Shown: positions 1 to 64,000 of the stretch, piece after piece
Numbering within the stretch: position 1 is the first letter of the stretch
Layout of the letters: each line of letters opens with the position of its first letter
DNA from: a candidate division WOR-3 bacterium
GTDB lineage: Bacteria > Hydrothermota > Tepidihabitantia > SM23-42
DNA: 64,000 bases
Assembly: GCA_027026255.1 (NCBI GenBank)
Contig: JALVOT010000017.1
Coordinates: forward strand, 177,670 to 241,669
Direction: 5' to 3'
Translations under genes and position numbers: made by a program
The notes under the pieces: generated by a model
What the model was told of the DNA's origin: nothing
The model's database searches: none
What the model saw: only the letters and a program-made list of their open reading frames with translations

Positions 1-477
1 AAGATAAGACGAAAAAGGGAAAACTGGGAATATTCCTGGGTTCTAATTATTTCGTTTGTCATCAGTGCCTTTATCGGACTTTTCGGCGGTGTGGCAGGAA
101 CCGGCCCCCTACCAACGAAGATTGCGAATTTTCCCTTTGATATTCAGACATTATATGTCAATATTCTGGTTCCACTCGGTTCTACAATGTTCGCCCTGCT
201 CGCCTTCTTTATGACATCCGCGGCATATCGGGCTTTCCGTGCCCGCTCATTTGAAGCAACCCTGTTACTTATTGCGGCGTTTATTGTTATGCTGGGAATA
301 ATCCCCCTTGGTGGCAGAATTTCCCATCACCTGCCTTCATTTGCCCAGTGGATAATGAATGTCCCCAATGTTGCCGGACAGAGGGGTATTTTATTCGGCA
401 TCGCCTTAGGAATGCTTGCTACTGCGTTAAAAATAATTTTGGGGATTGAACGTGCCTGGCTTGGAGGTGGAGAATGA
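1..477 (+). CDS. Polytopic membrane protein, 5' end truncated by the window edge. Paralogue of the C-terminal half of the protein at 21211..21834.
   Basis: The frame is open from nt 1. The translation aligns with the 207-aa protein at 21211-21834 (RRLRDWQYSIILL / [14 protein letters not shown]; [35 protein letters not shown] / [35 protein letters not shown]). Its stop overlaps the next start (ATGA). Confidence 0.7.
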
Positions 478-1337
478 AGATAATTAATATGCTGACCAAT
501 ATCGACCGCAGAATCATATATCTGATTCTTGCCGCTGCAGTAATCCTGCCCCTGGTTTTTCCATCCGTAGAGAGGGTAAGGGTAATGCCTCCGGTGCAGA
601 AACTCTATAATGCAATCGACCAGATACCCGAAGATAAGGCACTGATTATAGATTTTGATTATGACCCTCAGACCCAGCCTGAATTAGAACCGATGGGCTT
701 TGCTTTACTACGCCATGCATTTAAAAGAAGAATCAAAGTTCTTGTGCTCAGTCTTTATGTGCAGCCTCTGGGTCTGGCAAAAAAGGCACTGACCCAGGTC
801 ATCAAAGAATTCAATGAGAAGGCGACAACATATAATGATAGTATTATCTATGGAAGGGACTATGTATTTTTAGGCTGGCAACCTCCACCCCTTGTTCCGA
901 TACTGGGTATGGGTGAAAGCATCACCCGGGTTTATAAGACTGACTATTACGGTAATAAGACCGATACCCTGCCCCTGATGAAGAAGATTAAAAACTATAA
1001 CGATGTGGGTATGCTTGTCTCCCTGGCGGGCTCGGCGATACCTAAAACCTGGGTCGCCTATGCCCAGAATCGGTTTGGGGTTCAAATCGGCGCCGGTGTA
1101 ACCGCAGTGTCAGCCGCCGACTTTTATCCTTATCTTCAAACCGGCCAGTTCAGTGGACTGATGGTTGGAATGAAAGGCGGAGCAGAATACGAAGAACTGG
1201 TGGAAAGACGATTGGGTTTAAAGGCAAGACGTCGGGCAAGTGAGGCACTACCGTCTTTAACTTATGCCCATCTTATAATGATAATATTCATTACAATCGG
1301 CAATATCGGATATTTCATAAAGAGGAGGTCAAAATGA
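474..1337 (+). CDS. Bitopic membrane protein with N- and C-terminal TM helices and a large central domain. Paralogue of 20376..21209.
   Basis: 287-aa ORF that aligns with the minus-strand protein at 20376-21209 ([17 protein letters not shown] / DRRIIFLLVAVAVIVPL; [12 protein letters not shown] / DYDPGSEAELYP; [12 protein letters not shown] / GAAEYETLVKRR). Translationally coupled to its neighbours. Confidence 0.65.
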
Positions 1338-1975
1338 ATATCTCTTTAGACCCCTGGGTATGGATTAGTGCCTTATTAAGTCTGGCTATTCTATCCTTTC
1401 TGTATCGTGATAACCCCTTTTACAAATTTGCCGAACATCTATTCGTCGGTGTTGCCAATGGTTATGCCGTAACATTCTATTGGCACAACATTCTGGTGCC
1501 TGCATTATTCAATCCTCTCTTCCGTGAGGGCCGATTATATTTTATTATTCCCTTTATTATCGGTATGCTTTATCTCACTCGATTTATCCCCAGAATTTCA
1601 TGGTTGGTCAGGATACCCATCGGTATTGCAATCGGTTACTATACCGGAGCATCGATTCCAGCCACCATTCAGGCGAGTATCATAAAACAAATTCAGGGAA
1701 CTATATTAACCCCGGAAAACTTTGCTTCCTGGCATGCTGGTTCTGCAGGAATTATCTGGTCAATAATTCTCTTTATCGGTGTCCTCTGCACTATATCATA
1801 TTTTTACTTCTCTAAAGAACATAAAGGATTTCTGGGAACAACCTCAAGAATCGGCATCATTTATGTAATGATCGGTTTCGGAGCGGCATTCGGCTACACT
1901 GTGATGGCACGAATCAGCCTCTTAATCGGTCGTCTGCAGTTTTTATTAAGAGACTGGCTGGGTATCATCAGATAA
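1334..1975 (+). CDS. Polytopic (about 6 TM) membrane protein. Paralogue of 19762..20376.
   Basis: 213-aa ORF that aligns over its whole length with the 204-aa protein at 19762-20376 (FLYRDNPFYKFAEHLFVG / FLYKDNPFYKVAEHIFVG; YFYFSKEHKG and FGYTVMARISLLIGR are shared). Confidence 0.65.
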   Translation: MNISLDPWVWISALLSLAILSFLYRDNPFYKFAEHLFVGVANGYAVTFYWHNILVPALFNPLFREGRLYFIIPFIIGMLYLTRFIPRISWLVRIPIGIAIGYYTGASIPATIQASIIKQIQGTILTPENFASWHAGSAGIIWSIILFIGVLCTISYFYFSKEHKGFLGTTSRIGIIYVMIGFGAAFGYTVMARISLLIGRLQFLLRDWLGIIR

Positions 1976-1991
1976 AACCAGAAAAGAGAAA

Positions 1992-2026
1992 AGGGGCAGG
2001 ATAGAAAATCCTGCCCCTTTTTTTTC
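1992..2026. terminator. Bidirectional intrinsic terminator between convergent genes.
   Basis: AGGGGCAGGAT-agaaa-ATCCTGCCCCT followed by T8. The same hairpin has an A-tract on the other strand. Confidence 0.8.
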
Positions 2027-2040
2027 AGTAAATTCCTGTA

Positions 2041-3840
2041 TCAGTGCGTAACCACCACAGTCCTGGATACCTTCTTCTCTGGTGCCTGAAGCAGCACAAA
2101 ATAGGTTCCATTGGCAAGATTGCGGGTAGAAAGATTAACAGAATATGTCCCGGTATTACGATAACCCTGGTCAATCGTCCTTACCTGACGGCCGGTAACA
2201 TCATAGAGATTCAATACTATATTTCCGGAATGTGCAATATTATAAGAAATTGTTGCACAGCCAGAAACCGGATTCGGATATAATGTCAACGAAGTATTAA
2301 CCGGGCGATCAGCCTGACTATGTTCAGCAATACCCATAAATGTATGTTTATCAATAACCCAGCAGCGCACCGGATTTTCCGTACGCTCACTTTCTGGTCC
2401 CCCAACACAAGCACCCGCATCCTTATCCTCGACATAGGTAATAAAGATTGAATCGTTAACAAGTAAAGGACAGACGGTTGCATAATCCTCATCATCACAG
2501 GCACCTGCAGCACCACCCGGGGTCCGGGTATTGGTCAGATTCACATATTTTGCCCAGGTTAAACCATTATCCGTTGAATAAGAAGCATATAACTCACCAT
2601 TAAAATTGGCCGGCTTTCCAACTGTATCTGAATAATCTGTGGTATCATCCTGGCCGTGCCATAAACAGAAAAGGGTATCACTATTCGGGTCAACAATAAG
2701 CTGAGGCTGATCCGCCGCGGTCCTCCAGCCACCAGCCCTATCAAACTCATCAAGCCACCAGCCTTCAGGCTGATTATAATAGGTGCTTGGACTGTTTACC
2801 ACACTAATCGTATTGGAAACCTCATCCCAGTGGAAAATCTTGGCGCGGTCAAACACATGAAGAGTATCATTATCAATATGAGCCTGATAAGCACCCCAGA
2901 CAATATGCAGATGGTCATTGCGGTCAAAGACCCCATTTACATCACAGTATGCCCAGGTTGCAGTATCAGAAACTTGAGAAAAAGGTTTATAATGGGTAAG
3001 ATTCACCGGATTACCCCAAGTCACCCCGCCATCAGTAGAGAGCACATAATAAACATCATTATTAATTTGATCATTATTAGAATCAACTATCTCAATATAT
3101 TGAGTCCAGATATACACCACCTTATTAGAACCGGAGTTCTGTGAGGCACGGACAAATTGAGAAACGGTGCCACAGGAATCAACTGCCATTTTCTCGGTCC
3201 AGGAATTACCTGCGTCTGTCGTCAACCAGAGATGCTGGTCTGCACCTCCATATTTAGCACTTACCATCACGATATTGCCGTTATTTGCCACCGCAATATA
3301 AGGCCAGATCTGGTCTGTTGCAGATGGAGTCTTGGGATCATTGGGCCAGGTTCCCCAGAGATTACCTCCATCAATGTCAATCCAGGAAAAATATCCCTGA
3401 CCGGCATCATAATGGTAGGCGATAACTGTGCGCTGGGTATCGGCGTTGGCATCCCTGGTTATATCAAGCTGGACATAACCGGACCAGGATGGAGAACCCG
3501 GGGTCTCACCAAAATATGTGCCATCCGTATATCGAGCATTCCAGCCACAAAAACGTTTGTTCGCTGCTGAATCCTGTGCCATCCAGTTGATATGCGCCTG
3601 ACCTTTATCATCCACATCAATACGCTGGCCAAAAGAACCGTTTGCCTGATAGTCATACCAGGTAGTTCCTATCTTGTCACCGGGACTGCGTGAACCACCA
3701 AGATACGGTATCGGGTTACCATTAGCAATCCTCTCATTACCAATCAGTTTCTGATACGGTCCCCCACCTTTTATAACCAGACTAAACCCCATTGTAGCAA
3801 CTATTGCTACAACCATCAGTATTTTGCCCATATCCTTCAT
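2041..3840 (-). CDS. Secreted BNR/Asp-box repeat protein (sialidase-like fold) with a T9SS C-terminal sorting domain.
   Basis: 599-aa ORF with an N-terminal signal peptide. BNR motifs are STDGGVTW, YSTDNGLTW and TTDAGNSW. The C-terminus resembles a Por-secretion CTD (GTYFVLLQAPEKKVSRTVVVTH). Confidence 0.65.
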   Translation of the reverse strand: MKDMGKILMVVAIVATMGFSLVIKGGGPYQKLIGNERIANGNPIPYLGGSRSPGDKIGTTWYDYQANGSFGQRIDVDDKGQAHINWMAQDSAANKRFCGWNARYTDGTYFGETPGSPSWSGYVQLDITRDANADTQRTVIAYHYDAGQGYFSWIDIDGGNLWGTWPNDPKTPSATDQIWPYIAVANNGNIVMVSAKYGGADQHLWLTTDAGNSWTEKMAVDSCGTVSQFVRASQNSGSNKVVYIWTQYIEIVDSNNDQINNDVYYVLSTDGGVTWGNPVNLTHYKPFSQVSDTATWAYCDVNGVFDRNDHLHIVWGAYQAHIDNDTLHVFDRAKIFHWDEVSNTISVVNSPSTYYNQPEGWWLDEFDRAGGWRTAADQPQLIVDPNSDTLFCLWHGQDDTTDYSDTVGKPANFNGELYASYSTDNGLTWAKYVNLTNTRTPGGAAGACDDEDYATVCPLLVNDSIFITYVEDKDAGACVGGPESERTENPVRCWVIDKHTFMGIAEHSQADRPVNTSLTLYPNPVSGCATISYNIAHSGNIVLNLYDVTGRQVRTIDQGYRNTGTYSVNLSTRNLANGTYFVLLQAPEKKVSRTVVVTH

Positions 3841-3855
3841 TTTGCCTCCTTTCTT

Positions 3856-6465
3856 TTATTTCAAAAAAACTGCCTTTCTCGCCACGGCCTTGCTGTCTCT
3901 TTTCAGTTGTATAAAATAGACGCCGGCATTTTCGAGTGAAAAACTATATTCATAAGCGCCCGGGCTGAGTACCTTCTGAATAAAATCAATCTGCCTTCCT
4001 GATATATCGTAGATATCCAACCGTATTTTACCGCGAGATTTTAAAGTAAATCCAACCTTAAGAATTCCTTTCTGAGGTGAAGGAATATTAAGAGAGGCGG
4101 AAATCCCTTTTTCTTTATAGGCTTCAATTCCTGTAAGATATTCACGAATTAGATAGACACCGTCAGATTCATCTGCAAGATAAAGCATACGGCCGCTACA
4201 GGCGAGATTGACAGCATTGCCAAAAGACTCCATATATCCAATTTCCCTTGGATTTAAGGAGTCTGAAACATCAATCATCCTGACACCTTCAAAACCATCA
4301 GCCACAAAAAGACCATCACTCAGGAGCACCTTATTGGCAGTGCCCGGCGTATCAAGAGTGCCAAGCTGTTCCGGATTTACAGGATCGGAAATATTAAATA
4401 TCTTTATCCCGCGTCCACCGTCAGCCAGGTATATTAGATTATTTTTTAATACCAGACCCCGGGTAATGCCGTTTGTATTATAAAAACCGATCTCAACCGG
4501 AGCGGTGGGATCTGCGACATTTACCACCCTTAATCCCTTAGTTCCATCTGCCACAAAAGCAATGGTATCTCTTATTACAACATCATAGGCCTGTCCCGGA
4601 CTATCATACCTGCCTTCAAGTGATGGATTAGACGGCCTGGAAATATTAATTATAACAACCCCTGAAATTCGGCAGGCAGCATAAGCATAATTTCCGGAAA
4701 CGCAAATCGCCATTGGCTGGTCAACATTTAATCCCAGTTTTCCCACCTGGGCTGGATTGGTTGGACTGGAAATATCAATTACCCGAAGAGTATCTTCCTG
4801 GTCCAGGACATAAAGGTAAGAACCCGATGCCGCCAGGGCGACACTATTTCCTGGCAGAGCCAGATGATAGACCTCATCAGGCAGACTTGAATCAGAAAAG
4901 TCTGCAACCAATAAACCATCGGTTCCGTTCACAATATATGCATAATTCCCTGACAACACAAGTGCCTTTGCTGAATGAGGCAAACCATAGTGTCCAACCA
5001 GTTTCAGATTCGAACTATGTGCCGGAAAAGTTGATTGAATTTTATTAAAACTTCCGTCTGCAGCGAGCTTCTGATTTGAACTATTTAATCCGGCAATATT
5101 AATTCGGAATACAGAATCTATATCTGGAGCTACCCACAGATATTTACCCGTATTAGAAACATTATCCTTAATAAGCGTCCAGTTAAGAGAATCATAACTC
5201 GAAGATTGCCTGCCAATTGAATACCAGATTTTCAGATGATCAATATCCGAACCAGTTGTTGACCATTTAATCCAGTATTTCAGGTCCTTAAAAACAAATC
5301 CACCCCGGGGAAAATCGAGAAATATATTATCATTCACTGAACCGCCCGGGACAAATGTGACCACATAGTCATTAGAATATGTCCCCTGATAGTAAGTCCA
5401 GAGATTCCAGTACGGCTCGCCGCTCCAGCCCCAGGTAGTATGAACCTGCACAAATGTATCAGGCGGCTCAATCAGATAGCCTATTCCGGTCAAACAATGA
5501 TGGATGAATTGATTTCCATAATAATAATATGAAACCGCCCAGACGCAGGGTCTTCCTCCATCAATCTCATCCTTTAACCAGGAAAAGACCCATTGATTCC
5601 AGGAACTACCCTGGGATGATGTTAAGCTGTTGCAGGAATAGCCATTTACAGAATTAGCGACTGTTATCATACCGGGTTTTATATTGCTGATATAGGTTCC
5701 CCCGGTCATTGAATCGGTATTCATTGCCAGGGCAAGTTCCTTGGCAACATTAACACATTCCTTCCACTGGCTATAAGGTGGGTCATAACGGGTAAAATAG
5801 AAATCAACAAGCCGACCATAGCCGCGCGAATCCCAGTATCCGAAAATCATTGATGCCGATGTCGGACAACAGCCATAAACCCAGTCCTGGAAAGGAACTC
5901 CGGAAATATAAGCCGAATCCTGACGGGTTGTAAATGATGGAGTATTAAAATATCTTTCCCATTTTTCTCTGGTTAAAAGTTCAAGCGCTTTATCAGATTT
6001 AATCCGGGATTTTAAATCCCCTTTATCTATTTTTTTAAGTGTGGCTGAATTAATTAGAATTTCTTTATCCTGACATTTAAATCCGCAATATTCTTCACCC
6101 GGACCAAAATAGTATACCCTTTGAAATTGAGGTTCCATTTTAAATTCTTTCCTTGCCGCATTCAAAATTTTATCATAACCGGTTTTAAATCCTGGTAAAT
6201 CAAATGAAATCTCCCCAATCGGGGATGATGTCCATCTTGCACCCATTACAATATTTATAATATGATTATTAATGTTTTTATAAATCATCGCATAAGCATT
6301 TGGTTTATCATCAATACCGTAATAGGTCACTATCTGGTCCAGTTGATAATTACCAAAGCGTTCATTAATGAATTTTTCAGAAAGCGCCTTAACTTTTCCA
6401 AAAGGGATGAAATCTGAAGCAAAACTTAAACAAAAAATCATCAACAGCATAACCGCCTTTTTCAT
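3856..6465 (-). CDS. Peptidase C10 (streptopain/PrtT-like) domain fused to an LVIVD-repeat beta-propeller and a T9SS C-terminal sorting domain.
   Basis: 869-aa ORF with a signal peptide. The active-site Cys region is GCCPTSASMIFGYWD (compare GCVATAxAQIMKY of C10 peptidases) and the downstream signature is VHTTWGWSGEPYW. Repeated GxYxYxxxxxxGLxVIDISxPxxP units are LVIVD-like. The C-terminal CTD is GVYFIQLKRDSKAVARKAVFLK. Confidence 0.7.
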   Translation of the reverse strand: MKKAVMLLMIFCLSFASDFIPFGKVKALSEKFINERFGNYQLDQIVTYYGIDDKPNAYAMIYKNINNHIINIVMGARWTSSPIGEISFDLPGFKTGYDKILNAARKEFKMEPQFQRVYYFGPGEEYCGFKCQDKEILINSATLKKIDKGDLKSRIKSDKALELLTREKWERYFNTPSFTTRQDSAYISGVPFQDWVYGCCPTSASMIFGYWDSRGYGRLVDFYFTRYDPPYSQWKECVNVAKELALAMNTDSMTGGTYISNIKPGMITVANSVNGYSCNSLTSSQGSSWNQWVFSWLKDEIDGGRPCVWAVSYYYYGNQFIHHCLTGIGYLIEPPDTFVQVHTTWGWSGEPYWNLWTYYQGTYSNDYVVTFVPGGSVNDNIFLDFPRGGFVFKDLKYWIKWSTTGSDIDHLKIWYSIGRQSSSYDSLNWTLIKDNVSNTGKYLWVAPDIDSVFRINIAGLNSSNQKLAADGSFNKIQSTFPAHSSNLKLVGHYGLPHSAKALVLSGNYAYIVNGTDGLLVADFSDSSLPDEVYHLALPGNSVALAASGSYLYVLDQEDTLRVIDISSPTNPAQVGKLGLNVDQPMAICVSGNYAYAACRISGVVIINISRPSNPSLEGRYDSPGQAYDVVIRDTIAFVADGTKGLRVVNVADPTAPVEIGFYNTNGITRGLVLKNNLIYLADGGRGIKIFNISDPVNPEQLGTLDTPGTANKVLLSDGLFVADGFEGVRMIDVSDSLNPREIGYMESFGNAVNLACSGRMLYLADESDGVYLIREYLTGIEAYKEKGISASLNIPSPQKGILKVGFTLKSRGKIRLDIYDISGRQIDFIQKVLSPGAYEYSFSLENAGVYFIQLKRDSKAVARKAVFLK

Positions 6466-6570
6466 AATAATCTCCTTAAATTGTTTCCCGAAAAAAACAA
6501 TTTTTTCTCCATAAACCCCCTGTTCTAATCGGGGTGTGAAGGTATTTTACCTTCACACCCCGGAATTTCC

Positions 6571-7686
6571 CTAAAATTCTATACTCAATCCAAGTCTATG
6601 CGTCGCCTTAAGAATTCCCTTATTCATATATGCATAATCAATACGAAACCCTGTATTACCGGTTTTCACATTAAACCCAACCCCGGCGGTAAGATTATTA
6701 AGCAGCCACTCGGTTTTATCACCCCAATTATAACCGGTTGTCTCATTCGTTGTGGTATCAATTATCGGTTTGCCACCCGTCATCGCCTTCACATAATCAA
6801 TATTCAAATACATCTTGTAACCTGCCCTTAAGAAAAATGTATTGAGATAGGCATATTCAAAACCGAGATTAATTGTTTCGTAATTATCATTAGGATGATT
6901 AAGGTCTAAATCCATTGTCAACCGGGATGACTCATTAGAAATAGGGTCAAATGCCAGACCAAATCGGAATATCAGAGGTAAAGGATACGGTGTGGTCTTG
7001 TAAGTACTCGGTATCGGTTCATAATCAAGTGGGGAATCTGGAAACGGATTTTCCGCAAACTCCAGGTTCCGACCGCTGAAACTTATATCCGAACCGAAGT
7101 TGCTCATTGCCGCAGCAATCTTAAGGCCTTTAAACCCGGTATTATAATGAATTCCAAAATCAGTTGCAATACCGGTTGCGGTCATACTCCAAACAATTTC
7201 CTGGACTCCCTTAATGGTTAATCCTGCTGCGAGTCGATCCGTGAACATTCGACCAAATGATATACCAACGGCAAAATCCGAAGCATTAAAATAAGTTCCT
7301 GTTCCGGTATCCTCACGAATGGTCGTATTGGGATTGTCAACCCCGGTAATCTCCATCTTTCCCATTGTTAATGCCGTCACACTTAATCCCATCGTTCCAA
7401 AATTACCCAGGGGCAAAGCTGCAGTCAGATAGTCATGACGAATATCCGCAATCCATTCATTATGCTGAAGACTTATCTGTCTCTTCTCAATTGTTCCCAA
7501 TCCAGCAGGATTCCAGTAGGTCGCTGAGGCATCATCAGCAATCGCAACAAATGCCTCGCCCATTGCTGCACCCCGACCTACACCAATCTTCAGAAACTGA
7601 GCACCTGAAGTCCCCAGTTTTGCAAAGTCAGCATAGAGGGGCAACATTAAAATCAAGAGTAGGCTGATGTATTTTATCCTTTTCAT
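6571..7686 (-). CDS. PorV/PorQ-family outer-membrane beta-barrel protein (T9SS-associated).
   Basis: 371-aa ORF with a signal peptide. The N-terminal motif is AKLGTSGAQFLKIGVGRGAAMGEAFVAIADDASATYWNPAGL. The C-terminus ends in aromatic residues (EF). Confidence 0.55.
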   Translation of the reverse strand: MKRIKYISLLLILMLPLYADFAKLGTSGAQFLKIGVGRGAAMGEAFVAIADDASATYWNPAGLGTIEKRQISLQHNEWIADIRHDYLTAALPLGNFGTMGLSVTALTMGKMEITGVDNPNTTIREDTGTGTYFNASDFAVGISFGRMFTDRLAAGLTIKGVQEIVWSMTATGIATDFGIHYNTGFKGLKIAAAMSNFGSDISFSGRNLEFAENPFPDSPLDYEPIPSTYKTTPYPLPLIFRFGLAFDPISNESSRLTMDLDLNHPNDNYETINLGFEYAYLNTFFLRAGYKMYLNIDYVKAMTGGKPIIDTTTNETTGYNWGDKTEWLLNNLTAGVGFNVKTGNTGFRIDYAYMNKGILKATHRLGLSIEF

Positions 7687-7695
7687 TCTAACCTC

Positions 7696-10662
7696 CTATC
7701 GAACAACAACAAATTTGCCAACCTGTTCACCGACATCAGATTGAATATGGAAGACATAAACACCGCTCGCAACCAGCTGATGATTCTCACTCAATAAATC
7801 CCATTCCTCATCGCCGCCTAAATCATTAATCACACCACCACCCGAACTCGCCTTATGACAAATTACCTTAACCAACTCACCATTCAAATTGAATATCCGT
7901 ATCGTACAATTCGAAGGCAAATTGATAAACCGCAACCGACGCCGTAAACTCGACTGCTGCCACTCGTTATGAATAATATACGGATTAGGCACCACCTTGA
8001 CATGTAAACTAAAAGTATCCACCGACGCAAATTCCCCGGGCACCGAATGAATCCTGAACAGCCCATTTGCCATCACCGGACTAAACTCCGTATTCGCATG
8101 GACCACCCAAACATCACCACTCCGCGGCAACTCATCTCCCGGCATCAACGGTCCGCCTCTTTTCAACCCCACGAGACCACCGCATATATACAGGAACTTC
8201 GTATTATACTGCGGAGCCGGACTACCATGCAACACCAGTGTATCTGAAAAACCGCGCAGCGACAGAAAACTCCAGCCATCCGCTAAAGTATCATTCAAAG
8301 GATCACCAGAAACCGGTCGATAAGGAGTAAAGTTAATCGTATCCCCGGCATTTAAATCAATCACCACCACACTGTTTGCGGTATTGCTCCCCGCTGTCGA
8401 AAACCAGTGCACCTCATAATCATTACCGCGATAAGGCCAAAAATTCCAATAATTGGCCCAGGCACCAGGTGTAGAAGGCACCAATAAACTCTCGGGATAC
8501 GAACCGGTCTTCACTTCAATCGCCTCAAATATCGACTTATCGGTCGGCAACAAATCCCGGACAAAATGTAAGCCTATACTCAAACCATTATAAACCGGAA
8601 ATGTATGCGGCACATCCAACGAATCATTAACACCAACCACCTTAATACTATCAATATGACCACCATCCGCATCCTCTAAATATCCCTTATAAAGAGGAAC
8701 AACCACAACCACCGTATCTGTATCATGAATAATTCTCACAATGCTCCAATCAATCGGCATAAGCTCCAACTGAATAATATCATCTTTCATCTCAAGCGGA
8801 TTCACAATACTCACATTAATACTATCTCCAAGCAGCTCATTACCATAAATCCGTTCCAACGAATACTCACCAGGAACTAAATTCGCCGGTTCACGCCTCG
8901 GCACAACCGGCACTCCACTCAAACCGCTCTCAAACCAGATTGGACGACCATACTCCTGACCCGACGAATCCACATCCTTTACTAAATTATAATCATAAGA
9001 AGTCACCGCATAATAATAAGTAAACCCATTGCGCACATCCTCATCCACATAAGAATGAACCAAACCCTTATCATCCGCATATATCCTTATCGATTCCGGT
9101 GCGGTCGTATCTTCAAAAACAATGTTGTTAAACAGGTCATAACGGCCAAGCAAGCTCCAGTCTCCGGTCTTCCCGGTCAAACTCTTCCAGACTCCATAAC
9201 CCTCAAAATCATACTGACGGTAAAATGTATCGGTTAAAGGCGTTCCCGGAATACTCACAATATCATAATAAGGATCAGGAGTATGTTCAGGGGCATTATC
9301 CCAAACCAGGGTCACCCGGGCATCACCGGGCACACAGGTTAAAGTCGGGGGCGGGGGCGGACCAGGCAGTAACCAGTTCTTATCATAGATAAATTGACAG
9401 GTATTATCAATATTTACCAGGGCGGTATCCGGGGTGCTGTATGTATCATGCCAGTAGGCAAGAATAATGCCGACCAGAATCGTCGCGACTGAATCCGGAG
9501 CAATGTCAAATGGTCCGCTGCACTGTAAAAACCTCTGATCATCTGGACCTGATGGTGCAGTGTCTACAAACGGCTCATAAACCATCGTCTTAAAGTTATA
9601 ACCGGCAAGGGTCACATACCGCTCATTATCCTTAGTCGGCTCAAGACTAAGTGTGAAACGTTTGAATGCGGTCATACCGAGCTGCGGTATCTCTGAAGGG
9701 TCGCGCCAGTCCGGGGTCCCATCAAGGTCAACATCCCACATTGAATCCGGCAGATTTGTTACATAATAAGAACTATCCCGTTCATACTGGTCAGGAATCC
9801 CGTCCTCATCCTTGTCCATATTCTCTTTTAAATCATAAGGACTCTGTAAATAATCATAACCGATTGTCCCGGGAAATTCACTCCAGCCGGCTTCTTTTGT
9901 ATCCTGCCATTGATAACCGAGGTTATCAACCCAGAGCGATTCTCCATCAACCACATACCATCGACCTACAATACCGGCGATGCGGTCATTGGCGCTTCCA
10001 GGGGACTCATTACCGATATCATTATCAGCACAGACCCCGAAGTAGCATTTTCGCAGGGTATCGCCTGAAACATTTCTCAACTCATATTTGATGAATATTA
10101 TATCCTGTGTTGTGCTCAAATTCCAGGCATAAACCGTTTGATAAATCACCAGACCAATCGGCCTTGTATCTCCCGGGTTATGTTGCGTTTTATCAAGGTC
10201 ATTGATTACACACCAGGAATCCTGATGAGATTTATTTTTCTGCGGCGGTTCTGCAGTGGTCCAGCCTTCAACCGGCGGGGGCCAGGTCTCAGGATACATA
10301 AAAATAATCGCATTGGGATCACTCTGGGACATACCTTTATCACCGGGGACAAATTCAGTCTCAGCGCCGGATGGACCATAACCGATTGAAACCAAGGTAT
10401 CACCGCTTGTTTGATCAATCGTTCCGAACCAGGGTCCAGCACCAAATACATAACTGTGGCGAGAACCTTTGGGCCACCATAGACCTGCTTTTTCACCCTC
10501 ACGCTGGCCAAACTTCCCAAAGTTTGAGACACACATCTCAACCTGGTTCACATTATGAACTTTTATCTGGAACTCACGACCTGCATCAGGATTTATAACC
10601 GCAGGTCGGGCTAAAGCAAAGACTACAATTGTCAAGATTGGAATTAAAACCTTCTTCATCAT
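7696..10662 (-). CDS. Large secreted protein with thrombospondin-type-3-like Ca-binding Asp-rich motifs and a T9SS C-terminal sorting domain.
   Basis: 988-aa ORF with a signal peptide. It contains DKDEDGIPDQYERD and DVDLDGTPDWRD. The C-terminal CTD is GVYVFHIQSDVGEQVGKFVVVR. Confidence 0.6.
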   Translation of the reverse strand: MMKKVLIPILTIVVFALARPAVINPDAGREFQIKVHNVNQVEMCVSNFGKFGQREGEKAGLWWPKGSRHSYVFGAGPWFGTIDQTSGDTLVSIGYGPSGAETEFVPGDKGMSQSDPNAIIFMYPETWPPPVEGWTTAEPPQKNKSHQDSWCVINDLDKTQHNPGDTRPIGLVIYQTVYAWNLSTTQDIIFIKYELRNVSGDTLRKCYFGVCADNDIGNESPGSANDRIAGIVGRWYVVDGESLWVDNLGYQWQDTKEAGWSEFPGTIGYDYLQSPYDLKENMDKDEDGIPDQYERDSSYYVTNLPDSMWDVDLDGTPDWRDPSEIPQLGMTAFKRFTLSLEPTKDNERYVTLAGYNFKTMVYEPFVDTAPSGPDDQRFLQCSGPFDIAPDSVATILVGIILAYWHDTYSTPDTALVNIDNTCQFIYDKNWLLPGPPPPPTLTCVPGDARVTLVWDNAPEHTPDPYYDIVSIPGTPLTDTFYRQYDFEGYGVWKSLTGKTGDWSLLGRYDLFNNIVFEDTTAPESIRIYADDKGLVHSYVDEDVRNGFTYYYAVTSYDYNLVKDVDSSGQEYGRPIWFESGLSGVPVVPRREPANLVPGEYSLERIYGNELLGDSINVSIVNPLEMKDDIIQLELMPIDWSIVRIIHDTDTVVVVVPLYKGYLEDADGGHIDSIKVVGVNDSLDVPHTFPVYNGLSIGLHFVRDLLPTDKSIFEAIEVKTGSYPESLLVPSTPGAWANYWNFWPYRGNDYEVHWFSTAGSNTANSVVVIDLNAGDTINFTPYRPVSGDPLNDTLADGWSFLSLRGFSDTLVLHGSPAPQYNTKFLYICGGLVGLKRGGPLMPGDELPRSGDVWVVHANTEFSPVMANGLFRIHSVPGEFASVDTFSLHVKVVPNPYIIHNEWQQSSLRRRLRFINLPSNCTIRIFNLNGELVKVICHKASSGGGVINDLGGDEEWDLLSENHQLVASGVYVFHIQSDVGEQVGKFVVVR

Positions 10663-10669
10663 CTACCTC

Positions 10670-13429
10670 CTAAAATCCAATGCCGATACCCAAACGCATT
10701 CTGAATGGGCCATTATGATTCCTGGGGTCAATATAGTAATCATTTCGCGCCGCAATATATGCCCGCTTCTGTTCATAAGGATTAATCAGACCATCGTGAT
10801 TATAATCAGCCTGGGGTGAGTAATGAGAACTCGCAATCGATATATAACCGAATTGCCCGATTGACGGTTCCGGGTCACCATGATTATCCGGCTCGCCCGT
10901 GGTTGAATAAACATCAATCACCTGGTCCGTATTGAACAGATTATATATCATACTCTCTAAGGTCAGATTCAACGGACCCAATTTGATTAACCTGCTGAAA
11001 CTCCAGTCGACATTCCAGTATCCAGGCATCCGCGCTGAATTTTCATCACCCAAACGATTTCCCCTCAAATCTTCAGGGGTATATGGATGACCAGAATGGA
11101 ATGAAAAGACCCAGGAACTATTCAGATTCTGTAAAGGGATAAAGAAAAAGTCCTCGGGTAAACTCAAATCGAAATTGGCGTTGACAATATGGCGCTCATC
11201 AAAATCGAGCCAGTAGTCGATAACCGGCGGTTCCACACCATAATAGTAGTTGTCATAATACCATTCACTTGCATAGGCAGCAGTGCCTTTGGCGAACTGA
11301 AGTGTATAAGTAATACCCAATGCCCACATATTCGACATACGCTTGCTAAGGGTAAATTCGAAGCCCTTCACATTCCCGTAATCGACATTCTTGAACTGGA
11401 AATAAGAAGTAGGCAGTGCAATCACCTCACGGATCTGGGAAAGGTCATAGATATCCTTAAAATAGGCGCTGAAACTGAACGCCATATCATCGGTAAGCTG
11501 GTCTTCCATACCAAATTCATACTTTACTGTTTTCTGCGGCTTTATAAAAACATTTCCGATAACTGCATTACCACGCGAAATCAGGGCTCGAATCACCGAG
11601 GTATCGGTTGAACTATACATATTATCGAGTGCCGGAAGCTGGAAATAGTGGCCATAATCAAAACGGAACTTCATCCGATCCGTAACCGGCAGAGAAAATC
11701 CCAGTCGCGGTGAAATTTTATAACTGCCCGGGGCATTAACCAGTGTATCATTCAAAAAATCACTTGGTTTCTTGAATGTGAATGCCTTGGGGTCGAAATA
11801 ATCAAATCGGAATCCGACACGGGCAATAAGCCCTTCAAAATCCATCTTATCCTGAATATATCCGGCAAGTTGAATCGGTGAACGGTCATAGTAATCCCAG
11901 AATGGATTGGATACCCAGGGAAGATTATTATCAAAGAATTTCATTCGGTATTGAATTACATCAAAACCGGACTTGAATTCATGAATTTTGCCCACTGAAT
12001 GGCTGATGTCGGCTCGAACCTGAAGGTTCTGATTCCACCAGTAGCGCCAGACCCGGTAATCTCCATAGGTATAATACATTCCTTCCACACCATAGGGGTT
12101 GTTGCGTAATGCTGCAACACCGCGGTTTGTGTATTGGGTATGATATTGCATCATACTATCAATTACAATATGGCGAATCATTGAATCCGGAGTTGCATCA
12201 TCAAGAAGTAAAGGAATCAGATGCTCTGCACAGAAACGGTAATCCTCATACCACGCCCGACCGGTTGAGTCTTCCCAGGCATAATCCCGATTTCCATAAG
12301 CCCTGTTATAATGGGTCCAGCCTCCTTTTACCGATACCAGAGTCTGGGCAGTTAACATATAATTAAAAGTCGCCGAGAGAATGGAATTTTTAATTCGACT
12401 CATCGGCATATGGTTAAAGTATTTCAGATTACCGCTTCTCCAGTAGACAAACTGCTCGCGGGAATTATGTGCCGATAAAGTAATCTTTCCCTTGGCATTG
12501 GGAAGATGATATGAGAACTTTGCCTGACTACGATAATCCATCCTTGGTGAAGGCACCCGATAATATGCCTCTACCCAGGAATCGGTAAGCATCAATTCGC
12601 CGGAAAGAAAATAGCGAAAGCGCGGAAGTTTTGGTACCGGACCACCCAGAGAAAGGTTATAGAGGTTATATCCATAGTTCAACTTATTTTTCCAGGCATC
12701 CACTGCTGAGAAGACCTCATCGGTCAAATATCGAAAATTGCCGGCGAATTTTGGTCCGCCTTCTTTGGTCACGATATTAACGACTCCGGAAAGTGCATCT
12801 CCATATTCTGCATCAAACCCACCGGTTTCAACATCAACCTCCTCAACCGCATTGGGACTGATTCGTGCCGATTGATATCCGGTATTCGGCACCTTGGTGA
12901 TAATACCGTCGACAAAATAGGCAACCTCATTACCGCGTCCACCCCGGATATGGGTACCAAGACCGCTCTGGACAACACCTGCCTGCAGGGTGATTACCTG
13001 GTTAATCGTCGTCACCGGAAGTCGCTCCATCTCTTTTGCCGTCACCGATCTTCGTGTGTGCACCTGGTCTCGCACAATTATTTCGCGCTCCGCCTCCACT
13101 GTAACACCTTTAACCGTAATCACCGTTGGAGTTAATTTGAAATTAAGTGCTGTAGTTTGATCTGTATTTACTACAACATTTTTGTAAGTATAGGGATCAT
13201 AACTTATGTATGATGCAGTAACCCGATATGTTCCGGCCGGAACATATAAAATTACAAACTCACCATTCTCGTCGGTAGCTGCACCCAGTTCACTCCCTTC
13301 GATAATTACATCTGCACCGATAAGGGGTTCCCCGGTCTCTTTATCGATAACCCGACCGGTGATCCTGCCAAATTCACCGGCAAAGAGGAAAACCCCGGCA
13401 ATAAGTAGACCAATTATTATCTTTTTCAT
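10670..13429 (-). CDS. TonB-dependent receptor, SusC/RagA-like, with an N-terminal carboxypeptidase-regulatory-like domain.
   Basis: The likely start is MKKIIIGLLIAG (a signal peptide). The CarbopepD_reg-like segment is GRITGRVIDKETGEPLIGADVII...ENGEFVI. A plug-like region follows, then a long beta-barrel ending in a C-terminal Phe. Confidence 0.6.
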   Translation of the reverse strand: MKKIIIGLLIAGVFLFAGEFGRITGRVIDKETGEPLIGADVIIEGSELGAATDENGEFVILYVPAGTYRVTASYISYDPYTYKNVVVNTDQTTALNFKLTPTVITVKGVTVEAEREIIVRDQVHTRRSVTAKEMERLPVTTINQVITLQAGVVQSGLGTHIRGGRGNEVAYFVDGIITKVPNTGYQSARISPNAVEEVDVETGGFDAEYGDALSGVVNIVTKEGGPKFAGNFRYLTDEVFSAVDAWKNKLNYGYNLYNLSLGGPVPKLPRFRYFLSGELMLTDSWVEAYYRVPSPRMDYRSQAKFSYHLPNAKGKITLSAHNSREQFVYWRSGNLKYFNHMPMSRIKNSILSATFNYMLTAQTLVSVKGGWTHYNRAYGNRDYAWEDSTGRAWYEDYRFCAEHLIPLLLDDATPDSMIRHIVIDSMMQYHTQYTNRGVAALRNNPYGVEGMYYTYGDYRVWRYWWNQNLQVRADISHSVGKIHEFKSGFDVIQYRMKFFDNNLPWVSNPFWDYYDRSPIQLAGYIQDKMDFEGLIARVGFRFDYFDPKAFTFKKPSDFLNDTLVNAPGSYKISPRLGFSLPVTDRMKFRFDYGHYFQLPALDNMYSSTDTSVIRALISRGNAVIGNVFIKPQKTVKYEFGMEDQLTDDMAFSFSAYFKDIYDLSQIREVIALPTSYFQFKNVDYGNVKGFEFTLSKRMSNMWALGITYTLQFAKGTAAYASEWYYDNYYYGVEPPVIDYWLDFDERHIVNANFDLSLPEDFFFIPLQNLNSSWVFSFHSGHPYTPEDLRGNRLGDENSARMPGYWNVDWSFSRLIKLGPLNLTLESMIYNLFNTDQVIDVYSTTGEPDNHGDPEPSIGQFGYISIASSHYSPQADYNHDGLINPYEQKRAYIAARNDYYIDPRNHNGPFRMRLGIGIGF

Positions 13430-13440
13430 TATGAACCCCC

Positions 13441-14478
13441 TTACTCTACCCTGACAGGAATCAACCATACAACCGCACTATATCCCTTATTCGGGGTAAC
13501 ATAGTAATACGAATCCTTTGCAACCGCTTCAATATACAGATTTTCAATTCCCTGTCCAGTAATCACAAAACTTCCTGTTCCATCGACCAATTGCACTCTT
13601 TTCTGACCACCCAATGATACAAAGTAAAAATAATCATTTTGCAGCTCAGCGGGGGATATGCTAACCCTGGCAAACAAAGTTTCATTCGCCGGATAAGTTA
13701 ACAAAGAATCTACAGCGCGAAGTCTATTCATTGCGTGACCGGTGTAGGTAGTATCATAACTCGAATACCATACGGTATCAGAAATACCCAAATTCTCGTT
13801 ATAAAAAACTACATTATAAATAGATGCCACAACACCACCCCGATTAGGGAAATAATAGATTCCATATGAGACCCTTTTCAAAACCCATTCACGCGGTTCA
13901 ATAAGATTATTTACACTATCCCTTTTCGGCTCCAGAAAGATCAATCTTGTTCCTTCGCCAACGATATTCTTGGTCTGGTATGCCGTACCCGGACCGGGGT
14001 TTATTATCGTATCCATTGTCTTCAGCTTCATAGCGAGTGTTTCGCCGGTGCCAGGATCAATGATTACACTATCATAGTGCCCGACATATCTAATGTCCTC
14101 ATGCATCTTGGAAATTACACTAAATGTATCCCACAGATAAACCGTGCAGGTAGTATCCTTGGCATACCAGAAATCAGCGAAACGGCTGGAATCACTGATT
14201 GACAGTGCACAGCTATCAATATGCTGCTTTACGAGCGGAGAATCAACACGAAAATAACTGTCAACACCAGGAAAATCAACCGAGGGCATCGTAAACGGTA
14301 TATAGTTTTCAACAAATTGATCGACTGTATTAAGGAATTCAGGATGGGCATCAAGCTGAGCTTGAATCAGTGAATCATCTTGCGGTGTTCCGTTATAGAA
14401 TCCCTCTGGTGGTTCATTGCCGCAGGTAATAAATAACACACCCGCACCTACCAAGAGGCTCAGAAGATATCTCTTCAT
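13441..14478 (-). CDS. Lipoprotein of unknown function.
   Basis: The start is chosen at MKRYLLSLLVGAGVLFITC (signal peptide plus lipobox Cys). The ORF track's longer N-terminus would overlap the upstream gene. Confidence 0.5.
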   Translation of the reverse strand: MKRYLLSLLVGAGVLFITCGNEPPEGFYNGTPQDDSLIQAQLDAHPEFLNTVDQFVENYIPFTMPSVDFPGVDSYFRVDSPLVKQHIDSCALSISDSSRFADFWYAKDTTCTVYLWDTFSVISKMHEDIRYVGHYDSVIIDPGTGETLAMKLKTMDTIINPGPGTAYQTKNIVGEGTRLIFLEPKRDSVNNLIEPREWVLKRVSYGIYYFPNRGGVVASIYNVVFYNENLGISDTVWYSSYDTTYTGHAMNRLRAVDSLLTYPANETLFARVSISPAELQNDYFYFVSLGGQKRVQLVDGTGSFVITGQGIENLYIEAVAKDSYYYVTPNKGYSAVVWLIPVRVE

Positions 14479-14582
14479 TATTCCTCCTTTCTTCTTTTTA
14501 TTTTTATTTCTCACTACCAACGAATTTTTTATTTATCACCTCCTTGCTGAATTTTTAAATTTTTCTTCTTTACTAAAAGCAA

Positions 14583-15197
14583 TTATGGCGAACGAAGATT
14601 AAATGTCACGGGAAACGCCAATCGGACTGGAACCGGCTTATCCCGCTGTTTTGCAGGACTCCATCGGGTCTTTCTCGCTGCTGCAATAGCGGCCTCGTCC
14701 AGTAATGGGTTGCCGCTCGATTTCAGAATCCTTGCGTCGGTCACGCTTCCATCGATACCGACAATAATCATAAGAATAACTTTCCCCTCAATGCCGGCTT
14801 TCCTTGCCATCTCAGGGTATTTTGGTTTCACCGGTTTGATAAGCTTTGGTTTAACCTCCACCCGGGCATAAGGAACAACCTCAATCTCGGGACCGGTAGG
14901 AACTGTCCGAATAATATCTTCTTTAAACTCTGTTGCGGCAATCGTCTCCACCGCCTCTTCTTCAGCAACCTTTGACTCCGCCTCAACCGCAACCTTGGGT
15001 CGCTCCTTTGGAGGTGGTTCCTCATATTTATCAATCTCGGCGGAGATCTCTTCAATCATCGTCACCACTTCATGTTTCAATTTATATGGGGTAGGTTCAG
15101 AATAAGGCACAAATGCAAACAGCAAAATAAAAATAACAAGACTGGCAAATATTCCGGTGCGCAGATATACCCCATATAAGAGTTTATGATCACGCAT
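14583..15197 (-). CDS. tonB: TonB-like energy transducer with a C-terminal TonB domain.
   Basis: 204-aa ORF with an N-terminal TM helix and a Pro/Glu/Lys-rich linker (EEPPPKERPKVAVEAE). The C-terminal region is KPKYPEMARKAGIEGKVILMIIVGIDGSV. Confidence 0.65.
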   Translation of the reverse strand: MRDHKLLYGVYLRTGIFASLVIFILLFAFVPYSEPTPYKLKHEVVTMIEEISAEIDKYEEPPPKERPKVAVEAESKVAEEEAVETIAATEFKEDIIRTVPTGPEIEVVPYARVEVKPKLIKPVKPKYPEMARKAGIEGKVILMIIVGIDGSVTDARILKSSGNPLLDEAAIAAARKTRWSPAKQRDKPVPVRLAFPVTFNLRSP

Positions 15198-15199
15198 TC

Positions 15200-15616
15200 T
15201 TACCTCCTGAATTCAGTGGCAAAAGTAATCTTAAATGCCTTCGCCTCTTTCAGTTGATCAAGCACCTTATCAACCGTTCCATAATTCACCACTTCATCAA
15301 CATTCAGGATTGTAATAAGTTCTGGATTCTCCAAAACCTTGGGCCTCATCTTATCAGCAATCACCTGAGGTGAGATTAAATTATCATCAATATATATCTT
15401 ACTGTTATTATCAATCCAGATATGGCTGACATTTCTGCGCATTAAAATTCGTTCTGTAGACATCGCCTGCGGCAAACGGATGTTTAGATGGAGTCGGGTC
15501 GCCCTGAAAACCGTCGTCACCATAAAAAAGAGGATAAGCAAAAATGCGATATCTGCTGTCGAAGCCGTAGGGATTTCCGGTGTCTGTGTAAAGCGTCTAA
15601 TAATACTCTTTCTCAT
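15200..15616 (-). CDS. exbD: ExbD/TolR-family protein, second copy.
   Basis: 138-aa ORF with a single N-terminal TM (IAFLLILFFMVTTVF). Its size and topology are typical of ExbD. Confidence 0.65.
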   Translation of the reverse strand: MRKSIIRRFTQTPEIPTASTADIAFLLILFFMVTTVFRATRLHLNIRLPQAMSTERILMRRNVSHIWIDNNSKIYIDDNLISPQVIADKMRPKVLENPELITILNVDEVVNYGTVDKVLDQLKEAKAFKITFATEFRR

Positions 15617-16089
15617 TATTTCTTCTCCCCACTGGCCGGAATAAGACTTATCTTCTTGGCTCGAACCTCCCGGCCATCAGGCATCGTTACCTTACACAAT
15701 TTAATCTGATCCAGAACCGCAATCATATTTTTATATGGAGCCTCTTTACTGGCACGCAGCGAAACAACCAGCAGGGTATCCCGTTCACGCAGACGTTCTT
15801 CAACAATTTGCCGTATCTTATCATAATCATCCGATTTTATAATTTCATCATAGCCTACGGTCTTTACCTTCACCTCACCAGCCGGGTTGATTGCAATCGT
15901 AACAATATTTTCCTTCACCACCTTAACCTTCTGTTCCTTTTTTGTCTTTTCTGGCAAAAGCATCTTCAGACCTTTATCCCGGGTAAACACCGTGGAGGTA
16001 AGAAAGAATATCAAAATCAAAAACGCCACATCCCCCATTGATGCGGTAGGGATAGCGGGCGGATTTTTTTTCTTTTCTTTTAATTTCAT
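15616..16089 (-). CDS. exbD: ExbD/TolR-family protein, first copy.
   Basis: 157-aa ORF with an N-terminal TM (MGDVAFLILIFFLTSTVF). Translationally coupled to its neighbours. Confidence 0.7.
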   Translation of the reverse strand: MKLKEKKKNPPAIPTASMGDVAFLILIFFLTSTVFTRDKGLKMLLPEKTKKEQKVKVVKENIVTIAINPAGEVKVKTVGYDEIIKSDDYDKIRQIVEERLRERDTLLVVSLRASKEAPYKNMIAVLDQIKLCKVTMPDGREVRAKKISLIPASGEKK

Positions 16090-16093
16090 TATT

Positions 16094-16732
16094 TCATTTC
16101 TTCCTCTTGGGATATTGTTCGATCAAATAATCAATCAAACCACTTGCTGCCTCCTCCATATCCCTGGTATAACCATCCACCTTGCCGCTAAAGAGGATAT
16201 GGATAATCGCCAGAGGTGCAGCAATAATCAATCCCCATTTTGTGGTGATAAGTGCGGTTGAAATTCCGCTGGCAACAACCGTAGGTTCTACCTCACCAGC
16301 CCGCGCGATTGCTGCAAATGCGGTAATCATACCCATAACTGTCCCCAGAAATCCTAAAAAAGGCGCCACGGTGGTAAGACCGGCGAGTAATGCCATCCCG
16401 CGATCAAGAAAACCGAGTTCGGTTGCTGCACTGCGGGTAACCATCTCCTCCATCGCATCCTTTCCCTGATGCGCTTTTTCCAGGACTGAACGCAAAATTT
16501 TGGCTACCGGAGCCGCGGTCTGATCACAAAGTGCAATACCGGCATTAATTCCCTGTGAATCTATTATCGATATTAAACGCTCTAAAAATCCCCGGGGGTT
16601 AAGTCGTGCCTTGATAAAAAGGCTGTATAATCTCTCCAGAATCAATGCAACACCAAGTATCGCACACACCAATAAAAACCACATTGCAAAACCACCACCA
16701 CCTTCTGTCCCCAATTGGAATTCCCTTATCAT
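16094..16732 (-). CDS. exbB: MotA/TolQ/ExbB proton-channel family protein.
   Basis: 212-aa ORF with three TM helices. The C-terminal TM region LTTVAPFLGFLGTVMGMITAF is typical of ExbB/TolQ. Confidence 0.75.
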   Translation of the reverse strand: MIREFQLGTEGGGGFAMWFLLVCAILGVALILERLYSLFIKARLNPRGFLERLISIIDSQGINAGIALCDQTAAPVAKILRSVLEKAHQGKDAMEEMVTRSAATELGFLDRGMALLAGLTTVAPFLGFLGTVMGMITAFAAIARAGEVEPTVVASGISTALITTKWGLIIAAPLAIIHILFSGKVDGYTRDMEEAASGLIDYLIEQYPKRKK

Positions 16733-16785
16733 ACCTATCCTCCTTTCGTTTTTTTGCCTTTAATAAAAATTAATAAACAACAGTG

Positions 16786-16813
16786 AATTATATTAAAAAT
16801 TTCATAAATGTCA
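16786..16813 (-). promoter_or_regulatory. Sigma70-type promoter for the exbB-exbD-exbD-tonB unit, internal to the long minus-strand array.
   Basis: On the minus strand: TTGACA - 16 nt - TATAAT. A 5'UTR of about 50 nt follows, with a GAAAGGAGG Shine-Dalgarno. Confidence 0.6.
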
Positions 16814-16865
16814 AGAGTAAAAAACCTCATATTATCACCGATTTTTTGACTTAAGTCTTGTTCGG

Positions 16866-17216
16866 TTATCTTGAACTCGCGGTGTAATAGAGAAGCCCTC
16901 CGATAAGAGAAAAGATACCGGCACCCAAGAGAAAAAGACTCTCAATCCGGGCAAGATTCAGTGAACCGATAATCAAATCAAACAGGTTCGAGGGACCAGC
17001 GGTTCCCAGTAGAGGAAAGTAAAAAAGCATTCGGTAAATATGGAAAATCGCCAGGACGATTAAAAAAACTCCGCCGATAATCGGTAATATCCAGATCCCT
17101 TTGCCCTGAATCAGGATAAGAAGTCTTTTTATTATCAACCCATAAATCAAAAGAGCTGCTACGGTCAATAATATTGCAACGATGAAAAGTATCTCAGCCG
17201 GTATGTCTGCCTTCAT
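16866..17216 (-). CDS. Small polytopic membrane protein.
   Basis: 116-aa ORF consisting almost entirely of 3-4 hydrophobic helices. Confidence 0.5.
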   Translation of the reverse strand: MKADIPAEILFIVAILLTVAALLIYGLIIKRLLILIQGKGIWILPIIGGVFLIVLAIFHIYRMLFYFPLLGTAGPSNLFDLIIGSLNLARIESLFLLGAGIFSLIGGLLYYTASSR

Positions 17217-17243
17217 AAAACCTCCTTTTAAGACACAACAATT

Positions 17244-17615
17244 CTATTTACCTCTTGTAACTGCGTAAAATCTGAGATTGGCAACCAGCGAAAGAACCCC
17301 GGAGATAAAGAAAAACCCATAAGCAAGATAGTTAACCCCGGCCTTCGGCAACATTATCCTTCCACCAATACCGCAATAAAAAAGTTGAATAATCGCAAAG
17401 ATAAGGATACCCGTAGGTGCAATAATCATAAACTGCCAGTCTGTATGCTCACCCAGGACAATCTCATAGCGTCGGGCGATTATCCCCAAGAAGATGAAGG
17501 CAAGCCATAAAAGAACTGCTCCGAGTATAAGAAGAAAGTTGGGGACAACCGCCAGGGAATGATAGGTGTCCGGGTCCATTCCAAATGGCGCCATAATCAA
17601 CATAATCTGTAGCAT
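17244..17615 (-). CDS. Small polytopic membrane protein.
   Basis: 123-aa ORF with 4 predicted TM helices. Confidence 0.5.
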   Translation of the reverse strand: MLQIMLIMAPFGMDPDTYHSLAVVPNFLLILGAVLLWLAFIFLGIIARRYEIVLGEHTDWQFMIIAPTGILIFAIIQLFYCGIGGRIMLPKAGVNYLAYGFFFISGVLSLVANLRFYAVTRGK

Positions 17616-17649
17616 AAAACCTCCTGAAAATTTAAATAAATTTTTTAAT

Positions 17650-18234
17650 TCACTTCACAAGTTCTAATAATTTATTTGTCAAACTGGCTCCCCGGGATGG
17701 TCCGATAACCATACCTGCAGCCTTACCCAGGGCAAAGATAAAACGTCGGATATCATCCTCATATAGTTCATCAGGATTTATCTTCTGGGTCTTCAATTGA
17801 TTTTTATAGATTCTTTCTGTAAAATCCCCCAAGTAATCACTCATAACGGCCTTGATTTTATCCAGAAGTTCCGGACCCATTACCGACCCGGGTTTTTCTT
17901 CAGCTTCAGCTTCCGGCTTTCCTTTCAGTTCCTCAAGCAGGTTATAAAGTTGAGAAACATCCAGCCCGGCTCTGGAATCAAAAAGGGTTCCCACCAGAAA
18001 ATCATCTTCAAACTCTATAATTAAGGACTTCTTCTCACCCAGTATCTCCAGGGTATCAATCTTCACATCACCCACTGCATTGATTGTCTCAAAGAGCACA
18101 GTCGCGGTATGGGAAAATTTTTCAATCAGTGCCTCACCAGAACCGGTAGTGGAAACCTCACCGGAACTGGTTGCCGTAAAAGGACAGGGAAGTCCCCGGG
18201 ATTCAATCTTTTCCAATATATCTCTTTCTATCAT
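17650..18234 (-). CDS. Roadblock/LC7 (MglB-like) domain protein.
   Basis: 194-aa ORF. The N-terminal roughly 110 aa have the roadblock-like alternation, and an acidic C-terminal extension follows. The assignment comes from pattern and context, not from strict motifs. Confidence 0.4.
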   Translation of the reverse strand: MIERDILEKIESRGLPCPFTATSSGEVSTTGSGEALIEKFSHTATVLFETINAVGDVKIDTLEILGEKKSLIIEFEDDFLVGTLFDSRAGLDVSQLYNLLEELKGKPEAEAEEKPGSVMGPELLDKIKAVMSDYLGDFTERIYKNQLKTQKINPDELYEDDIRRFIFALGKAAGMVIGPSRGASLTNKLLELVK

Positions 18235-18914
18235 TTCATCCTTTCAATAACCGCCTGAACCTTAGCTCTTGCCTGGGATGAACCCATCTCTTCAACCGCC
18301 TCCTTTACCAGAAAGTCTATGATTGTGCGCAGTCCTTTAAGAAAATCTTCTTCTTTATCCTCAGGAGGTTTACTCTTAAAGACAAGTTTATTCTCAACAA
18401 TACCAACGAAAGGAAGCAAATCACCGGCGAACACAGTCAACCCCTTATTTAGACAATCAAGCCAATGTTTCAGATTTCCCTCACCGCCGAATTCACTCAC
18501 CAGAAGATTAATCTGACGCAGCTTGGAACTGAGACTTCGGGGAATCTCAGTCTTTGATTTTTCCTCTACCTCTACCTTTTTCTCTATCTCTACCTTTTCC
18601 TCTGCCTTCTTCCCGGCATCAGCCCGGATTCTTTCGATTATTGCCCGGGGATTGGCCTCGGCTTTAATCTCAAGACCAAGATATTTTGATTCATACAAAA
18701 AGATTAACAGCCGATTGCCGCCGTAATTGAATAATATGTATTTAATCTCACCAAGCTCCAGACTATTCTTTATCACCTCACCGGCTGATGAAAAAAAGGC
18801 GGTCAGGTCACCCAGAGGTCGGGATGAAGAACCCTTGACCTCTTCAACCGAACCATCCTCAGCATTGACAACCGCATACCCCAAAACCTCAACAATCTTA
18901 TCCAGTATCTCCAT
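18231..18914 (-). CDS. Roadblock/LC7 (MglB-like) domain protein.
   Basis: 227-aa ORF. The N-terminal region MEILDKIVEVLGYAVVNAEDGSVEEVKGS...GNRLLIFLYESKYLGLEIKAEANP resembles the LC7/roadblock fold. A charged C-terminal tail follows. Confidence 0.45.
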   Translation of the reverse strand: MEILDKIVEVLGYAVVNAEDGSVEEVKGSSSRPLGDLTAFFSSAGEVIKNSLELGEIKYILFNYGGNRLLIFLYESKYLGLEIKAEANPRAIIERIRADAGKKAEEKVEIEKKVEVEEKSKTEIPRSLSSKLRQINLLVSEFGGEGNLKHWLDCLNKGLTVFAGDLLPFVGIVENKLVFKSKPPEDKEEDFLKGLRTIIDFLVKEAVEEMGSSQARAKVQAVIERMK

Positions 18915-18916
18915 CG

Positions 18917-19762
18917 CTATTTTTCATTCTTCAACTTGTTGTTAAACTCTTCATATTTCTTTTTAAAAAGTAATTTGCCGTAGAGTTTTTGCCCTTCTTT
19001 TTTGAGGAACTGATTAAAATCCTTGAAAAAGTGTTCAATAATATCCTGCCCCACCTTGGCTCCAACCTTAATCTCTAAATATTCCTGCTCAATATGAAGG
19101 GCATTAAAGAGTGCTTTATTTTTCTCATCCAGTTCTGCCCACCGCTTTAACCAGTTGAATCCATTCTTCTTGAAGACCTCAAAAAACCTTTCCAGATAAT
19201 TTACCACCTTTGCCATCACCCGTTCCGCCTCTTTGGGGTCATAAATCAAACCCTTCTCCTTTAACCAGACAATGGTTTTGACCGCCTCATATCCTCCAAT
19301 CTTTGAACCGGCAATAACCTCGGCCAAACTCTTTTTACCATCAATAAGGGCGAGAACCTGCCAGTCGGTTCTTCTTAAAGCAACTGCAGATTCTAATTCC
19401 TTTGTTGACTTGGTGAGCACCGCGTCCATTGGGGGCAGATTATCTTTTATCTTCTGAAATTCAATACGCCGTTTTTCAATCCTTTCCCTTAACTTCCCCA
19501 CCCCTACGGAAATTGTCTGTTGCGGAGGTTCCACCCCGACATCAAAAGCCGCCTTTTCCGCCTCAATAAAAGAAAGATTGATTAACGCCTCCATCCCTTC
19601 CCGGGAACCGTCTGTAGCATGAACAACAAGCCCGTCCTTTAAAAATATCTCACCACCAATATTACCGAGCACCCTCAAAACCCCGGTCTTTTTAACCCGG
19701 CTGAGAAATTCCAGGACATCACCAAGTTTGAATTCCTGAAGGTCAATTTCAAAACAGGACAC
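18917..19762 (-). CDS. DUF4388-domain protein.
   Basis: 281-aa ORF. Its N-terminus (FKLGDVLEFLSRVKKTGVLRVLGNIGGEIFLKDGLVVHATDGSREGMEALINL) matches the DUF4388 pattern (G-L-x-x-F-x-L-x-D-L-L-Q-x-L ... G-x-L ... G-x-I-x-F-x-x-G). Confidence 0.6.
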   Translation of the reverse strand: MSCFEIDLQEFKLGDVLEFLSRVKKTGVLRVLGNIGGEIFLKDGLVVHATDGSREGMEALINLSFIEAEKAAFDVGVEPPQQTISVGVGKLRERIEKRRIEFQKIKDNLPPMDAVLTKSTKELESAVALRRTDWQVLALIDGKKSLAEVIAGSKIGGYEAVKTIVWLKEKGLIYDPKEAERVMAKVVNYLERFFEVFKKNGFNWLKRWAELDEKNKALFNALHIEQEYLEIKVGAKVGQDIIEHFFKDFNQFLKKEGQKLYGKLLFKKKYEEFNNKLKNEK

Positions 19763-20376
19763 TATATTATCCCCAACCAGTTATGAAGCAGAAAATAGAC
19801 CCGGCCGATTAAAAGGGAGATTCGCGCCATTACGGTATAACCAAATGAAGCACCAAATGAAACCATCATAAACCAGATTCCCACTTTTGCAGCAAAACCT
19901 AAGGTTCCTTTATGCTCCTTGGAAAAATAGAAATATATTAATGTAAAAACAACCCCGGCAATGATAAGAAGATTGGAAAAGACCTTGAATGGATGAATCC
20001 CGGCCAGGGGCAAAAATGTCGCCTGAAGTTGAGGCAGGATATCGCCTTGAATAATCTGGGTGATAAAAAGGGCCATTGAAATTCCCATCGTAAAGGTAAG
20101 GGGAATTCTTACCAACCAGCTCAGCTTTGGGATAAAAGGGGCAAACATCAAAAGTCCAATGATAATTGGAATAAGATAGACCATATTACCTTTGACAATC
20201 AGGGGTTCAAACAGATTGGGCCAGGCAAAATCAAACCAGAGAATCACTGCCCAATATCCTGCAGAAATACCAACAAAGATATGCTCGGCAACCTTATAAA
20301 ATGGGTTATCCTTATATAAAAATGAATAGATTGCCAGGGTCAAAAGGGAAGCAATCCAGACACCCAGAACCTCCAT
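19762..20376 (-). CDS. Polytopic membrane protein. Paralogue of 1334..1975.
   Basis: 204 aa; see the reciprocal alignment at 1334..1975. Confidence 0.65.
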   Translation of the reverse strand: MEVLGVWIASLLTLAIYSFLYKDNPFYKVAEHIFVGISAGYWAVILWFDFAWPNLFEPLIVKGNMVYLIPIIIGLLMFAPFIPKLSWLVRIPLTFTMGISMALFITQIIQGDILPQLQATFLPLAGIHPFKVFSNLLIIAGVVFTLIYFYFSKEHKGTLGFAAKVGIWFMMVSFGASFGYTVMARISLLIGRVYFLLHNWLGII

Positions 20377-21209
20377 TACCGTTTACTCCTTTGATAAACG
20401 AGAATCACATTTCCCAGAATAATAAATAGAACAAGCAGTGCATGAACAATTGACTGGGAATCCATACCGGCAAGTGCTCGACCCCTTCTTTTAACCAGGG
20501 TTTCATATTCCGCAGCACCCTTTAATCCACCCATAAGCCCCACCAACTGTCCTGATGCAAGATATGGATATTGCTGGGGAGCCATAATCGCTGTGGTTGC
20601 TGCACAGACCGGAATCCCGAATCGGGCGTGGAAATAGATAATCCAGTGCAGGACCCCGGGATCACCGGCTGATAAACTCATCACCAGCGCCATATCCCGG
20701 GCCGACTTCACCTCTTTACCCAGGGGCAAAGAATCGATCGGCACTCCAGCATAATCAGTTTTAACCATATCACCGACATTTTTCCCTAGGCTGAGCAGCA
20801 TCACCGGACCGCCTGGTTTATATCCTACATTAATATAATCAACTCCATACTTTTTATTGTAATGTGCCCCGATATTTTCCAATGCCATATTACCCAGGGG
20901 AGTTCCTGCGGGCCATAATGCAAGCATAAAGATGCGTAGATTTTTTCGAAAGCAGTGTTCAAGAAATGCCTCGGTTGCAGGATAAAGTTCCGCCTCACTT
21001 CCCGGGTCATAATCAATGGAAACAACCACCACCGAACCTTCAGGCAGGGACTCTACTTTATCATATATATTCTTAACCGGCTTTGTAATATCCACGGGCA
21101 GACCGATCGGGATAAGCAGCGGAACAATTACTGCAACGGCAACCAATAAAAAGATAATTCTTCGATCTAAAGCGGACAATCGGGCAAGTATATTATTCAC
21201 CTGCCCCAT
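20376..21209 (-). CDS. Bitopic membrane protein. Paralogue of 474..1337.
   Basis: The start is trimmed to the Met (MGQVNNILARL...) whose ATG overlaps the upstream stop. This is the same coupling as in the + strand copy. Confidence 0.6.
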   Translation of the reverse strand: MGQVNNILARLSALDRRIIFLLVAVAVIVPLLIPIGLPVDITKPVKNIYDKVESLPEGSVVVVSIDYDPGSEAELYPATEAFLEHCFRKNLRIFMLALWPAGTPLGNMALENIGAHYNKKYGVDYINVGYKPGGPVMLLSLGKNVGDMVKTDYAGVPIDSLPLGKEVKSARDMALVMSLSAGDPGVLHWIIYFHARFGIPVCAATTAIMAPQQYPYLASGQLVGLMGGLKGAAEYETLVKRRGRALAGMDSQSIVHALLVLFIILGNVILVYQRSKR

Positions 21210-21210
21210 A

Positions 21211-21834
21211 CTACTCCTTACCTCCGCCCATATAACTTCTCTCAATCCCTAATAAGACCCTCAAGCCCATAGAAATCATACCCAGGTCAATACCGAATAG
21301 AATTCCCCTTTTTGCTGCGGTATTGGGAACAGTCATTATCCATTCAACCAGATTGGGAAATCCATGCCAGATCCAGTAACCGATTGGAACCCGGCCGATC
21401 ATTACAAGCACGGCGGCAATCAAAAGCAGGGTCGCCTCAGGACTTCTGGCTCGAAACGCCCGAAATGCTGCTGAGGCGACAAAGAACGCCAGCAGTGAAA
21501 ACATCGTCGCACCCAAGGGAATCTGAACATTTTTGTAAAAATATAAAAACAATCCACCTTCGGGTCCGCCGATAAAACCGGCTGCCATCATAACCAGGAG
21601 GCAGATTAAAAGAATGATGCTGTACTGCCAATCCCTTAATCTTCTCTGAATCTTTTCAAGATTTATCTTAATGATATTAAATATTCCGATAAAGATAAAG
21701 AATGCCATCACCCCAATATACCAGTTCTGAAAGGTCTGGGATGTATCCTGAATTCCTTTCAAGGGAATAAAGAAACTTACCAGCATAAAGAAACCAAATC
21801 CAAAAACCACGATTATCGGTAAAATACTTTTCAT
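21211..21834 (-). CDS. Polytopic membrane protein. Paralogue of 1..477.
   Basis: 207 aa with 5-6 TM helices. Confidence 0.65.
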   Translation of the reverse strand: MKSILPIIVVFGFGFFMLVSFFIPLKGIQDTSQTFQNWYIGVMAFFIFIGIFNIIKINLEKIQRRLRDWQYSIILLICLLVMMAAGFIGGPEGGLFLYFYKNVQIPLGATMFSLLAFFVASAAFRAFRARSPEATLLLIAAVLVMIGRVPIGYWIWHGFPNLVEWIMTVPNTAAKRGILFGIDLGMISMGLRVLLGIERSYMGGGKE

Positions 21835-22913
21835 TATCTTGTTGTCTTAAAAAGGTTATAAAAATATTGATTGCCTAAGAGTCTTGTAATAACGCCAATC
21901 ACAATCACCAGAATAAATATCAGTTTGCCAAAATCCTGTCCTTTTAAAGAGCCAATTTGAATCGGTTCCTGGGATAGATAGGCACTTGCCGCATAAAGCT
22001 CTTCACCGAGCAGGGTGTAATCACAGGCCGCCACGAAGAATGGTAATTGATCAGGCATCGCCGTTCCTGCAATCTGGATTGCGCCGGTATAATGTCCGGT
22101 CTCAGCCAGAATGAGTGATTCTGCATAAAAGCAGCCGAGATAGAGATTGGTTGCCGGTTTCTCTCGAACCATCATACCATCCACCGCAGAGACATAACCG
22201 AACTGGTCGTCAGTAAGATACCGGATATTATCGGCATTAAACCAGTCAGGTCTTCCCACCTTGGTCGCTGACTCTTTAACTACCTGCTGCGCCATACTCA
22301 TCGCCATCGCCTTACTGGTCGGCACATAAAGTGGGGTGCCGTATTCTGCAGTCTTTTCCGCAACCCTGGCAAGGATACTCATCGCGGCAATGGTCTGGGG
22401 ATTATCGATATCCATTATCCCGGGGACAAACAGCACCGGCTTACCCATCTCAGTCGCCCGACCGATCGCCTCTTCGACCGCTGTAAGGGCTGGAATCTTT
22501 CTGATGTATAACTTTTCACCCTTGCGGGCACGGGAAATGTAGAAAAGAATTACGGCGAACAGGATAATCATACAGACGGCAATATTCAGACGGCCAAGAT
22601 TGAAAATCTGGGCAATCGGCCTTACCGGCCCCGCAGTATTTGAAAAAAACACCGTATCCAATCCGGCGCCTTTGATGCGATAATAATATTTAGTTCCGGC
22701 CTTTACCGCGGTATCCACATAGGTTGTCTTACCCGATTCAACCCGGGCGATCTCTTTAAAATCATGCTCCGGGAAGATACTGCGCAGGATTTGATAACTA
22801 CTTATTAATGTATCACTACTCCAGGACAGTGTAATACTGGAACCGTCGTCATTGGGTGTATCATAAACATCAAGACTTATCCCCTGCACCAGTATTAATA
22901 ATATCAAAAACAT
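21834..22913 (-). CDS. Membrane protein with an N-terminal fibronectin-III-like domain, two TM segments and a central domain of about 200 aa. First gene of the long minus-strand array.
   Basis: 359-aa ORF. The FN3-like region is SITLSWSS...YYYRIKGAG, followed by a TM helix LNIAVCMIILFAVILFYI. A leaderless sigma70 promoter lies immediately upstream. Confidence 0.5.
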   Translation of the reverse strand: MFLILLILVQGISLDVYDTPNDDGSSITLSWSSDTLISSYQILRSIFPEHDFKEIARVESGKTTYVDTAVKAGTKYYYRIKGAGLDTVFFSNTAGPVRPIAQIFNLGRLNIAVCMIILFAVILFYISRARKGEKLYIRKIPALTAVEEAIGRATEMGKPVLFVPGIMDIDNPQTIAAMSILARVAEKTAEYGTPLYVPTSKAMAMSMAQQVVKESATKVGRPDWFNADNIRYLTDDQFGYVSAVDGMMVREKPATNLYLGCFYAESLILAETGHYTGAIQIAGTAMPDQLPFFVAACDYTLLGEELYAASAYLSQEPIQIGSLKGQDFGKLIFILVIVIGVITRLLGNQYFYNLFKTTR

Positions 22914-22959
22914 TATATTATAATATTCAAATTTAAATAAATGTCAAGATGTAGAGGTT

Positions 22960-23364
22960 CTTACTCCTCTCCACTTTTTTCATTGTGCCTCCCGGATTAA
23001 TTGCAACGGTATTCTGGACAGAATAAATTTCCCTGAGATTATTAAACCAGGACGAAAAATACTCAACAACTTCGTTTTACTTTTTTATATTATTTTATTG
23101 GTCATTTGAAAAATTTCTCTACCATCTTTACTTGGTCCCATTTTCTCAGCGCGGACGGCATTTCCATTTTCTCAGCGCGGGCGGCGTTTCCATTTTTCTC
23201 AGCGCGGGCGGCGTTTCTCATTTTTCTCAGCGCGGGCGGCGTCCCCGCCGCCCGCTGGAGGTTTATCATTCCTGCAGCCCGCCAGGCGCCCTGCCTCGGG
23301 ACGGGACGCCCCCCGGCTATATTGTACTTACAAAAAGCCGGGACAAAAAGTGGAGGGAAATCAG
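22960..23364 (+). repeat. Repeat element copy A. It is full length and carries four 27-bp tandem units.
   Basis: Left terminal inverted repeat (TIR) CTTACTCCTCTCCACTTTTT, right TIR AAAAAGTGGAGGGAAATCAG. Internally, TTTTCTCAGCGCGGGCGGCGTTTCCAT-type units repeat four times and end in the hairpin GCGGGCGGC-gtcccc-GCCGCCCGC. Confidence 0.85.
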
Positions 23365-23523
23365 GTAGAGGTTTAAAACATTGCATCCATCCCAGGAAAA
23401 ATTTTTGAGGTGAAGAAGGATGTCTGTTCAGCAGAAATTATTCTAAAATAACTTCCTTGACTTTCCGATAAAATTTGCTAAACTAACTCACCAATTAACA
23501 ATAAAACTTTTAAAGGAGGTCTG

Positions 23524-24672
23524 ATGGAATATTTTCTTACGGACGAAGAAAAAGAATTAAAAAAACGGATTAGAAAATTTGCCGAAGAAAAGATTCTTCC
23601 GGTGCGTGATAAACTTGATGAAGCTGCAGAATTTCCCTATGAAATAATTAAAGAGATGGGGAAACAGGGATTCTTAAAAATATTTATTCCCAGGGAATAT
23701 GGTGGAACCGGTGCAAGGATTATGGATATGTGCATCGCCTGTGAAGAGGTTGCCCGGATATGTGCCGGCGTAGCAACCGCATATGCAGTTGGTGCCTTGG
23801 GTTCGGGACCAATCGTCTACTTTGCCAGCAAAGAACAGAAACAAAAATACCTCCCCCGAATCGCCACCGGAGAAATGCTCTGTGCCTTCGGCCTTACCGA
23901 AGCCCAGGCGGGAAGTGATGTTGCCAATATCCAGACCACCGCAACGAAAGAGGGTGACTATTATATATTGAACGGGGTGAAACAGTTCATCTCAAATGGC
24001 AGTATTGCCGATGTCTATGTGGTGCTTGCAAATACTGATAAATCGCGTGGACCGAGAGGAATCTCAGCCTTCATTGTTGAAAAGGGTATGCCAGGATTCA
24101 CATTCGGAAGGGAGGAGAATAAACTCGGAATCCGCGCTTCAACCACAACCGAACTTGTCTTTGATAACTGCAAGGTGCCCGGGGAAAATTTAATGGGCCG
24201 GGAAGGTGCCGGCTTTATCTATACGATGCGTAACTTTGATCGCGCCCGTCCGGGGGTTGGTGCCATCGGCCTTGGTATCGCCCAGGGGGCGTTCGAATCG
24301 GCACTCAATTTCGCCTATAACCACCAATTAATGAGTAATCAATATATACAATCGCGTCTTGCTGATATGGCAACCCGGGTCGAATCCGCAAGGGCACTTT
24401 TATATGCTACAGCCCGAATGATCGACGCCGGAATAAAACGATTCTCAATGGAATCTTCATTTGCCAAACTCTACCTTTCAGACCTGGCAATGCAAACGAC
24501 CCGTGAGGCGATTGAAATCTTCGGACCCTATGGACTATTAAAGGAATACAATATAGAGAAGATGCTACGCGACGCCAAAATTACCCAGATTTATGAAGGA
24601 ACAAATGAAATCCAGCGCAGTGTTATTGCATTAGAGCTTATCCATAATATGGATAAAATGGCAAAGGAGTAA
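23524..24672 (+). CDS. Acyl-CoA dehydrogenase.
   Basis: 382-aa ORF with the ACAD signature regions (YGGTG, GEMLCAFGLTEAQAGSD, C-terminal YEGTNEIQRSVIA). Confidence 0.9.
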   Translation: MEYFLTDEEKELKKRIRKFAEEKILPVRDKLDEAAEFPYEIIKEMGKQGFLKIFIPREYGGTGARIMDMCIACEEVARICAGVATAYAVGALGSGPIVYFASKEQKQKYLPRIATGEMLCAFGLTEAQAGSDVANIQTTATKEGDYYILNGVKQFISNGSIADVYVVLANTDKSRGPRGISAFIVEKGMPGFTFGREENKLGIRASTTTELVFDNCKVPGENLMGREGAGFIYTMRNFDRARPGVGAIGLGIAQGAFESALNFAYNHQLMSNQYIQSRLADMATRVESARALLYATARMIDAGIKRFSMESSFAKLYLSDLAMQTTREAIEIFGPYGLLKEYNIEKMLRDAKITQIYEGTNEIQRSVIALELIHNMDKMAKE

Positions 24673-25751
24673 TGATGGAATTAAATCAAACCGCAGCCTT
24701 AATCAAAAATGAATTGAGAAAATTTGCCCAGGAAGTATTACTGGAAAAGGCGGATGAACTGGATAAGAACCGCACCTTTCCCGAAGACAGCTTACAAAAA
24801 CTTGCAGAAATGGGAATCCTTGGTGCCCTGCTACCTGAAGAATATGGTGGAGCGGAACTTGATACACTCAGTTTTATACTGGGACTTGAGGAATTGAGTA
24901 AGGTCTGTCCTTCTACTGCATTTATAATCCTTATCCATAACTGTCTATTCTCAATGCCCATTTTAAAATCAAATAAATCAGAATTAAAAGACCGCTATCT
25001 CAAGCCATCAGCCACCGGAGAAATCATCGGCGGGTTTACGGAAAATCATACAAATAATATTGATTCCAAAAAGGTCTCTGACAAATACATAATTAATGGG
25101 AAAAACCCCTTTCTTTTTAACGGTGCTGCCCGGGGTCCATTTATCGGTCTCATTCCGGATTCAGAAAATCTAAAACTCTTTATCGGCACTAAAGAAAAGT
25201 CCGGGATAAAGATATCCCCCAATCTCCGTTCCCTCGGACTCAATGCCGGCGGAATTTGTGAGGTTCAATTTAATGAATACGAAATAACCGAATCAGAAAT
25301 TATTGATGAGCCGGGATTATTATCTGAAATAAACAGCCTGGTTCAACTTGGCCTTGCTGCAATCTCGCTGGGAATTGGAGAAGGGGCAACCGAATATGCG
25401 GTCAAATATGCCCGGGAAAGAGTTCAATTTGGTAAATCAATCATCAATTTCGGTATGGTTCGGGAGAAACTTGCCTGGTGCTTTACAAGGATTGAACTGA
25501 TCAGGGCGCTGCTCTACGACACCGCATCTAACTTTAATGAAAAAAAGAAAACCGGCCCGGCGATCCTGAAATATTATGCGGGTAAATCCGCAGTTGAAAT
25601 TACTACCCGGGCAATCCAGGTTTATGGTGGATATGGATATATGAAGGACTATCCGGTGGAACGCTATTTCCGTGATGCCCAGATGATAAATGTTCTATTC
25701 CATACTCCGATTGAACTTGAAGAAGAAATCGTCAAAAACAGCATCGAATAA
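24672..25751 (+). CDS. Divergent acyl-CoA dehydrogenase-like protein.
   Basis: 359-aa ORF with ACAD-like N-terminal (LPEEYGGAELD) and C-terminal (AIQVYGGYGYMKDYPVERYFRDAQM) regions, but degenerate central motifs. Its start overlaps the upstream stop. Confidence 0.6.
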   Translation: MMELNQTAALIKNELRKFAQEVLLEKADELDKNRTFPEDSLQKLAEMGILGALLPEEYGGAELDTLSFILGLEELSKVCPSTAFIILIHNCLFSMPILKSNKSELKDRYLKPSATGEIIGGFTENHTNNIDSKKVSDKYIINGKNPFLFNGAARGPFIGLIPDSENLKLFIGTKEKSGIKISPNLRSLGLNAGGICEVQFNEYEITESEIIDEPGLLSEINSLVQLGLAAISLGIGEGATEYAVKYARERVQFGKSIINFGMVREKLAWCFTRIELIRALLYDTASNFNEKKKTGPAILKYYAGKSAVEITTRAIQVYGGYGYMKDYPVERYFRDAQMINVLFHTPIELEEEIVKNSIE

Positions 25752-25862
25752 AATAGCGGCTAAATCGAACCAGAACAAAACAGCAAAAAGGATGAAATAA
25801 AGAAGTTATACGAGAAAACGGAAAAATTTAAAAAACCAGACAGCCTAAATATCATCCGGTAA

Positions 25863-26897
25863 TCAATATAGTGCAATTCTTTCTTTTAAAAACTCGGGTG
25901 AAAGTTTACCTTCCGACACCAATCTCCTTTTTGACTGTTCAAGGTTTTGCATGCCAAACTGACGCCCGGTCTGGATTACCGATTCAATCTGATGTACCTT
26001 TTCCTCACGAATCAGATTGCGCACCGATTGGGTTGCAATCATAATTTCAAATGCCGCAACCCGACCGGAGCTGTCCCGGCGTGGATATAGCCTCTGGGCA
26101 ATCACCGCCTGCAGTGATTCAGAAAGTTGCAGCCTGATTTGATTCTTCTGACCGGCAGGGAAGATATCAATTATTCTTGTGATGGTCTTGGCGGCGCTTG
26201 ATGTGTGCAGGGTAGCAAAAACTAAATGGCCGGTCTCAGCCGCGGTCAGGGCAAGTGAGATTGTCTCCAAATCCCGCATCTCACCGACCAGAATATAATC
26301 AGGGTCCTGACGCAGGGCGCTTCTTAAGGCAATAGAAAAAGAGTGAGCATTGGTTCCCAATTCCCGTTGATTAACCACACATTTTTTTGAATGATGGATA
26401 TACTCAATCGGGTCCTCGATTGTGATAATATGACCTTCTTTATTAGAGTTTAGAAAATCAATCATCGCTGCCAATGTGGTAGATTTACCACTGCCGGTGG
26501 GTCCGGTAACAAGTATTAAACCATAATCAAGATTAATCACTTCTTTAATTATTCTGGGGAGCCCGATCTCTTCCATATCAGGAATTTTTGTCGGAATGAT
26601 TCTAAAGACGGCAGCCAGACCCTGCCTCTGATAAAATACATTCACCCGGAATCTTCCCAATCCAGAAAATTCTAAGGAAAAATCAATCTCCCTGGTCTTT
26701 TGCAATTCTACTTTTTGGCTTTCTGACAAAATCTGATTGATAAACATTTCGATGATTTCATTATCAAGTAATTCTTTATTCAGCGGCTGCATCCGACCAC
26801 ATACCCTCAGCATAATCGGAGAACCGGCGCTGAGATGGAGGTCACTCGCCTTCTGCTCAACTGAATATCCAAGTAATTCCCTGATATCATTCTTCAT
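25863..26897 (-). CDS. pilT: Type IV pilus retraction ATPase PilT.
   Basis: 344-aa ORF with the Walker A motif GPTGSGKSTT and PilT-type length and signature regions. Confidence 0.9.
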   Translation of the reverse strand: MKNDIRELLGYSVEQKASDLHLSAGSPIMLRVCGRMQPLNKELLDNEIIEMFINQILSESQKVELQKTREIDFSLEFSGLGRFRVNVFYQRQGLAAVFRIIPTKIPDMEEIGLPRIIKEVINLDYGLILVTGPTGSGKSTTLAAMIDFLNSNKEGHIITIEDPIEYIHHSKKCVVNQRELGTNAHSFSIALRSALRQDPDYILVGEMRDLETISLALTAAETGHLVFATLHTSSAAKTITRIIDIFPAGQKNQIRLQLSESLQAVIAQRLYPRRDSSGRVAAFEIMIATQSVRNLIREEKVHQIESVIQTGRQFGMQNLEQSKRRLVSEGKLSPEFLKERIALY

Positions 26898-27468
26898 ATT
26901 GTTTCTCCAATTCGATTATAATCTTCACATTCCCCTTCTTTTTTTGTTTACCATCTTTATCTTCAATCTCAATGACCGCCTGGTCGGCTCGTATCTCAAT
27001 CCTTTGCCTCTGTTTAATCGAGGTTTCAATTACCGCCTCCGTCCCTTTATGAAGAAAAAATTTATTGAGTATTTGTTCAATCTTAGCCGGGTCTGCCCCG
27101 GATACTACTACATCTTTATTGAGAGTCTTTTTAATTTTTTCAATAACCGAAATATTCGTCGGGTCACCGATAACTACATAAATCTTGTTCTCGGTCTGAT
27201 AAAGCGGCAGGATGCAGTTGTCCAGTAAAAGTTTTTCAGGGAATTTACTGATTAATTGATTATCGAACATCTCCGGATTCAATTGAACAAAAGGGATATC
27301 CGCCTGTTCACTCAACATCCAGAAAAGATCACTCGAAGATATATAGCCCAGTTCAATCAAAATTTCACCGAGGCGTTTTCCTTTCTCTTTCTGTAATTTC
27401 AAAGCGGTATCAAGCTGTTCCTGAGTAATAATTCCATACTTCACCATCATCTCACCCAGAAGAAACAT
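26887..27468 (-). CDS. Stand-alone T2SSE_N/MshEN-like domain protein (putative c-di-GMP receptor).
   Basis: 193-aa ORF with tandem 24-residue motifs YGIITQEQLDTALKLQ and RLGEILIELGYISSSDLFWMLSEQ. These match the MshEN consensus RLGxxLLxxGLLxxxxLxxxLxxQ. Confidence 0.65.
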   Translation of the reverse strand: MFLLGEMMVKYGIITQEQLDTALKLQKEKGKRLGEILIELGYISSSDLFWMLSEQADIPFVQLNPEMFDNQLISKFPEKLLLDNCILPLYQTENKIYVVIGDPTNISVIEKIKKTLNKDVVVSGADPAKIEQILNKFFLHKGTEAVIETSIKQRQRIEIRADQAVIEIEDKDGKQKKKGNVKIIIELEKQYEE

Positions 27469-27470
27469 TC

Positions 27471-27830
27471 CTATACCCCTATCAATTCAAAGACCTTGGA
27501 CTTCAAGGCACTGATATCAATCGGCTTGGTGATAAATGCCGCAACATCCGAAGTCTTAACCACCATATCATCTTCCATCAAACGATAGGCTGAGCATATA
27601 ATAATAGGAATATTCTTATTCCTTTCCCTTATCCGTTCAATCGCCTCAAGACCATGGGTCCCCGGCATCTTGATATCAATAATGAGCAGGTCAAATGATT
27701 CCCGGGTAATAAGTTTCACCGCCTCCCGACCATCAACCGCCTCACTTATGTCATAGTCATCTCCTAAGGTTTCCCTTAACAGGAGTCGAATCGACTCCTC
27801 ATCATCACAGACCAAAATCCTTTTCTTCAT
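27471..27830 (-). CDS. Single-domain response regulator (CheY-like receiver).
   Basis: 119-aa ORF with the receiver-domain residues DD...D...K (ILVCDDEESIR, LLIIDIKMPG, ITKP). Confidence 0.85.
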   Translation of the reverse strand: MKKRILVCDDEESIRLLLRETLGDDYDISEAVDGREAVKLITRESFDLLIIDIKMPGTHGLEAIERIRERNKNIPIIICSAYRLMEDDMVVKTSDVAAFITKPIDISALKSKVFELIGV

Positions 27831-29410
27831 AAAACCTCCTTTTTCACCCTGGGCAGATAGACCCGGCAGGTCGTTCCAATATTTTCCTTACTGGTTATCT
27901 CAATCTTTCCCTGATAGTCATCAAGAATCTTTTTTACGATTGCCAGACCAAGACCGGTGCCCCGTTGTTTTGTCGTAAAGAAAGGTGTGAAAAGATTCTT
28001 CAAATTTTCTTCAGGTATACCATTACCATTATCGATAATTTCAGTAACACAGAAATCACCGTCTTCGGAAAATCTTATCTTCAAAATACCCTGCTCACCC
28101 ATCGCCTCACAGGCGTTATTAATTAGATTGACGAAAACCCTTCGGATTGATTCAGGGTCACCCCGGATGATCGGTTCGACACCTTCAATCGAAATCTTCA
28201 CATTTTTCAAATCCTTAACAATCGCATCGATTAATGATTTCAGGTTGATCCGGGATAGAACAACCTGACGCCGGGCTCTTCCGAATGCCAGAATATCATC
28301 AATTATATTATTAATTCTTCGAGTGCCCTTTTGAATCTCGGCACTAAACTGTCTTATTTTTTCTTTATCCTCGGTTGTCTGTAAGAGCTGGGCGAAACCG
28401 TCAATTGAGGTTAAAGGATTTCTTATCTCATGGGCAACCCAGCTCGCCATCTTTCCTAAGTAGGTTAAACGTTCAGCATGTTTCAACTTCTGTTCCAATG
28501 CCTTGATTTCAGAAAGGTCCTTTAATATAACAACGCATCCGGAAAATCGATGTTCTGCACCGGTAATCGGTGATATCGAGAAACCGATCGGCACGGACTT
28601 ATCATTTTCAACTGTGATTAAAACCTCATCCCTCTTTATGGTTTCACCGGTCTCCATCGCATGCGCTATCTTCTCCCAAAAATTATTAAGTCTCTCAATA
28701 TTCTTAATATTGGTTCCTTCAGCCTCTTCTTTATTCAATCTCAGAATCCGTGCCGCCTCCGGGTTAATAGTGGTAATAACCCCATCATTGCGTATCGCAA
28801 TTACGCCGCTGGAGACACTGTTTATTATCTTCTCACTGTATTTACGCAGTTCAATCTCTTCAGCCGCAACCCGGGCAACCTCCTTTTTTAAGGCGATATT
28901 AAACCTTTCTAAATCTTCCTTCTCTTTCATCGCCTTACGGGTGGCACTCGACCAATAACTGCTGATAAGAGAAATAATAAAAAAGAAGGGAACCCGGATA
29001 AGGATTGCCGAATCGAGCAATGAAATTCCCGGTTTTGATCGATATATAAGCCAGCCGTAGAGGATACTGGCAACAATCGCAATCGGTAAACTACCACCAA
29101 TATCCTGCCCCACCGATGCGATGAAGATTACAAGAAAATAAATCAGATAAAAATCGGTCTGCATCCCCTCGCTGAAATAGATTGCCAGAGAGATGATAAT
29201 AATATCAAAAAGGAATATGCCAAATGTAGCATAGGGGCGATTGAATAACCTTTCAGGAAGATAATAGAATATAAGGTTTGAAATAAAATAGACGAGCGCG
29301 ATGATATAGCCCGGTTCCGTGGGTTTAAGACCCTTCTTTGCATAGGTCATCACCAAAATCGTGGTCAGGATTAGAAAAAATCTTAAGAATAGCAATGTCC
29401 TCTTATTCAT
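27827..29410 (-). CDS. Membrane-bound sensor histidine kinase (PAS plus HisKA plus HATPase).
   Basis: 527-aa ORF with 5-6 N-terminal TM helices. The H-box is HEIRNPLTSIDGF, and the N/G-boxes are NLINNACEAM and GTGLGLAIVKKIL. Confidence 0.85.
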   Translation of the reverse strand: MNKRTLLFLRFFLILTTILVMTYAKKGLKPTEPGYIIALVYFISNLIFYYLPERLFNRPYATFGIFLFDIIIISLAIYFSEGMQTDFYLIYFLVIFIASVGQDIGGSLPIAIVASILYGWLIYRSKPGISLLDSAILIRVPFFFIISLISSYWSSATRKAMKEKEDLERFNIALKKEVARVAAEEIELRKYSEKIINSVSSGVIAIRNDGVITTINPEAARILRLNKEEAEGTNIKNIERLNNFWEKIAHAMETGETIKRDEVLITVENDKSVPIGFSISPITGAEHRFSGCVVILKDLSEIKALEQKLKHAERLTYLGKMASWVAHEIRNPLTSIDGFAQLLQTTEDKEKIRQFSAEIQKGTRRINNIIDDILAFGRARRQVVLSRINLKSLIDAIVKDLKNVKISIEGVEPIIRGDPESIRRVFVNLINNACEAMGEQGILKIRFSEDGDFCVTEIIDNGNGIPEENLKNLFTPFFTTKQRGTGLGLAIVKKILDDYQGKIEITSKENIGTTCRVYLPRVKKEVL

Positions 29411-29442
29411 TTTAAACTCCTTTAGACTTAAGTATATAATAA

Positions 29443-29470
29443 ATTATAACTAAATTTTTTAATTTGTCAA
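29443..29470 (-). promoter_or_regulatory. Sigma70-type promoter in front of the kinase gene.
   Basis: On the minus strand: TTGACA - 16 nt - TATAAT. A GC hairpin (29487..29510) lies just upstream. Confidence 0.5.
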
Positions 29471-29564
29471 TGCCCAATAATATCCCGGGCCGGGGTGTGT
29501 GCCCCGGCCCAAAAGGAGAAGGTAGAAAAATATACATCTGCTGACCACCTTTACAGGAATCCCG

Positions 29565-30842
29565 TTACATTCGTAAAAAGGCTTTTACAACCGTTGGGTC
29601 AAGTTGTGTACCCGCTACCCTTTGTAATTCCTTTTTTGCTTCGATTCTACTGAACCGCTTCCGATACGGCCGATCACTTATCATTGCTGAATATGTATCA
29701 CACACTGAAAGAATCCTGGCATTTAACGGTATACGATTTCCCTTGAGTCCTGCAGGATAACCTCGACCATCCCAGCGTTCATGATGATAATGAATCCAGG
29801 AACGGATCGACTGCAGTTGAACCAAGGGTTCAATAATTCTGGCACTCTTTTCTGGATGCTGTTTTATTATCTTCCACTCATTATCACTAAGTGGTCCAGG
29901 CTTCTGTAAAATACTTTCAGGCACGGCAATCTTTCCAACATCATGGAGCAGTCCTGCATATCTGATTAACTGCAGTTCCCGTTCTGAAAAATCGAACGCC
30001 TTGCCCAGCTGAAATGACAGATTGGCGACCTGAAGTGAATGTCCCCTTGTGTAGCTGTCTCTAATCTCGATTGCCTGCACCAGGGCAAGCACCGACTCAA
30101 AATTCACCTCCTCTAATCTTTTAATAAACCGCTCCCGGTCAAGGGCAATTCCGATCTGTCTGCTGATACCGTTAATAAACTGAATTTCTTCTTTATTATA
30201 AGAAAACCGTTTATTAGAATACAATGTCAGAATCCCGACCGGGACTCCTCCCTTGGTGATTACCGGTGCAGCAATACAGGACTTAAATTGACCGACCAGG
30301 TCTCCATCATCTTTAAATAACAAAGGACCGCGATTATTCAGAATCGACTGCAGCAATCGCTCTTTTTGATTAATAATTATATTTTGAGAAAACTCCGGCT
30401 CAAGATTTTGCGATACAAGAAGATTTAAATTCCTGCCGTCCTTATTTATTACAAAAAGGCCGATTCCATCCGGGGACAGATTCTTTGACAGTTTCTCCAT
30501 AACCACATTCATTACACCATTATTACTAAAACTGGAAAGTATGGCCTGATCTACCTCCTGCAGGGATTTTAAACGCACCAGACTTTCTTGATGTTCCCTA
30601 ACCATCCTTAGAATAGCAACTATACCAATCAACCAGAGAATACTAATCCCGGAGAGACAGAAATTCAATAATAGATTAGTACTGTGTCTTCCATAGCCGC
30701 CTTCTATCCCTATCAACACCATAAATATCATCCCCAAGGCAATAAATATCCGGGCAATTCCCAGCCTCTTTCTAACCCGCAACAGGATAAATATACCGAT
30801 TGCCAATTCCAGGATAATTGAGATAAAAAAGGCTGACTTCAT
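29565..30842 (-). CDS. Membrane-anchored GAF-domain HD-GYP phosphodiesterase (c-di-GMP hydrolase).
   Basis: 425-aa ORF. The HD-GYP core is IRDSYTRGHSLQVANLS...LLHDVGKIAVPESIL...HHERWDGRGYP. Confidence 0.85.
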   Translation of the reverse strand: MKSAFFISIILELAIGIFILLRVRKRLGIARIFIALGMIFMVLIGIEGGYGRHSTNLLLNFCLSGISILWLIGIVAILRMVREHQESLVRLKSLQEVDQAILSSFSNNGVMNVVMEKLSKNLSPDGIGLFVINKDGRNLNLLVSQNLEPEFSQNIIINQKERLLQSILNNRGPLLFKDDGDLVGQFKSCIAAPVITKGGVPVGILTLYSNKRFSYNKEEIQFINGISRQIGIALDRERFIKRLEEVNFESVLALVQAIEIRDSYTRGHSLQVANLSFQLGKAFDFSERELQLIRYAGLLHDVGKIAVPESILQKPGPLSDNEWKIIKQHPEKSARIIEPLVQLQSIRSWIHYHHERWDGRGYPAGLKGNRIPLNARILSVCDTYSAMISDRPYRKRFSRIEAKKELQRVAGTQLDPTVVKAFLRM

Positions 30843-30860
30843 TTATCGGTTTAAACCCGG

Positions 30861-31061
30861 TCAGCTGGCAAATGCATAGACCCTTTGCCAGCCTATATCA
30901 TGGATTGAAACTATGCCGTTATAGAAGAGCCGCAGTTTCTGCTCAACCGAACTCTGTCTCAGTTTTAATACAATCATCTTATCATCTTTATATGCAATCT
31001 CACCCTGATACCGGGTTCCGTCCACCAGCCTTACCTCATACAGATGCAGTGCCTTCATCAT
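30861..31061 (-). CDS. Small protein of unknown function.
   Basis: The start is chosen at MMKALHLYEV, which is preceded by GGGGG and the stop of the upstream peptide gene. Confidence 0.4.
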   Translation of the reverse strand: MMKALHLYEVRLVDGTRYQGEIAYKDDKMIVLKLRQSSVEQKLRLFYNGIVSIHDIGWQRVYAFAS

Positions 31062-31071
31062 AACCCCCAGA

Positions 31072-31284
31072 TTAATCGATTGGCGGCGGCGGTTGAGGCG
31101 GTGGAATAATACCATCGGCATCCGAATCAGAATCAGCAAAACAGGAAACCGGGGTGAGCGCCTGAAGCACCGAGCCGACAACCGGCGCCTTCTTTACTGT
31201 ATTTATCTGCGGTGACTGAAGTCCGATACCCAGAACACCGCCCAAGAACAATACAATCAATAGATAGATTAAAAGATGCTTCAT
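31072..31284 (-). CDS. Small secreted Pro-rich peptide (70 aa).
   Basis: Signal peptide MKHLLIYLLIVLFLGGVLG, a strong Shine-Dalgarno AAAAGGAGG, and the C-terminal tail DSDSDADGIIPPPQPPPPID. The gene sits directly downstream of a sigma54 promoter. Confidence 0.6.
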   Translation of the reverse strand: MKHLLIYLLIVLFLGGVLGIGLQSPQINTVKKAPVVGSVLQALTPVSCFADSDSDADGIIPPPQPPPPID

Positions 31285-31309
31285 AAAAACCTCCTTTTAC
31301 ATACTTTAT

Positions 31310-31326
31310 GTGCAAAATCCGTGCCA
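31310..31326 (-). promoter_or_regulatory. Sigma54 (RpoN) -24/-12 promoter.
   Basis: The minus strand reads TGGCACG-GATT-TTGCA, a perfect match to TGGCACG-N4-TTGCW. It lies about 25 nt upstream of the small peptide ATG and is followed by an RBS. Confidence 0.75.
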
Positions 31327-31378
31327 GACCATTTTGTCTGGAATTTCAAGGTTTTGCCGAAAAAAGACAAACAAAAAA

Positions 31379-31395
31379 TGTGCCAAAATGGCACA
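31379..31395. promoter_or_regulatory. Palindromic upstream activator sequence 1 (candidate enhancer-binding-protein site).
   Basis: TGTGCCA-AAA-TGGCACA. This is a perfect 7-bp inverted repeat about 65 bp upstream of the -24 element. Confidence 0.55.
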
Positions 31396-31448
31396 TTTTC
31401 GGGCTGTTCTGTAAAGCATTGCAAACACTGCATTCACCAGATAGGAAG

Positions 31449-31465
31449 TGTGTCATTTTGGCACA
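31449..31465. promoter_or_regulatory. Palindromic upstream activator sequence 2.
   Basis: TGTGTCA-TTT-TGGCACA (one mismatch to site 1), about 135 bp upstream of -24. Another TGTGCCA half-site follows at 31468..31474. Confidence 0.5.
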
Positions 31466-31803
31466 TATGTGCCAGCAGCCCTGCAGTTTTTATGCCTGAA
31501 CCGGGCTGACTGAGTAATACTACCTACATATTTATTATGAAATCTCCTGAAATTTAAGCTTTTTCATTAAGGTACCCGCTTCTCTGATGACTTTACCATC
31601 ACAAAAGATTTATCCCCGGGTGTAATCACACATACCTGCCGGAACGACCGATATCCGGGCGAATTATTATCTTAAACCTCTCCCGGATTTCCTGACAATT
31701 ACTCTGCGGTGATTCTTCGCTGAATGACTTTTCTTTCTTTAATAGTCTGCTTCCGACTGAATTCTAAATTCAGGTGAATATCTCCGGTTATCAACCTGAT
31801 AGT

Positions 31804-31915
31804 CTGACTCCTCTCCACTTTTTGTCCTGGTTTTTTGTAAGCTATGTAGGTTACAATATAGCCGGGCGGCGTCTCGCCCCGAGGCGGGGACGCCGCCTTC
31901 GCTGAGAAAAATTGA
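31804..31915 (-). repeat. Repeat element copy F. It is a right-end stub in minus orientation.
   Basis: The reverse complement reads ...GCGGCGTCCCCGCCTCGGGGCGAGACGCC..CCGGCTATATTGTAACCTACATAGCTTACAAAAAACCAGGACAAAAAGTGGAGAGGAGTCAG. Confidence 0.75.
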
Positions 31916-31994
31916 TAAATATATTTTTTGAGAAATGAAACAGAAGATAAAAAGATGGTTAAATTACAATGGTCTTCCGGGGTTACCGGAAAAA

Positions 31995-34900
31995 TCAGTC
32001 GAAGGCGTTAACCTGTGGATGCCTGATCCTTTTTAATGATATCCATACCCTGTTGCCATTGATATCAAGGTCTTTATCTATTTCGCCCGTCTCTTTTTCA
32101 TCCATCGCCTCAATCACCTCAAGGGCAAGGGTTTCGTTTTTCAAATAATCAAGATTATTTATTATGGCATTCTTCAACCTTTCATCGGTTTGATAAAATA
32201 TTATGATGCGATCAACCAGGTTAAAATCCGCCTCTTTACGCAAAAGTTGAATCCTATGAATCAATTCCCGGACCAGACCTTCATCTTCAAGTTCCGGAGA
32301 TAACCGGGTATTGATACCAACCCCCAACTCCCTCTCTCTTACTACACTCCATCCCGCCTTTTCGACAATCACTACCTCAACATCGGTTTCTTCTATCCTG
32401 ACCTTCTTACCATTATAGTCTATGGTCAGAGATTTACTCTTCATAAATTCCTTAATCCTATCCGGACTGAGCGATTTGATAAGCTGGGCGATATTGCCAG
32501 CATCCCTGCCAAATTTGGGTCCGAGCTGGTCGAATCTGGGTTTAAGCTGGTAGGTGATGAGGTTATCCAGGGCACCGGGTTCGGCTGTTTTTATCCCCTT
32601 TACATTTAACTCCTCCTGAATGATTTTGATGTCGTCTTCTGACGGCCGGGGAAAACCATCCGGAATTTCAACAATCATCTCTTTAAGGGGCTGACGAATT
32701 TTGATTCTGACCTTATTGCGTGCGGAACGACCCAATGATACAATCTCCCTTGTTAACTGAACCTCATTTTCCAAATCTTCATCAATCATCTCTTCGCTGA
32801 CTTCAGGAAAATCATTAAGATGGATGCTAACTGGAGATTCCTTATCGACCCGGACCACTATATTCTGATAAATCTCTTCGGTTAAAAATGGCATTATCGG
32901 TGCGATAAGTTTGAGTAATTTAACAAGACATTCATATAACACGCAGTATGCATTCATCTTATCCTGGTCATTCTCAGATTTCCAGAAGCGTCTTCGGGTG
33001 CGCCGGATATACCAGTTGGAGAGCTCATCAAAGAACCGTTCGGTCTGCTTTACCACTGATACGACATCGTAATCATCATAAAATTTTTCACAGTTTCTAA
33101 TCAGGGAATTTAATCGCGAGAGTATCCAGCGGTCAAGTTTTGTAATACTATTTTTATCAACTTCTTTACCAGACGGGTTAAATCCATCGATATTGGCATA
33201 GGTGACAAAGAATGAATAGATGTTCCAGAAGGTTAAAAGGTTCCTCTTGATCTCTTTTGCCGGACCATAACCAAAATTTAAATTTTGAACCGGATTATGC
33301 CCGGCAAACATCCAGCGCATAACATCAGCTCCAATCTTCTCCGCCGCCTCCTCAAACCAGATTGCATTACCCTTGCTCTTATGCATCTCTTCACCGTGTT
33401 CATCCCGAATCAGGGCATGGCCTAAGAGCACCTTAAACGGCGGTTGTTTTTCCAGAACCGTGCTCATCGTAAGGATTGCATAAAACCAGTTGCGGAACTG
33501 CCCGGGAAAACATTCAGTAATGAAATCGGCCGGGAACCAATCTTTCCAGTAAGACTTATCATAAGGATAACCATTTTTTAGATTATGCATATCATCAGGC
33601 GGTCTGATGGTTGAATAAGGAACAATACCGGCATCAAGCCAGGGGTTACCGACATCAGGAATCCGGGAGACAAGTTTTCCACATTTTTCACACTTAATCT
33701 TTATCTTATCAACCCAGGGTCGGTGAGGTGAATGACCCTCAAATTCATCCCAACCTTGAATTGCTTTCTCTTTCAATTCATCCTTTGAACCGATAACTGT
33801 AAAATGGCCGCAGGAGCATTCCCAGATCGGCAGGGCAAGGCCCCAGTATCGTTTTTTCGAGATACACCAATCCGACATATTTTTTAGCCAGTCAAGTTCC
33901 CGGTCCAGACCGTATTCTGGAATCCAGCGTTCTACTTTTCTGGTAACCTCGGCAATTTCATAACGCAAACTATCCATTGAAATAAACCATTCATCAACCA
34001 AACGGAAGATTAATTCACTCTGACAGCGCCAGCAGATTGGGTAACGATGGGTATAATCTTCTACACTATACAGCTGTCCCTGTTTTTTCAAATCCTCAAT
34101 AATCGGATTGGCAACATTTTTTACATCCATATGGCTGAGCCAGTCGAAACCATCAACATAACAACCCAGCTCATCAAGAGGGGCAATGGTTGCCAGGCCA
34201 AATTCCTTACCCAGGGTAAAATCTTCTTTACCACAACCCGGAGCAATATGAACAAGTCCGGTTCCTTCTTCCTCACTGATTTCCTCCCAGGGTATTACCT
34301 TGTGCACTATACCCTTTTGCACAGGCAGATATTCAAAAGGCCCTTTATATGTTAAACCGATAAGTTTCTTACCGGGGAACTCTTCTAAAACCTGATAATC
34401 TCCTTTTAATACCTTTAATAGTTTTTTTGCCAGATAATATATCGCCCCATTATTTTTCACCTTTACATAGATGAGTTCCGGATGCACCGCAACCGCGGTA
34501 TTTGATGTCAGGGTCCAGGGTGTAGTCGTCCAGACCAGTAAATACTCCTGCTGCCGGCCGATAATGGGAAATCGAACAACCACCGCCCTGTGGGTCAACT
34601 CCTGATATCCTTCCGTGGCGATTTCCATATCACTTATTGCGGTTCCGCATCGTGCACACCAGGGCATAACATCCGCACCTTTATAGATCAATCCCCGTTC
34701 ATTACAGCGTTTTAGAAAATGCCAGATTGTATAATTATTTACATCACTCATCGTATAATAGGAATGGCTCTTCTCCATCCATTTTGGGTCATCAAGCGCG
34801 GTGAGCCATTCACCCCAGTCCATCCACATCCCCAGGCGGATTGACTGTTCAGTCTGTATCATTGAATATCGATGAGCCCGTTCCTTACATTTGCAGACAA

Positions 34901-35249
34901 ACTTATCAATACCGTATTTTTCAATATCCCGTTTTGAATTGAAACCGAGTTCCCTCTCCACTTCAACCTCAACCCAGAGCCCCTGACAGTCAAATCCATT
35001 CTGATAGCGTTGCTCAAATCCCTGCATTGTCTTATACCGCTGGAAGATATCCTTATAGGTTCTACCCCAGGCATGATGCACCCCCATCGGATTATTTGCC
35101 GTGATTGGACCATCCTGGAATGACCATTTTTTCTTACCCCTGTTCTTGTTTTTATATCTGGTAAAAATATCCTGACTATCCCAGAACTTGAGGATGCGAT
35201 GTTCGATTTCAACAAAGTTGAGTTCCCTGGGCACCTTATTAAAAAGCAT
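31995..35249 (-). CDS. ileS: Isoleucine--tRNA ligase, type 2.
   Basis: 1084-aa ORF with the HIGH-region variant PMGVHHAWGRTYKD, KMSKS as KMHKSKGN, and a zinc-binding C-terminal domain. A leaderless TTGACA-17-TATAAT promoter lies immediately upstream. Confidence 0.95.
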   Translation of the reverse strand: MLFNKVPRELNFVEIEHRILKFWDSQDIFTRYKNKNRGKKKWSFQDGPITANNPMGVHHAWGRTYKDIFQRYKTMQGFEQRYQNGFDCQGLWVEVEVERELGFNSKRDIEKYGIDKFVCKCKERAHRYSMIQTEQSIRLGMWMDWGEWLTALDDPKWMEKSHSYYTMSDVNNYTIWHFLKRCNERGLIYKGADVMPWCARCGTAISDMEIATEGYQELTHRAVVVRFPIIGRQQEYLLVWTTTPWTLTSNTAVAVHPELIYVKVKNNGAIYYLAKKLLKVLKGDYQVLEEFPGKKLIGLTYKGPFEYLPVQKGIVHKVIPWEEISEEEGTGLVHIAPGCGKEDFTLGKEFGLATIAPLDELGCYVDGFDWLSHMDVKNVANPIIEDLKKQGQLYSVEDYTHRYPICWRCQSELIFRLVDEWFISMDSLRYEIAEVTRKVERWIPEYGLDRELDWLKNMSDWCISKKRYWGLALPIWECSCGHFTVIGSKDELKEKAIQGWDEFEGHSPHRPWVDKIKIKCEKCGKLVSRIPDVGNPWLDAGIVPYSTIRPPDDMHNLKNGYPYDKSYWKDWFPADFITECFPGQFRNWFYAILTMSTVLEKQPPFKVLLGHALIRDEHGEEMHKSKGNAIWFEEAAEKIGADVMRWMFAGHNPVQNLNFGYGPAKEIKRNLLTFWNIYSFFVTYANIDGFNPSGKEVDKNSITKLDRWILSRLNSLIRNCEKFYDDYDVVSVVKQTERFFDELSNWYIRRTRRRFWKSENDQDKMNAYCVLYECLVKLLKLIAPIMPFLTEEIYQNIVVRVDKESPVSIHLNDFPEVSEEMIDEDLENEVQLTREIVSLGRSARNKVRIKIRQPLKEMIVEIPDGFPRPSEDDIKIIQEELNVKGIKTAEPGALDNLITYQLKPRFDQLGPKFGRDAGNIAQLIKSLSPDRIKEFMKSKSLTIDYNGKKVRIEETDVEVVIVEKAGWSVVRERELGVGINTRLSPELEDEGLVRELIHRIQLLRKEADFNLVDRIIIFYQTDERLKNAIINNLDYLKNETLALEVIEAMDEKETGEIDKDLDINGNRVWISLKRIRHPQVNAFD

Positions 35250-35398
35250 AGTAGTATTATATCAGATTTTTAATGACTGTCAAGTGCAACCTGGCAAAAG
35301 TTCAGCATCGGATATTTTCAGGACAATAACTTGATTATTATTTTGTAAGATAACAAATGAAAAAAAAGAAAAAAAAATCATTCCTTATTATTTATTAT

Positions 35399-35769
35399 TT
35401 AACTCCTCTCCATTTTTTTCATTGTGCCTCCCGGATTAATTGCAACGGTATTCTGGACAGAATAAACTTCTCTGAGATTATTAAACCAAGACGAAAAATA
35501 TTCAACAACTTCGTTTTACTTTGTATTTATTTGTCATTTGAAAAATTTCTCTACCATCTTCGCCCGGTTCCGTTTTTCTCAGCGTGGGCGGCGTCCCCGT
35601 TTTTTTCAGCGCGGGCGGCGTTTCCATTTTTTTCAGCGCGGGCGGCGTCCCCGCCGCCCGCTGGAGGTTTATCATTCTTACAGCCCGCCAGGCGCCCTGT
35701 CTCGGGGCGGGACGCCCCCGGCTATATTGTACTTACAAAAAACCGGGACAAAAAGTGGAGGAAAGTCAG
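35399..35769 (+). repeat. Repeat element copy B. It is full length and carries three tandem units.
   Basis: Left TIR ..AACTCCTCTCCATTTTTTT and right TIR AAAAAGTGGAGGAAAGTCAG. The internal sequence is about 90% identical to copy A. Confidence 0.85.
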
Positions 35770-35815
35770 CCTTATTATACCTTGACAACTAAAAAATTAT
35801 GAATAGAATCAGAAT

Positions 35816-36331
35816 ATGAAAGGGATATCAAGGGTGATTCTATTTAAATATTTGACTCCTCAAGAAGTAAACTGGATGCTGGTAAAATGGCAGCCCAAGG
35901 AAGTGCGTGAGGGCACGGTTATTATTAAAGAAGGAACAACCGGTGATGAGATGTACATTATTGAATCAGGTAAGGTCGAGGTCTATCTCACCCGGGGAGA
36001 TGTTGTGCTTCTTCTGTCTGAATTGCAAGAGGCATCATTCTTTGGGGAAATGACCCTGCTAACCGATAAGCCTCGTTCCGCAACGGTTAAGGCAAAAACA
36101 AATTGTCGGTTACTGATCCTGAAAAAACAGGAATTTATGAAAATTATTGATGAGAATCCCCGGATTGCAGCAAAATTTCTTATGGCAATGGGTGAAGACC
36201 TTTCCAATCGAATAATGGCGACCAATGCCAATTTAGAAAATTATTTTCTGATAAATCAGGCGATTGTCGATAACAAATCCTTTCGGGATCTTTATATCCT
36301 TACCCATAAGGCCCCATCGTCTAGCGGTTAG
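35816..36331 (+). CDS. Cyclic-nucleotide-binding domain protein.
   Basis: 171-aa ORF with the cNMP-binding signature (FGEMTLLTDKPRSATVKA). There is no obvious DNA-binding HTH. The 3' end overlaps tRNA-Glu. Confidence 0.7.
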   Translation: MKGISRVILFKYLTPQEVNWMLVKWQPKEVREGTVIIKEGTTGDEMYIIESGKVEVYLTRGDVVLLLSELQEASFFGEMTLLTDKPRSATVKAKTNCRLLILKKQEFMKIIDENPRIAAKFLMAMGEDLSNRIMATNANLENYFLINQAIVDNKSFRDLYILTHKAPSSSG

Positions 36332-36381
36332 GACATCACTCTTTCAAGGTGGAGACACGGGTTCGATTCCCGTTGGGGCCG
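36310..36381 (+). tRNA. tRNA-Glu (anticodon UUC).
   Basis: The cloverleaf is GGCCCCA-UC-GUCUAGCGGUUAGGAC-A-UCACU-CUUUCAA-GGUGG-AGAC-ACGGG-UUCGAUU-CCCGU-UGGGGCC-G. Its Glu-type D-arm is closely similar to E. coli tRNA-Glu. Confidence 0.85.
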
Positions 36382-36404
36382 TATTATTTAATTAAGGAGG
36401 AATT

Positions 36405-38474
36405 ATGAAGAAGCTGTTCTTGGTATTATTAACGGTGCCTTTCCTGCTCCTTGCTCAGGAGATTACCATCTATGGAAATCATGGAATGTTCCGGATACAG
36501 TATGCCCAGCCCCATAATATGGGTATGTTCTCATTCCATTTTGCTCCTCAGGAAAGGTTTGAGAGTTTTAATGTTCAAATCAATGGTCAGACCACAACAG
36601 ACCGACGCCACTATTTTGATTTAACCACTGGATTATCCTATGCAATTACCGATTTCCTTGAAACCCGGTTTCATGCCACGCCGTTTACGAAATGGTATGA
36701 AGCAAATGATTACCCTGAAGAGAGAGGGGACCCTTATCCACCGATTGGGGTCAAAGACTTAGAGCTCGGCGCCAAAGGAGGTTATCTCTTTGCTGTTGAT
36801 AAACAGACACCAATCTCTTATGCGTTGGGTGTTGATGCCTATTTAAGATTTGGCCCGGGTCTTTCTAAAGATTACTTTTCCAATGCCTGGAACAATGACC
36901 GTGCATTATATGCAGATACCTTCCATCATATTGCCCCGCATTTTCCACCCTATATACCCCATGACCCTGATTACGGCGTAACCGGACTTTTCGACTTTCG
37001 AATCGGCCCTTTTGCCACCCACTTCAATGTTGGATACTGGTCCACAGGCCGGGACATAAATCCTGGTTATGTCCGTTATGAAGATATGCACCAGAGACCT
37101 GATTACATAACCAACGCCGCAGGTATTGAGCTGTTACCGTCTGACGATATTAGAATTCTTTTTGAGGCATACGGACTTTTTGATACTGACGCAAGTACGG
37201 AATCATTATGGGTGACCCCGGGGTTGCGATTCGGTGCGCATAGTGTCAGCTTTGATTTAGGATGTGATCTGGGAATAGTTAACCCTGATATTCATACCCC
37301 ATTCTGGTGGAAAGCATTCTTTAACTTATCTACAGGTGCCGATCTGGTCAAAAAAGTAGAAGTCCATATACCTGTGGCGAAAGTTTCCGGTAAAGTAATT
37401 GATTCCCAGACCGAAGAACCGGTTGCTGCGACCATCACCTTCCCGGGTTCAGATAAAGAACCGATAAAAACATCTGCTGATGGTTATTATGAAACAACAT
37501 TCTCGCCGGGCACCTACCGACTCCATTTTGCCGCCCCTAATTACCGCTGGCAGGAAAAAGGTGTGGTCTTAAAGGATGGAGACCAGATTATCCTGGATAT
37601 TAAACTGCATCGCAAACTTGTCACCAAAATTATCGGTAAAGTCTATGATATTGATACCAAGGAACCTCTAATCGCCCAGATCAGCTTTCCTCAGACGAAA
37701 TTTAAACCAATCACCACAGATACTGCAGGTTTCTATTCTGCCACCCTGGGTCCGGGTATATTCCGAATTCATGTTGAGGCAACCAATTATCAATTTGGCG
37801 AAAAGGTGATTACCTTAAAATCCGGTGAATCAAAGGTTGTCGATATTGGATTAAAGAAACTCGGTGTTGCCCAGGCAATATTAACCGGTAAGATTTCCGA
37901 TGTGAAGACTGGAAAACCGCTCCTTGCCCAGGTTACATTCGTGGGCACAAAGATTCCCGTTGTTACAACCGACCCCGGCACCGGTATATATAAGGTAACG
38001 GTTCCACCGGGAACATATTCATTAAAAATAACTGCAGAAAACTATGTACCGGAGAGTGCTCCAATTGTGCTTAAAAAGGATGAGACGAAAATTCAAAATT
38101 TCTCCCTGAAGCCGATACCCAAAGTCGGTGAAAAGATAATTCTTAAGGGAATCTACTTTGACTTCAATTCAGCAGTAATAAAACCTGAATCCTATCCGGT
38201 TCTGGACGACGCAGCCAGGATCCTCAAGGCGAAGCCCAATATGCGGGTAGAAATCGGTGGTCATACCGATAGCATCGGTTCTGATTCCTATAATATGAAA
38301 CTCTCATATCAGCGGGCGAATGCGGTAAGGGATTATCTGATACGCTACCACAATATTGACCCATCAAGGTTGATTGCGGTCGGTTATGGAGAAACCAGAC
38401 CGATTGCCGACAACCGAACCAGGGCGGGTCGGGATCTGAACCGTCGAATTGAGTTCAAGATCTTAAGCTGGTAG
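36405..38474 (+). CDS. OmpA-family outer-membrane protein with four carboxypeptidase-regulatory-like (CarbopepD_reg) repeats.
   Basis: 689-aa ORF with a signal peptide and four repeats of the type KVSGKVIDSQTEEPVAATITFPG...DGYYETTFSPGTYRL. The C-terminal OmpA domain is GIYFDFNSAVIKPES...GHTDSIGSDSYNMKLSYQRANAV. Confidence 0.85.
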   Translation: MKKLFLVLLTVPFLLLAQEITIYGNHGMFRIQYAQPHNMGMFSFHFAPQERFESFNVQINGQTTTDRRHYFDLTTGLSYAITDFLETRFHATPFTKWYEANDYPEERGDPYPPIGVKDLELGAKGGYLFAVDKQTPISYALGVDAYLRFGPGLSKDYFSNAWNNDRALYADTFHHIAPHFPPYIPHDPDYGVTGLFDFRIGPFATHFNVGYWSTGRDINPGYVRYEDMHQRPDYITNAAGIELLPSDDIRILFEAYGLFDTDASTESLWVTPGLRFGAHSVSFDLGCDLGIVNPDIHTPFWWKAFFNLSTGADLVKKVEVHIPVAKVSGKVIDSQTEEPVAATITFPGSDKEPIKTSADGYYETTFSPGTYRLHFAAPNYRWQEKGVVLKDGDQIILDIKLHRKLVTKIIGKVYDIDTKEPLIAQISFPQTKFKPITTDTAGFYSATLGPGIFRIHVEATNYQFGEKVITLKSGESKVVDIGLKKLGVAQAILTGKISDVKTGKPLLAQVTFVGTKIPVVTTDPGTGIYKVTVPPGTYSLKITAENYVPESAPIVLKKDETKIQNFSLKPIPKVGEKIILKGIYFDFNSAVIKPESYPVLDDAARILKAKPNMRVEIGGHTDSIGSDSYNMKLSYQRANAVRDYLIRYHNIDPSRLIAVGYGETRPIADNRTRAGRDLNRRIEFKILSW

Positions 38475-38484
38475 AAATTTAAAA

Positions 38485-38513
38485 GAGGGGGCATTTAGCC
38501 CCCTCTTTTTTTA
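38485..38513 (+). terminator. Intrinsic terminator.
   Basis: GAGGGGGC-attta-GCCCCCTC followed by T7. Confidence 0.8.
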
Positions 38514-38699
38514 TTCCATTCTAAAAAATCTCCGTCTTTTATATATTCACAATTTTTTGTTTCCCTCACAACATCTTATCTTCTTGACTTCACTTTTTTC
38601 AAATTTGCAGTGTATTTTCGGTTTGTAAATTTAAATATATACTACTTAACAACCGTGTATAATTAAATACAATCCATCCATAATAATGAATATCCCTTT

Positions 38700-39236
38700 T
38701 CATTTAATTAAATAATTCCTGCATAAGGCAATTAGATATATTAAAATAATAATCAAAACAGTCGGCCATTCTGCTTTTAAGTTTCTCAGTTGAAATTTTT
38801 CTTTTTTTGTTGTTAGATTTTTCAGATAACGGGTTTCCGCATTGCTGATGATTGAATACTCGGCGATAAAGCAGAGAATAATTATTATTGACAACCAGGG
38901 TTGAGGGTTGAATAGAATTATTACGCCGCAGACAAGAAAGAAATTGCCGAAGTAAATCGGATGTTTTAAAAGTTTGAATGGACCATTTTCTATTTTAGAT
39001 TCTGTATTGAATTCTGAACCCCTCGATTTTTGACCCAGATATCCAACTGCCCATAACCTCAGACCAATACCTGTTATAATAAATGGAATTGACGACAAAT
39101 TCGCTTCCCGGGCAAAAATAATAATTAAAATAAAAAACGGCGCCGGGATGATGCCACGATGGTGATATAAAAAATGTCCTAAATTATAGATTTTTTTCAA
39201 CCCTATTGATTGGTCGATAGATATAATAATCTCCAA
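38700..39236 (-). CDS. Isoprenylcysteine carboxyl methyltransferase-family (ICMT/PEMT-like) membrane methyltransferase.
   Basis: 178-aa polytopic ORF. Its C-terminal region NGPFKLLKHPIYFGNFFLVCG is typical of the family. Confidence 0.6.
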   Translation of the reverse strand: MEIIISIDQSIGLKKIYNLGHFLYHHRGIIPAPFFILIIIFAREANLSSIPFIITGIGLRLWAVGYLGQKSRGSEFNTESKIENGPFKLLKHPIYFGNFFLVCGVIILFNPQPWLSIIIILCFIAEYSIISNAETRYLKNLTTKKEKFQLRNLKAEWPTVLIIILIYLIALCRNYLIK

Positions 39237-40623
39237 TCCTCTGCTGCAGAATGTAATTATCTTTTATCATTTCAGCCATCGCCTCGGTTAATCGGGTTCT
39301 ATCGATGGTTTTATTAAGGTCAAAGGTGAGAATAATTTTAGAAAATTTCCTTTCCCTTATATCCTGAAGAAAATCATTCTGTTTCCAGATTCTCTGGTTT
39401 GACAACTGGGTGAAGATAAAAGGCTGGAATAAAACTTCTTTATTATTAAGCACCAAAAGGCCGGCATCCTCGGATAAAATCGGTTCCGGGCTATGTTTGA
39501 TTACATCGGATAATATCCGCATCTGACGCTGACTTAGTCGCTTTCTGGTATATCCGGTTAAATAAGGAATATGGAAAAAGATTATTAATTGTATCAATAA
39601 AAGGGAATAGATTATAAACTTTTCTTTCTCTAATTTGTTTAAGACGCTTCCAATTATGATGGCACCGGCACCGATGAATTCACAGAAATAATTATAATTG
39701 GAGCCGACCTTCCCGGCACTCAATGCAACAATTCCGGATAGAATAAAGTAGTATATGAATAAATGATTCTGTTTGGGTCTATAAATAATCCAGAAAAATG
39801 TGAGACCGATTATTATTGAATGAATCTGCAGGGTTCTGATATACATCTTTATTAACTGATGCAGACTAAAAGTATTAATATTATAAATATAATTATGGAG
39901 AAAGAATTGTCCGTGGGTAAAATGGTTAATAAAAAAGAAGATTATTAAATAAAGACCAATCAATAAACAGACAAAGATGAGTGCCTTTTTGTAGTCTTTT
40001 GACAGCAGATATACCACTGCGGCGGCCGGTGCCGCGATAAAGGACTGTTTGGTATATAAGGCGAGGATAAAAAAAATTACCGCGCTGAAGACGATTCGGG
40101 AATTTTCAAATCTATAGATAAAATATAAACCTGCAAGGCTGAATAAAAATGCGAGGACATCAACCCTTGCGATTGGGAAATAATTATAGATATACGGTGA
40201 AGCGATAAAGAGCCCGGCAGCCAGAAATGCGCCAGGACGGTTTTTATCTTCTGCCTGATTCGATTTTTTTGATATGATATAGATCAACAATGCAGAAAAA
40301 AGGGTTGCCAGAAAGGTGATAAGACGGCCGGGGATAAATGAGATACCAAATAGTTTGATAAAAATGCTGTTTAAAAATGGAAACAAAGGGGGATAATTAC
40401 TTACAATATAGGGGTAGATATGGATATCTTGATAGATTGATTTTCCTTGGGCAAGCAGATCCGCCTGATTCAAAACAATGCCCTCACCATAGGCGACAGG
40501 AAACGGATAGGTGACTAAAAGATAAGATTGTAAAATAAAGAAAAGGGAATATACAATCAGCCCAACGATGATTGCAATTTTGAGCATCTTAAACATCGTT
40601 TTATGATATGAATCTTCTTTCAT
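39184..40623 (-). CDS. Polytopic glycosyltransferase, family 39/83-like (ArnT/PMT-type).
   Basis: 479-aa ORF with at least 10 TM helices. Its N-terminal architecture resembles dolichyl-phosphate-mannose / undecaprenyl-phosphate sugar transferases. Confidence 0.5.
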   Translation of the reverse strand: MKEDSYHKTMFKMLKIAIIVGLIVYSLFFILQSYLLVTYPFPVAYGEGIVLNQADLLAQGKSIYQDIHIYPYIVSNYPPLFPFLNSIFIKLFGISFIPGRLITFLATLFSALLIYIISKKSNQAEDKNRPGAFLAAGLFIASPYIYNYFPIARVDVLAFLFSLAGLYFIYRFENSRIVFSAVIFFILALYTKQSFIAAPAAAVVYLLSKDYKKALIFVCLLIGLYLIIFFFINHFTHGQFFLHNYIYNINTFSLHQLIKMYIRTLQIHSIIIGLTFFWIIYRPKQNHLFIYYFILSGIVALSAGKVGSNYNYFCEFIGAGAIIIGSVLNKLEKEKFIIYSLLLIQLIIFFHIPYLTGYTRKRLSQRQMRILSDVIKHSPEPILSEDAGLLVLNNKEVLFQPFIFTQLSNQRIWKQNDFLQDIRERKFSKIILTFDLNKTIDRTRLTEAMAEMIKDNYILQQRIGDYYIYRPINRVEKNL

Positions 40624-40631
40624 AAAATAAA

Positions 40632-40715
40632 TGCCGGGAAGGGGATTTGAACCCCTACACCCTTTCAGGCATTAGGTCCTGAACCTAACGCGTCTGCCAA
40701 TTCCGCCATCCCGGC
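40632..40715 (-). tRNA. tRNA-Leu (anticodon CAG).
   Basis: The reverse complement gives GCCGGGA-UG-GCGGAAUUGGCAGACGC-GUUAGG-UUCAGGA-CCUAA-long variable arm-AGGGG-UUCAAAU-CCCCU-UCCCGGC-A. Confidence 0.8.
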
Positions 40716-40867
40716 CTGGTCTATGATATACAATTATTAAAGGATGTCAAGTTTCACCATCTATCATTGGTTTTTAAAAATTACATTCTCAGTAAATTTA
40801 TGGCAATTCACTGACTTATAATTTCAGCCAAAGAAAAACGATTAGAAACCCTGCTTGCTTAAAATAA

Positions 40868-41086
40868 TCATTTCTTATTCAGCTGTTCTTCAAGTTCAAC
40901 AACCCTTCGGGCGAGTTTTTCCTTTTCACCTTCCTTTTCTTTACTCCAGATTCTTGTAAGCATTCCGAATGATATTATCATAAGAATCAGACCCCAGAAC
41001 GGAATAAACCAGGTAAACAGATTGAATATATGAAATAGTAATGCGACCAACCCGATAATAAAGACAATAAATGCCCAGTTAATCAT
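40868..41086 (-). CDS. Small membrane protein (72 aa) with a charged C-terminal coiled segment.
   Basis: Two TM helices and a good Shine-Dalgarno (AAGGAGGG). A repeat-motif-associated promoter lies upstream. Confidence 0.5.
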   Translation of the reverse strand: MINWAFIVFIIGLVALLFHIFNLFTWFIPFWGLILMIISFGMLTRIWSKEKEGEKEKLARRVVELEEQLNKK

Positions 41087-41150
41087 AAAGCCCTCCTTAT
41101 AAACTATAATATTCTAAAGAGAATTTTGTCTTTGTCAAGGGAGTTGTCCC

Positions 41151-41205
41151 CTGACTCCTCTCCACTTTTTATCTTGATTGTTTAAGAAATATGTAAGTTA
41201 CAGTG
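41151..41205 (-). repeat. Repeat element copy G. It is a short right-end stub in minus orientation.
   Basis: The reverse complement reads ...TGTAACTTACATATTTCTTAAACAATCAAGATAAAAAGTGGAGAGGAGTCAG. A further 16 nt separate this from TTGACA. Confidence 0.75.
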
Positions 41206-41339
41206 CAGTTTTCCCCTATATCCTTTATCCCAAAATTTCCTCCGGCCCCTGATGGAAAGATTCACCTCGTATATCCCCCGTCCTTAATGGAAGAAGATTA
41301 AGGAGAAAGTGTATTTTTATGGTGTCAATTAAATTGAAA

Positions 41340-42416
41340 TCACCCTTTTTTAAATTTTTTCTTACCGGAGATTATTCTCTGTTCAAATGGAGATTTTCGG
41401 ATTATCGAAAGTTCTGATTTTGCATCTTTAATAACAGCCTGAGCATTACTGTTTTCTCCAGATATCGTCTGAAAGGCACTTGCCCCGGCAATTCTGCCTT
41501 CCAGCATTGCTGTGGATGCCTCTTCAATTGAGGCAAGGTCTCCACAGACAAAGATATGGGGCCTGGAAGTCATCATATCTTCATTATGAACCGGCACATT
41601 TCCTCCAAGTTCCGGTATATACTGAATCTGGCAACCGGCTTGATAAAGCAGATCACATAAGGGGGAAAGTCCGATCGCAATAAGAATCATATCACATTCT
41701 ATTCTCTTTTCTGTTCCCTTGATGGGTTTGAAATTTTCATCCACCCTGGTGATGAAGGCAGATTCCACAGTTTCTTTCCCCTGCGCCTCGATTATTGTGT
41801 GGCTCAGATAAACAGGAACTCCTGCCCTTTTTATCTTTGCCGCATGCACATAATATCCACCCACCCTATCAAGAATTTCAACGATCCCGGCAACCTCAAC
41901 ACCAGCCTGTAATAATTGATAAGGAACAATTAAACCGATATTTCCGGAGCCTATTACCAATGCCTTTTTTCCCGGTATTACCCCATAAACATTCATTAAA
42001 GTCTGGACTGCACCAGCCCCATATACTCCAGGTAGATCAGAATTTTCAAAGGTGAGCATATTTTCGGTTGCTCCGGTTGCAAAGATATACCTCTTCGCCT
42101 TCACATTAAAAAGACTATCATGCTTCAGAACACCGATTGAATCGTCGTCATAGTATCCAATTACCGTAGCAGGATTTATTGTCTCAACCGCCATTTCTTC
42201 AACCTTATGGCTAAGAATTCTGGCGATATCAATACCACGAATGCCGCAATAATGTTTTTTCGAACCAAAGAATTTATGGGTTTGTTTGATAAGCTGACCA
42301 CCCAGAACCGGATTGTCATCGATTATTAAAACCCGGGCGCCCAATTCCCGGGCAACAATGGCGGCCTGGAGCCCGGCCGGGCCGCCGCCAATTACACATA
42401 TATCGGTCTGTATCAT
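41340..42416 (-). CDS. FAD/NAD(P)-binding oxidoreductase (pyridine nucleotide-disulfide oxidoreductase family; sarcosine/opine oxidase alpha-like or HcnB-like).
   Basis: 358-aa ORF with the dinucleotide-binding motif DICVIGGGPAGLQAA and a second GxGxxG motif (ALVIGSGNIGL). Confidence 0.6.
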   Translation of the reverse strand: MIQTDICVIGGGPAGLQAAIVARELGARVLIIDDNPVLGGQLIKQTHKFFGSKKHYCGIRGIDIARILSHKVEEMAVETINPATVIGYYDDDSIGVLKHDSLFNVKAKRYIFATGATENMLTFENSDLPGVYGAGAVQTLMNVYGVIPGKKALVIGSGNIGLIVPYQLLQAGVEVAGIVEILDRVGGYYVHAAKIKRAGVPVYLSHTIIEAQGKETVESAFITRVDENFKPIKGTEKRIECDMILIAIGLSPLCDLLYQAGCQIQYIPELGGNVPVHNEDMMTSRPHIFVCGDLASIEEASTAMLEGRIAGASAFQTISGENSNAQAVIKDAKSELSIIRKSPFEQRIISGKKKFKKG

Positions 42417-42724
42417 CTAAGCCGTCCCCTGCCTTTTTGACGATAGACCCTCATCCCCTGTTTCAAAGGCTCCATACAGACCATCACATTGGGTCTGCCG
42501 TCCACCTCCATCAGACAGGAAGAACATTTACCCACGGCGCAGAAGAATCCCCGGGGGCGATTGTAGCGTTCTGAATAACGGAGCACCCTTATCCCTGCAG
42601 CATGAAGAGCGGCTGCAATGGGCTGGCCTTCATAACCTTCAAGTTCTTTATCTTCAAAATAGAATTTTACCTTTTTACCTCTGCTGAATTTCAAGATTGG
42701 ATGTTCAAAAATATAACCTTTCAT
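42413..42724 (-). CDS. (2Fe-2S)-binding protein (small subunit of an oxidase, HcnA / sarcosine oxidase alpha N-terminal-like).
   Basis: 103-aa ORF with the Cys cluster CAVGKCSSCLMEV...CME. Its start overlaps the downstream gene. Confidence 0.55.
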   Translation of the reverse strand: MKGYIFEHPILKFSRGKKVKFYFEDKELEGYEGQPIAAALHAAGIRVLRYSERYNRPRGFFCAVGKCSSCLMEVDGRPNVMVCMEPLKQGMRVYRQKGRGRLR

Positions 42725-43488
42725 TATATTTTAAAATATCTTACAGCATTTTTAAAAATAAGTAATCCATCACCGGACTCGGGTAAATTCTTTCGAGTAT
42801 GATTGGGATGCTGAAGATAAGAGATAAAACGTTCAGGATGGGGCATCAATCCCAGAATCCTGCCGGTCGGGTCCGCAATACCCGCGATATTCATCATTGA
42901 ACCGTTGGGATTGAATGGATAACCGGCTGGCTCACCTTTATCATTAACATATTGAAATACGATATAATTTTTTATTTTATCCAGAACTCCATTCTCAGTT
43001 ACAAATTTACCTTCGGCATGGGCGACTGGCAGGGTAATCAGAGATTTGATACCCCGGGTAAACACTGAATGTTCCGCATCGACCTTTAAAAATACCCAGC
43101 GGTCTTCAAATCTCTCGGAATCATTTGTAATGAGACTCACACACTGTTTTTTAAAATAACCATTGATTCCCGGCAGGATACCGGCTTTAACCAGAACCTG
43201 AAATCCATTACAGATTCCAATGATTAATCTGTCCTTTTCAATAAATTTCAGAAGTTTGTCCTGGAGCTTATACTTAATCTCATTGGCGAGAATCTTACCT
43301 GCAGAGATATCATCACCATAGGTAAATCCACCAGGCAGGGCGATGACCTGATATTTCAAAATATCCATCCTGATGATTTCATCGATGTAGACCCTTTCTG
43401 GTTCAGCACCTGCCTTTTCAAAGGCAAAGGCGGTTTCAATATCGCAATTTGTTCCTGCTGCCCTTAGAACCAGAACCTTTGGTTTCAT
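42724..43488 (-). CDS. purQ: Phosphoribosylformylglycinamidine synthase glutaminase subunit PurQ-like.
   Basis: 254-aa ORF with a class I GATase domain. The catalytic Cys is in GICNGFQVL, and the FGAM-synthase glutaminase signature is LGLMPHPER. Confidence 0.7.
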   Translation of the reverse strand: MKPKVLVLRAAGTNCDIETAFAFEKAGAEPERVYIDEIIRMDILKYQVIALPGGFTYGDDISAGKILANEIKYKLQDKLLKFIEKDRLIIGICNGFQVLVKAGILPGINGYFKKQCVSLITNDSERFEDRWVFLKVDAEHSVFTRGIKSLITLPVAHAEGKFVTENGVLDKIKNYIVFQYVNDKGEPAGYPFNPNGSMMNIAGIADPTGRILGLMPHPERFISYLQHPNHTRKNLPESGDGLLIFKNAVRYFKI

Positions 43489-43499
43489 AAAAATGAATT

Positions 43500-44321
43500 T
43501 TATTCCAGGATAATCTTCTTGCTGTCAAATGCAGCCTCAATTTTATAATCAGGAAATTTGGTCCGTAATTCTCCGATCTGTTTATCAATGAATTGGTCCG
43601 AACTCATTGGGTCGTGATGGGTAAAGACGACATATTTTACCTGTGCGGCCTGAACGAGTTCAATCACCTGATTATAGGTCGAATGCCCCCAGCCTTTTTT
43701 GACTTTATATGCTTCATCATCATATTGGGCATCATGAATTAATAAATCACTATCTTTTATAAAATCGACAAAACTTTTATATGAAGTTCGGTGGCTTTCT
43801 GCATATATTTCATTATCGGTGAGAAAGCAAAAACTTCTCCCGCCCTCGGTGAATTTTAATCCGACTGTATAGTTGGGGTGGTTGTTAGTAATGGACTCAA
43901 CCCTGATGTGGTCAAGTGTAAAGGACTTTTCTATTGTTTTAAAGACAATCCTGGAAGGAAGGCCGTCAAACAGTGCCGGGAAAAAGGGCATTGCCATCTG
44001 ATATGAGAGGGCTTTTTTCGCCTCAATCTCTTTTGATGGACCATATATCTGAAGCTGGGTATCTTTAATATAAATCGGAATAAAAAATGGAAATCCCTGA
44101 ATATGATCCCAGTGATAATGGGTGAAGATTAAATTTATATTCTGTATTTTATTCTTAACCAAATAAAGACCAAGTTCGCGAATTCCGGTCCCGGCATCAA
44201 TCACTATTGGATTACCATCTTTTGATTCCACATAGATACAGGTAGTATTTCCTCCATACTTCCTGGTTTGATTGTCAGAAACCGGAATTGAACCACGAGT
44301 GCCGAAAAACTGAATTTTCAT
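43500..44321 (-). CDS. MBL-fold metallo-hydrolase.
   Basis: 273-aa ORF with the motif FTHYHWDHIQG (HxHxDH). Confidence 0.8.
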   Translation of the reverse strand: MKIQFFGTRGSIPVSDNQTRKYGGNTTCIYVESKDGNPIVIDAGTGIRELGLYLVKNKIQNINLIFTHYHWDHIQGFPFFIPIYIKDTQLQIYGPSKEIEAKKALSYQMAMPFFPALFDGLPSRIVFKTIEKSFTLDHIRVESITNNHPNYTVGLKFTEGGRSFCFLTDNEIYAESHRTSYKSFVDFIKDSDLLIHDAQYDDEAYKVKKGWGHSTYNQVIELVQAAQVKYVVFTHHDPMSSDQFIDKQIGELRTKFPDYKIEAAFDSKKIILE

Positions 44322-44324
44322 AAT

Positions 44325-44675
44325 CTATGTTTTATCTTTTGCTGTCTTCTGAGACATCCGACAGTTTCCCTCAAAGAAAACGCCTTTCTGCACAATAAGA
44401 CCCTTACAGACAACATCCCCCAGCATCGCAGCACCGCTCTGAAATTCGATCATCTCCTGGGCATTTATATTACCCTGAACCCGGCCGCCAACAATGGCAT
44501 CGCGGCAGACGATATTTCCTTTCACAACGGAACCCTTACCAATAATCACACTACCCTTAGTTGAGATATTACCTTCGACCGCACCATCAACCTTTGTAGC
44601 ACCATCAACCTTAATATCACCTTTTATCTTAGTCCCTTTTCCAATCACACTATCAATCCGTTCTTCCTTGCTCAT
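44325..44675 (-). CDS. Bactofilin (polymer-forming cytoskeletal protein).
   Basis: 116-aa ORF with the beta-helical repeat pattern IKGDIKVDGATKVDGAVEGNISTKGSVIIGKGSVVKGNIVC. Confidence 0.8.
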   Translation of the reverse strand: MSKEERIDSVIGKGTKIKGDIKVDGATKVDGAVEGNISTKGSVIIGKGSVVKGNIVCRDAIVGGRVQGNINAQEMIEFQSGAAMLGDVVCKGLIVQKGVFFEGNCRMSQKTAKDKT

Positions 44676-44946
44676 TCAACCTCCTTCACTTAAATCTAAA
44701 AATAATTATAATTAAATTTGGAAATAAGTCAATAATTTTTTGTAGCGGTAAAGTTCCGGATACTTCTCCTCAGTACCGCACCGCCTCCTCAATAAAACCA
44801 AACCGCCCCGCATTATCTCCCGACAGGCAGCCGGCTTATCCAGAATCCTCTCCCGCTCTTTCTTTATTCTGATAGATTATGTATTCACATACTGATTATA
44901 GCCAGAATCGAAAAACCATCAAACAAAATCAAACAAAAAAAATCCT

Positions 44947-45162
44947 GCTTCGCGCGGTTCAATTTTTACCAGTGCGGGCGGTATTTCCATTTTTCTCAGC
45001 GCGGGCGGCGTCCCCGCCGCCCGCTGGAAATTTGTCATCCTCAACTCGTTTCAGAATCTCCTGCAGCCCGCCAGGCGCCCTGCCTCGGGGCGGGACGCCC
45101 GCCGGCTATATTGTAACCTACACAGCTTACAAAAACCGGGACAAAAAGTGGAGAGGAATCAG
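44947..45162 (+). repeat. Repeat element copy C. It is the right half only, with a roughly 45-bp internal insertion that is shared with copy E.
   Basis: ...CAGTGCGGGCGGTATTTCCATTTTTCTCAGCGCGGGCGGCGTCCCCGCCGCCCGC...CCGGCTATATTGTAACCTACACAGCTTACAAAAACCGGGACAAAAAGTGGAGAGGAATCAG. Confidence 0.8.
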
Positions 45163-45208
45163 AAATTTAATCTATTGACTTTTCATAATTTTTTATTACA
45201 ATATCAGT

Positions 45209-46312
45209 ATGAAGATATGCGTTGTGGGTGGAGGCAGACAGGGCAGAGTGGCTGCCCAGGATTTGGCTGAATCCGGGTATCGGGTTACGGTCCTGGATAT
45301 AAATAAAAAGAATCTTAAAAATCTTTCACAACATAAAAATATTACCACCAGGGTTTTTACGGTCGAGAACCGAAAACAGTTTGTGAAACTCTTGAAAAAA
45401 TTTGACCTCATTGTCGGTGCTCTGCCGGCAAGATTGGGCAGGTATTTAATGGAATGTGCAATTGATGCAGGGATCGACCTTGTTGACCTATCCTATTTAC
45501 CGGAAGACCCTTTCCTGCTTGATAAAAAGGCAAAGGCGAAGAAGGTGCGTATCGTTCCTGATGCCGGATTCGCCCCTGGTCTCAGTAATATTATTGTTGG
45601 TAGATTCAATGAAGAGTTTGGGGGTCTGGATTATATTAAGATTATGGTCGGTGGATTACCGCAGAAACCGGTTCCGCCATTCAATTACTACATTACCTGG
45701 TCACCGGTGGATCTGATTGAGGAGTATACAAGAACAGCCCGTATTGTAAGGAATGATAAAATATTAAAGATCGAACCCTTAACCGGGATTGAGGAGTTCA
45801 AGATACCCCGGATTGGTCGGCTTGAAGCATTTTATACAGATGGCTTAAGAACGCTGCTTCGCACATTTAAAAAAACCAAAAATATGGAAGAAAAAACAAT
45901 TCGTTATACTGGTCATGCCCGGATTTTCAAAACCCTGATCGATATCGGTCTTTTTTCAGACAGAAAGATTAAAATTAATAGAAGCAACATCATACTTAAA
46001 AATTTTACGCTTGAATTTTTAAAAGAGGCGTTAACCCGGGGTGATGAAAAAGATATCTCCATCCTCAGAATTGAATTGAAAAAAGGAAGAAAAAGATGTC
46101 GGATTGAATGTATTGATTATTATGATACACATAAGAAGATAACATCAATGGCAAGACTCACCGCATATACCGGTTCAATTATTGCCCAGCATATCAAGGA
46201 ATATCCAAAATTTGGTGTTATCGCTCCAGAATACCTCGGTCAGAACCGGGATATCTGGGATAAAATCGAAACCGAACTCAAAAAACGAAGGATTAAATTA
46301 AGCTATAGATAA
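45209..46312 (+). CDS. Saccharopine dehydrogenase-family NAD(P)-binding oxidoreductase.
   Basis: 367-aa ORF with the N-terminal Rossmann motif MKICVVGGGRQGRVAA. A leaderless promoter TTGACT-16-TACAAT-6-ATG lies upstream. Confidence 0.65.
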   Translation: MKICVVGGGRQGRVAAQDLAESGYRVTVLDINKKNLKNLSQHKNITTRVFTVENRKQFVKLLKKFDLIVGALPARLGRYLMECAIDAGIDLVDLSYLPEDPFLLDKKAKAKKVRIVPDAGFAPGLSNIIVGRFNEEFGGLDYIKIMVGGLPQKPVPPFNYYITWSPVDLIEEYTRTARIVRNDKILKIEPLTGIEEFKIPRIGRLEAFYTDGLRTLLRTFKKTKNMEEKTIRYTGHARIFKTLIDIGLFSDRKIKINRSNIILKNFTLEFLKEALTRGDEKDISILRIELKKGRKRCRIECIDYYDTHKKITSMARLTAYTGSIIAQHIKEYPKFGVIAPEYLGQNRDIWDKIETELKKRRIKLSYR

Positions 46313-46574
46313 AAAACCCGCGGTCCCTGAAGATATTGAGGTTGAATGGTATTCAGAAAAAGGGATTCATACAAGGCCGAAGAGACTATGTATCAGGGGT
46401 ATCTGGTATGAGGTCTTCCAATATGAAAAGCGTATTGTTGAGGACAGAAAATCAAAAAAGAGACAGATAATTTTCTCCTGTCATATTGGCGACAACCTTA
46501 TTGTGGAGGTTAAGGTTGAATACAGATAATCCTCCGGTCATAAAACACTCCGGCAGGGTAGTATGTAAAAAAAT

Positions 46575-46857
46575 CAGATAACCGAGATTATTAAACTAAG
46601 ACGGAAAAATACTCAACAACTTCGTTTTACTTTTTTTATATTATTTTATTGGTTATTTGAAAAAATTCTCTACCATCTTCGCCCGGTTCAATTTTTCTCA
46701 GCGCTGACGGCGTCCCCTTTTTTCTCAGCGCGGGCGGCGTCCCCGCCGCCCGCTGGAGGTTTGTCATTCTTACAACCCGCCAGGCACCCTGCCTCGGGGC
46801 GAGACGCCCCCGGCTATATTGTACTTACAAAAAACCGGGATAAAAAGTGAAGCTGAA
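46575..46857 (+). repeat. Repeat element copy D. It lacks the left terminus and has two tandem units and a degenerate right end.
   Basis: GAGATTATTAAACTAAGACGGAAAAATACTCAACAACTTCGTTTTAC...GCGGGCGGCGTCCCCGCCGCCCGC...CCGGCTATATTGTACTTACAAAAAACCGGGATAAAAAGTGAAGCTGAA. Confidence 0.8.
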
Positions 46858-46906
46858 CCATCCCTTTCAACCTTGACATTCAATCTTTTCCAGATATTAT
46901 GTAGTT

Positions 46907-47359
46907 ATGATTCTTTTTCTTATCTCCTTTTCATTGGCTGTTGAAGGCGGTTATTTCCAGCCATTTAATGGTTTTGAAGATATAAATAGGGGTGTTTGTT
47001 TGACCATCACAATGAAGAAAAACGAATCACCTATAATCTATGGTCTTTTTTTTAACACAATGTATTGCCCGGGCAAGAATCCAGATTATTCCCTGAACAA
47101 AACCGACCTGGGGTTTATTATATATCAGGGAAGATGGCGGCTGTCCCCGGTATTTGAGTTCGGCGTCGATTATATTAAGCGTCATCTTTCAGAATATCAA
47201 GAGATCGGTTATGGATTTTCATACGGAATTGGTGTATTATTCAATTTTAATTATGAACAGATTCATATTATTCCCGGGATATATTATGACGGCGTTACTG
47301 ACTTTAAAGAGAACGGGGGATTTCTGGGATTACGATTGGGAATCGATTATGAAATATAA
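46907..47359 (+). CDS. Hypothetical protein.
   Basis: 150-aa ORF rich in Tyr/Gly/Phe, suggesting a beta-rich fold. A leaderless promoter lies upstream. Confidence 0.4.
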   Translation: MILFLISFSLAVEGGYFQPFNGFEDINRGVCLTITMKKNESPIIYGLFFNTMYCPGKNPDYSLNKTDLGFIIYQGRWRLSPVFEFGVDYIKRHLSEYQEIGYGFSYGIGVLFNFNYEQIHIIPGIYYDGVTDFKENGGFLGLRLGIDYEI

Positions 47360-47963
47360 GATAATTTTATTTTTACTATTTATTATTTATTGCGGGGATA
47401 ACCATATCATTCAGCGCAGTGCTGGAAACTATTTCCCGATGAAAGAGAATATGTGGTGGAAGTATGTATCCGACGGAGATACAATATTCACTCTGGTGGA
47501 AGGATTGGATACCTTACTTGGACAAAAATGCTGCCTGTTCAGTCAGAATGGTGTAGCAAATTATTATACCATAACCAATCGCGGTTCAATCAATAAATAT
47601 GTCCGCTTAATCTATAACTACGGCGGAGACGATTATACAGTAATTGAATCATTTGTATTGTATTTAGAATTACCATTTATTACCGGCAATACATTCCAGG
47701 ATTCACTGTGCGACTCAATCCTTGTTGCAAATCAATGGATAGTGGGAAGCTATCGGGTTGAAGGAACGGTATCCGGTTATCAGGTCGATAGTATTTATGG
47801 TGATGTTTACAGGGTGGATAGTAAGGTTGTCGAGTATATTAATAGTCCGGATACAACAATTTCTGATACTACATTTTTCACCGCGTATTATGCAAATAAT
47901 ATTGGGTTGATAAAATTTACCGACCGGAACGGCGAGTATTCTCTTATTGAATACGGTGAATAA
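47349..47963 (+). CDS. Hypothetical lipoprotein.
   Basis: The start is chosen at MKYKIILFLLFIIYCGD (signal peptide plus lipobox). It overlaps the upstream stop by 11 nt. Confidence 0.45.
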   Translation: MKYKIILFLLFIIYCGDNHIIQRSAGNYFPMKENMWWKYVSDGDTIFTLVEGLDTLLGQKCCLFSQNGVANYYTITNRGSINKYVRLIYNYGGDDYTVIESFVLYLELPFITGNTFQDSLCDSILVANQWIVGSYRVEGTVSGYQVDSIYGDVYRVDSKVVEYINSPDTTISDTTFFTAYYANNIGLIKFTDRNGEYSLIEYGE

Positions 47964-47978
47964 TTTCGCCGGAAAGTT

Positions 47979-48647
47979 ATGTCGCAAAAAATAAGAAAAA
48001 AGAAGATTCCATCCCGCGACCTATTAAAGATTTATAAATTACTCTATGATACATTTGGCCCCCAGCACTGGTGGCCGGGAGAAACACCTTTTGAAATAAT
48101 GATTGGTGCAATCCTCACCCAGAATACAAACTGGAATAATGTGGAGTGGGCAATCAACAACATCAAGCAGGCAAGACTTTTAACCCCTGAAAGTCTGCTT
48201 AAAGCGAGGAAGCGGATTCCATTATTGATTCGGCCCTCTGGTTTTTATAGATTAAAGGCGCAAAGGCTTATAGAATTTTTAGAATATTTTGTTGAAAATT
48301 ATCAGGGCAGGGTGGAGTTGATGGCAAAGAAAGGTGTGCAGGATTTAAGAAAAGAATTACTCAGTATTTCCGGAATCGGTAAGGAAACCGCTGACTCAAT
48401 TCTCCTCTATGCACTAAAAAAACCGATCTTTGTTATCGATGCCTATACAAGAAGAATATTCTCCCGTCATAAACTTATCGATTACAACCTTGCCTATGAT
48501 GATATAAGATTAATATTTGAAAAAAATCTTCCCCGACGCATCCAGCTCTTTAATGAATATCATGCCCTGCTTGTGCGCCTGGGAAAGGAGTATTGTAAGA
48601 AGAATGTGCCTCTATGTAATACTTGCCCTGTGCACAATAAATTTTAG
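47979..48647 (+). CDS. Endonuclease III-like HhH-GPD DNA glycosylase.
   Basis: 222-aa ORF with the HhH motif LLSISGIGKETADSILLYAL, the signature GAILTQNTNW, and C-terminal Cys residues (CKKNVPLCNTCPV). Confidence 0.7.
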   Translation: MSQKIRKKKIPSRDLLKIYKLLYDTFGPQHWWPGETPFEIMIGAILTQNTNWNNVEWAINNIKQARLLTPESLLKARKRIPLLIRPSGFYRLKAQRLIEFLEYFVENYQGRVELMAKKGVQDLRKELLSISGIGKETADSILLYALKKPIFVIDAYTRRIFSRHKLIDYNLAYDDIRLIFEKNLPRRIQLFNEYHALLVRLGKEYCKKNVPLCNTCPVHNKF

Positions 48648-49812
48648 TGAAGCCGACTCTCTTGTGCGGGGAATCTACATCAATCCCTATCAGGCGGCAA
48701 GGCGGGTTTATTTAAAAAAGGTATTTGCCCGGGCGGACTCTGGTCTGATAAACACAATTGTGGTTGATTTCAAAAGTGATTATGGATTTCTCAGCTATCG
48801 GTCAAAATTAAAGATAGTAAGAGAACTGAATGCTTACAGGCCATACCTTAATGTCAATTACCTGGTAGAAAATGCCCGGGCGCATAATCTAAAACTCGTT
48901 GCCCGGATTGTCTGTTTCCGCGATAGATACCTTGCATTTTATAAAGATTATGGTATTAAAGATGACCAAGGAAAGGTCTGGCTTGATAATAAAGGTATCG
49001 CCTGGTTAAATCCCTATAAAAAAGGTGTGCAGGATTATCTCATAAAGGTTGCCCGGGAGATAACAGACCTGGGGATAAAATCTATCGTATTTGATTATGT
49101 CCGTTTTCCTGCGGATGGCGATGTGAAAAAGATTCGTTTGACTGCGGTTTCAGGACCCAGAACAAAGCCGATTGTGGAATTTCTAAAAAGGGCGCGTGCG
49201 GAGATTGATGCGGAAATTGGGGTCTGTGTTTATGGCTATGCGGTCTGGCGAACATTGAAGGCCGAGGGTCAGGACATAACAAAGATGAAATACTATATCG
49301 ATATTCTCTGTCCGATGCTCTATCCCTCACATTTCGGTGCAAGTTTTTGCAAGGGTATAAATGAATACTGGCGCAATTACTGGATCTATTTTGATTCAGT
49401 AAAAAGGGCAAAAAAAGAGCTGGCTGGCCGGGTCCGGGTTATCCCATTTATTCAGGGTTTTGATTACCGGGTTGAAGAATTTAACCCTCACTACATAATT
49501 TCCCAGATGGACGGATTATTATCGGCCGGGGCTAATGGATTTATTATCTGGCATGCCGGGGCAGATTACACTATTTCCTGGCCCGCGCTTTCGTGGGCGC
49601 ATAATGCAGTCCTAATTCAAGACGCTCAGAATTTCCTAAGTAACCATAGGAGAGCATTAATCCGCCGACATCAAGAAACAGGGATGGAGAAAGTATTATC
49701 TCCAGGGAAAAGCCGAATGAAAAACCAGAAAGTGTCCCCTCACCATAGCCTGATCGATAACCTGCCATCAGGGCAAACCCTGAAATCTTTTTCTGACCCA
49801 TTGATTCCATAA
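48604..49812 (+). CDS. Putative secreted glycoside-hydrolase-like TIM-barrel protein (DUF4015/GH-like).
   Basis: The start is chosen at MCLYVILALCTINFSEA (a signal peptide), not at the TTG of the ORF track. The low-complexity C-terminal tail overlaps the convergent gene. Confidence 0.4.
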   Translation: MCLYVILALCTINFSEADSLVRGIYINPYQAARRVYLKKVFARADSGLINTIVVDFKSDYGFLSYRSKLKIVRELNAYRPYLNVNYLVENARAHNLKLVARIVCFRDRYLAFYKDYGIKDDQGKVWLDNKGIAWLNPYKKGVQDYLIKVAREITDLGIKSIVFDYVRFPADGDVKKIRLTAVSGPRTKPIVEFLKRARAEIDAEIGVCVYGYAVWRTLKAEGQDITKMKYYIDILCPMLYPSHFGASFCKGINEYWRNYWIYFDSVKRAKKELAGRVRVIPFIQGFDYRVEEFNPHYIISQMDGLLSAGANGFIIWHAGADYTISWPALSWAHNAVLIQDAQNFLSNHRRALIRRHQETGMEKVLSPGKSRMKNQKVSPHHSLIDNLPSGQTLKSFSDPLIP

Positions 49813-50542
49813 ATTCCGGGGCATGGATACGGAGTTCCGCACCCGCGGAAAATGATGGAGCAACATCAGGGTATACTGAGTAGTCAAAACTCAGGGTGAA
49901 TTGATTTCCCCAGAACGGCAATTTCAGGGCAACCCCCTGGCAAAAGTTTACCGGAGGATACTCTAAACGTTCAATAAATCGACGTGGGGTGCCAAGATTC
50001 TTTACTGTGCTTCCGAAATAGAGAAATCTGTAGGGGTTAAATACCAATCCGAAATCCAGCAATCCTCCGTAGGCAGTATATCGATATAACTGACTCCGAA
50101 CAATCTTTATTCCTCCGCCGAATGAGACAATCTTATGTCTTCCATAGGAATAGCCGTATCCGATATTCAACAACATATCTGAATTGGTAAATTCACTGCC
50201 CTGCTCTCCGCGCTCAGAATATTCAACATCATCGGCCCCGAGATAGGATAGTCCAATACCCAGACCACTATGTTTACTTAAAGGAATGGCTGAAGCTAAG
50301 GTGTAGTAATTAAAATAGAGCAGATGGTTCATCGCCATTCCGGAAAGCCAGTATTTTTTTATAATTCCCAGACCTCCAGGATTCCAGAACAGGGCGTTGG
50401 CATCATCGCTGATTGCAGTAAATGCACCACCCATTGCTACAGGCCTTACCCCGATACCCAGTTTAAGAAATGTATAACCGGTTGCCCCGGGTTTGAAGAT
50501 TGAACCGATAATAAAAAAAGCAAATAATATTGGTTGCACCAT
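49571..50542 (-). CDS. PorV/PorQ-family outer-membrane protein, second copy.
   Basis: 323-aa ORF. The N-terminal motif GATGYTFLKLGIGVRPVAMGGAFTAISDDANALFWNPGGLG parallels the protein at 6571..7686. Confidence 0.5.
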   Translation of the reverse strand: MVQPILFAFFIIGSIFKPGATGYTFLKLGIGVRPVAMGGAFTAISDDANALFWNPGGLGIIKKYWLSGMAMNHLLYFNYYTLASAIPLSKHSGLGIGLSYLGADDVEYSERGEQGSEFTNSDMLLNIGYGYSYGRHKIVSFGGGIKIVRSQLYRYTAYGGLLDFGLVFNPYRFLYFGSTVKNLGTPRRFIERLEYPPVNFCQGVALKLPFWGNQFTLSFDYSVYPDVAPSFSAGAELRIHAPEFMESMGQKKISGFALMAGYRSGYGEGTLSGFSFGFSLEIILSPSLFLDVGGLMLSYGYLGNSERLELGLHYAPTKARARK

Positions 50543-51252
50543 TATTTTTTGAATAAAAATTCTAAACTGAATCCCGGAATATCCCTGCTCATAAAGATAT
50601 TAAGGCCTAAACCAAAATATGTGAACCGCCTTATAATGCTGAGGGTGCCGACTGGGTAAAATTTATTTGCCGAATATTCCTCTATCCGGTAATCAGGTTC
50701 TGCTTCTTGCCAGTGCCGACCGGAAATCATAAAGTACTGGACGCCTAATCCGAAATTGATGATAAGCCCGGCACCGGTTGTTTCAATTCCCAGTTTAGTG
50801 ACGATATGATTCAGGGTCTTATATTGGGCTGTGAAATTCGGGTCCTGGTTAAAAAAGTGGAGTCTTTTTAATCGATGGAATGAAATGTCGAGCAGGATAT
50901 TTTTTAGAAAATCATAACGCAGGAGGTTAAATCTTAACCCCACCCCATAGAATGGTTCTGGAGTTCGGGTTCTGTTTTTAATGTATAGACCGATGCCCGT
51001 ATGGATATTTAAGCTATTATTTAAACCGACAGTTAAATGAACCGCACCCGAAGGAACCCATGCCCGCTTTGTATACGGATACAACTGAAAGGGACAGGAG
51101 ATGACCTGCAGAGAAAGGCATACATCTTTTTTATTCAAGAATGGACCGGCTTCGGAAATTAAATTTCCACCCAGTCCGGGCGTAACCTTTTCGAAGAATT
51201 GTTCAGACCCGGACTGGGTAATAAGAATTAATATTAGAATAACCGAATGCAA
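50542..51252 (-). CDS. Putative outer-membrane beta-barrel protein.
   Basis: 236-aa ORF with a hydrophobic N-terminus, an alternating beta-strand pattern and a C-terminus ending in aromatic residues (LEFLFKK). Confidence 0.4.
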   Translation of the reverse strand: MHSVILILILITQSGSEQFFEKVTPGLGGNLISEAGPFLNKKDVCLSLQVISCPFQLYPYTKRAWVPSGAVHLTVGLNNSLNIHTGIGLYIKNRTRTPEPFYGVGLRFNLLRYDFLKNILLDISFHRLKRLHFFNQDPNFTAQYKTLNHIVTKLGIETTGAGLIINFGLGVQYFMISGRHWQEAEPDYRIEEYSANKFYPVGTLSIIRRFTYFGLGLNIFMSRDIPGFSLEFLFKK

Positions 51253-51261
51253 ATTATCCCT

Positions 51262-52350
51262 TTATTTAAATCGATCCTTTAGTTTATTGAGGACCTGGGG
51301 CAGAGTTGTATATTCCATATCTGAAAGGGGCAGGCGCTGCGGTTCAAACGGACCATGCCTGCGGATATAATTGGCAATCTCATTAGCCTTCTGCCTTGCC
51401 AGGTCATAACTGGGATCCGCAAACATATCACGCGGACCGATAAAGGTTCCCTGACTGAGCTGAAAACCAAGGGCAATGACCCGCGGCGGGCCGTCAAATC
51501 GGGTTGGATGGGCATCCTTGACCGAAACCGGCATAAATGGTCCCCAGTGTGAACCCCTCATCCAGCCGGCAACCATATATGGCAGGGAAAATGGTTCAAG
51601 CACCTCGCCTACTGCAGGCAGACCACTCTGGCAGCGGACCATCATCACGGGGTCATCTTTACCAACATACCTCCCGGCGATGAGATTTACCTTCTGAGTG
51701 GATGTTACTGCGGCAATCTCACCATTCTTATTATATACTGATTTAATAATATAATGTTCAGATGCACCGATTAGACATAAAAGGTCATAAATATCCTCAG
51801 GTGAATTAAGCTTTACAATTTTGTTTTCAAAGATATCAAGCACCTCAAAGGTAAATCCGTCATGCATTTTGGGGTCAATCACCAGACCGATTGTGTTAAA
51901 GGGATCAGCAAAGATTTTGTAAAGGGGCATATTCCAGGCACCGGGTGAGGTCTTATCCGCAGCAAAAATTATGATGGGTTCACTCTCGCGTTCCTCAAAT
52001 GTCATCTCGGCACAGCCCGGTCCCATCCCCTTGACATTACCAGCAAAGGCGTCAGAGAGCAAATCCTGTCCCGCACCATATAGTTTTAATTGTTTTGCAA
52101 CCTCGGTGCATTCAACAAAAAGGTCCCATGCCATCTTGTGAATCTCTCCGGAATTTTCCCCCTGGTTATGGGACAAGAGCAATTCCAGGTCATCACCGCA
52201 GTGGGTTACATAAAAGTCAATCAATAACCCTTTTTTCTTCTGGTCATCAAGTATCTGCATTGCCCTGGTAAGAATATTGGGATGCATACTTGAATGGCCA
52301 ACATAGCCGCCAATATCTGCCTTAATTACACTAATCGTGATTTTTGCCAT
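51262..52350 (-). CDS. fbp: Bifunctional fructose-1,6-bisphosphate aldolase/phosphatase (class V FBPase, archaeal type).
   Basis: 362-aa ORF. The N-terminus MAKITISVIKADIGGYVGHSSMHP matches the hallmark MKTTxSVIKADIG...GH of FBP aldolase/phosphatases, and the length is appropriate. Confidence 0.75.
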   Translation of the reverse strand: MAKITISVIKADIGGYVGHSSMHPNILTRAMQILDDQKKKGLLIDFYVTHCGDDLELLLSHNQGENSGEIHKMAWDLFVECTEVAKQLKLYGAGQDLLSDAFAGNVKGMGPGCAEMTFEERESEPIIIFAADKTSPGAWNMPLYKIFADPFNTIGLVIDPKMHDGFTFEVLDIFENKIVKLNSPEDIYDLLCLIGASEHYIIKSVYNKNGEIAAVTSTQKVNLIAGRYVGKDDPVMMVRCQSGLPAVGEVLEPFSLPYMVAGWMRGSHWGPFMPVSVKDAHPTRFDGPPRVIALGFQLSQGTFIGPRDMFADPSYDLARQKANEIANYIRRHGPFEPQRLPLSDMEYTTLPQVLNKLKDRFK

Positions 52351-52378
52351 TTTAAACCTCCTTCTTCAATACACCGAT

Positions 52379-52406
52379 ATTATAATAAAAAAAGGTCTGA
52401 AGTCAA
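52379..52406 (-). promoter_or_regulatory. Sigma70-type promoter of the FBP aldolase/phosphatase gene.
   Basis: On the minus strand: TTGACT - 16 nt - TATAAT, with AGGAGG about 10 nt before the ATG. A repeat-family motif (52471..52490, minus orientation) lies about 70 nt upstream. Confidence 0.55.
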
Positions 52407-52714
52407 CACACTTACTGTGGGTCAAACCTCTTTTTATACTTATCAATTAATTATTAAATTCAAAGATTATCAGGTTATCTTCCACTTTTTGACTTCTCTT
52501 TCTGGATAAGAACAATCCACGATTCCGTATAAAAGATTGAATCGGGATGCCGGCTTAAAAATATGAAGAAGTCATAGAAAAGCGATTTTGAAATAAAACC
52601 ACACAAATCACAAAACCAAATAGGCTCGAATTCTTTGTCTGTAAACAGTTAACCGCTTTTAAAATTTTTAAATATATAATTGACAAATTTTAAAAAATTG
52701 TTATAATGAACAAT

Positions 52715-52790
52715 AGCGCCATCGTCTAGTCTGGCCCAGGACGTCGCCCTCTCAAGGCGAAGATCACGGGTTCAAATCCCGTTGGCGCTA
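52715..52790 (+). tRNA. tRNA-Glu (anticodon CUC).
   Basis: AGCGCCA-UC-GUCUAGUCUGGCCCAGGAC-G-UCGCC-CUCUCAA-GGCGA-AGAUC-ACGGG-UUCAAAU-CCCGU-UGGCGCU-A. Confidence 0.85.
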
Positions 52791-52907
52791 TTTTTATAAT
52801 AATCTGCCGGACATATCGTATTCAGAATCTTGAACCGCTGTATTGTGCTATTGACTTTTTAAAAATTTTGAAGATAATAGATGCCAATATCGAAAGGAGG
52901 TAAGATT

Positions 52908-54035
52908 ATGTACGACAAAAAGACTGACCTTGCTGGACCAGGAGTCTCCACCTATGAAGAACTGGAGAATATTCTGCCCAACGATTATGAACCAATCCTT
53001 CCCCCCAAGGAAAGGATGCATGCGCTATTTGAGGTCAAAAAATATATCGAGGATAATCTCTGCAAAGAGTTGAATCTCTTTATGGTTCAGGTTCCCCTGA
53101 TTGTGGATGAAAAGAGTGGGGTTAATGATATGCTGGACCGGGATGGTTCACGCACACCGGTTACATTCAACTGTGGTCTGGGATTAAAAGAACCGATCCG
53201 TGCCCAGATTGTCCAGGCGGCGACTAAGTGGAAACGTCTTGCCCTGAAGCAGTTTGATTGCAACCTCGGCGAAGGTATCCTTACTGATATGAGGGCGGTG
53301 CGTAAAGACTATTTTCTTGACCACGACCATTCTTCTTATGTTGACCAGTGGGATTGGGAGAGGGTAATTACTGACAAGGACCGTAACTTAGATTTTTTAA
53401 AAGATATCGTAAAGAGAATCTGGAAGGTCATTTATGGCGCCGGGAAATATGTTCAGGAATTATTCCCGAAATTGAAGACCAGTAAGTATTCTGACTTTCC
53501 TGAAGAACTGACATTCTTACATGCCGAGGATATCCTTGATATGTACCCGGACCTTCCCCGTAAACAGCGTGAGACAAAGGTTCTTCAAAAATATCCAGCG
53601 ATATTTATTATCGGCATCGGTTATCCATTAAAGGACGGCTATCCCCATGAAATGAGGGCGGCGGACTATGATGATTGGATTACCGAAACAAAATCCGAGG
53701 ACGGCAGAACAATGCACGGACTTAATGGTGATATTCTGGTCTGGAATCCAGTAACCAGAAGACGGCATGAACTGACCTCAATGGGGATTCGTGTCACCAA
53801 AGAGACATTGGTCAAACAGCTGGAGATGGCCGGACAATTGGAAAATCTCAAACTGCCCTACCATCAGAAGATAATGAATGATGAAATTCCATTATGCATC
53901 GGCGGCGGTATTGGTCAGTCAAGGACCTATATGTATCTTCTGAGAACCGCTCATCTGGGTGAGGTAAGTGTTACGGTCTGGCCTGATGTCCTTAAAAAGA
54001 TGTGCGCAAAGCGAAATATCTTTGTGCTTGAATAA
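52908..54035 (+). CDS. asnA: Aspartate--ammonia ligase (asparagine synthetase A).
   Basis: The start is at MYDKK, preceded by AAGGAGG. Long colinear matches to E. coli AsnA include YVDQWDWERV, DYDDW, LNGDILVWNPV..ELSSMGIRV and IGGGIGQSR. Confidence 0.9.
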   Translation: MYDKKTDLAGPGVSTYEELENILPNDYEPILPPKERMHALFEVKKYIEDNLCKELNLFMVQVPLIVDEKSGVNDMLDRDGSRTPVTFNCGLGLKEPIRAQIVQAATKWKRLALKQFDCNLGEGILTDMRAVRKDYFLDHDHSSYVDQWDWERVITDKDRNLDFLKDIVKRIWKVIYGAGKYVQELFPKLKTSKYSDFPEELTFLHAEDILDMYPDLPRKQRETKVLQKYPAIFIIGIGYPLKDGYPHEMRAADYDDWITETKSEDGRTMHGLNGDILVWNPVTRRRHELTSMGIRVTKETLVKQLEMAGQLENLKLPYHQKIMNDEIPLCIGGGIGQSRTYMYLLRTAHLGEVSVTVWPDVLKKMCAKRNIFVLE

Positions 54036-54099
54036 TACAACCATTTAATCGGTCGTTATCCCGCCCTGCTAAACCAACCCGGGAATTAGCTCTCCTAAA

Positions 54100-54138
54100 C
54101 TTGACATTTCCTGCTGCACCTGAAATGTCAAGTTTAGG
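54100..54138 (+). terminator. Hairpin terminator candidate downstream of asnA.
   Basis: CTTGACATTTC-ctgctgcacct-GAAATGTCAAG followed by TTTAGG. The T-tract is weak. Confidence 0.45.
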
Positions 54139-54156
54139 ATTACCGCTTATTCTCAG

Positions 54157-54496
54157 CTGATTCCTATCCACTTTTTTCATTATGCCTCCGGGATTAATTG
54201 CAACGGTATTCTGGACAGAATAAACTTCCCTGAGATTAGTAAAATAAGATGAAAAATACTCAACAACTTCGTTTTACTTTTTTTATATTATTATTGGTCA
54301 TTTGAAAAATTTCTCTACCATCTCCGCCCGGTTCAATTTTTTCTCAGCGCGGGCGGCGTCCCCGCCGCCCGCTGGAGGTTTGTCATCCTCAACTCGTTTC
54401 ATACTCGCCGGGCGCCCTGCCTCGGGGCGAGACGCCCCTCCGGCTATATTGTAACATAGTTTAAAAAAACCGGGACAAAAAGTGGAGAGAAGTCAG
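54157..54496 (+). repeat. Repeat element copy E. It is full length and carries one tandem unit.
   Basis: Left TIR CTGATTCCTATCCACTTTTT and right TIR AAAAAGTGGAGAGAAGTCAG. Sixteen nt downstream lies TTGATT-16-TATAAT-6-ATG of the pcrB-like gene. Confidence 0.85.
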
Positions 54497-54542
54497 TATT
54501 CTCAGCCCTTGATTTTTTTCCTTACTCAGGTATAATCAAGAT

Positions 54543-55271
54543 ATGGCAATAAAAAAGGTCTCGGCACTTCTTAATAGACTAAAACCCGGGGTGCTGGCTT
54601 TATTCGACCCGGACCGAATACAATGGGGAAACATTGAATCCCTGACCCGGTTCGTATGCGAATCCGGTGTAAAAGGTATCCTTATCGGTTCATCAATCCT
54701 GCTCAACCCCAATTTCGAGCAATTCGTCCTTAAGGTTAAGAAAAATGCTACCTGTCCGGTAATCCTCTTTCCCGGAGGCTCACATCAATTATCTTCCTAT
54801 GCTGATGCCATCTTCTTCCTTTCACTTTTAAGCGGCAGAAATCCTCAATTTTTAATCGGTGAACAGATTAAGGCGGTCTTTTTAATAAAAGAATATAACT
54901 TAGAAGTGATTCCGGTCGGTTATATTCTGATTGAATCAGGAAGCCTTACGGCGGTGGAATATATTTCCGGAACAAAACCCATTCCATATTCCAAACCGGA
55001 GATTGTTATCGCCCATTGTCTTGCCGGACAATATTTCGGGATGAAATATATCTATCTTGAAGCCGGGAGTGGCGCGAAAAGACCGGTTCCGGAAAATGTC
55101 GTCCGGATGGTCAAAAAATATATTAACATCCCCTTAATTGTTGGTGGTGGTATCCGTCGGGAAAAAGATGCCCGGGAGCTTCTGAATGCCGGTGCCGATT
55201 ATATTGTCTTGGGAAGTGTAATTGAGAAATCAAAAAAGACCTTTAAAAAAATTATGAGGAGTTTAATATGA
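54543..55271 (+). CDS. (Hepta)prenylglyceryl-phosphate synthase family protein (PcrB/GGGPS-like TIM barrel).
   Basis: 242-aa ORF with the C-terminal phosphate-binding motif IPLIVGGGIRREKDARELLNAGADYIVLGS. Confidence 0.6.
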   Translation: MAIKKVSALLNRLKPGVLALFDPDRIQWGNIESLTRFVCESGVKGILIGSSILLNPNFEQFVLKVKKNATCPVILFPGGSHQLSSYADAIFFLSLLSGRNPQFLIGEQIKAVFLIKEYNLEVIPVGYILIESGSLTAVEYISGTKPIPYSKPEIVIAHCLAGQYFGMKYIYLEAGSGAKRPVPENVVRMVKKYINIPLIVGGGIRREKDARELLNAGADYIVLGSVIEKSKKTFKKIMRSLI

Positions 55272-56554
55272 AGGTTTTAATTATCGGTGGTGGAGGCAGG
55301 GAACATGCCCTTGCCTGGAAATTGAAGCGTGCCAAAAAGGTGAAACAGATTTATGCGGCACCGGGGAATCCTGGTATTGCCCAGCTCGGAACCTGTGTAA
55401 ATATCCTCACCTCAGATATACCAGGACTCCTGCGCTTTGCCGAAGAGAAAAAGATCGACCTCACGGTAGTGGGTCCAGAACTACCTCTGGCAATGGGCAT
55501 TGTGGATGAATTTCAGAAAAAGGGATTAAAGATATTTGGTCCGAATAAAAAGGCAAGCAAGATTGAGGCAGATAAATCATTTGCCCGTGAATTTATAAAT
55601 AAATTTGGCATCCCGGCACCAAAATTCCAGGTCTATGAGACCGCACACGAGGCTCATCGCTATACCAAGACAATAAATAAGTTTCCCGTGGTTGTAAAGG
55701 CATCCGGGCTGGCGGGCGGTAAAGGGACATTTATTGTGAACAATCGTAAAGAATATGAAAAAGTCGTGGATGAACTTCTGATTCAGCATCGCCTTGGTGA
55801 GGCAGGAAAGAGAATTGTGGTTGAGGAATTTCTTATTGGCCAGGAGATGTCGGTCTTCGTCCTTACTGATGGACTTTCTATTGTCTATCTACCTTCAGCC
55901 CAGGATCATAAAAGATTATATGACCGAAATCGTGGACCCAATACCGGTGGAATGGGTGCCTATGCACCATATCCAACAAATAAAAGAATCACCAATATTA
56001 TAGAACAGGTGATTATTCAACCGACCATACTTTCATTAAGGGACCAGGGTGTAGATTATCAGGGGGTGCTGTATACAGGATTGATTTTAACCTCATTGGG
56101 ACCAATGGTTCTGGAATTCAACTGCCGATTTGGTGACCCGGAAACCCAGGTCATTCTGCCCTTGATTGAAGGTGACTTCTTCACCCCGCTTCTTGCCGTC
56201 GCCGAAAAAAGACTTTCTGAAATCAATCTCAGGGTGAAAAACCTCTGGGCGATATGTGTGGTTCTTGCCTCAGCCGGATATCCTTATGACTATCATATCG
56301 GTGAAGAGATTCAATTCAAACAGAAACTCGATTCCAAAACCCTGCTCTTCCATGCCGGAACAAAGATGGTGGATTCGCATCTGGTTACTGCATCAGGTCG
56401 AGTGCTCAATGTTGTAACCGTCCACGAAAATTTAAAGGTCGCAAAACAGCGTGTCTATGAAGAGATTAAAAAAATTCATTTTTCCGGGATGTATTACCGT
56501 AAGGATATCGGTAATACTGGAATGAAAAAGATGAAGAGGAAGAGACGAAGATGA
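55268..56554 (+). CDS. purD: Phosphoribosylamine--glycine ligase.
   Basis: 428-aa ORF with the N-terminus MKVLIIGGGGREHALAWKL and an ATP-grasp core. Confidence 0.9.
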   Translation: MKVLIIGGGGREHALAWKLKRAKKVKQIYAAPGNPGIAQLGTCVNILTSDIPGLLRFAEEKKIDLTVVGPELPLAMGIVDEFQKKGLKIFGPNKKASKIEADKSFAREFINKFGIPAPKFQVYETAHEAHRYTKTINKFPVVVKASGLAGGKGTFIVNNRKEYEKVVDELLIQHRLGEAGKRIVVEEFLIGQEMSVFVLTDGLSIVYLPSAQDHKRLYDRNRGPNTGGMGAYAPYPTNKRITNIIEQVIIQPTILSLRDQGVDYQGVLYTGLILTSLGPMVLEFNCRFGDPETQVILPLIEGDFFTPLLAVAEKRLSEINLRVKNLWAICVVLASAGYPYDYHIGEEIQFKQKLDSKTLLFHAGTKMVDSHLVTASGRVLNVVTVHENLKVAKQRVYEEIKKIHFSGMYYRKDIGNTGMKKMKRKRRR

Positions 56555-56961
56555 AAGTCTGGATATTTATGGGAAGCAAATCGGATATTGAAATAATGTC
56601 CCATGCCGAGGAGGTCTTAAAATCACAATCTGTTCCCTATGAAAGGTTTATCTATTCTGCACACCGGGAACCAGAAAAGATTCGTGAGTTGATACAAAAG
56701 GCAAAATCTCAAGATGTAGTTGTAATCATCGCCGGAGCGGGATTATCCGCACATCTGCCTGGATTCATCGCCTCACTCACCGATATCCCGGTGCTGGGTG
56801 TTCCCCTGCCCGCATCTTCACTTGGAGGAATCGATTCACTCCTTTCAATTGTGCAGATGCCTAAGGGAGTGCCGGTCGCAACATTCGGAATCGGTAAGCA
56901 TGGGGTAGTAAATGCGGCGATATTCGCCTGCCGACTCTTTAAACAGTTAGAGAAAAAATAA
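56551..56961 (+). CDS. purE: N5-carboxyaminoimidazole ribonucleotide mutase (PurE-family).
   Basis: 136-aa ORF with the regions MGSKSDIEIM, VIIAGAGLSAHLPG and PVLGVP. Confidence 0.75.
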   Translation: MKVWIFMGSKSDIEIMSHAEEVLKSQSVPYERFIYSAHREPEKIRELIQKAKSQDVVVIIAGAGLSAHLPGFIASLTDIPVLGVPLPASSLGGIDSLLSIVQMPKGVPVATFGIGKHGVVNAAIFACRLFKQLEKK

Positions 56962-56973
56962 TCTATATATCCA

Positions 56974-58050
56974 ATGATAATTAATATTAAGCAGGCAGAC
57001 AGGGCTTGTGATAAAATTATTCAGACCCTTGAAAAAGGCGGCATTGTGGCTATTCCCACCGATACGGTCTACGGCCTTGCGGTCGACGGCACAAATAAAT
57101 CAGCGGTGCAGAATCTTCTGGCATTAAAGAAAAGAAAGAATCGTCCCTTCACATTTTTTATTCCCAAAGTAAAGATCGACAACTATGCCGTAATAACAAA
57201 AAAGCAGATAATTGAACACCTTATCCCCGGTCCTCTAACCATAATCCTGGAAAAAAGGTGTAATGTATCACTCCCTTTAATTGACAACAAGATTGGTATA
57301 AGGGTTCCAAAGACCGACTTCGTCATTGAATTATTAAACCGATTTGATAAACCCCTGGCGGTGACAAGTGCTAACCTCACGGGATATCCACCCATAATCT
57401 CGGCATACGAAATTGTCGAAAAATTTCCTGAAGTAGAGATTGTTGTCGATGCCGGAATATTAAGCCCCCGGGTATCAACCATCGTTGATTTAACCACCAC
57501 ACCGCCACTAATAAAAAGAAAGGGCGCCTTACCAATCCTGAAACTGGAAAAGATATACGGCGATTCTCTCTTAATGGATAAAGACCTTAAATTCAATGTC
57601 CTCTTTGTCTGTACCGGTAATACCTGCCGCAGCCCAATGGCAATGGGGCTCCTTGAGACCCTGATCGAACCTCGATTCGCGCAAATCGATTCTGCAGGCA
57701 CCGCAGCAATATCAGGACTGCCCCCGGCACAATTCGCAATCGATATTGTAAAAGAATTTGGCGGTTCAATTGAAAACTATCAAACCAAATATCTATCCTG
57801 TGAACTTATTGAATGGGCCGATTTGATCCTGGTAATGGAACAGAAACATTATAATGCTGTTTTAGAGCTATTGCCCCGTTCAAAGGCAAAGCTGTTTTTC
57901 CTGCGCGCTTATAAAAAAAATGGAGAAGAAAGAGAAGTCCCTGACCCTGTAGGCCGGGGCCGTTCGGCATACGAAAGGGTTGCAAAAATTATGCTCCCAT
58001 CATTAAAAAAAGTGGCACAGGATATAAAAAATCGTTTTAGACAAATATGA
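56974..58050 (+). CDS. Fusion of threonylcarbamoyl-AMP synthase (TsaC/Sua5/YrdC) with a low-molecular-weight protein-tyrosine phosphatase.
   Basis: The N-terminal YrdC domain has GGIVAIPTDTVYGLAVD. The C-terminal domain has the LMW-PTP P-loop VLFVCTGNTCRSPMA (CX5R) and an Asp loop. Confidence 0.8.
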   Translation: MIINIKQADRACDKIIQTLEKGGIVAIPTDTVYGLAVDGTNKSAVQNLLALKKRKNRPFTFFIPKVKIDNYAVITKKQIIEHLIPGPLTIILEKRCNVSLPLIDNKIGIRVPKTDFVIELLNRFDKPLAVTSANLTGYPPIISAYEIVEKFPEVEIVVDAGILSPRVSTIVDLTTTPPLIKRKGALPILKLEKIYGDSLLMDKDLKFNVLFVCTGNTCRSPMAMGLLETLIEPRFAQIDSAGTAAISGLPPAQFAIDIVKEFGGSIENYQTKYLSCELIEWADLILVMEQKHYNAVLELLPRSKAKLFFLRAYKKNGEEREVPDPVGRGRSAYERVAKIMLPSLKKVAQDIKNRFRQI

Positions 58051-59519
58051 AAGTTATACTTGCCGGTTATAATATCGATATCAATCTCTTAAAGCAGAAA
58101 GAAAAAAATATTGTTTTAAGCCCGGAATCGATCTCTGCTGCCTACGCCCGGATCAGTCGAAGTCCAAAATCGGTCAATAAATTGAGAGAGGAGGCAAGAA
58201 ATGAGGTTACCAGGGCACGCCGTTCTAACCGAAGAATCATCTTTGAAATGGGGCACCATTCGGTTGCCGAACATTCGGTCTTCAATTTTGATATTATTGG
58301 AATTTCAAGAAGGGCGGTGGAAGAGTTGGAAAGATTTCGACTCTGCTCATACACTGAAAAATCCCAGCGTTATGTAACATTAAAGGGGGATTTTACCATT
58401 CCGGATGAAATAAAAGGTTCTAATCTTGAAGATGATTTCTGTAATATAATTCATATTCAGAATAACCTTTATAAGACCCTTTTTGTGAAATTAAAAAACT
58501 ATTATTTCAAAAAATTTTCTGATTTAGTCAAAGAAAAAAAATCACAACGCCTTTTAGAAAATCGGGCGAAGGAAGATGCCCGGTACATCCTGCCCTTAGC
58601 AACCCAGACCCAGCTCGGGGCGACAATCAACGCCCGGAATCTTGAATTGATGATTCGCAGATTTGCCTCCCATCCCCTTGCCGAAATAAGAGAACTGGGT
58701 AAAAAACTTTACACAAAAGTAAAAAAAATTGCCCCCTCAATAATCCTCTTTTATCAGGCAAATGACTATGACCGTTTTACCTATGCTGAACTTTCGGCAT
58801 TTGCACAGAAGCTGAAGTTCAGCCAGAGAAATGCAAAATTCGATGATGTAGAACTGATATACTGCACCCCTGATGCCGACAACAGGATTCTTGCCGGCTT
58901 ATTATTCAGGGTATCGGATAAGGATTTTAAAACCTGTCTGCAGACTGTGCAAAAGATGGATAAAAAGAAAAAGGTTGAACTCTTCAAAAGGGCCTGCTGC
59001 CACTTAGAATTATATGATACTTTATTAAGGGAATTTGAGTTTGTAAATCTCTGTTATGGATTAGTGGTATCCGGCGCCTGTTTCGGACAATTAAAAAGGC
59101 ATCGGATGGCATCAATCACCTGGCAGGCATATAATCCTGACCTTGGGGTAACAGTGCCAGAGGCAATCAGGAAAATTGGCGCCAAAACAGAGTTTATGAA
59201 AATTATAAAAAAAACCGAAAATATGTATAAAAAGATTGAGAAAAAACATCCCGGGATTGGCAGTTATATCCTCACCAACGCCCATCAGAGAAGGGTATTA
59301 CTCAATATTAATTTAAGGGAACTCTACCACATTTCAAGATTAAGAGAAGACCCAACCGCCCAATGGGACATCAGAAACAAAGCTGAAAAACTTTCCCGAT
59401 TGGCAAAAAGTCGGCTGCCGATTACTACACTGCTGCTTGGGGGTAAAAGCGATTACCCCGGATTATATAAAAGATTATTCGGCAAAAACCCGAAGGTTAC
59501 CGCGGTCCCTGAACCTTAA
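58047..59519 (+). CDS. thyX: Tandem-domain flavin-dependent thymidylate synthase (ThyX-ThyX).
   Basis: 490-aa ORF. The N-terminal repeat has GHHSVAEHSVFNFDIIGISRRAVEELERFR..S (RFR in place of RHR). The C-terminal repeat has the canonical QLKRHRMAS (RHR-x7-S-like). Confidence 0.75.
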   Translation: MKVILAGYNIDINLLKQKEKNIVLSPESISAAYARISRSPKSVNKLREEARNEVTRARRSNRRIIFEMGHHSVAEHSVFNFDIIGISRRAVEELERFRLCSYTEKSQRYVTLKGDFTIPDEIKGSNLEDDFCNIIHIQNNLYKTLFVKLKNYYFKKFSDLVKEKKSQRLLENRAKEDARYILPLATQTQLGATINARNLELMIRRFASHPLAEIRELGKKLYTKVKKIAPSIILFYQANDYDRFTYAELSAFAQKLKFSQRNAKFDDVELIYCTPDADNRILAGLLFRVSDKDFKTCLQTVQKMDKKKKVELFKRACCHLELYDTLLREFEFVNLCYGLVVSGACFGQLKRHRMASITWQAYNPDLGVTVPEAIRKIGAKTEFMKIIKKTENMYKKIEKKHPGIGSYILTNAHQRRVLLNINLRELYHISRLREDPTAQWDIRNKAEKLSRLAKSRLPITTLLLGGKSDYPGLYKRLFGKNPKVTAVPEP

Positions 59520-59694
59520 GCGTCAGAGACGGGGTTTAACATTCGACATATTATTCCGGAAATCAAAATTGCTGGCGAAGAGTGTCATAACAGTATAGGT
59601 GTAACAAAATTTTCTTAAGTGTTGAACACAGTGTCCGGAAACATTCTGGGTTGACACAACCAGGATTATGAATATCATAATCCTGAGGTGAAAT

Positions 59695-60138
59695 ATGTTA
59701 AATCAAAAAATTTCTGAAAGGAACAGAATTGTGGCCAGATATCAGGATGGAAGGATTATAAAAGGTTATACCCATGACTTCTCCCCGGCAAAAGAGACCT
59801 TTCATCTAACCGTTGTCAAAGAAGGAGTTGAAGGCGAAGTAATTGAAATTAACACCACAGAACTGAAGGCGATATTTTTTGTCAAATCATTTGAAGGCAA
59901 AAAAGACTACAATGAGAAGAAACAATTTAACGAAGTTGATATATCGAATCTGCGTGGGATGAAGATTAAAGTAGAATTTAATGACGGTGAGATTATTCGC
60001 GGTGTAAGTCTGGGCTATAGTAAACAGAGAAAAGGATTTTTCATCGTCCCCCTTGACCCGGAAAGCAATAACGAAAGAATCTATGTTATCGCCCGCTCCG
60101 TAAAAGATGTTAAATTAGGAAGTTTAGCCGATTCATAG
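59695..60138 (+). CDS. Hypothetical protein.
   Basis: 147-aa ORF with a TTGACA-17-CATAAT promoter upstream. I found no recognisable motifs. Confidence 0.4.
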   Translation: MLNQKISERNRIVARYQDGRIIKGYTHDFSPAKETFHLTVVKEGVEGEVIEINTTELKAIFFVKSFEGKKDYNEKKQFNEVDISNLRGMKIKVEFNDGEIIRGVSLGYSKQRKGFFIVPLDPESNNERIYVIARSVKDVKLGSLADS

Positions 60139-60440
60139 GCGGCGATGGTTAATTGATACTCTGGTCTCAAGCCACAATATAAAAATCCACCCCCGGGCAA
60201 AACACTGTCCGGTGAAATAATCGGCACGGTGGATTTTGTAAAAAACTAACGATGCACTATCCCCCCATAAGAATGGGAAATGTTTCCAACCACTGAACAG
60301 ATTGTAAGCCGTTGATGGAATCATTCAGGGATTTGAAAATAGACATCGTGTTGATGTAAATGATTCGGCTAAGATGGACTGAAGAGGAATAAATAACATT
60401 CGATAAACTAAAAAATTCTCAACCACCGTTCTCAAAGAAA

Positions 60441-60476
60441 AAGGGGGATGGTAAAACCATCCCCCTTTTTTGTTTT
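60441..60476. terminator. Bidirectional intrinsic terminator.
   Basis: AAGGGGGATGG-taaaa-CCATCCCCCTT followed by TTTTGTTTTT, with an A-tract on the opposite strand. Confidence 0.8.
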
Positions 60477-60483
60477 TCTTTCG

Positions 60484-63375
60484 CTATTTCACTATAATAA
60501 ATGATCTATTCGTATTTTTCTCCGGAGTTTCAACGCGAATAAAGTATATTCCGCTTGCAAAATCAGCACTATTAATCTTTAAACTGTATTCTCCGGGTTT
60601 TTTCGTTTCATCCACAAGCCGTTTTTGTAATCTTCCAGTAATATCATAGACCGAAATTTTCACGGGTCCCTTCTTCTGCACATTGTAATTCAACTGCGCT
60701 GTTCTTCGCACCGGGTTGGGCGCCAGAGAAATTTCCTTAATATAACCGGTCTTTACCTCGGCCATTCCTGCAACCCAGTCACTGCGGTCAAAATAGGCAG
60801 CCTGAACATATGGGCTTGTCCAGCTCAGATAGACAATACCGAAAACACCATCACCGATATATTCAATTGACGGCTTATTGTAGTATGGTTGATGATCGGC
60901 GATGCTGACCGGAGATGACCAGGAACCACTGTAATTACGCCAGGTATATCTCAATTCCCGGGGCGAAGTGTAAATCCGGTAAATCACGCCTTCACCGCCG
61001 CCGTCCCGACAGGTGACATCCGGAGATTCCTGAATTATTGTCGTATCATCAAAGAAATCCCAGCGCCAGTTATTACCTCCATTATAACTTGTGCTGTAGC
61101 GAACCCAGAGCCTTGCCCCATGATAATCATAAGCAACAATCATCGTATCTTTATAAGCACTAATTGCGGTGTAATCTGTACCTGTACCCACATTATAAGT
61201 ATAGAGAGTAGAAAAACTCTCACGAACAACCGGAACATTGGCGGTATAGCGCCGGTAATTTGCTTTGGTAACGGTAACAAGCATTGTATCACCCACGCTC
61301 TGTGCAGGTATATGAATAGCAACCGGAGACCCGGTCCCCTGAGCAACCCCGATTATCTCACCGTTGACTGTCAAGGCGATAACAGATTGATTATTGGCGG
61401 TAACTCTGAATATAGTATCACCTTCAAACAGATAGGAATTATGACTCACATTGAGATTCTGGGGCACCCTGCTGTATAAAGTCATAAAACAATCACCATG
61501 ATGATGGAACAGTCCATAGGTTATAGATTTACTACTGGTATTATAAGGCCAGTTATGTGCGGAAAGATAGTATTTACCATAGGTCTGAGCCATACAGGGT
61601 CGAAGATTATCAGGCCCGGTCATTTCATAGGTTGGGTATCCCGGATCAAATTGAGGCCAGAGACAGTCATAGGTTCCCCATACATAGGTATCATTAACAA
61701 AAGAATAACTGATTCTCGTTGCCGCATTTACACCAAGGGCACCGTGTGTTATCCGATGGAATTTTTCAGTAAAACAGCGTCTTGAGTAATCATACCAACC
61801 GGTCCGACAATTGGTTGAATATACAAATGGGAACATAGTATTGGTCAAACTATTAAGGTTTGTAGTATCATAACTGGGTTCACCCCAACCATCAATATTT
61901 CCGTGGTCCCGATGCTGAACAATAAATGCCCCTGAATTTATGGCATTATTGATTCCATTCACTGAACCGCTATTCCACCAGGTTGAATTATGCTGATTTA
62001 AGGTGTCATCAAGCCAGCCTGTATTATACCAGTATTGAACCACAGTGCGGGTATTGGGTGCCGTAGACCAGGGTCCGCCAACAGTTGGTGTTCCTGAATA
62101 GATCTTATATTGTCGCGCCGGAGTTTTATGCAAACTATGAATAAAGAAACCCCTTACCACCTCACAACAGAGCTGAAACCATCTTTGGGTCTGCCAGGCA
62201 CCGGCAACCAGAGGGTGGTCATAAAAATTGGTCGAGGTGTAGGGATTTCGTTCATAGTTCAGCATTTTATTAATCATTGTGGAAAGGTCAGCACCTGTTC
62301 GGGCACAGATTCTTCCATGATGAAGTTCCGGCAGTGTATCACCATCAAAATCTGCATACCAGTTATCAGAAGTCATAGTCCCCTCGTGTGGATGACGGAT
62401 ATGGGGGGATGTAATACCATAGGCATCACCGCTTGCCGGATAGTCTGACAACAATAAAAAGGCAACGGGTGCAGGATCCCAGTTATTATATGCATTCCGC
62501 AAGAAATTTTTGATTGAAGCAGAATCTGAACCGCCCACATCGTTTAGAGTATAGACTTCACATGATATACCCTGCAGTTTCCGCCACCGCTTCAGGGTAT
62601 CAGCCCAGGCTTCAAATGTCGCATCATTAGGAACGATAATAATATATTCATAACCGGCCCGTGCCTGCATTCGTTTACGAGAGTAGAAGTCAATCTTCGG
62701 CAGTGATTTATAATTCAGAATATTACCCTGTAATATCGGTTCCCAGAATCTGCTCCTTAATCGGTCCTCACCAAAATGGCCGTTGCCGCCGATGAACTTA
62801 ACCTTAAGTTTGACATCCTTATAGACGATCAATTCCTTAGTCACCGGATTATATCTAAATGGATTGATTGCCAGCATAACAACATCCACACCCCGAATCT
62901 TTTTTGGTTTAGAAACCACCACAATCTTTTCCGGGAAATAGGCATTGCGTGCATAAATCTCGGGGTCTTTATGAAACCGTAAGGGAGAATCATCATTCTC
63001 TTCAGGAATATTCGGTGCCGGGGCAACAAGGACATTATGATAGACCTCGGTGCGCATATTTAGAATTTCCACCTCAACCCGTGCTCCCTGAGGAATTGCG
63101 ATATATCTTGAGACCGCACCAAGATTGGGTGAGCCTTCGTCAGTAGGCAGGAAAATACCGGGGACGCCGAAATTCTTCATCATCACGCCATCAATATTCA
63201 CATCTTCAATCACCATTTCGTGCATACTGAAGACAAGATCCACACCCTGGGATGACTGGTTCGTGACATTAATTAATGGATTCTCTGCCCAATTGTTGTC
63301 AAATTTTACTGTCCGAGCAAAACTTGCAACAAAGACCATCAAAAACAAAGTAATTATTTTCTGTTGAGTAGACAT
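60484..63375 (-). CDS. Gingipain-like peptidase C25 with a T9SS C-terminal sorting domain.
   Basis: 963-aa ORF with a signal peptide and a propeptide/catalytic arrangement (YEYIIIVPNDATFEAWADTLKRWRKLQGISCEVYTLNDVG) that is typical of C25. The C-terminal CTD is GIYFIRVETPEKNTNRSFIIVK. Confidence 0.75.
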   Translation of the reverse strand: MSTQQKIITLFLMVFVASFARTVKFDNNWAENPLINVTNQSSQGVDLVFSMHEMVIEDVNIDGVMMKNFGVPGIFLPTDEGSPNLGAVSRYIAIPQGARVEVEILNMRTEVYHNVLVAPAPNIPEENDDSPLRFHKDPEIYARNAYFPEKIVVVSKPKKIRGVDVVMLAINPFRYNPVTKELIVYKDVKLKVKFIGGNGHFGEDRLRSRFWEPILQGNILNYKSLPKIDFYSRKRMQARAGYEYIIIVPNDATFEAWADTLKRWRKLQGISCEVYTLNDVGGSDSASIKNFLRNAYNNWDPAPVAFLLLSDYPASGDAYGITSPHIRHPHEGTMTSDNWYADFDGDTLPELHHGRICARTGADLSTMINKMLNYERNPYTSTNFYDHPLVAGAWQTQRWFQLCCEVVRGFFIHSLHKTPARQYKIYSGTPTVGGPWSTAPNTRTVVQYWYNTGWLDDTLNQHNSTWWNSGSVNGINNAINSGAFIVQHRDHGNIDGWGEPSYDTTNLNSLTNTMFPFVYSTNCRTGWYDYSRRCFTEKFHRITHGALGVNAATRISYSFVNDTYVWGTYDCLWPQFDPGYPTYEMTGPDNLRPCMAQTYGKYYLSAHNWPYNTSSKSITYGLFHHHGDCFMTLYSRVPQNLNVSHNSYLFEGDTIFRVTANNQSVIALTVNGEIIGVAQGTGSPVAIHIPAQSVGDTMLVTVTKANYRRYTANVPVVRESFSTLYTYNVGTGTDYTAISAYKDTMIVAYDYHGARLWVRYSTSYNGGNNWRWDFFDDTTIIQESPDVTCRDGGGEGVIYRIYTSPRELRYTWRNYSGSWSSPVSIADHQPYYNKPSIEYIGDGVFGIVYLSWTSPYVQAAYFDRSDWVAGMAEVKTGYIKEISLAPNPVRRTAQLNYNVQKKGPVKISVYDITGRLQKRLVDETKKPGEYSLKINSADFASGIYFIRVETPEKNTNRSFIIVK

Positions 63376-63386
63376 ACTTAACCTCC

Positions 63387-64000
63387 TTATCGATTCGATG
63401 CGGGTTTAAAATTACCTGATTCATTCTGCGCCGATTTTCCTGGATTTTTTGCAATCACTTTAACCTGGTTACTGGTATTAATATAGGAGGCAATAAGATA
63501 ATATCGTTCATAGCCTTCATTAAAACTCGCATCAAGCCCCCGGTCTGCATCAGTAATATAGGTATCAACATCAGTCCAGGAAACAGCCTGGGGATCATCC
63601 CATAGAAAGTGCAGGGTGCCACTATAGCAAATAGCAAAGTAATAGAGCCGATTATTAAGGCCATCCTGATTACTGGTAAGCGCTACCTCTTTTATTGAAT
63701 CCCCTGCGACTGAAAAGACATTGATATACGGCCGTCCATTGCTAAAGTTCTCTGCGAGACCATTTGTAACCTTGAACTGACGCAGCCTGGCATCGGTCTG
63801 TCCCGTGCCGCCGGTATACGCCACAAAACAATGCGTATCCACTACGGTTGCCGACAAATCATTAATCCTGTAAGCAGCACCGAACTGGAATGTCTCGGCC
63901 CAGGTTGAACCTCCATTGGTTGAAAGATTGACCGACCAGTAATAATTTGGCCCTGATCGATAGAGTAGTATTGCAAAGAGATTTCCTGAAGCACGATGGA
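63387..64000 (-). CDS. C-terminal part of a BNR-repeat protein, truncated by the window edge.
   Basis: The reading frame stays open upstream of the annotated TTG start all the way to the window end and contains STNGGSTW (BNR/Asp-box). Confidence 0.5.
   Translation of the reverse strand, partial: HRASGNLFAILLYRSGPNYYWSVNLSTNGGSTWAETFQFGAAYRINDLSATVVDTHCFVAYTGGTGQTDARLRQFKVTNGLAENFSNGRPYINVFSVAGDSIKEVALTSNQDGLNNRLYYFAICYSGTLHFLWDDPQAVSWTDVDTYITDADRGLDASFNEGYERYYLIASYINTSNQVKVIAKNPGKSAQNESGNFKPASNR

Follow-up and report, generated by a model that had tools for sequence, protein, structure and literature searches.

Miniature derivatives and decayed relics of an IS10-like element positioned 12 bp from -35 boxes in candidate division WOR-3 genomes

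Repeats of the window and the promoters beside them

The DNA analysed here, referred to as the window, is a stretch of 64 kb from a candidate division WOR-3 bacterium. It carries a family of repeats with 3 complete copies (340-405 bp), 2 truncated copies, 2 clear end-stubs, and a third stub that is doubtful (Table 1). The coordinates given in the first-pass annotation of this DNA were accurate, and all of the copies that it listed were found at those positions. Its stubs at 31804-31915(-) and 41151-41205(-) are genuine, while the one at 52471-52490(-) is doubtful, matching the end of the family at only 13 of 20 positions. The complete copies are bounded by 20-bp inverted ends, CTGACTCCTCTCCACTTTTT. 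The window has 7 matches to the end motif AAAAAGTGGAGAGGAG with no more than 2 mismatches, versus 0.08 expected from shuffled sequence, and the 20-mer AAAAAGTGGAGAGGAGTCAG at up to 4 mismatches marks 9 ends. Here each element is assigned the strand on which the ancestral transposase was encoded, and its ends are named by the IS convention, in which the "right end" of the earlier annotation is IRL and its "left end" is IRR.

Complete copies are flanked by target duplications (TSDs) of 9 bp. For c2, whose adjacent left duplication is imperfect, an exact left copy of CCTTATTAT is present at 35383-91, 7 bp further left, as a 7-bp slippage would give. Within the window copies there are 1-4 tandem units of 27 bp and two GC-rich hairpins, one of them of 10 bp. 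That the interior is GC-rich, as had been described, is confirmed by a GC content of 65% at 23131-23320 versus 42% for the window. No counterpart of this 27-bp-repeat interior was present in any intact IS retrieved, and in a blastn search with c2 against all 148 retrieved loci, matches were confined to the IRR-proximal 110 bp. The GC-rich interior is lineage-specific cargo, and it is unnecessary for explaining where the elements lie.

Table 1. Copies of the repeat family in the window, their neighbouring promoters and genes, and intact elements of related MAGs (positions of the latter are those within the named locus)
Feature	Position	Strand	Details
c1, MITE	22960..23364	-	405 bp; IRR 22960-22979, IRL 23345-23364
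c1 interior			four 27-bp tandem units, starts 23141, 23167, 23195, 23222; GC hairpin 23228-23257
c1 transposase C-terminus relic	22980..23084	-	…KLLSIFRPGLIISGKFILSRIPLQLIREAQ and stop; tblastn vs L046 transposase, 76% identity, E 1e-7
c1 TSD, GTAGAGGTT	22951-22959 and 23365-23373		9/9, read directly
c1 target promoter	22920..22947	-	-35 TTGACA 22947-22942, 12 bp beyond IRR; 16-nt spacer; -10 TATTAT 22925-22920
Gene served by c1-adjacent promoter	21834-22913	-	ATG 22913, 6 nt after -10
c2, MITE	35399..35769	-	371 bp; IRR 35399-35418, IRL 35750-35769; three 27-bp units
c2 transposase C-terminal relic	35425-35523	-	
c2 TSD, CCTTATTAT	35770-35778 (right copy)		adjacent left copy 7/9
c2 target	35770..35816	+	TSD, 'acc', -35 TTGACA 35782-87, 16-nt spacer, -10 TAGAAT 35804-09
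c2 downstream gene start	35816	+	ATG, 6 nt after -10, leaderless-type
c3, MITE	54157..54496	-	340 bp; IRR 54157-54176, IRL 54477-54496; one 27-bp unit
c3 transposase relic	54183-54284	-	
c3 TSD, TATTCTCAG	54148-54156 and 54497-54505		9/9
c3 target promoter	54509..54543	+	-35 TTGATT 54509-14, 12 bp beyond IRL; -10 TATAAT 54531-36
c3 downstream gene	54543 (ATG)	+	PcrB-family gene
c4, truncated copy	44947..45162	-	IRL half only; IRL 45143-45162
c4 promoter			-35 TTGACT 45175-80, 12 bp beyond end; -10 TACAAT 45197-202; ATG 45209
c5, truncated and decayed copy	46575..46857	-	without IRR; degenerate IRL AAAAAGTGAAGCTGAACCAT
c5 promoter			-35 TTGACA 46873-78, 11 bp beyond aligned decayed end; -10 TATTAT 46895-900; ATG 46907
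s1, relic	31804..31915	+	20/20 IRL 31804-31823 (outward on minus strand); ~90 bp body with internal deletion
s2, relic	41151..41205	+	20/20 IRL 41151-41170; ~35 bp body
s2 promoter		-	-35 TTGACA 41138-41133, 12 bp beyond end; -10 TAGAAT 41116-41111; start codon 41086
s3, doubtful relic	52471..52490	.	13/20 end match; no -35 at 12 bp
Intact IS, locus L046	3655-4838		
Intact IS, locus L037	103-1298		
Intact IS, locus L121	7137-8317		
Intact IS, locus L127	1382-2637		
Intact IS, locus L131	1390-2646		

The proximity of the copies to promoters, also recorded in the first-pass annotation, holds and is in fact sharper than described: a -35 sequence is located at exactly 12 bp from the end of c1, c2, c3, c4, and s2, and at 11 bp from that of c5. 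The claim that every copy sits at a promoter does not extend to the stubs at 31804 and 52471, which lack a recognisable -35 at +12; the former has TTGATA at +9. Nor does the right end always point to the gene, as the promoter-proximal end of c1 is the left one, and the count of 5 of 6 in the window is a small-sample effect. At four of the window promoters the ATG of the gene is positioned 6 nt downstream of the -10 box, an independent sign that these are real promoters of a leaderless type. By inspection, an estimated 6 of 15 clear promoters (about 40%) between 22 and 55 kb bear an element or a stump of one.

Intact relatives, their transposase, and the status of the window copies

A scan for the end motif, in which each species was represented by one genome, yielded many matches in MAGs of candidate division WOR-3 and 'Ca. 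Stahlbacteria' and chance matches elsewhere. The data on the family are drawn entirely from metagenome assemblies. In those MAGs the same 20-bp ends enclose short elements with quite different bodies. They also bound intact elements of 1.18-1.26 kb, which have TIRs of the same type, 9-bp duplications, and one ORF each of 359-375 aa, the stop codon of which abuts one of the inverted repeats.

The window copies retain a trace of this gene. On the minus strand, the three full copies have kept the last 33 codons of the transposase together with the stop codon (73-79% identity to the L046 transposase; E 4e-8 to 1e-7), and the stop codon of the c1 relic abuts IRR. The statement that no ORF is conserved between the copies was thus wrong in detail. 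Over the IRR-proximal 110 bp, the window copies are 83% identical to the L046 IS. There is no transposase gene within the 64-kb window, which holds 3 full and 4-5 partial copies. The full copies have the properties by which MITEs are recognised: TIRs shared with an autonomous element, 9-bp TSDs, a length of 340-405 bp, and no gene for a transposase. The earlier reading of the repeats as MITE-like rather than IS elements, which these TIRs, TSDs, and the lack of a transposase gene support, is extended by the match of their ends and IRR-proximal 110 bp to intact IS of related MAGs. The window repeats are MITEs and decayed relics of an IS10-like (IS4-family) insertion sequence of the WOR-3/Stahlbacteria lineage. 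A metagenome scan with the lineage-specific IRL pattern CCGGGACAAAAAGTGGAGRRRARTCAG gave 0 matches, and the parent IS of the window lineage was not found by it. No presence/absence polymorphism was found for the window insertions; when empty sites were sought through the exact proteins of window genes, one protein had no record and the other led to the same scaffold and to a contig broken in the repeat. Another reading of the left end of the element, in which GGGAGG-N4-ATGAAAAAAGTGG would be a ribosome-binding site and the start of a small outward ORF, was rejected because in the intact relatives this segment corresponds to the C-terminus of the transposase, with its TGA stop abutting IRR.

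The IS4 family is defined by a DDE triad with the spacing D(60-110)D(100-150)E and by the motif Y(2)R(3)E(6)K (PMC2266710). In the transposase of the present family the motif is made up of Y264, R267, E271, and K278 (IYRRRMTIEEGFRDLK). The DDE residues are separated by 62 and 98 residues, the second spacing being just below the quoted 100-150, and the triad was counted as present. Among 42 homologues, no substitution is seen at D109, D172, R267, E271, or K278, and Y264 is kept in at least 90%; in a close family of 13 sequences, all six of the residues D109, D172, Y264, R267, E271, and K278 are invariant. The single-ORF transposase and a duplication of about one helical turn (9 bp, in 23 elements at 8/9 or better) also conform to the family. 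Profile searches gave scores of 58 and 44 bits for Pfam DDE_Tnp_1 (cutoff 23; E 1e-15), and for NCBIfam NF033591, 'IS4 family transposase', 166.8 bits with L046 (cutoff 152) and 136.3 bits, which is under the cutoff, with L037. The autonomous relatives belong to the IS4 family.

A search of the PDB with the transposase sequence gave no match. In a fold search with an AlphaFold model of the transposase (pLDDT 89.2), structures of Tn5 transposase took all five of the top places among PDB matches (E 4e-11 to 8e-10; TMq 0.61-0.65). The Tn5/IS50 enzyme (PDB 1MUH, 3ECP, 4DM0) is the best structural match, with E 4e-11 and TM 0.65, and a 9-bp duplication is common to both; it differs in that it shares only 13-15% identity, is about 110 residues longer, and shows a weak target preference. 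In a tblastn search of PLSDB plasmids, the best matches were to IS10 of Tn10, at 27-30% identity over ~80% of the protein; the matched IS10 copies encode the protein MCELDILHDS… and have the end CTGATGAATCCCC. The outside end of IS50 begins CTGACTC. The ends of the present family, CTGACTCC…, have 5'-CT(GA) termini, which together with the 9-bp duplication fit the IS10 and IS50 subgroups. Assignment to the IS10 subgroup is provisional because the identity is low.

One register relative to the -35 box

An offset of 12 from the end of an element comprises the 9-bp duplication and 3 bp outside it. In the genome set, TTGACA (at most 1 mismatch) is present at an offset of exactly 12 at 45 of 86 unique ends, and the next-fullest offsets hold 2. 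As a control, none of 30 chance matches to the motif in unrelated genomes shows a -35 at +12, and an independent metagenome scan reproduces the +12 register. When the window and about 15 relatives are pooled, TTGAC(A/T) is found at +12 in 65 of 125 independent ends, whereas the per-position background is 0.63% (P ~1e-107). About half of all ends thus carry the hexamer, which amounts to about one end per element. Downstream of 64 of these 65 hexamers lies a -10 box, in 58 cases with a spacer of 16 nt.

Elements whose TSD is preserved at 8/9 or better give the clearest picture. All 23 have a -35 sequence at +12 on exactly one side, 21 of them TTGACA with at most 1 mismatch and 2 of them TTGATT. 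Full-length IS with 9/9 TSDs stand in the same register (L121, L127, and L131, whose transposases are 42-50% identical to that of L046), and a relative at 29% identity (L140, ends CTGACCCATCCCCACTTT) has the same layout, with TSD CCCCGCAAA followed by acc and TTGACC. In five others (L016, L042, L046, L110, and L125) a -35 stands at +12 beyond each of the two ends, and none of the five has a TSD; recombination between copies, or chimeric assembly of MAGs, serves as a secondary explanation for them. As 9 of these 12 bp, those next to the element, arise from duplication of the target, the promoter is part of the target site rather than of the element. The duplicated 9 bp themselves (positions 0-8 of the 65 promoter-side flanks) contain no more than 0.26 bit each.

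Either end of the element may face the promoter, as 15 of 28 IRL-type ends and 18 of 29 IRR-type ends do, and there is no bias of orientation. This bears on the earlier suggestion that the repeats are regulatory cassettes, which is not supported: the spacing of 12 bp persists although one species shares no body sequence with another, and intact IS occupy the same place. The lack of an orientation bias, the differing bodies, and the like placement of intact IS indicate that the association with promoters comes from the insertion site and not from the cargo.

The register is a property of one clade. Among more distant relatives of the transposase, L139 and L147 lack a TTGAC arm and L148, which has an 11-bp TSD, is ambiguous; -35 targeting is thus confined to the clade with ends CTGAnnnnTCYCCACTTT. 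Another relative, at 32% identity (L143/L144), lies inside an ORF at AGGTAGCAG-tgg-TTGACA, where there is no -10 box, and the empty site reconstructed by removal of the element and one TSD copy is one continuous ORF. This intragenic insertion away from a promoter is a single example, and it comes from a distant relative. MAGs of two species (L082 and L089) share one insertion at orthologous positions.

Recognition of the target and comparison with known systems

The structure of the repeats and their register are probably best explained together, as MITEs and relics of an IS10-like element whose target is captured via TTGAC, 3 bp outside the duplication. The transposase of an autonomous element would act in trans on the 20-bp ends, and integration would proceed by a 9-bp staggered cut, the duplication itself being observed. 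Capture of the target needs TTGAC(A/T) on one side, 3 bp beyond the duplicated 9 bp, as the statistics of the flanks show. This required sequence is also the near-invariant -35 box of the sigma70-type promoters of the lineage, so that in every intact element one end, in either orientation, lies precisely 12 bp ahead of a -35. Insertion at -48 spares the core promoter and displaces the sequence further upstream by 0.2-1.2 kb. With the core promoter unharmed, the site serves as a safe haven.

As to how TTGAC is recognised, we lean, with modest confidence, towards direct reading of this target arm by the transposase, after which selection would purge intragenic insertions. A register of a single base, without neutral insertions elsewhere, indicates that selection alone is insufficient and that integration itself is targeted. 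Base preference at the elements extends beyond the hexamer: the two bases 5' of TTGAC are C60/A35/T0 and T55/C32 at elements, versus the less biased C35/A39/G23 and T48 at the same positions of 31 natural promoters. These control promoters were defined by a -10 box, a leaderless ATG, and an ORF, with no use of the -35, and TTGAC is present in 31 of 45 natural promoters of these genomes. In the window, 11 of 19 YMTTGACW sites are outside long ORFs, and so readout of this 8-mer followed by purifying selection would suffice to leave copies at promoters almost exclusively. Readout is further favoured by the intragenic insertion of L143/L144, by the small, wholly Tn5-like protein, and by known IS4-family members whose specificity resides in target arms. 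For Tn10, bases outside the 9-bp core influence the choice of target; both the sequences that border the core and bending of the target are reported to affect it (Bender & Kleckner 1992; Pribil & Haniford 2003, a reference in PMC5481204).

A rather unlikely alternative accepts the same MITE/IS identity and has the transposase, or the transpososome, tethered to promoter-bound RNA polymerase holoenzyme through sigma region 4 or the alpha-CTD. Tethering would confine insertion to occupied promoters, resembling Ty3 with TFIIIB. It would fit the -10 boxes found at 64 of 65 adjacent TTGAC sites, 58 of them at the 16-nt spacer preferred by the lineage and ahead of ORFs, as well as a register that is exact to one base pair. 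In promoter complexes, moreover, upstream DNA is contacted and bent in the region of the cut (-47 to -39), which counts for tethering. The invariance of TTGAC beside the elements cannot separate readout of DNA from recruitment by RNA polymerase, as natural promoters are themselves near consensus. However, the -10 boxes are equally accounted for by selection against intragenic insertions, and the added bias in the two bases that precede the hexamer argues against tethering, as does the insertion of L143/L144 at an intragenic TTGACA lacking a -10 box. The transposase is also small: in the predicted model its 363 aa map entirely onto the Tn5 fold, with no additional domain. Were tethering nevertheless correct, this would be, so far as is known, the first bacterial DDE transposon tied to the transcription machinery, and fossil copies would record active promoters.

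It is improbable to a greater degree that insertion is loose and that an end or body at -48 to -67 has been retained as a cis-regulatory module, such as a factor site, an insulator, or a terminator. The relics c4, c5, and s2 do retain the promoter-proximal end, but such retention is expected in any case because deletion of that end would also remove the promoter. The insertion shared by the L082 and L089 species at an orthologous site, and the strong GC hairpins of the window copies, would also suit retention, although these hairpins give only weak terminator-like matches. Against it stand the 23 of 23 TSD-bearing elements that share one exact register, the lack of neutral insertions at other intergenic places, the facing of promoters by either end, bodies that are unrelated between species, and intact IS copies that are placed alike. 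Targeted insertion, with the TTGAC arm read by the transposase, remains the preferred explanation, and at a large share of the promoters of the genome the inserted ends may since have been recruited as insulators or upstream promoter elements.

A non-mobile origin, as a family of structured non-coding RNA genes or as collapsed repeats of assembly, is very improbable: despite z-scores near -3 when either strand is folded and a short-read contig of another run (L138) that breaks within the repeat, as contigs do in a real dispersed repeat, no two copies share a TSD or flanking sequence, intact IS homologous to them are present in related MAGs, and the window is 100% identical to part of scaffold_39 (109 kb) of the ENA metagenome assembly ERZ23491057. 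These independent flanks and TSDs, and the reproduced scaffold, also dispose of the possibilities, raised with the first description, that the copies flank one larger mobile element or are assembly artefacts. As candidates for structured RNA the repeats were rejected: no Rfam family matched them, only three tRNAs within the window pass the gathering threshold, and when they are folded as single sequences, pairing between the TIRs and one 10-bp GC hairpin dominate the structure.

The autonomous relatives share with IS10 (Tn10) a single-ORF DDE transposase, the Y(2)R(3)E(6)K motif, a 9-bp duplication, 5'-CTGA ends, and ~30% protein identity. IS10 differs in size (1.33 kb and 402 aa, versus 1.18-1.26 kb and 359-375 aa) and in its hosts, which are Proteobacteria rather than WOR-3/Stahlbacteria. 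IS10 prefers the symmetric NGCTNAGCN within its 9-bp duplication. This preference is absent here, where the duplicated 9 bp are nearly free of information and specificity is provided instead by TTGAC, an asymmetric sequence that begins 3 bp past the duplication and coincides with the -35 box.

Correia/NEMIS elements of Neisseria and MITEAba12 resemble the window copies in being short, bounded by TIRs, flanked by TSDs, devoid of transposase, derived from or mobilised by an IS, and often near gene starts. These elements affect expression through promoters or processing sites that they carry, and they are not known to keep a fixed distance to a resident -35. Integration just upstream of transcription units, with coding sequence spared, is known for Ty3 (at Pol III start sites) and Tf1 (at Pol II promoters). 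Both are retroelements that are tethered through contacts with transcription factors, whereas the present element, a DDE transposon of the cut-and-paste kind, probably recognises the DNA itself.

In elements of the IS4 subgroup and in ISRm22, specificity is carried by conserved 'target arms' flanking the duplication (De Palmenaer et al. 2008, PMC2266710). The likeness to the present family is that specificity lies in arms beside the duplication and not within it. The ends of the IS4 subgroup and ISRm22 are 5'-CA, and those of the present family are 5'-CT, like the IS10, IS50, and ISPepr1 subgroups. The word 'promoter' is absent from the text of De Palmenaer et al. 2008 (PMC2266710), and its arms are not linked to promoters.

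Membership in the IS4 family and the MITE nature of the window copies are the ordinary part of these results. Accounts of bacterial insertion sequences generally give them target preferences that are weak, regional, or limited to a short sequence. No report of -35- or promoter-directed insertion of a bacterial IS was found in the openly accessible literature, and the target rule N9 duplication-N3-TTGAC (the -35 box), which is seen in every intact copy examined, seems to be new. One IS10-like clade and its MITEs keep a single base-pair register to the -35 across some 15 MAG species, which makes them a bacterial counterpart to the 'safe-haven' strategy of Ty3 and Tf1. Such placement accounts for the regulatory appearance of the repeats with no need for regulatory cargo.

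The family would offer a tractable system for how IS4-family enzymes read target arms, and a single-protein transposase of ~360 aa with an asymmetric, position-exact target could become a tool for promoter-proximal integration. In these genomes, the space used by upstream activators or UP elements may be displaced repeatedly. The elements also flag dozens of bona fide promoters in an uncultured phylum, with TTGACA, a 16-nt spacer, and TATAAT, and often leaderless.

Promoters of the lineage and sites of insertion

Many genes in the window appear to be leaderless, with the ATG placed 6 nt after the -10 hexamer (Table). The promoter consensus of the lineage is tcTTGACa, a spacer of 16 nt (not 17) and TAtAAT. 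A perfect TTGAC is present in 31 of the 45 control promoters, which were defined by a -10 box, a leaderless ATG and an ORF, without reference to the -35 element.

The same MITE lies at the orthologous site in two MAG species (L082, 1205-1224; L089, 6733-6752), where the sequence reads gtaactcgg gtc TTGACA …TATAAT. Therefore, either the insertion is older than the split between these species or the site was hit twice.

In five elements a -35 box lies 12 bp outside each of the two ends, and all five lack the target duplication. This arrangement points to inversion, to recombination among copies or to a chimeric assembly across the repeat. A relative whose transposase is 32% identical, and whose ends are CTGAAGTTTCCCCACTTT, is inserted within an ORF. 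The target there, AGGTAGCAG-tgg-TTGACA, lacks a -10 box, and the empty site, as reconstructed, is …PAEEVAVVDNDVAAKLK….

The exact 20-mer of the element end also occurs in one conserved locus on 7 further metagenome contigs (L091, L101, L102, L107-L109 and L122). A partner end, a -35 at +12 and an element body are all absent from this locus; its 20-mer was taken to be unrelated, matching by chance or through coding sequence, and was left out.

Interiors of the elements

The GC-rich interior of the window copies contains a 27-bp unit, TTTTTCTCAGCGCGGGCGGCGTyyCCa, which is present in 1 to 4 copies depending on the element; the final unit supplies the last part of a 10-bp GC hairpin. Nothing in the intact IS elements or MITEs of related MAGs matches this interior.

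In intact IS copies, a GC hairpin (cctccccc ttga tgggggagg) lies immediately interior to IRL, 5' of the transposase start. By analogy with IS10 and IS50, which are guarded against read-in transcription, this hairpin could serve as such a guard.

Coordinates of promoter and element features
Feature	Location	Strand
Leaderless -10-to-ATG layout	window 35804-35818, 45197-45211, 46895-46909, 54531-54545	
Leaderless -10-to-ATG layout	window 22911-22925, 35247-35261	(-)
27-bp units (1 to 4 copies)	window 23141-23257, 35574-35664, 44964-45027, 46693-46756, 54339-54375	
-35 box 12 bp beyond both ends	L016 38-292, L042 176-651, L046 3655-4838, L110 119-316, L125 259-1452	
GC hairpin inside IRL	L127 1402-1440, L131 1410-1450	
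32%-identity relative	L143 1188-1260 / L144 380-400 and 1595-1640	

Surroundings of two window copies

Downstream (minus strand) of the relic s1 lies a stretch of ~520 bp (31285-31803) without any ORF of at least 80 aa, in which a permissive Rfam scan gave only sub-threshold noise. Directly left of the complete copy c3, and just 3' of the gene at 52881-54035, is a perfect long hairpin (ctcctaaacttgacatttc…gaaatgtcaagtttaggag; 54093-54140). It is probably the terminator of that gene, and each of its arms contains TTGACA.

Follow-up and report, generated by a model that had tools for sequence, protein, structure and literature searches.

BOX elements of Streptococcus pneumoniae have the arrangement boxA-boxB(n)-boxC, in which the number of boxB copies varies between strains, a variation that has been attributed either to slipped-strand mispairing or to unequal crossing over (PMC3049150). 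This variation is used for VNTR typing markers (PMC3049150, PMC1315331), and boxB influences the expression of neighbouring genes (PMC3049150). The boxB module is the closest described analogue of the tandem array reported here, which is found in a 64,000-nt stretch of DNA (the window) from a WOR-3 bacterium. Like BOX, the repeat element that carries this array is a dispersed, intergenic, MITE-like sequence with a tandem middle module of variable copy number, and 1–4 units are present between conserved left and right parts. The likeness is an analogy only, with no sequence relationship between the two. The unit is 27 bp compared with 45 bp in BOX, and it represents the 5' half of a hairpin and not a self-contained module. 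The element also differs from BOX in having clear terminal inverted repeats (TIRs), 9-bp target site duplications (TSDs), a matching autonomous insertion sequence (IS) and a promoter-anchored insertion, and in its presence in the WOR-3 lineage.

Contingency loci of Neisseria and Haemophilus have many perfect units of 1–8 nt that are located in ORFs, inside promoter elements or between them. The present array has in common with these loci, and with the mycobacterial MIRU-VNTRs, that it consists of intergenic tandem repeats whose number varies among loci or strains. Unlike contingency loci, it is formed by 1–4 imperfect 27-nt units located away from the promoter, and its behaviour is closer to that of the MIRU and BOX VNTRs. 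Correia (NEMIS) elements of Neisseria are small, are bounded by TIRs, lie immediately upstream of genes and can influence transcription (PMC10969869). The element described here is also small, TIR-bounded and immediately upstream of genes, but Correia elements bring their own promoters, whereas here the promoter is outside the TSD and is older than the insertion.

The IS4 family is defined by a single-ORF DDE transposase with a YREK motif and by direct repeats roughly one helical turn in length (PMC2266710), and its IS10 subgroup has 9-bp direct repeats, CT ends and lengths of 1200–1350 bp (PMC2266710, Table 1). The autonomous relatives of the repeat element resemble this family and subgroup in having a DDE transposase with YREK, 5'-CT ends, 9-bp repeats and a length of ~1.2 kb (PMC2266710). 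The repeat element itself resembles the IS4-derived MITEs and cassettes, e.g., MIC231 of IS231, which are non-autonomous derivatives that retain only the ends. The MITE family of this WOR-3 bacterium is new and stems from a rare IS4/IS10-like IS, and the array is its BOX-like variable module.

The repeat element and its copies

The repeat element is a MITE, i.e., a small non-autonomous transposon, and the array is its variable middle module. It measures 340–405 bp from TIR to TIR, with 20-bp ends (CTGACTCCTCTCCACTTTTT and AAAAAGTGGAGAGGAGTCAG) and 9-bp TSDs. The TIR consensus in copies A, B and E is CTGAyTCCTCTCCACTTTTT, with AAAAAGTGGAGrGrArTCAG at the opposite end. The TIR 20-mer has 7 matches at three or fewer mismatches, compared with 0 expected. 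The TSDs are perfect over 9 bp in copies A and E, copy B has a TSD with a later 7-bp slip, and relatives at eight metagenome loci show TSDs with 0–2 mismatches. The element thus has inverted ends and TSDs, is small and multi-copy, and has no transposase gene. The inverted ends and 9-bp direct repeats, with no transposase inside, imply a MITE of a cut-and-paste DDE transposon. The individual copies are listed in Table 1. At least eight are present in ~74 kb of this genome.

Table 1. Copies of the MITE, with their TSDs, array units and adjacent promoters. Positions are those of the window except for copies H and I.
Feature	Position	Strand	Length	Description
MITE copy A	22960-23364		405 bp	Left TIR 22960-22979 CTTACTCCTCTCCACTTTTT; right TIR 23345-23364 AAAAAGTGGAGGGAAATCAG
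Copy A, TSD GTAGAGGTT	22951-22959 (left) and 23365-23373 (right)		9 bp	
Copy A, promoter	22920-22947	-		Sigma-70-type TTGACA-N16-TATTAT, serves DUF6754 gene (21834-22913, -); -35 hexamer begins 12 nt past left TIR (TSD + ATC)
Copy A, non-terminal units A1/A2/A3	23141-23166, 23167-23192, 23193-23220	+	26, 26, 28 nt	T-tract + CAGC + left arm GCGGGCGGC + tail (G/A)TTTCCA or GTTTCTCA
Copy A, terminal unit	23221-23261	+		Complete hairpin 23232-23255, 10-bp G+C stem, 4-nt loop
MITE copy B	35399-35769		371 bp	3 units at 35573-35667; right end 12 nt to TTGACA-N16-TAGAAT-6 nt-ATG of cNMP-binding-domain gene
Copy B, TSD CCTTATTAT	35770-35778 and 35383-35391			Left copy followed by 7-bp TTATTAT duplication
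Copy C	44969-45162	+		Truncated, left half and left TIR missing; 2 units at 44969-45030; additional ~20-nt module (CAACTCGTTTCAGAATCTCC); right TIR 45143-45162, 12 nt to TTGACT-N16-TACAAT
Copy D	46557-46861	+		Left end missing, right TIR decayed (AAAAAGTGAAGCTGAACCAT); 2 units, 46692-46759; 11 nt to TTGACA-N16-TATTAT
MITE copy E	54157-54496		340 bp	1 unit at 54337-54378; right end 12 nt to TTGATT-N16-TATAAT-6 nt-ATG of PcrB-family gene
Copy E, TSD TATTCTCAG	54148-54156 and 54497-54505		9 bp	Perfect
Copy F	31804-31911	-		Short deletion derivative, 1 unit, perfect TIR (CTGACTCCTCTCCACTTTTT on + strand); hairpin left arm and loop joined by deletion to second G+C hairpin
Copy G	41151-41202	-		End remnant only, perfect TIR and ~30 nt subterminal sequence; 12 nt to TTGACA-N16-TAGAAT
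Copies H, I	L137 6030-5819 and 5805-5610			Tandem pair just upstream of window; 2 units each, one transition in left arm

The window is part of a metagenome-assembled contig, and the unit counts therefore depend on short-read assembly. ENA scaffold JOHN19-1_SAMN10217873 scaffold_39 is identical to the window over 9149 bp, and a 242-kb NCBI contig also contains the window. The IleRS gene shows 85% identity to that of one MAG and ~74% to those of WOR-3 MAGs. Exact-protein look-ups of the flanking genes returned only the ENA and NCBI contigs of the same strain and an identical 1.2-kb Logan contig. An exact search with the 28-mer formed by the hairpin of the array and TGGA gave no match in large genome and metagenome contig collections, and the VNTR-bearing MITE is so far private to this MAG. 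Only tRNAs reach the Rfam threshold in the window, where the best score of the element is to RT-3 (17.7 vs 40.5 bits). The ORF at positions 39184–40623, which is in a low-G+C patch and was suspected to encode a transposase, encodes a PMT_2 glycosyltransferase-like protein.

Autonomous insertion sequences and other elements with these ends

The TIR 20-mer was located at 55 loci when JGI metagenomes were scanned, and many of these loci are from White Oak River and other sediments. Paired inverted TIRs at these loci delimit many elements of 171–616 bp that have unrelated interiors and 9-bp duplications. Further MITE families are thus seen in the metagenomes, with identical TIRs and interiors unrelated to that of the MITE in the window. 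A second family has its own 36-bp tandem module, situated on the hairpin CCCTCCCCC-ATTAAT-GGGGGAGGG and present in 3.5 copies at locus L115 and 2.2 copies at L125. This shows that hairpin-seeded internal VNTRs recur in this group. A related element at L125 (positions 5136–5751) has a DUF559 passenger gene inside, and in this it resembles mobile insertion cassettes.

One metagenome locus (L131, positions 7137–8317) contains an autonomous IS of 1181 bp that has the ends of the MITE and a perfect 9-bp TSD, CTGAGTTAG. Its ORF of 359 aa matches NCBIfam NF033591, 'IS4 family transposase', with 177 bits vs a cutoff of 152, and Pfam DDE_Tnp_1 with a value of 3.8e-15. The motif Y-2-R-3-E-6-K is visible in the translation ('YAQRMTIEEGFRDIK'). 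Four more distinct IS insertions (L138/139, L141-144, L145 and L146) have matching or related ends. L138/139, L145 and L146 have the 20-bp ends of the MITE together with an IS4-family transposase; the transposase of L141-144 is only 40% identical and its ends have diverged (CTGACCACTCCCCACTTTTT). Transposases of the L131 type are rare, with only 15 relatives in a set of 5.8 billion proteins and no named relative among them. The 9-bp TSD and 5'-CTGA ends of the L131 IS fit the IS10 subgroup, and at 1181 bp it falls a little short of the range of that subgroup. By these features the parent element is an IS10-like insertion sequence of the IS4 family.

The right subterminal sequence of the MITE is similar to the left end of the IS, and the left subterminal sequence of the MITE to the right end of the IS. 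The string ...GGAGG-N5-ATGAAAAAAGTGGAGAGGAGTCAG is conserved in the subterminal sequence of both. Resemblance to both IS ends implies that the MITE is a deletion or filler derivative of such an IS, and an IS with MITE-type ends could mobilise the MITE. The ~74 kb read from this genome showed no autonomous IS.

The tandem array, its origin and its possible roles

The array of copy A (positions 23141–23242) is detected by TRF with a period of 26–27, 3.8 copies, 94% matches and a score of 174. The unit consists of TTTTTCTCAGCGCGGGCGGCG followed by 5–7 nt, for a total of 26–28 bp. Its 14-nt core, CAGCGCGGGCGGCG, has 12 matches in the window at two or fewer mismatches, compared with 0.1 expected from shuffles. 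When read and aligned, the five dispersed intergenic copies A, B, C, D and E show 4, 3, 2, 2 and 1 units, respectively; copies F, H and I also carry units (Table 1). The array is located in the middle of the MITE, with an A+T-rich half to the left and a half with G+C hairpins to the right. In all of copies A–E the closing unit runs into the hairpin GCGGGCGGC-GTCCCC-GCCGCCCGC. The resulting 24-nt hairpin, GCGGGCGGCGTCCCCGCCGCCCGC, is identical in the five copies and has a DNA fold of -16.8 kcal/mol (z = -4.3). The terminal unit and hairpin account for 38 invariant columns in the alignment of A–E and are more conserved than the TIRs. This degree of conservation hints at constraint, either through function or through conversion between copies, for which a purely neutral view would not account.

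The preliminary description had given a 27-bp unit with counts of 4/3/2/2/1, a last unit always completed to the hairpin, and units that each represent the 5' half of that hairpin. The TRF result, the alignment and the unit table confirm the unit and its counts, with real lengths of 26–28 nt; the units of copy A (26, 26 and 28 nt) show that the period is not strictly 27. The identical hairpin in A–E agrees with the completed last unit, and the unit sequences bear out the half-hairpin structure, with a copy number that differs among copies. No reading frame can run through units of 26, 26 and 28 nt, which excludes a coding role for the array. A protein-coding reading was rejected on this basis and because the ORFs of the element are without homologues; a spurious 142-aa ORF across copy B matched only itself in the 5.8-billion-protein set. 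An intrinsic terminator was also considered and rejected. The sequence after the hairpin is TGGAGGTTT on the + strand and GCTGAGAAAAA on the - strand, neither of which is a U-tract, and a terminator scan flags only weak 5-bp stems within the units.

The sequences of the units provide information on how the array arose. In units B1 and D1 the hairpin loop is retained (GTCCCCG and GTCCCCT, respectively) and the next T-tract follows directly, which places the duplication breakpoint at the hairpin apex. A breakpoint at the apex would be the outcome expected from stalling and slipping at a hairpin. The commoner tail, TTTCCA, is three transitions apart from TCCCCG. The cores of A2 and A3 are identical, B2 and B3 have TTTTTTTCAG in common, and I1 and I2 have GCGTGGG in common. 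Variants common to neighbouring units point to duplication or conversion in place. Compared with the terminal unit, the distal units A1, C1, D1 and H1 have changes at 2–7 of 27 positions, and a degenerate 'unit 0' is present in register upstream of the array, with 13/27 matches by manual count. Decay of distal units together with similarity between neighbours implies that turnover of the array is slow, on the time scale of the divergence of element copies. Replication slippage, proposed in the preliminary description, is a plausible origin in view of the loop junctions of B1 and D1 and the variants common to neighbours; slippage as the mechanism itself is what we infer.

A possible course of events starts from a strong G+C hairpin, preceded by a T-tract, inside the MITE. 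The segment comprising T-tract, left arm and loop would have been tandemly duplicated, most likely by replication stalling or slipping at the hairpin or by unequal exchange between units. Single insertions would later have gained or lost units to give the present 1–4. Units distant from the hairpin would decay by point mutation, with units adjacent to the hairpin staying alike.

The array is likely to be a transposon-borne structural polymorphism in an IS4-derived MITE, similar to boxB, and not a host phase switch, with its placement determined by the insertion choice of the element. The preliminary description had proposed a contingency locus, where frequent slippage alters the unit number and thereby tunes the adjacent promoter via spacing and helical phase. 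There is variation from 1 to 4 units among copies, the variants common to adjacent units suggest in-situ duplication or conversion, the elements are directly upstream of promoters, and 27 bp is a non-integer number of helical turns. However, the units are long, few and imperfect, with 2–7 differences in the distal ones, and a contingency locus would have many identical short units. The array is also at a distance of about 110–220 bp from the element end, with the -35 hexamer still further away. In copies A–E the distance to the right element end is 104–123 bp, i.e., at least 116 bp from a -35 hexamer there, and the array is neither in an ORF nor at a core promoter. The rationale of spacing and helical phase is not sustained either. 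The 'promoter-proximal motif' that was its supposed partner is the TIR, common to the autonomous IS4-family element, and either end of an element can face the promoter. Copy A has the other end at its promoter, so the geometry of array and promoter is not constant. A contingency locus is therefore not supported and we regard it as improbable.

The hairpin and its half-copies may be functional for the element or the host, e.g., as a barrier or RNA-stability structure, modulated by the number of units, that would block read-through from genes upstream into the adjoining promoter. The MITE has a right half made of successive G+C hairpins, the terminator scan marks every non-terminal unit as a weak stem with a T-run, and BOX modules are a precedent in that they alter neighbouring expression (PMC3049150). 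On the other hand, there is no T-run after the strong hairpin on either strand, and copy F persists even though its hairpin is deleted. In the consensus fold of an eight-copy alignment only 1 of 38 pairs is compensatory, with a positive (unfavourable) covariation term, although the copies are too similar for this to serve as a test. Such a function is unlikely overall, but because the terminal unit and hairpin are conserved above the TIRs, a modest probability is kept for a role as insulator or RNA element. An iteron-like array, whose repeated left arm would be bound by transposase or a host protein with an effect on transposition or local DNA architecture, is very improbable. It would agree with a conserved 14-nt core that recurs as direct repeats every ~27 bp, but the core is unlike the TIR, which the transposase must bind, and it is missing from the autonomous IS and from the remaining MITE families that have these ends; one unit is evidently enough in copies E and F. 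Mis-resolved unit counts, produced by assembly of a multi-copy repeat from short reads, have to be considered since the source is a MAG and a Logan contig from another run stops precisely at the MITEs on either side of the gene at 45209–46312. Each array has its own unit variants and unique flanks, however, one read pair can span a whole array, which measures at most ~120 bp, and the ENA scaffold is an exact match to the window over the 9149 bp. An artefact of this type can hardly be credited. We infer that the array, as a structural polymorphism of the MITE, has no regulatory role. By analogy with boxB, a quantitative effect of unit number on expression may nevertheless be envisaged.

Insertion at a fixed distance from promoters

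A -35-like hexamer begins exactly 12 nt past the TIR end in copies A (left end), B, C, E, G and I, and 11 nt past it in copy D. In all DNA fetched, TTGAC is at exactly +12 in 26 of 70 unique TIR ends, with no other offset represented by more than two ends. Of the 29 sites that have TTGA at +12, 25 show a 16-nt spacer and then a TATAAT-like hexamer. All elements with a verified TSD show the TSD, 3 nt and TTGAC(A/T) on one flank, and this may be either flank. The same 12-bp rule (TSD and 3 nt leading to TTGAC(A/T)-N16-TATAAT) is obeyed by all five distinct autonomous IS insertions, L131, L138/139, L141-144, L145 and L146; in L139, TTGACG is found at +12 on both flanks.

The window has 13 sites of the form TTGAC(A/T)-N16/17-TAnnnT with at least five of six matches in the -10 hexamer, and the spacer in these is always 16 nt. 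An element end is located at 5 of these 13 promoters vs none of the 55 remaining TTGAC(A/T) hexamers of the window, a contrast to which purifying selection against in-gene insertions could contribute. The promoter-facing end is the right one in copies B, C, E, G and I and the left one in copy A. Six of seven classifiable cases in the window have one and the same element end towards the promoter, a bias that is unexplained.

The promoters are outside the TSDs, with no relationship among their spacers or among the genes that follow them. This indicates that the promoters pre-existed and that the elements inserted at about position -47. Elements adjoin promoters because this group of IS and MITEs inserts with an end 12 bp upstream of the -35 hexamer, the distance being made up of the 9-bp TSD and 3 nt. 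The 20-mer was also considered as a lineage-wide promoter or activator motif; this was rejected, as the sequence is flanked by TSDs, forms inverted pairs around unrelated interiors and bounds a transposase gene. The 20-mer is absent from the loci fetched in WOR-3 relatives (~74% IleRS identity).

The target preference of IS10 is for bases inside the 9-bp duplication. Here the specificity differs in that it resides in one flanking arm, with TTGAC(A/T) 3 nt outside the duplication. Target specificity in a flanking arm has a precedent in the IS4 family (PMC2266710). In the literature, no description was found of promoter-anchored IS insertion or of WOR-3 repeats. On balance we favour the interpretation that a previously undescribed 'promoter-hunting' group, made up of IS4/IS10-like IS and families of MITEs and cassettes, inserts at about -47 of sigma-70-type promoters. 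The layout produced by this group would be the element end, the 9-bp duplication, 3 nt, TTGAC(A/T), 16 nt and TATAAT, which would leave the core promoter intact and replace the sequence upstream. The target of the transposase would be either the -35 hexamer, to which the terminal CTGAC of the element is similar, or RNA polymerase bound at the promoter.

Ty3 and Tf1 are LTR retrotransposons that are tethered by transcription factors. Ty3 integrates at Pol III start sites and Tf1 upstream of Pol II promoters, both at fixed or narrow positions relative to the promoter that avoid coding sequence. The group described here is similar in that integration is at a set position relative to a promoter. 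It differs in being a bacterial DDE group of IS and MITEs, with candidate recognition via the TTGAC sequence or bound RNA polymerase.

The targeting rule is of more interest than the array, which is of moderate interest. By itself the array is an ordinary feature, of use at most as a VNTR for typing strains of an uncultured WOR-3 organism, and it illustrates how hairpins seed tandem duplications. Fixed-distance integration at bacterial -35 hexamers by a DDE transposon group is documented here with TSDs. A conserved 20-mer upstream of many promoters in these lineages is accordingly a warning to annotators, in that it represents transposon DNA and not a regulator-binding site. If the proposed promoter-hunting group is real, a third or more of the strong promoters in this WOR-3 genome would carry an insert. 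The promoters so tagged could then be tuned or insulated by the hairpin/VNTR module. If targeting is active, it would be a bacterial counterpart of eukaryotic promoter-tethered integration and a natural 'safe-harbour' strategy for an IS, and it may offer a tool to mark or rewire promoters.

Position of element ends relative to promoters

An element end is found exactly 12 bp upstream of the promoter sequence TTGAC(A/T)-N16-TATAAT in 26 of 70 unique ends, a distance that consists of the 9-bp target-site duplication (TSD) and 3 nt. All elements with a verified TSD show this offset, as do the distinct autonomous IS insertions (5/5). It is obeyed by the IS4-family IS and by every family of non-autonomous elements (MITEs) that has its 20-bp ends. 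Sites in the window are listed in the table; outside the window, element ends at the 12-bp offset are found in loci L083–L146. The promoter is faced by the same element end in six of the seven classifiable cases in the window. A search of the literature found no published account of promoter-anchored insertion at 12 bp.

Only the promoter-proximal end is kept in MITE copies C, D, F and G, as it is in H and I, truncated copies that both lack the left half. H and I are arranged head-to-tail, 13 bp apart, at a site that precedes position 1 of the window by 9.5 kb.

Coordinates of element ends, promoters, sequence motifs and related elements (window positions unless a locus is named)
Feature	Position	Remarks
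Element end and promoter	22942-22979; 35750-35787; 45143-45180; 54477-54514; 41133-41170	
Near-consensus promoter	35782-35818; 45175-45211; 46873-46909; 54509-54545	
Near-consensus promoter	35283-35247; 22947-22911	minus strand
GGAGG...ATG, MITE	22980-22995; 35419-35434; 54177-54192	read on minus strand
GGAGG...ATG, IS right ends	L131 8290-8317; L138; L145; L146	GTG in L146
Optional module	45033-45058 (C); 54385-54405 (E); L137 (H, I)	
Palindromic repeat GTCATTCTGAACTTGTTTCAGAATCTC	L002 ~900-1210; L022 ~200-230	x3 in L002
14-bp palindrome ATTCTGGACAGAAT	23011-23024; 35450-35463; 54208-54221	
18-bp tandem repeat	18559-18613	within minus-strand ORF 18231-18914
MITE copies H and I	L137 5610-6030	
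TIR copy near IleRS	L002 4723-4742	
Elements of the distinct MITE family	L115 6341-6694; L125 5136-5751	

Sequence motifs within and outside the elements

The right end of the IS, read outward, has a Shine-Dalgarno-like GGAGG followed 5–6 nt on by a start codon. The pattern, GGAGG-N5-ATGAAAAAAGTGGAGAGGAGTCAG, is conserved among IS copies and retained in the MITE. A perfect 14-bp palindrome, which may represent a protein-binding site, is conserved in copies A, B and E, where it is part of the A+T-rich left half. Some copies have an optional module of about 20 nt, GTCATyCTCAACTCGTTTCAGAAwCTCC, which resembles a small palindromic repeat. The closest relative (L002), whose IleRS is 85% identical, has three copies of this repeat upstream of the IleRS gene, and the repeat is also present in another WOR-3 MAG (L022). 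A separate 18-bp tandem repeat in the window, TTTTCCTCTACCTCTACC, has a sub-period of 6 bp and is probably a coding repeat.

Related elements and the IleRS locus

Metagenome loci L115 and L125 contain a distinct MITE family that has ends in common with the window MITE. Its 36-bp tandem module is based on the hairpin CCCTCCCCC-ATTAAT-GGGGGAGGG, with 3.5 copies in L115 and 2.2 in L125. The L125 element is 616 bp in length, has the same terminal inverted repeats (TIRs) as the MITE and a TSD of GGAATACA(C/T), and carries a passenger ORF of 123 aa with a DUF559 (endonuclease-like) domain (Pfam, 3.1e-36). It is a mobile-insertion-cassette-like relative of the MITE.

In L002, a TIR copy is located approximately 80 bp downstream of IleRS and faces the IleRS 3' end. 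The presence of this copy and the end of the contig 63 bp beyond it, at position 4805, suggest that an IS or MITE downstream of IleRS has broken the assembly. The equivalent place in the window is occupied by MITE copy F, in the opposite orientation.

Promoter spacing and translation starts

In the window, all strong promoter matches (13 of 13) have a spacer of 16 nt. In the near-consensus promoters this uniform spacer is accompanied by a -10 hexamer just 6 nt ahead of the ATG, and because of this short distance many genes of the WOR-3 MAG look leaderless.

Follow-up and report, generated by a model that had tools for sequence, protein, structure and literature searches.

The points at which c-di-GMP is so far known to act on type IV pili are, to our knowledge, extension ATPases (MshE, PilB, PilF) or their adaptors. 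PilS-PilR exerts sigma54 two-component control over pilin genes, and the Chp system of Pseudomonas includes the CheY-like proteins PilG and PilH. Only one member of the phylum WOR-3 has been cultured; in this phylum, we found an MshEN protein and a receiver linked to PilT in a manner that points to an undescribed route of second-messenger control over pilus retraction. Several WOR-3 loci resemble PilS-PilR in architecture, combining a ∼530-aa polytopic PAS kinase with a sigma54 promoter and an activator of the NtrC type; the target promoter, however, drives the kinase, response regulator (RR), MshEN, and PilT genes and not a pilin gene. A single-domain receiver tied to pilus ATPases is shared with Chp (PilG/PilH), but not the CheA-type kinase of the Pseudomonas system. 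In Vibrio cholerae MshE/PilT (MSHA; PMC5013675, PMC7096442, PMC8851539), the receptor fold and the tandem 24-residue motif are the same, and the output predicted for WOR-3 also agrees, namely how extending and retracting the pilus are balanced. In either organism, a phosphodiesterase lowering c-di-GMP (CdpA in Vibrio, HD-GYP in WOR-3) would drive retraction. In Vibrio, however, MshEN forms the N-terminal part of the extension ATPase and the effect on PilT is only indirect, whereas WOR-3 has a separate 193-aa MshEN protein with an extra beta-hairpin, whose gene overlaps pilT and follows a REC gene. In Xanthomonas FimX-PilZ-PilB (PMC8389850, PMC5595344), the c-di-GMP signal also reaches a pilus ATPase via trans-acting proteins, but through a degenerate EAL protein and a PilZ adaptor, and what it targets is not PilT but PilB, at the N-terminal domain. 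REC-MshEN-T2SSE fusions and Thermus PilF with its multiple GSPII domains (PMC11731258) combine receiver, MshEN, and secretion-family ATPase in the same order as in WOR-3, yet within one polypeptide and with a PilB/GspE-type ATPase (∼100–130 bits to the PilT described here) instead of three proteins and a PilT-type ATPase.

The stretch of DNA analyzed (64 kb; the window), which comes from an uncultured WOR-3 bacterium, contains seven minus-strand ORFs at 25863–31284, the co-directional set claimed in the earlier note, and gene calls made independently on the source contig agree. In order, they encode a Pro-rich membrane or secreted peptide, a 65-aa Sm-fold protein, a GAF-HD-GYP protein, a PAS histidine kinase, a REC-only protein, a 193-aa MshEN protein, and PilT. 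All domain calls exceeded curated Pfam or NCBIfam cut-offs, which upheld each assignment of that note, and the sigma54 promoter it had placed before the array was recovered, as were the sigma70 promoter and GC hairpin ahead of the kinase. The features are as follows.

25863..26897, minus strand: PilT retraction ATPase, 344 aa (TIGR01420 and motifs)
26887..27468, minus strand: MshEN protein, 193 aa (profiles, half-motifs, AF2 model)
27471..27830, minus strand: REC-only (CheY-like) response regulator, 119 aa (Response_reg is the sole domain)
27827..29410, minus strand: sensor histidine kinase with ∼5–6 TM segments, PAS, HisKA, and HATPase_c (profiles and hydrophobicity)
29443..29470, minus strand: sigma70-type promoter TTGACA-16-TATAAT (12/12 match), after the hairpin
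29483..29514, minus strand: GC-rich hairpin with a 13-bp stem and a T-poor tail (folding)
29565..30842, minus strand: predicted GAF-HD-GYP c-di-GMP phosphodiesterase, membrane-anchored, 3 TM (profiles, TM prediction, motifs)
30861..31058, minus strand: 65-aa Sm-fold protein, Hfq-like five-strand barrel (AF2 model and Foldseek)
31072..31284, minus strand: 70-aa peptide (TM/signal helix at the N-terminus, AxADSD as conserved core, polyproline at the C-terminus)
31311..31326, minus strand: sigma54 −24/−12 promoter TGGCACGGATTTTGCA, 26 nt 5′ of the peptide ATG
31339..31349, minus strand: TTGAAATTCCA box just 5′ of the −24 element (read from the sequence)
31379..31395, minus strand: proximal enhancer-like dyad TGTGCCATTTTGGCACA, centre ∼62 nt 5′ of the −24 box
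31449..31465, minus strand: distal enhancer-like dyad TGTGCCAAAATGACACA with overlapping palindrome TGGCACATATGTGCCA (pattern match)

The MshEN protein comprises a four-helix subdomain with the c-di-GMP motif (residues 1–55), MshEN_C (58–125), a long helix, and a C-terminal beta-hairpin (155–187). One refutation named in the earlier note was an HMM score of the MshEN-like motifs below threshold; the scores were above it, with 71 bits for NF053729 (“c-di-GMP_motif, MshE-related”; residues 4–55; cut-off 38) and 51.4 bits for Pfam MshEN (PF05157; residues 57–141; cut-off 23.1). The pattern of Wang et al (PMC5013675) consists of two 24-residue stretches, RLGxx(L/V/I)(L/V/I)xxG(L/V/I)(L/V/I)xxxxLxxxLxxQ, separated by five residues. 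The protein carries two half-motifs of 24 residues, 29 apart (5-residue spacer), with the hydrophobic, Gly, and Gln positions all kept. Motif 2 (R32–Q55) fits the relaxed pattern, and motif 1 (L3–Q26) fits it everywhere but at the first position, where Leu stands in place of R/K/P/N. Positions invariant across the family include Q18, L19, L23, Q26, G34, L48, and Q55. The AF2 model (pLDDT 82) has the four-helix N and alpha/beta C subdomains of the MshEN fold and superposes on 5htl (MshEN with c-di-GMP; chain B in Foldseek, E 7e-9, target-normalised TM 0.78) and on PilF GSPII-B (TM 0.80). Judged by motif and model, the 193-aa protein looks competent as a c-di-GMP receptor.

The first 11 nt of pilT lie within the MshEN gene, which also contains an SD (GGAG) 7 nt upstream of the pilT start. 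By profile and motifs, the encoded ATPase is a bona fide PilT: TIGR01420 yielded 476 bits (cut-off for PilT, 319), PilB/GspE models 156–163 bits, under their cut-offs, and the sequence contains Walker A, Asp box, Walker B, and His box motifs (GPTGSGKST, IITIEDPIE, DYILVGEMRD, and GHLVFATLHT) and the AIRNLIRE-type SVRNLIRE, and no N1 domain. On the other side, the REC gene overlaps the kinase stop by 4 nt, and its translation shows the acceptor residues DD/D/S/K. The kinase has approximately five hydrophobic segments within residues 1–150, and orthologues in most WOR-3 loci scored 620–970 bits. Its best NCBIfam match was AtoS (293 bits versus a cut-off of 646); neighbouring activators in loci L004 and L014 matched AtoC (∼430 bits versus 714), and neither PilS nor PilR models were among the NCBIfam matches listed for the kinase or these activators. 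The comparison with PilS/PilR is one of architecture, HMM similarity being generic and at the AtoS/AtoC level.

For comparison, 26 genome loci and 22 metagenome loci with readable downstream sequence were used, the two sets sharing some contigs. Irrespective of the set, a full-length MshEN gene was followed directly by pilT (26/26 and 22/22), with a median gap of −1 nt (range −17 to +7 nt). In nearly all loci, the gene immediately upstream of MshEN was a REC gene (median RR-to-MshEN gap, 1 nt). MshEN proteins of the compared genomes were ∼43–70% identical to that of the window, and in L013, where the operon is degraded, MshEN-PilT is the surviving pair. The claim of a dedicated circuit thus gained support, the MshEN-PilT adjacency being invariant, and RR-MshEN-PilT nearly so, over ∼45 WOR-3 loci. 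The C-terminal beta-hairpin is a mark of the PilT-linked MshEN subfamily; a hairpin-less paralogue of 150–154 aa never adjoined pilT in genome or metagenome loci. Both in WOR-3 and outside it, there are ATPases in which REC, MshEN, and T2SSE are fused, as well as REC-MshEN proteins, and the gene order REC, MshEN, ATPase repeats the domain order of these proteins. No MshEN-PilT-type fusion was present among the 150 best profile matches, so there is no Rosetta-stone support for the exact pair.

These arrangements suggest a lineage-wide WOR-3 operon in which a trans-acting MshEN protein and a receiver gate PilT by c-di-GMP and phosphorylation, a reading to which we give an even chance. It draws on gene order and domain content, from which we infer ligand binding, protein contacts, and the direction of the effect. 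The core would be RR, MshEN protein, and PilT, usually after a polytopic PAS histidine kinase. The 193-aa protein would represent a detached, trans version of the c-di-GMP-sensing N-terminus of the MshE/PilB/PilF extension ATPases and would bind PilT, probably via its subfamily-specific beta-hairpin. The CheY-like receiver, phosphorylated by the adjoining kinase, would act on the same MshEN-PilT complex, so that c-di-GMP and phosphorylation jointly gate PilT activity or docking. The sigma54 unit (peptide, Sm-like protein, GAF-HD-GYP), activated by a distant enhancer-binding protein, would lower c-di-GMP. By analogy with Vibrio MSHA pili, our guess is that MshEN holds PilT back when c-di-GMP is bound and that induction of the phosphodiesterase frees retraction. 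A bolder version, which we consider doubtful, makes the 193-aa protein the first c-di-GMP receptor dedicated to a pilus retraction motor: a detachable N1/MshEN domain that, governed by c-di-GMP and by a phosphorylated CheY-like partner, docks PilT at, or removes it from, the pilus platform via the beta-hairpin, all under a giant Ser/Thr-kinase-sigma54 activator. With MshEN and receiver genetically locked to PilT phylum-wide, a simple, purifiable three-protein system is at hand, which could probe direct second-messenger and phospho-control of PilT, and the module offers a functional handle on WOR-3 signalling.

MshEN and PilT might be co-regulated without being partners, MshEN then serving as a free c-di-GMP receptor that has a target other than PilT and merely shares its regulon. 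MshEN/N1 domains of GspE and PilB contact platform proteins or PilZ, and the Foldseek matches of the MshEN model include PilB(N)-PilZ (7lkm) and EpsE(N)-EpsL (2bh1). The one REC-PilB-like ATPase of WOR-3 examined (L020) lacks c-di-GMP half-motifs, and the lack of an MshEN-PilT fusion among the 150 best profile matches also fits. However, mere operon co-membership rarely yields adjacency in every locus, with gaps this narrow, at such divergence of MshEN, and the pair even outlasted the decay of the L013 operon; we regard this explanation as unlikely. It is quite improbable, in our judgment, that MshEN is an adaptor without nucleotide sensing, which would serve PilT as a structural docking domain of the N1 type and answer to the phospho-receiver only. 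The first half-motif begins with Leu, Met, or Phe in the window protein (Leu) and in 26 of the 76 family sequences having both half-motifs, a sizeable minority, and the N-terminal basic patch is missing as well. In VcMshE, the Arg at this position of motif 1 stacks on guanine, and owing to the Leu and the missing patch, c-di-GMP affinity may be reduced. Wang et al describe a loss of binding in many MshEN domains, XpsE among them (PMC5013675). On the other hand, reported changes of Arg9 altered the affinity less than fivefold (PMC5013675), the remaining motif positions are conserved and many of them invariant, and motif comparison revealed no XpsE-type disabling substitutions in the window protein. 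The NCBIfam c-di-GMP-motif model was passed at nearly twice its cut-off, and HD-GYP genes co-localise with the module (≤8 kb from it in 13/26 genome loci, plus several metagenome loci).

The ATPase itself might serve something other than type IV pilus retraction, such as a T2SS-like pseudopilus, DNA uptake, or a split extension motor with MshEN in trans. Domain searches of the 64-kb window revealed no pilB, pilC, pilM-Q, pilin, or other pilus structural or extension genes, nor were pilus genes found in the flanks of ∼45 related WOR-3 loci, and PilT can promote MSHA pilus extension in Vibrio (PMC9815625). Against this, Pseudomonas aeruginosa PilT (3jvu) scored 397 bits to the window protein over its full length and is of equal size (PilB chains, ∼110 bits), and the AIRNLIRE-type motif is intact. 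In addition, other WOR-3 genomes encode separate PilB/GspE-like ATPases and a pilin-like gene (N_methyl, located beside a REC-PilB-like ATPase), and pili were observed on the first WOR-3 isolate (PMC12285271). We regard such a role as very unlikely, and gating of PilT by MshEN and receiver remains our preferred reading.

The second conserved module is the sigma54 peptide/Sm-like/HD-GYP unit; its usual neighbour is a kinase-GAF-sigma54 activator of ∼1600 aa, and it is found joined to the PilT module time and again. Its phosphodiesterase assignment follows from profile and catalytic-motif residues: GAF and HD_5/HD were called, HD_5 (PF13487) with 143 bits (cut-off 27), and the translation contains LLHDVGK and HHERWDGRGYP. 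In one MAG that has the PilT module, a different contig carries genes for REC-GGDEF and REC-HD-GYP proteins. TGGCACGGATTTTGCA is the sole exact sigma54 consensus match in the window (expected 0.03); it combines the consensus GG-N10-GC with upstream dyads and with conservation in orthologous loci, a promoter being present at the same position in L002, L003, L012, L013, L082, and L083. TGTGCCA-N3-TGRCACA occurs in the 64 kb only at the two dyads (expected 0), and paired dyads ∼64–70 bp apart precede the orthologous promoters in L003, L013, and L083, the repeats in L002, L012, and L082 being less regular. TTGAAATTCCA, read from the sequence, varies a TGAAATTTCA-like motif that many WOR-3 sigma54 promoters carry in this position. 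A profile search detected no Sigma54_activat domain within the window; in relatives, a giant activator (∼1600 aa, Ser/Thr-kinase-TPR-GAF-AAA+) adjoins the unit (L003, L082–L084, L092, L095, L098, L106, L112). In an alternative layout, the sigma54 promoter lies directly 5′ of the kinase gene, with an NtrC-type activator adjoining. As far as sequence can tell, sigma54 control is conserved in one form or the other: promoter and dyads before the peptide unit, or promoter before the kinase with an activator.

The seven-gene array is a junction of these two separately conserved modules. Of its description as sigma54-driven, the promoter and its conservation held; because a hairpin and a sigma70 promoter lie between the modules, the sigma54 transcript need not cover all seven genes. 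The hairpin (29514 to 29483; −26 kcal/mol, z = −2.9) is a candidate weak terminator, attenuator, or RNA-stability element, and L002 has an identical stem with a different loop and also keeps the sigma70 promoter ahead of the kinase. Hairpin and promoter together suggest that the HD-GYP and PilT units can be expressed independently.

The 65-aa protein had 30 homologues (55–82% identity), those named all being from WOR-3, and thus appears from sequence as a WOR-3-specific family; its alignment has 16 invariant columns. The best Foldseek matches of the AF2 model (pLDDT 86.7) were Hfq chains (E ∼4e-3, TM ∼0.6). Membership in the Hfq/Sm family was rejected, as there was no Pfam or NCBIfam match, no YKHAI motif, and no N-terminal helix in the model; going by this model, the protein is Sm-like in shape only. 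The 70-aa peptide, likewise without a match in Pfam or NCBIfam, has a single hydrophobic helix at the N-terminus and ends in PPPQPPPPID. In L002, L003, L005, L013, L082–L084, and L092–L098, an orthologue of the peptide lies ahead of the Sm-like gene. In the bolder version of our reading, this upstream peptide might itself be a regulatory element of the arrest or signal type.

The genes around pilT and their upstream elements are arranged as follows:

25863-31284, minus strand: array of seven successive ORFs (peptide, ~65-aa protein, GAF-HD-GYP, histidine kinase, response regulator, MshEN, PilT)
31311-31326: sigma54 element TGGCACGGATTTTGCA, 26 nt 5′ of the peptide gene
31339-31349: TGAAATTTCA-like palindrome, ~10-20 nt 5′ of the sigma54 -24 box

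Gene calling done separately on the source metagenome contig gave the same seven ORFs as in the window. In profile searches, the 70-aa peptide and the 65/66-aa protein matched no family; the 425-aa protein consists of three N-terminal hydrophobic helices followed by GAF and HD_5/HD (HD-GYP) domains, the HD and HHERWDGRGYP motifs being intact. The histidine kinase (527 aa) contains PAS, HisKA, and HATPase_c after ~5 hydrophobic segments in residues 1-150, and the response regulator (RR; 119 aa) is a receiver domain only. The 193-aa protein scored 71 bits against NCBIfam “c-di-GMP-binding, MshE-related” (threshold 38) and 51 bits against Pfam MshEN (threshold 23). The 344-aa PilT scored 476 bits against TIGR01420 (threshold 319) and 397 bits against PilT of P. 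aeruginosa, with the SVRNLIRE motif present. Thus, the HD-GYP, MshEN, and PilT assignments, made in an earlier note from the sequence alone, lie above the curated cut-offs. No NCBIfam equivalog was assigned to the kinase or to the activators, whose matches to AtoS/AtoC stayed below cut-off; on this basis, they may or may not belong to PilS/PilR.

By its homologues, the organism belongs to candidate division WOR-3, now Caldifarciminota/Stahliibacteriota. ORFs were called in 26 related genome loci and ~30 related metagenome loci (some contigs being in both sets; designated L002, L083, and so on) and compared with the window proteins. A full-length MshEN gene was followed by pilT in 26 of 26 genome loci and in all 22 metagenome loci with visible downstream sequence, and the 119-aa REC gene lay directly 5′ of the MshEN gene in all but a few. 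The median gap was 1 nt between RR and MshEN and −1 nt (range −17 to +7) between MshEN and PilT; in the window, the latter two overlap by 11 nt, with GGAG 7 nt ahead of the pilT ATG. The kinase gene was 5′ of the RR in most loci; in the degraded locus L013, the kinase was lost and the RR truncated, with MshEN-PilT retained. Chance juxtaposition is ruled out by this synteny, and comparative genomics supports what the earlier note had proposed, namely, c-di-GMP turnover and a two-component pair linked to the retraction ATPase. The c-di-GMP/two-component operon around PilT is real. It is of a known kind, MshEN-type c-di-GMP control of pilus ATPases, the WOR-3 variant being so far limited to one candidate phylum; a search of the literature uncovered no report of a stand-alone MshEN protein paired with PilT.

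Members of the stand-alone MshEN family (~190-205 aa) occur in WOR-3, Stahlbacteria-labelled MAGs, and unclassified MAGs and share 41-69% of their residues with the window protein; 20 alignment columns are invariant. The family being full-length with these columns, the notion of a pseudogene or pilB remnant was ruled out. The two c-di-GMP half-motifs are exactly 29 residues apart, and every hydrophobic, Gly, and Gln position of the motif described by Wang et al. (PMC5013675) is retained. The sole departure in the window protein is Leu at the start of half-motif 1; of the 76 family members having both half-motifs, 26 carry Leu, Met, or Phe at this position. The equivalent Arg9 of VcMshE stacks on one guanine, and published substitutions there shift affinity less than fivefold (PMC5013675). 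The window protein is likely, though not certain, to bind c-di-GMP.

The AF2 model of this protein (pLDDT 82) is made up of MshEN_N and MshEN_C followed by a long helix and then a long C-terminal beta-hairpin (155-187); residues 1-140 superpose on MshE with c-di-GMP (5htl) and on PilF GSPII-B, in neither of which the hairpin has a counterpart. When 1.84 billion representatives were searched with a profile, only ~5 clusters (50% identity) gave full-length matches that took in the hairpin; a 150-154-aa MshEN paralogue without it occurs in unrelated contexts. Among the best 150 of 30,702 profile matches, none was an MshEN domain fused to a PilT-type ATPase, and all those containing an ATPase were PilB-like. 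Because the relatives retrieved outside the WOR-3 lineage are all N-termini of full-length PilB (some in pilB-pilT order), the WOR-3 MshEN gene may descend from a pilB that had lost its ATPase part.

What we infer most strongly is that RR, MshEN protein, and PilT act together as a unit. In WOR-3, the genes follow the order REC-MshEN-ATPase, as do the domains in fused REC-MshEN-ATPase proteins, and the modelled C-terminal hairpin, by which the PilT-linked subfamily is distinguished, suggests itself as a candidate contact site. Alternatively, the MshEN gene and pilT could be co-regulated, with their products making no contact, or the MshEN protein could be an adaptor no longer sensing the nucleotide. 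The proposed mechanism is that PilT is gated by two inputs together, c-di-GMP, which the sigma54-induced HD-GYP would lower, and phosphorylation from the membrane PAS kinase. If the system behaves like MSHA pili (PMC7096442, PMC8851539), retraction would be favoured at low c-di-GMP. In this scheme, we infer c-di-GMP binding, the protein contacts, and the direction of the effect.

A further alternative is a non-pilus role of the ATPase. No pilus structural gene, pilin motif, or GGDEF gene was found in the 64 kb, the prepilin motif scan revealed no pilin in the window or the WOR-3 flanks, and clustering of flanking ORFs yielded no conserved pilus neighbours; nothing on pili was found in the published WOR-3 genome survey. 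WOR-3 genomes encode Hpt and REC-MshEN-T2SSE ATPases, of which the L020 copy is without c-di-GMP half-motifs; they also encode a pilin-like N_methyl protein and proteins of the REC-GGDEF and REC-HD-GYP types, and pili were observed on the first WOR-3 isolate (PMC12285271). In a WOR-3 MAG (L086, 6984-13648), genes for H-NOX (HNOB), a hybrid kinase, Hpt, a REC-MshEN-T2SSE-REC ATPase, and a pilin-like N_methyl protein are co-linear, which suggests that NO/gas sensing feeds a PilB-like motor.

The sigma54 promoter predicted in the earlier note proved to be a perfect element and the sole exact match in 64 kb (0.03 expected). Two TGTGCCA-N3-TGRCACA dyads, 70 bp apart, lie 5′ of it, with no other copies in the window (0 expected). 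The internal sigma70 promoter and GC hairpin placed there ahead of the kinase were also recovered: the HD-GYP/kinase gap contains a hairpin with a 13-bp stem (−26 kcal/mol, z = −2.9, T-poor tail) and, 3′ of it, a promoter with 12/12 consensus positions. Scanning with Rfam identified no riboswitch in the leaders, and three tRNAs only. In other loci, the sigma54 promoter is directly 5′ of the kinase, with an NtrC-type activator adjoining. At six loci (L014, L016, L018, L021, L023, and L029), TTGACA-N16/17-TATA(C/T)T, 3′ of a sigma54 element, abuts the predicted kinase ATG, which implies that the start is mis-set, that the transcript is leaderless, or that the motif is a conserved operator. The TGAAATTTCA-like palindrome recurs at the equivalent position in L002, L004, L013, L014, L016, L082, and L083, at peptide-type and kinase-type WOR-3 sigma54 promoters alike, and a GAAATTTCA-like box precedes the -24 element in L003, L082, L083, and many further loci. 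The -24-adjacent palindrome may bind IHF or some other factor, or may be a promoter extension peculiar to this lineage.

The 65-aa protein is one of a family (~64 aa) in which all members with a source name come from WOR-3. Its model is a five-strand Sm/Hfq-like barrel; identity with Hfq was rejected on sequence, despite this barrel-like model. Features conserved in the peptide family are a helix at the N-terminus, the core A(Y/F)ADSD, and a polyproline run at the C-terminus. In the window peptide (31072-31284) and its orthologues (L002, L003, L005, L013, and L082-L084), the polyproline ends just ahead of the stop codon; the gene is directly 5′ of the next one, and the helix is of TM/signal type. 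SecM, MifM, and VemP are secretion-monitoring arrest peptides, and it is purely speculative that the peptide's layout, which is reminiscent of theirs, reflects such a function. In nine loci (L003, L082, L083, L084, L092, L095, L098, L106, and L112), a ~1600-aa protein (Pkinase, TPR, GAF, Sigma54_activat, HTH_8) is encoded beside the peptide/Sm-like genes and usually also beside an HD-GYP gene; examples are:

L082, 101-4942: ~1600-aa activator
L083, 2714-7567: ~1600-aa activator
L095, 70-4818: ~1600-aa activator
L106, 6922-11784: ~1600-aa activator

A Ser/Thr kinase-TPR-GAF part fused to a sigma54 AAA+ activator and HTH_8 is an unusual architecture. No sigma54 activator adjoins the array or lies within the 64-kb window. 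Each intergenic region read (L003, L082, and L083) contains a sigma54 promoter; paired dyads ~64-70 bp apart are clear in L003 and L083, the L082 repeats being less regular. The peptide/Sm-like module stands alone in L082 and L083; it is linked to the PilT module, with both HD-GYP and kinase present, in the window, L002, L003, L092, and L112, and without kinase in L012 and L098. The order peptide-Sm-RR-MshEN-PilT is direct in L095 and, as far as the contigs extend, in L090/L093. L083 retains the cNMP-binding, OmpA-like, PEMT, and PMT_2 neighbours (window copies at 35816-40623); therefore, the peptide/Sm-like/HD-GYP unit has moved.

Elsewhere in the window, a GC-rich palindrome (GGGGCGTCYCGCCCCG...) at 23297, 31865, 35703, 45086, 46795, 54423, and, weakly, 42373 (seven matches versus 0.03 expected), mostly in inter-ORF gaps and with one copy separating ileS from the sigma54 enhancer, resembles either a REP element or a shared terminator. 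A ~27-nt repeat in four tandem copies (23136-23254) separates the acyl-CoA dehydrogenase genes from a long co-directional cluster (13441-22913, minus strand), in which DUF6754 is followed by six unannotated ORFs (including a PatA_N/DUF4388 protein, 18917-19762), ExbB-ExbD-ExbD-TonB, and a 359-aa ORF without family match, directly 5′ of a CarboxypepD_reg/Plug receptor-like gene (10670-13468). PATAN domains regulate pilus motors in cyanobacteria; the cluster may code for an energised device that acts at the outer membrane or in motility. The window has a gene for a DUF6982 protein at 59695-60138. In the TA06 locus L028 (4535-5660, 8562-9017), a Pfam-confirmed DUF6982 gene lies just 3′ of a hairpin-less 154-aa MshEN paralogue, and two upstream ORFs have the N-terminal HFKDG...KGYT motif of the DUF6982 protein, a context that hints at a second MshEN partnership. 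The window also encodes T9SS-type cargo proteins (Por_Secre_tail; 2041-6465 and 60484-63375), among them an LVIVD-repeat protein and a gingipain-like C25 peptidase; a type IX secretion system is therefore probable in this organism.

Follow-up and report, generated by a model that had tools for sequence, protein, structure and literature searches.

A stand-alone MshEN protein encoded with PilT in a WOR-3 bacterium, a candidate c-di-GMP receptor for pilus retraction

Results

Gene organization of the pilT locus

The window, meaning the whole 64 kb stretch of DNA that was analyzed, comes from a candidate division WOR-3 bacterium. It carries a four-gene operon in the order histidine kinase, receiver, MshEN, PilT, with an HD-GYP gene upstream. 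All features lie on the minus strand:

25863..26897, minus strand: pilT, retraction-type ATPase, 344 aa (TIGR01420, 475.7 bits vs a cut-off of 319)
26887..27468, minus strand: stand-alone MshEN gene, ATG start, 193 aa, comprising MshEN_N, MshEN_C and a C-terminal tail and lacking an ATPase domain
27471..27830, minus strand: receiver-only response regulator, 119 aa (PF00072, 90.4 bits)
27827..29410, minus strand: membrane-bound PAS histidine kinase, 527 aa (HisKA, HATPase_c and PAS matches)
29443..29470, minus strand: promoter-like site TTGACA-16-TATAAT (12/12 matches, consensus scan only)
29483..29514, minus strand: terminator-like hairpin after the HD-GYP gene (13 pairs, 9 G-C)
29565..30842, minus strand: membrane-anchored GAF and HD-GYP protein, 425 aa (PF13487 HD_5, 142.9 bits, and a GAF match)

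The open reading frame that the initial annotation had placed at 26887-27468 exists there as the third gene of the operon, and no upstream extension of it is possible. Its position beside pilT was also correctly called: the start of pilT overlaps the MshEN stop by 11 nt, and the MshEN gene and this canonical pilT share a transcript and are coupled in translation. Only 2 nt separate the receiver stop from the MshEN start, and the end of the kinase gene overlaps the beginning of the receiver gene by 4 nt. The promoter-like site, located 33 nt upstream of the kinase start, is the four-gene operon's own, and the terminator-like hairpin sets the HD-GYP gene apart.

PilT contains a Walker A motif (residues 132-140), a Walker B/Asp box (198-209), a His box (223-231) and the sequence SVRNLIRE (291-298). 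Its TIGR01420 match, Walker A/B motifs, His box and AIRNLIRE-type motif place it in the PilT/PilU group, and it has no N1/MshEN domain of its own, as had been proposed. The receiver carries Asp9/Asp10, Asp52, Ser80 and Lys102. The kinase has an H-box (HEIRNP) at residue 327 and five TM-like segments. The HD-GYP protein combines its HD_5 match with intact HD and GYP motifs (HDVGK at 300, HHERWDGRGYP at 353) and three TM-like segments; judged by these motifs, it is a putative c-di-GMP phosphodiesterase, and its gene forms a separate transcription unit. The same-operon kinase and receiver genes, the upstream HD-GYP gene and the conserved C-terminal tail of the MshEN protein were absent from the initial annotation.

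No diguanylate cyclase and no other pilus genes were found within the 64 kb window; pilB, pilM and pilC are also missing from the cassette itself. Scanning every ORF of the window for GGDEF, PilZ-like and prepilin motifs gave nothing relevant. An Rfam search at gathering thresholds found only three tRNAs in the window, and neither a c-di-GMP riboswitch nor any further RNA element close to the operon.

Domain identity and fold of the MshEN protein

The 193-aa protein contains a complete MshEN domain, with both profiles past their curated cut-offs. PF05157 matches residues 57-141 (E=1.1e-13, 51.4 bits vs a gathering score of 23.1), and the NCBIfam profile NF053729, 'c-di-GMP_motif, MshE-related', matches residues 4-55 (71 bits vs a cut-off of 38). 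A stand-alone MshEN domain had been predicted from the sequence alone, with a PF05157 search as the proposed check. MshEN was the sole Pfam match above threshold; PilZ, EAL and GGDEF were absent, and the resemblance of the protein to PilZ/FimX-type trans-acting regulators is functional only. Profile searches found no match to PF00437/T2SSE and the chain ends at residue 193; therefore the protein has no ATPase, again as predicted. The TIGR02538 match was limited to its N-terminal 171 positions. Members of the PilB/MshE/GspE group carry a C-terminal PF00437 ATPase with Walker motifs in the same polypeptide, and this is lacking here.

The subdomains and motifs of the protein are arranged as follows:

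27391..27462, minus strand: motif I, residues 3-26, LLGEMMVKYGIITQEQLDTALKLQ, aligned to VcMshE residues 9-32
27376-27390, minus strand: 5-residue linker KEKGK between motif I and motif II
27304..27375, minus strand: motif II, residues 32-55, RLGEILIELGYISSSDLFWMLSEQ, aligned to VcMshE residues 38-61
27046..27300, minus strand: MshEN_C (T2SSE_N1) alpha/beta subdomain, residues 57-141, the extent of the PF05157 match
26908..27006, minus strand: family-specific C-terminal tail, residues 155-187, modelled as a long two-stranded beta-hairpin

A structure model, which had also been suggested as a check, was made with AF2 (pLDDT 85). Its best Foldseek match was 5HTL, MshE with c-di-GMP bound (TM 0.81, rmsd 2.6 A), and PilF GSPII-B, 8PDK, matched with TM 0.80. 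The model has the four-helix MshEN_N bundle, on which both 24-residue motifs lie, followed by the alpha/beta T2SSE_N1 subdomain, in which strands E86-91, E95-100 and E119-124 accompany helices H106-115 and H127-148. Asp102 of MshEN_C is the equivalent of VcMshE Asp108 and is Asp in 108/113 homologs.

In the tail region, modelled with moderate confidence (pLDDT about 60-83), strands E155-170 and E173-187 have pLDDT means of 69-83 over 10-residue blocks. Ala164 and Gly173 are near-invariant in the family. Foldseek returned no significant structural match covering residues 155-187, and any role for the modelled hairpin is a guess.

c-di-GMP motifs and their conservation

The extended consensus for the motif is (R/K/L)LGxx(L/V/I)(L/V/I)xxG(L/V/I)(L/V/I)xxxxLxxxLxxQ, in two copies separated by a 5-residue spacer. 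Both copies are present and fit. The tandem 24-residue motifs of the initial annotation therefore stand, and its quoted motif II string is identical to RLGEILIELGYISSSDLFWMLSEQ, but motif I begins with Leu and not Arg. Motif I also has Met at position 6, and motif II has Tyr at position 11, where Phe is accepted in one published version of the motif. At the ligand-contact positions 11/12 residues are identical to V. cholerae MshE, the exception being Leu3 for Arg9. Leu3 should be harmless, since PilF K167L binds c-di-GMP with a KD of 2 nM (PMC11731258) and the consensus has been extended to R/K/L.

Conservation was counted in 113 homologs, using the sequences with a residue at the given position. 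In motif I, Gly5 is found in 110/110 and Leu19, Leu23 and Gln26 each in 113/113, while position 1 is variable (R71, L21, M13, K2, F1). In motif II, position 1 is R or K in 113/113, and Gly34, Leu48 and Gln55 are each present in 113/113. The linker is 5 aa long in 109/113. Absence of a PF05157 match and loss of the Arg/Leu/Gln motif positions had been named as evidence against the idea, and neither is seen here. As 113 homologs retain the motif Gly/Leu/Gln residues, the MshEN match does not arise by chance. Mean pairwise identity is 63.5% in MshEN_N, 55% in MshEN_C, 34% in the tail and 19% in the pre-tail linker. MshEN_N, with invariant Gly, Leu and Gln contact residues, is thus the most conserved part of the family.

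These data bear on the idea that the protein is a structural N1 domain acting only as a scaffold, having lost c-di-GMP binding as has XpsE of Xanthomonas. The consensus Arg is indeed missing from motif I, and many MshEN domains have lost binding (Wang 2016). We nevertheless regard a pure scaffold as quite improbable: no XpsE-type disruptive substitution (Wang 2016) occurs at G11, I19, L29, R38, G40, L54, L58 or Q61, Leu at position 1 raises affinity in PilF (PMC11731258), NF053729 scores 71 bits vs 38, and the motif region is the best conserved stretch of the protein.

A family of tail-bearing MshEN proteins paired with PilT

Proteins of ~195 aa from WOR-3 and Stahlbacteria metagenome-assembled genomes form a conserved family that includes the window protein. 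Many members are named 'type IV pilus assembly protein PilB' in JGI annotations, a common mis-annotation that could be read as a sign that the gene is a piece of a broken pilB, produced by faulty annotation or assembly. This is extremely unlikely and is effectively refuted by conservation. The family forms >110 clusters at 90% identity with lengths of 191-205 aa, from independent assemblies. The ATPase encoded downstream is no PilB C-terminus either: it has the N-terminal domain and the AIRNLIRE-type motif of a complete PilT. A broken pilB fragment was ruled out on these two grounds, constant family length and complete downstream PilT.

The MshEN gene adjoins pilT in 28/28 family loci from WOR-3, Stahlbacteria and unclassified MAGs, and in these loci directly precedes it. 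A distant lineage (P0246/P0269), 29% identical, has MshEN directly before a PilT-family gene (507 and 481 bits on TIGR01420) in 2/2 loci, and its MshEN has a tail of similar length. Motif position 10 is non-Gly (K or N) in this lineage, so c-di-GMP binding may not be universal. A word-index search with P0246 recovered only one further member, and a pattern scan of metagenomes matched 313 stretches, none coding for a relative. The tail is carried by all PilT-adjacent members and is missing from stand-alone MshEN paralogs of 146-154 aa. Seven such paralogs came from related genomes, and the MAG of one has the cassette as well; 0/7 were next to pilT. A BLAST search with the window PilT among the 150 top-ranking representatives that contain MshEN matched only PilB-type ATPase cores, at about 30-45% identity, and revealed no MshEN-PilT fusion. 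The pair therefore has no fusion evidence among these 150.

Stand-alone MshEN proteins do not occur with PilT alone: the gene for a different one, P0240, lies upstream of a pair of PilB-like genes and pilC. This arrangement fits a model in which the free N1/MshEN protein is a decoy or competitor that occupies the PilB docking site on the pilus base (PilM, PilC, GspL-like), blocking extension when c-di-GMP is bound or unbound, with PilT co-expressed only because both favour retraction. MshEN_C has the T2SSE_N1 fold, which is the GspL-binding part in type II secretion, and gives weak Foldseek matches to 2BH1 and 4PHT; the PilF N1 domain is hypothesised to engage inner-membrane platform components (review PMC11656802). 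The model is nonetheless unlikely to account for the family. It leaves unexplained why the tail-bearing form sits beside pilT in 30/30 loci, often with overlapping codons, while tail-less forms do not, and none of pilB, pilM and pilC occurs in the cassette or the window.

The signalling genes are less constant. A receiver homolog lies directly upstream of MshEN in 27/28 loci, a kinase ortholog lies upstream in 22/27 related loci, and an HD-GYP gene falls inside the fetched flanks of 14/27. At one locus (L024) a fused REC-N1-T2SSE protein without c-di-GMP motifs adjoins the split cassette. In the P0246/P0269 lineage and at locus L016 MshEN and PilT stay paired although receiver and kinase are missing; thus the invariant partner is PilT, not the receiver. 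This weighs against a two-component output, in which the phosphorylated receiver would bind MshEN as a split MshEN-REC, integrating phosphorylation and c-di-GMP for a non-PilT target with PilT as a passenger. The conserved receiver gene 2 nt upstream speaks for such an output, as does the existence of MshEN-REC and REC-MshEN-T2SSE fusions (Wang 2016, Supplementary Table 4). The neighbourhood has no other conserved gene that could be the target, and we give this arrangement a low probability.

Discussion

Proposed function

Regulation of PilT retraction is poorly understood. In all characterised cases that we found, c-di-GMP acts on type IV pili via the extension ATPase, either in cis by the MshEN domain of MshE/PilB/PilF or in trans by FimX-PilZ. 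The MshEN gene is always directly before pilT, and therefore the protein probably gives c-di-GMP control over pilus retraction. Taken whole, the somewhat favoured explanation is that it serves PilT as a trans-acting subunit and c-di-GMP receptor. The free-standing cytoplasmic protein would bind c-di-GMP through MshEN_N and associate with PilT, probably by the tail and/or MshEN_C, so that PilT would obtain in trans the regulatory N1 domain that is built into PilB, MshE and GspE in cis. The c-di-GMP level would thereby influence pilus retraction, or access of PilT to the pilus base, by activation or by inhibition. Local control of that level could come from the HD-GYP enzyme encoded next to the operon, and the cognate kinase and receiver may add a phosphorylation input. 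The initial annotation had likewise suggested a trans-acting c-di-GMP sensor, and the 11-nt overlap with pilT, the pairing in the family and in the distant lineage, and the 0/7 count for tail-less paralogs all speak for that idea. A shared operon can mean co-regulation instead of binding.

More tentatively, tail-bearing stand-alone MshEN proteins may be dedicated c-di-GMP-dependent PilT accessory subunits, with the tail on the PilT hexamer, and c-di-GMP together with the phosphorylated receiver may decide whether PilT engages the pilus base. Pilus function in these uncultured organisms is itself presumptive.

In the literature searched, which covered few subscription-journal papers, there was no description of a stand-alone MshEN protein beside PilT and no published c-di-GMP receptor for a retraction motor; searches on WOR-3 pili and on PA3740 likewise turned up no account of the MshEN-PilT arrangement. 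If the proposal is true, the tail-bearing MshEN would be the first c-di-GMP receptor for a retraction motor, mirroring the cis-acting MshEN of extension motors, and the regulatory N1 module of motor ATPases would be able to work as a detachable subunit. The pairing of MshEN with pilT, a two-component system and an HD-GYP enzyme offers a testable route to second-messenger control of retraction.

Comparison with known systems

The proposed MshEN-PilT mode is the same in principle as that of FimX-PilZ-PilB in Xanthomonas and Pseudomonas (PDB 7LKM), where a separate c-di-GMP-binding protein acts on a motor ATPase in trans, docking on or near the N-terminal domain of PilB. The receptor folds there are EAL/GGDEF plus PilZ and the target is PilB rather than PilT, so the likeness involves no homology to the window system.

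MshEN domains outside ATPases are already known. The initial annotation had described the domain as normally fused to GspE/PilB, which is oversimplified, as many non-ATPase architectures exist (Wang 2016, Supplementary Table 4). P. aeruginosa PA3740, likened here by description, is likewise a non-ATPase protein with the MshEN c-di-GMP motif; it consists of MshEN_N and a highly diverged, degenerate N1 subdomain and has no reported PilT pairing. The architectures of Wang 2016 include REC-MshEN-T2SSE (Geobacter Gmet_3473) and MshEN-REC (Glov_2262). These are built from the same modules as the window cassette (receiver, MshEN, secretion-superfamily ATPase) but are single fused proteins, whereas in the window three adjacent genes encode them and the ATPase is PilT-type. 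The ATPase of REC-MshEN-T2SSE fusions is presumably of the PilB/GspE type. What is new here is the ~195-aa family, its tail modelled as a beta-hairpin, the pairing with PilT and the four-gene operon.

Closely comparable are also V. cholerae MshE (5HTL) and T. thermophilus PilF GSPII (8PDK). They share with the window protein both 24-residue motifs and the 5 residues between them, a four-helix bundle followed by an alpha/beta subdomain, and the theme of c-di-GMP-controlled type IV pili. MshE, PilB and PilF carry the domain in cis, as part of the extension ATPase itself, whereas here it is a separate polypeptide with a C-terminal tail, paired with PilT.

MshEN protein and its operon

The initial annotation described a free MshEN protein next to pilT, lacking an ATPase domain, and read it as a possible trans-acting c-di-GMP sensor. 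It placed the ORF exactly; translation from the ATG gives 193 aa and no upstream extension is possible. The gene lies in a head-to-tail row:

27827-29410 (-), histidine kinase with five TM-like segments, PAS, HisKA and HATPase_c
27471-27830 (-), receiver-only response regulator with the full set of phospho-acceptor residues
26887..27468 (-), MshEN protein
25863..26897 (-), PilT/PilU-family ATPase

PF05157 (MshEN, Pfam) matched residues 57-141 with 51.4 bits (E=1.1e-13; gathering score 23.1). Residues 4-55 were matched by NF053729 'c-di-GMP_motif, MshE-related' (NCBIfam), a dedicated 53-residue model with a cut-off of 38, at 71 bits. No ATPase profile matched the protein, which stops at residue 193, and PilB, MshE and GspE were therefore rejected as identities. 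By all defining features testable by computation, ligand binding apart, the protein is predicted to be a bona fide MshEN domain. The identity, the missing ATPase and the neighboring pilT are thus all as originally annotated.

The gene directly 3' scored 475.7 bits against TIGR01420 (cut-off 319) and retains intact Walker A, Walker B, His-box and SVRNLIRE motifs. Kinase and receiver overlap by 4 nt, receiver and MshEN are separated by 2 nt, and MshEN and PilT overlap by 11 nt. A perfect TTGACA-16-TATAAT promoter-like site lies 33 nt before the kinase start, and before it, closing the upstream gene, is a G+C-rich terminator-like hairpin of 13 bp; both are consensus matches only. The upstream gene encodes a membrane-anchored GAF + HD-GYP protein, a putative c-di-GMP phosphodiesterase because its HD and GYP motifs are intact.

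Predicted c-di-GMP site

Ligand-site residues were mapped by aligning the window protein to V. cholerae MshE (VcMshE, PDB 5HTL).

Predicted ligand-site residues of the window protein and their VcMshE equivalents
L3: R9 (sole deviation among mapped positions)
L4, G5: L10, G11
L19, L23, Q26: L25, L29, Q32
R32, L33, G34: R38, L39, G40
L48, L52, Q55: L54, L58, Q61
D102: D108

XpsE is a non-binding MshEN protein, and none of the XpsE-type disruptive substitutions (G11, I19, L29, R38, G40, L54, L58, Q61) occurs in the window protein. The Arg/Leu/Gln motif positions to which the initial annotation had pointed are retained, save L3. Changes at VcMshE Arg9 shift affinity less than five-fold, whereas binding depends critically on the hydrophobic and Gly positions (Wang et al. 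2016, PMC5013675). In T. thermophilus PilF GSPII-B, placing Leu at the equivalent position (K167L) gives a KD of 2 nM, and that work widened the MshEN consensus to (R/K/L)LG... (PMC11731258).

A word-index search recovered ∼130 relatives, counted as clusters at 90% identity; almost all are 191–205 aa long and a few 150–155 aa, each with PF05157 as its sole domain. Where relatives are named, their sources are WOR-3 and Candidatus Stahlbacteria MAGs; the JGI label 'PilB' is wrong on many. We consider an artefact extremely improbable. In a 113-sequence alignment Gly5 is kept in 110/110 and Gly34, Leu19, Leu23, Leu48, Gln26 and Gln55 in 113/113. The spacer between motif I (residues 3-26) and motif II (residues 32-55) is five residues in 109/113. 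The first position of motif I varies (R71, L21, M13, K2, F1), and that of motif II is R or K without exception. MshEN_N shows the highest mean pairwise identity (63.5%), ahead of MshEN_C (55%), the C-terminal tail (34%) and the connecting linker (19%), so selection is strongest on the ligand-binding bundle. Judged by these residues, the MshEN c-di-GMP site of the free polypeptide is complete and strongly conserved, and a structural domain without ligand binding seems very unlikely.

An AlphaFold2 model was built from an alignment of 113 homologs (pLDDT 85, pTM 0.65). It comprises a four-helix bundle (4-55), an alpha/beta subdomain (59-148) and two long strands (E155-170, E173-187). The top Foldseek match was c-di-GMP-bound MshE (TM 0.81, rmsd 2.6 Å over 138 columns); PilF GSPII-B, likewise with c-di-GMP bound, was also among the best. 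The tail gave no significant Foldseek match. Its Ala164 and its turn residue in the model, Gly173, are almost invariant in the family, and hydrophobic and charged residues alternate (IEIRADQAVIEIE...VKIIIELE). As modelled, such a hairpin would be hydrophobic on one side, which would call for a partner. Across 1.84 billion representatives, searched exhaustively with HMMER, 30,588 proteins contain MshEN, and only about six representatives match the family profile over its whole length with the tail; the tail-bearing family is a small clade inside a very large domain family.

Gene pairing with pilT

Twenty-seven further distinct loci with a ∼195-aa family member were annotated by BLAST against the window proteins. 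PilT directly follows MshEN in 28/28 loci, window counted, and in most of them the codons at the junction overlap or all but abut. A 119-aa receiver lies directly upstream in 27/28, the exception being L016. Among the 27 related loci a kinase ortholog is upstream in 22 and an HD-GYP gene within the flanks in 14.

At locus L024, in a related uncultured genome, the kinase's place is taken by a PilB/GspE-type ATPase, a 722-aa REC-N1-T2SSE protein transcribed divergently (4202-6370 (-)). It has a tetracysteine motif and lacks the RLG...Q c-di-GMP motifs, which at this locus are found solely on the free MshEN beside PilT. That the free protein is a decoy N1 domain blocking PilB docking is an unlikely alternative to a PilT partner.

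A distant tail-bearing lineage (P0246/P0269, 196–197 aa), found by exhaustive scan, is 29% identical to the window protein, and its C-terminal extension is similarly long, with the turn glycine retained. Both members directly precede PilT-family genes (TIGR01420 507 and 481 bits; 55–56% identity to the window PilT), with an ATGA overlap in 1/2, and kinase and receiver are absent from both loci (L085, L087). MshEN could instead be the receiver's output partner, with PilT a mere passenger, but the MshEN-PilT pair persists without kinase or receiver in L016, L085 and L087. This persistence points to PilT as the core partner, and we regard the passenger reading as improbable.

WOR-3-related genomes also encode MshEN-only paralogs of 146–154 aa without the tail; one MAG holds such a paralog (L028) as well as the L016 cassette. 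No pilT was near the 7 examined. Their downstream gene encodes a DUF6982 protein in two and an esterase in one. Overall, pilT adjacency is 30/30 for tail-bearing and 0/7 for tail-less proteins. The MshEN-pilT coupling is tight and evolutionarily persistent.

P0240, a free protein of another type (215 aa), combines a full MshEN with an additional MshEN_N; its gene immediately precedes two genes for PilB-like ATPases and one resembling pilC (JGI 3300042731; L086 1305-1952). Free MshEN proteins are therefore of several kinds with different motor partners, and detached MshEN proteins accompany extension motors too.

Proteins of the DUF6982 family (PF22478) may be a second kind of MshEN partner. 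The window encodes a 147-aa member (59695-60138 (+)), and others occur at L033 (4371-5377), L030 (7989-9017) and L009 (5771-6178), the last downstream of the cassette PilT. One TA06 DG_78 contig has four copies, two directly behind tail-less MshEN-only paralogs.

Other features of the window

A G+C-rich unit of ∼27 nt (TTTTCTCAGCGCGGGCGGCGTTTCCAT), always on the + strand, forms head-to-tail arrays of 2–4 copies at 23141-23242, 35570-35653 and 46692-46744, with single copies near 44996 and 54344. Its core has 11 matches in the window against 0 expected. A CRISPR array was ruled out because copies are contiguous without spacers; the unit may be a genome-specific dispersed repeat. Three large proteins (2041-3840, 3856-6465 and 60484-63375, all (-)), among them a gingipain-like C25 peptidase and an LVIVD-repeat protein, carry Por_Secre_tail, the C-terminal sorting domain of type IX secretion, which suggests that the organism has such a system. 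A 359-aa protein (21834-22913 (-)) matches DUF6754 very strongly (393 bits) at the end of a long same-strand gene run (13441-22913).

Proposed mechanism and comparison with known systems

The operon brings a predicted dedicated two-component pair, with the putative HD-GYP enzyme nearby. We propose that the MshEN protein would bind c-di-GMP with sub-micromolar affinity and associate with PilT, the tail being the most plausible contact. Retraction, or access of PilT to the pilus base, would then depend, positively or negatively, on c-di-GMP and receiver phosphorylation. The trans-acting sensor reading is supported and extended by genomic inference; the hosts are uncultured.

The MshEN domain itself is well known, and non-ATPase MshEN proteins have been described (PA3740; many architectures in Wang 2016). 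No description of a PilT-dedicated MshEN receptor or of this cassette was found in the searchable literature, which excludes most subscription-journal papers. The cassette offers a clear, testable hypothesis of second-messenger control of pilus retraction. Fused REC-MshEN-T2SSE and MshEN-REC architectures (Wang 2016, Supplementary Table 4) speak for the three modules being functionally linked. Unlike those fusions, the modules here are three split genes, and they are attached to a retraction motor rather than to an extension motor. The proposal parallels FimX-PilZ in that a pilus motor would be governed by a c-di-GMP receptor on its own polypeptide; the fold is unrelated and the target differs.
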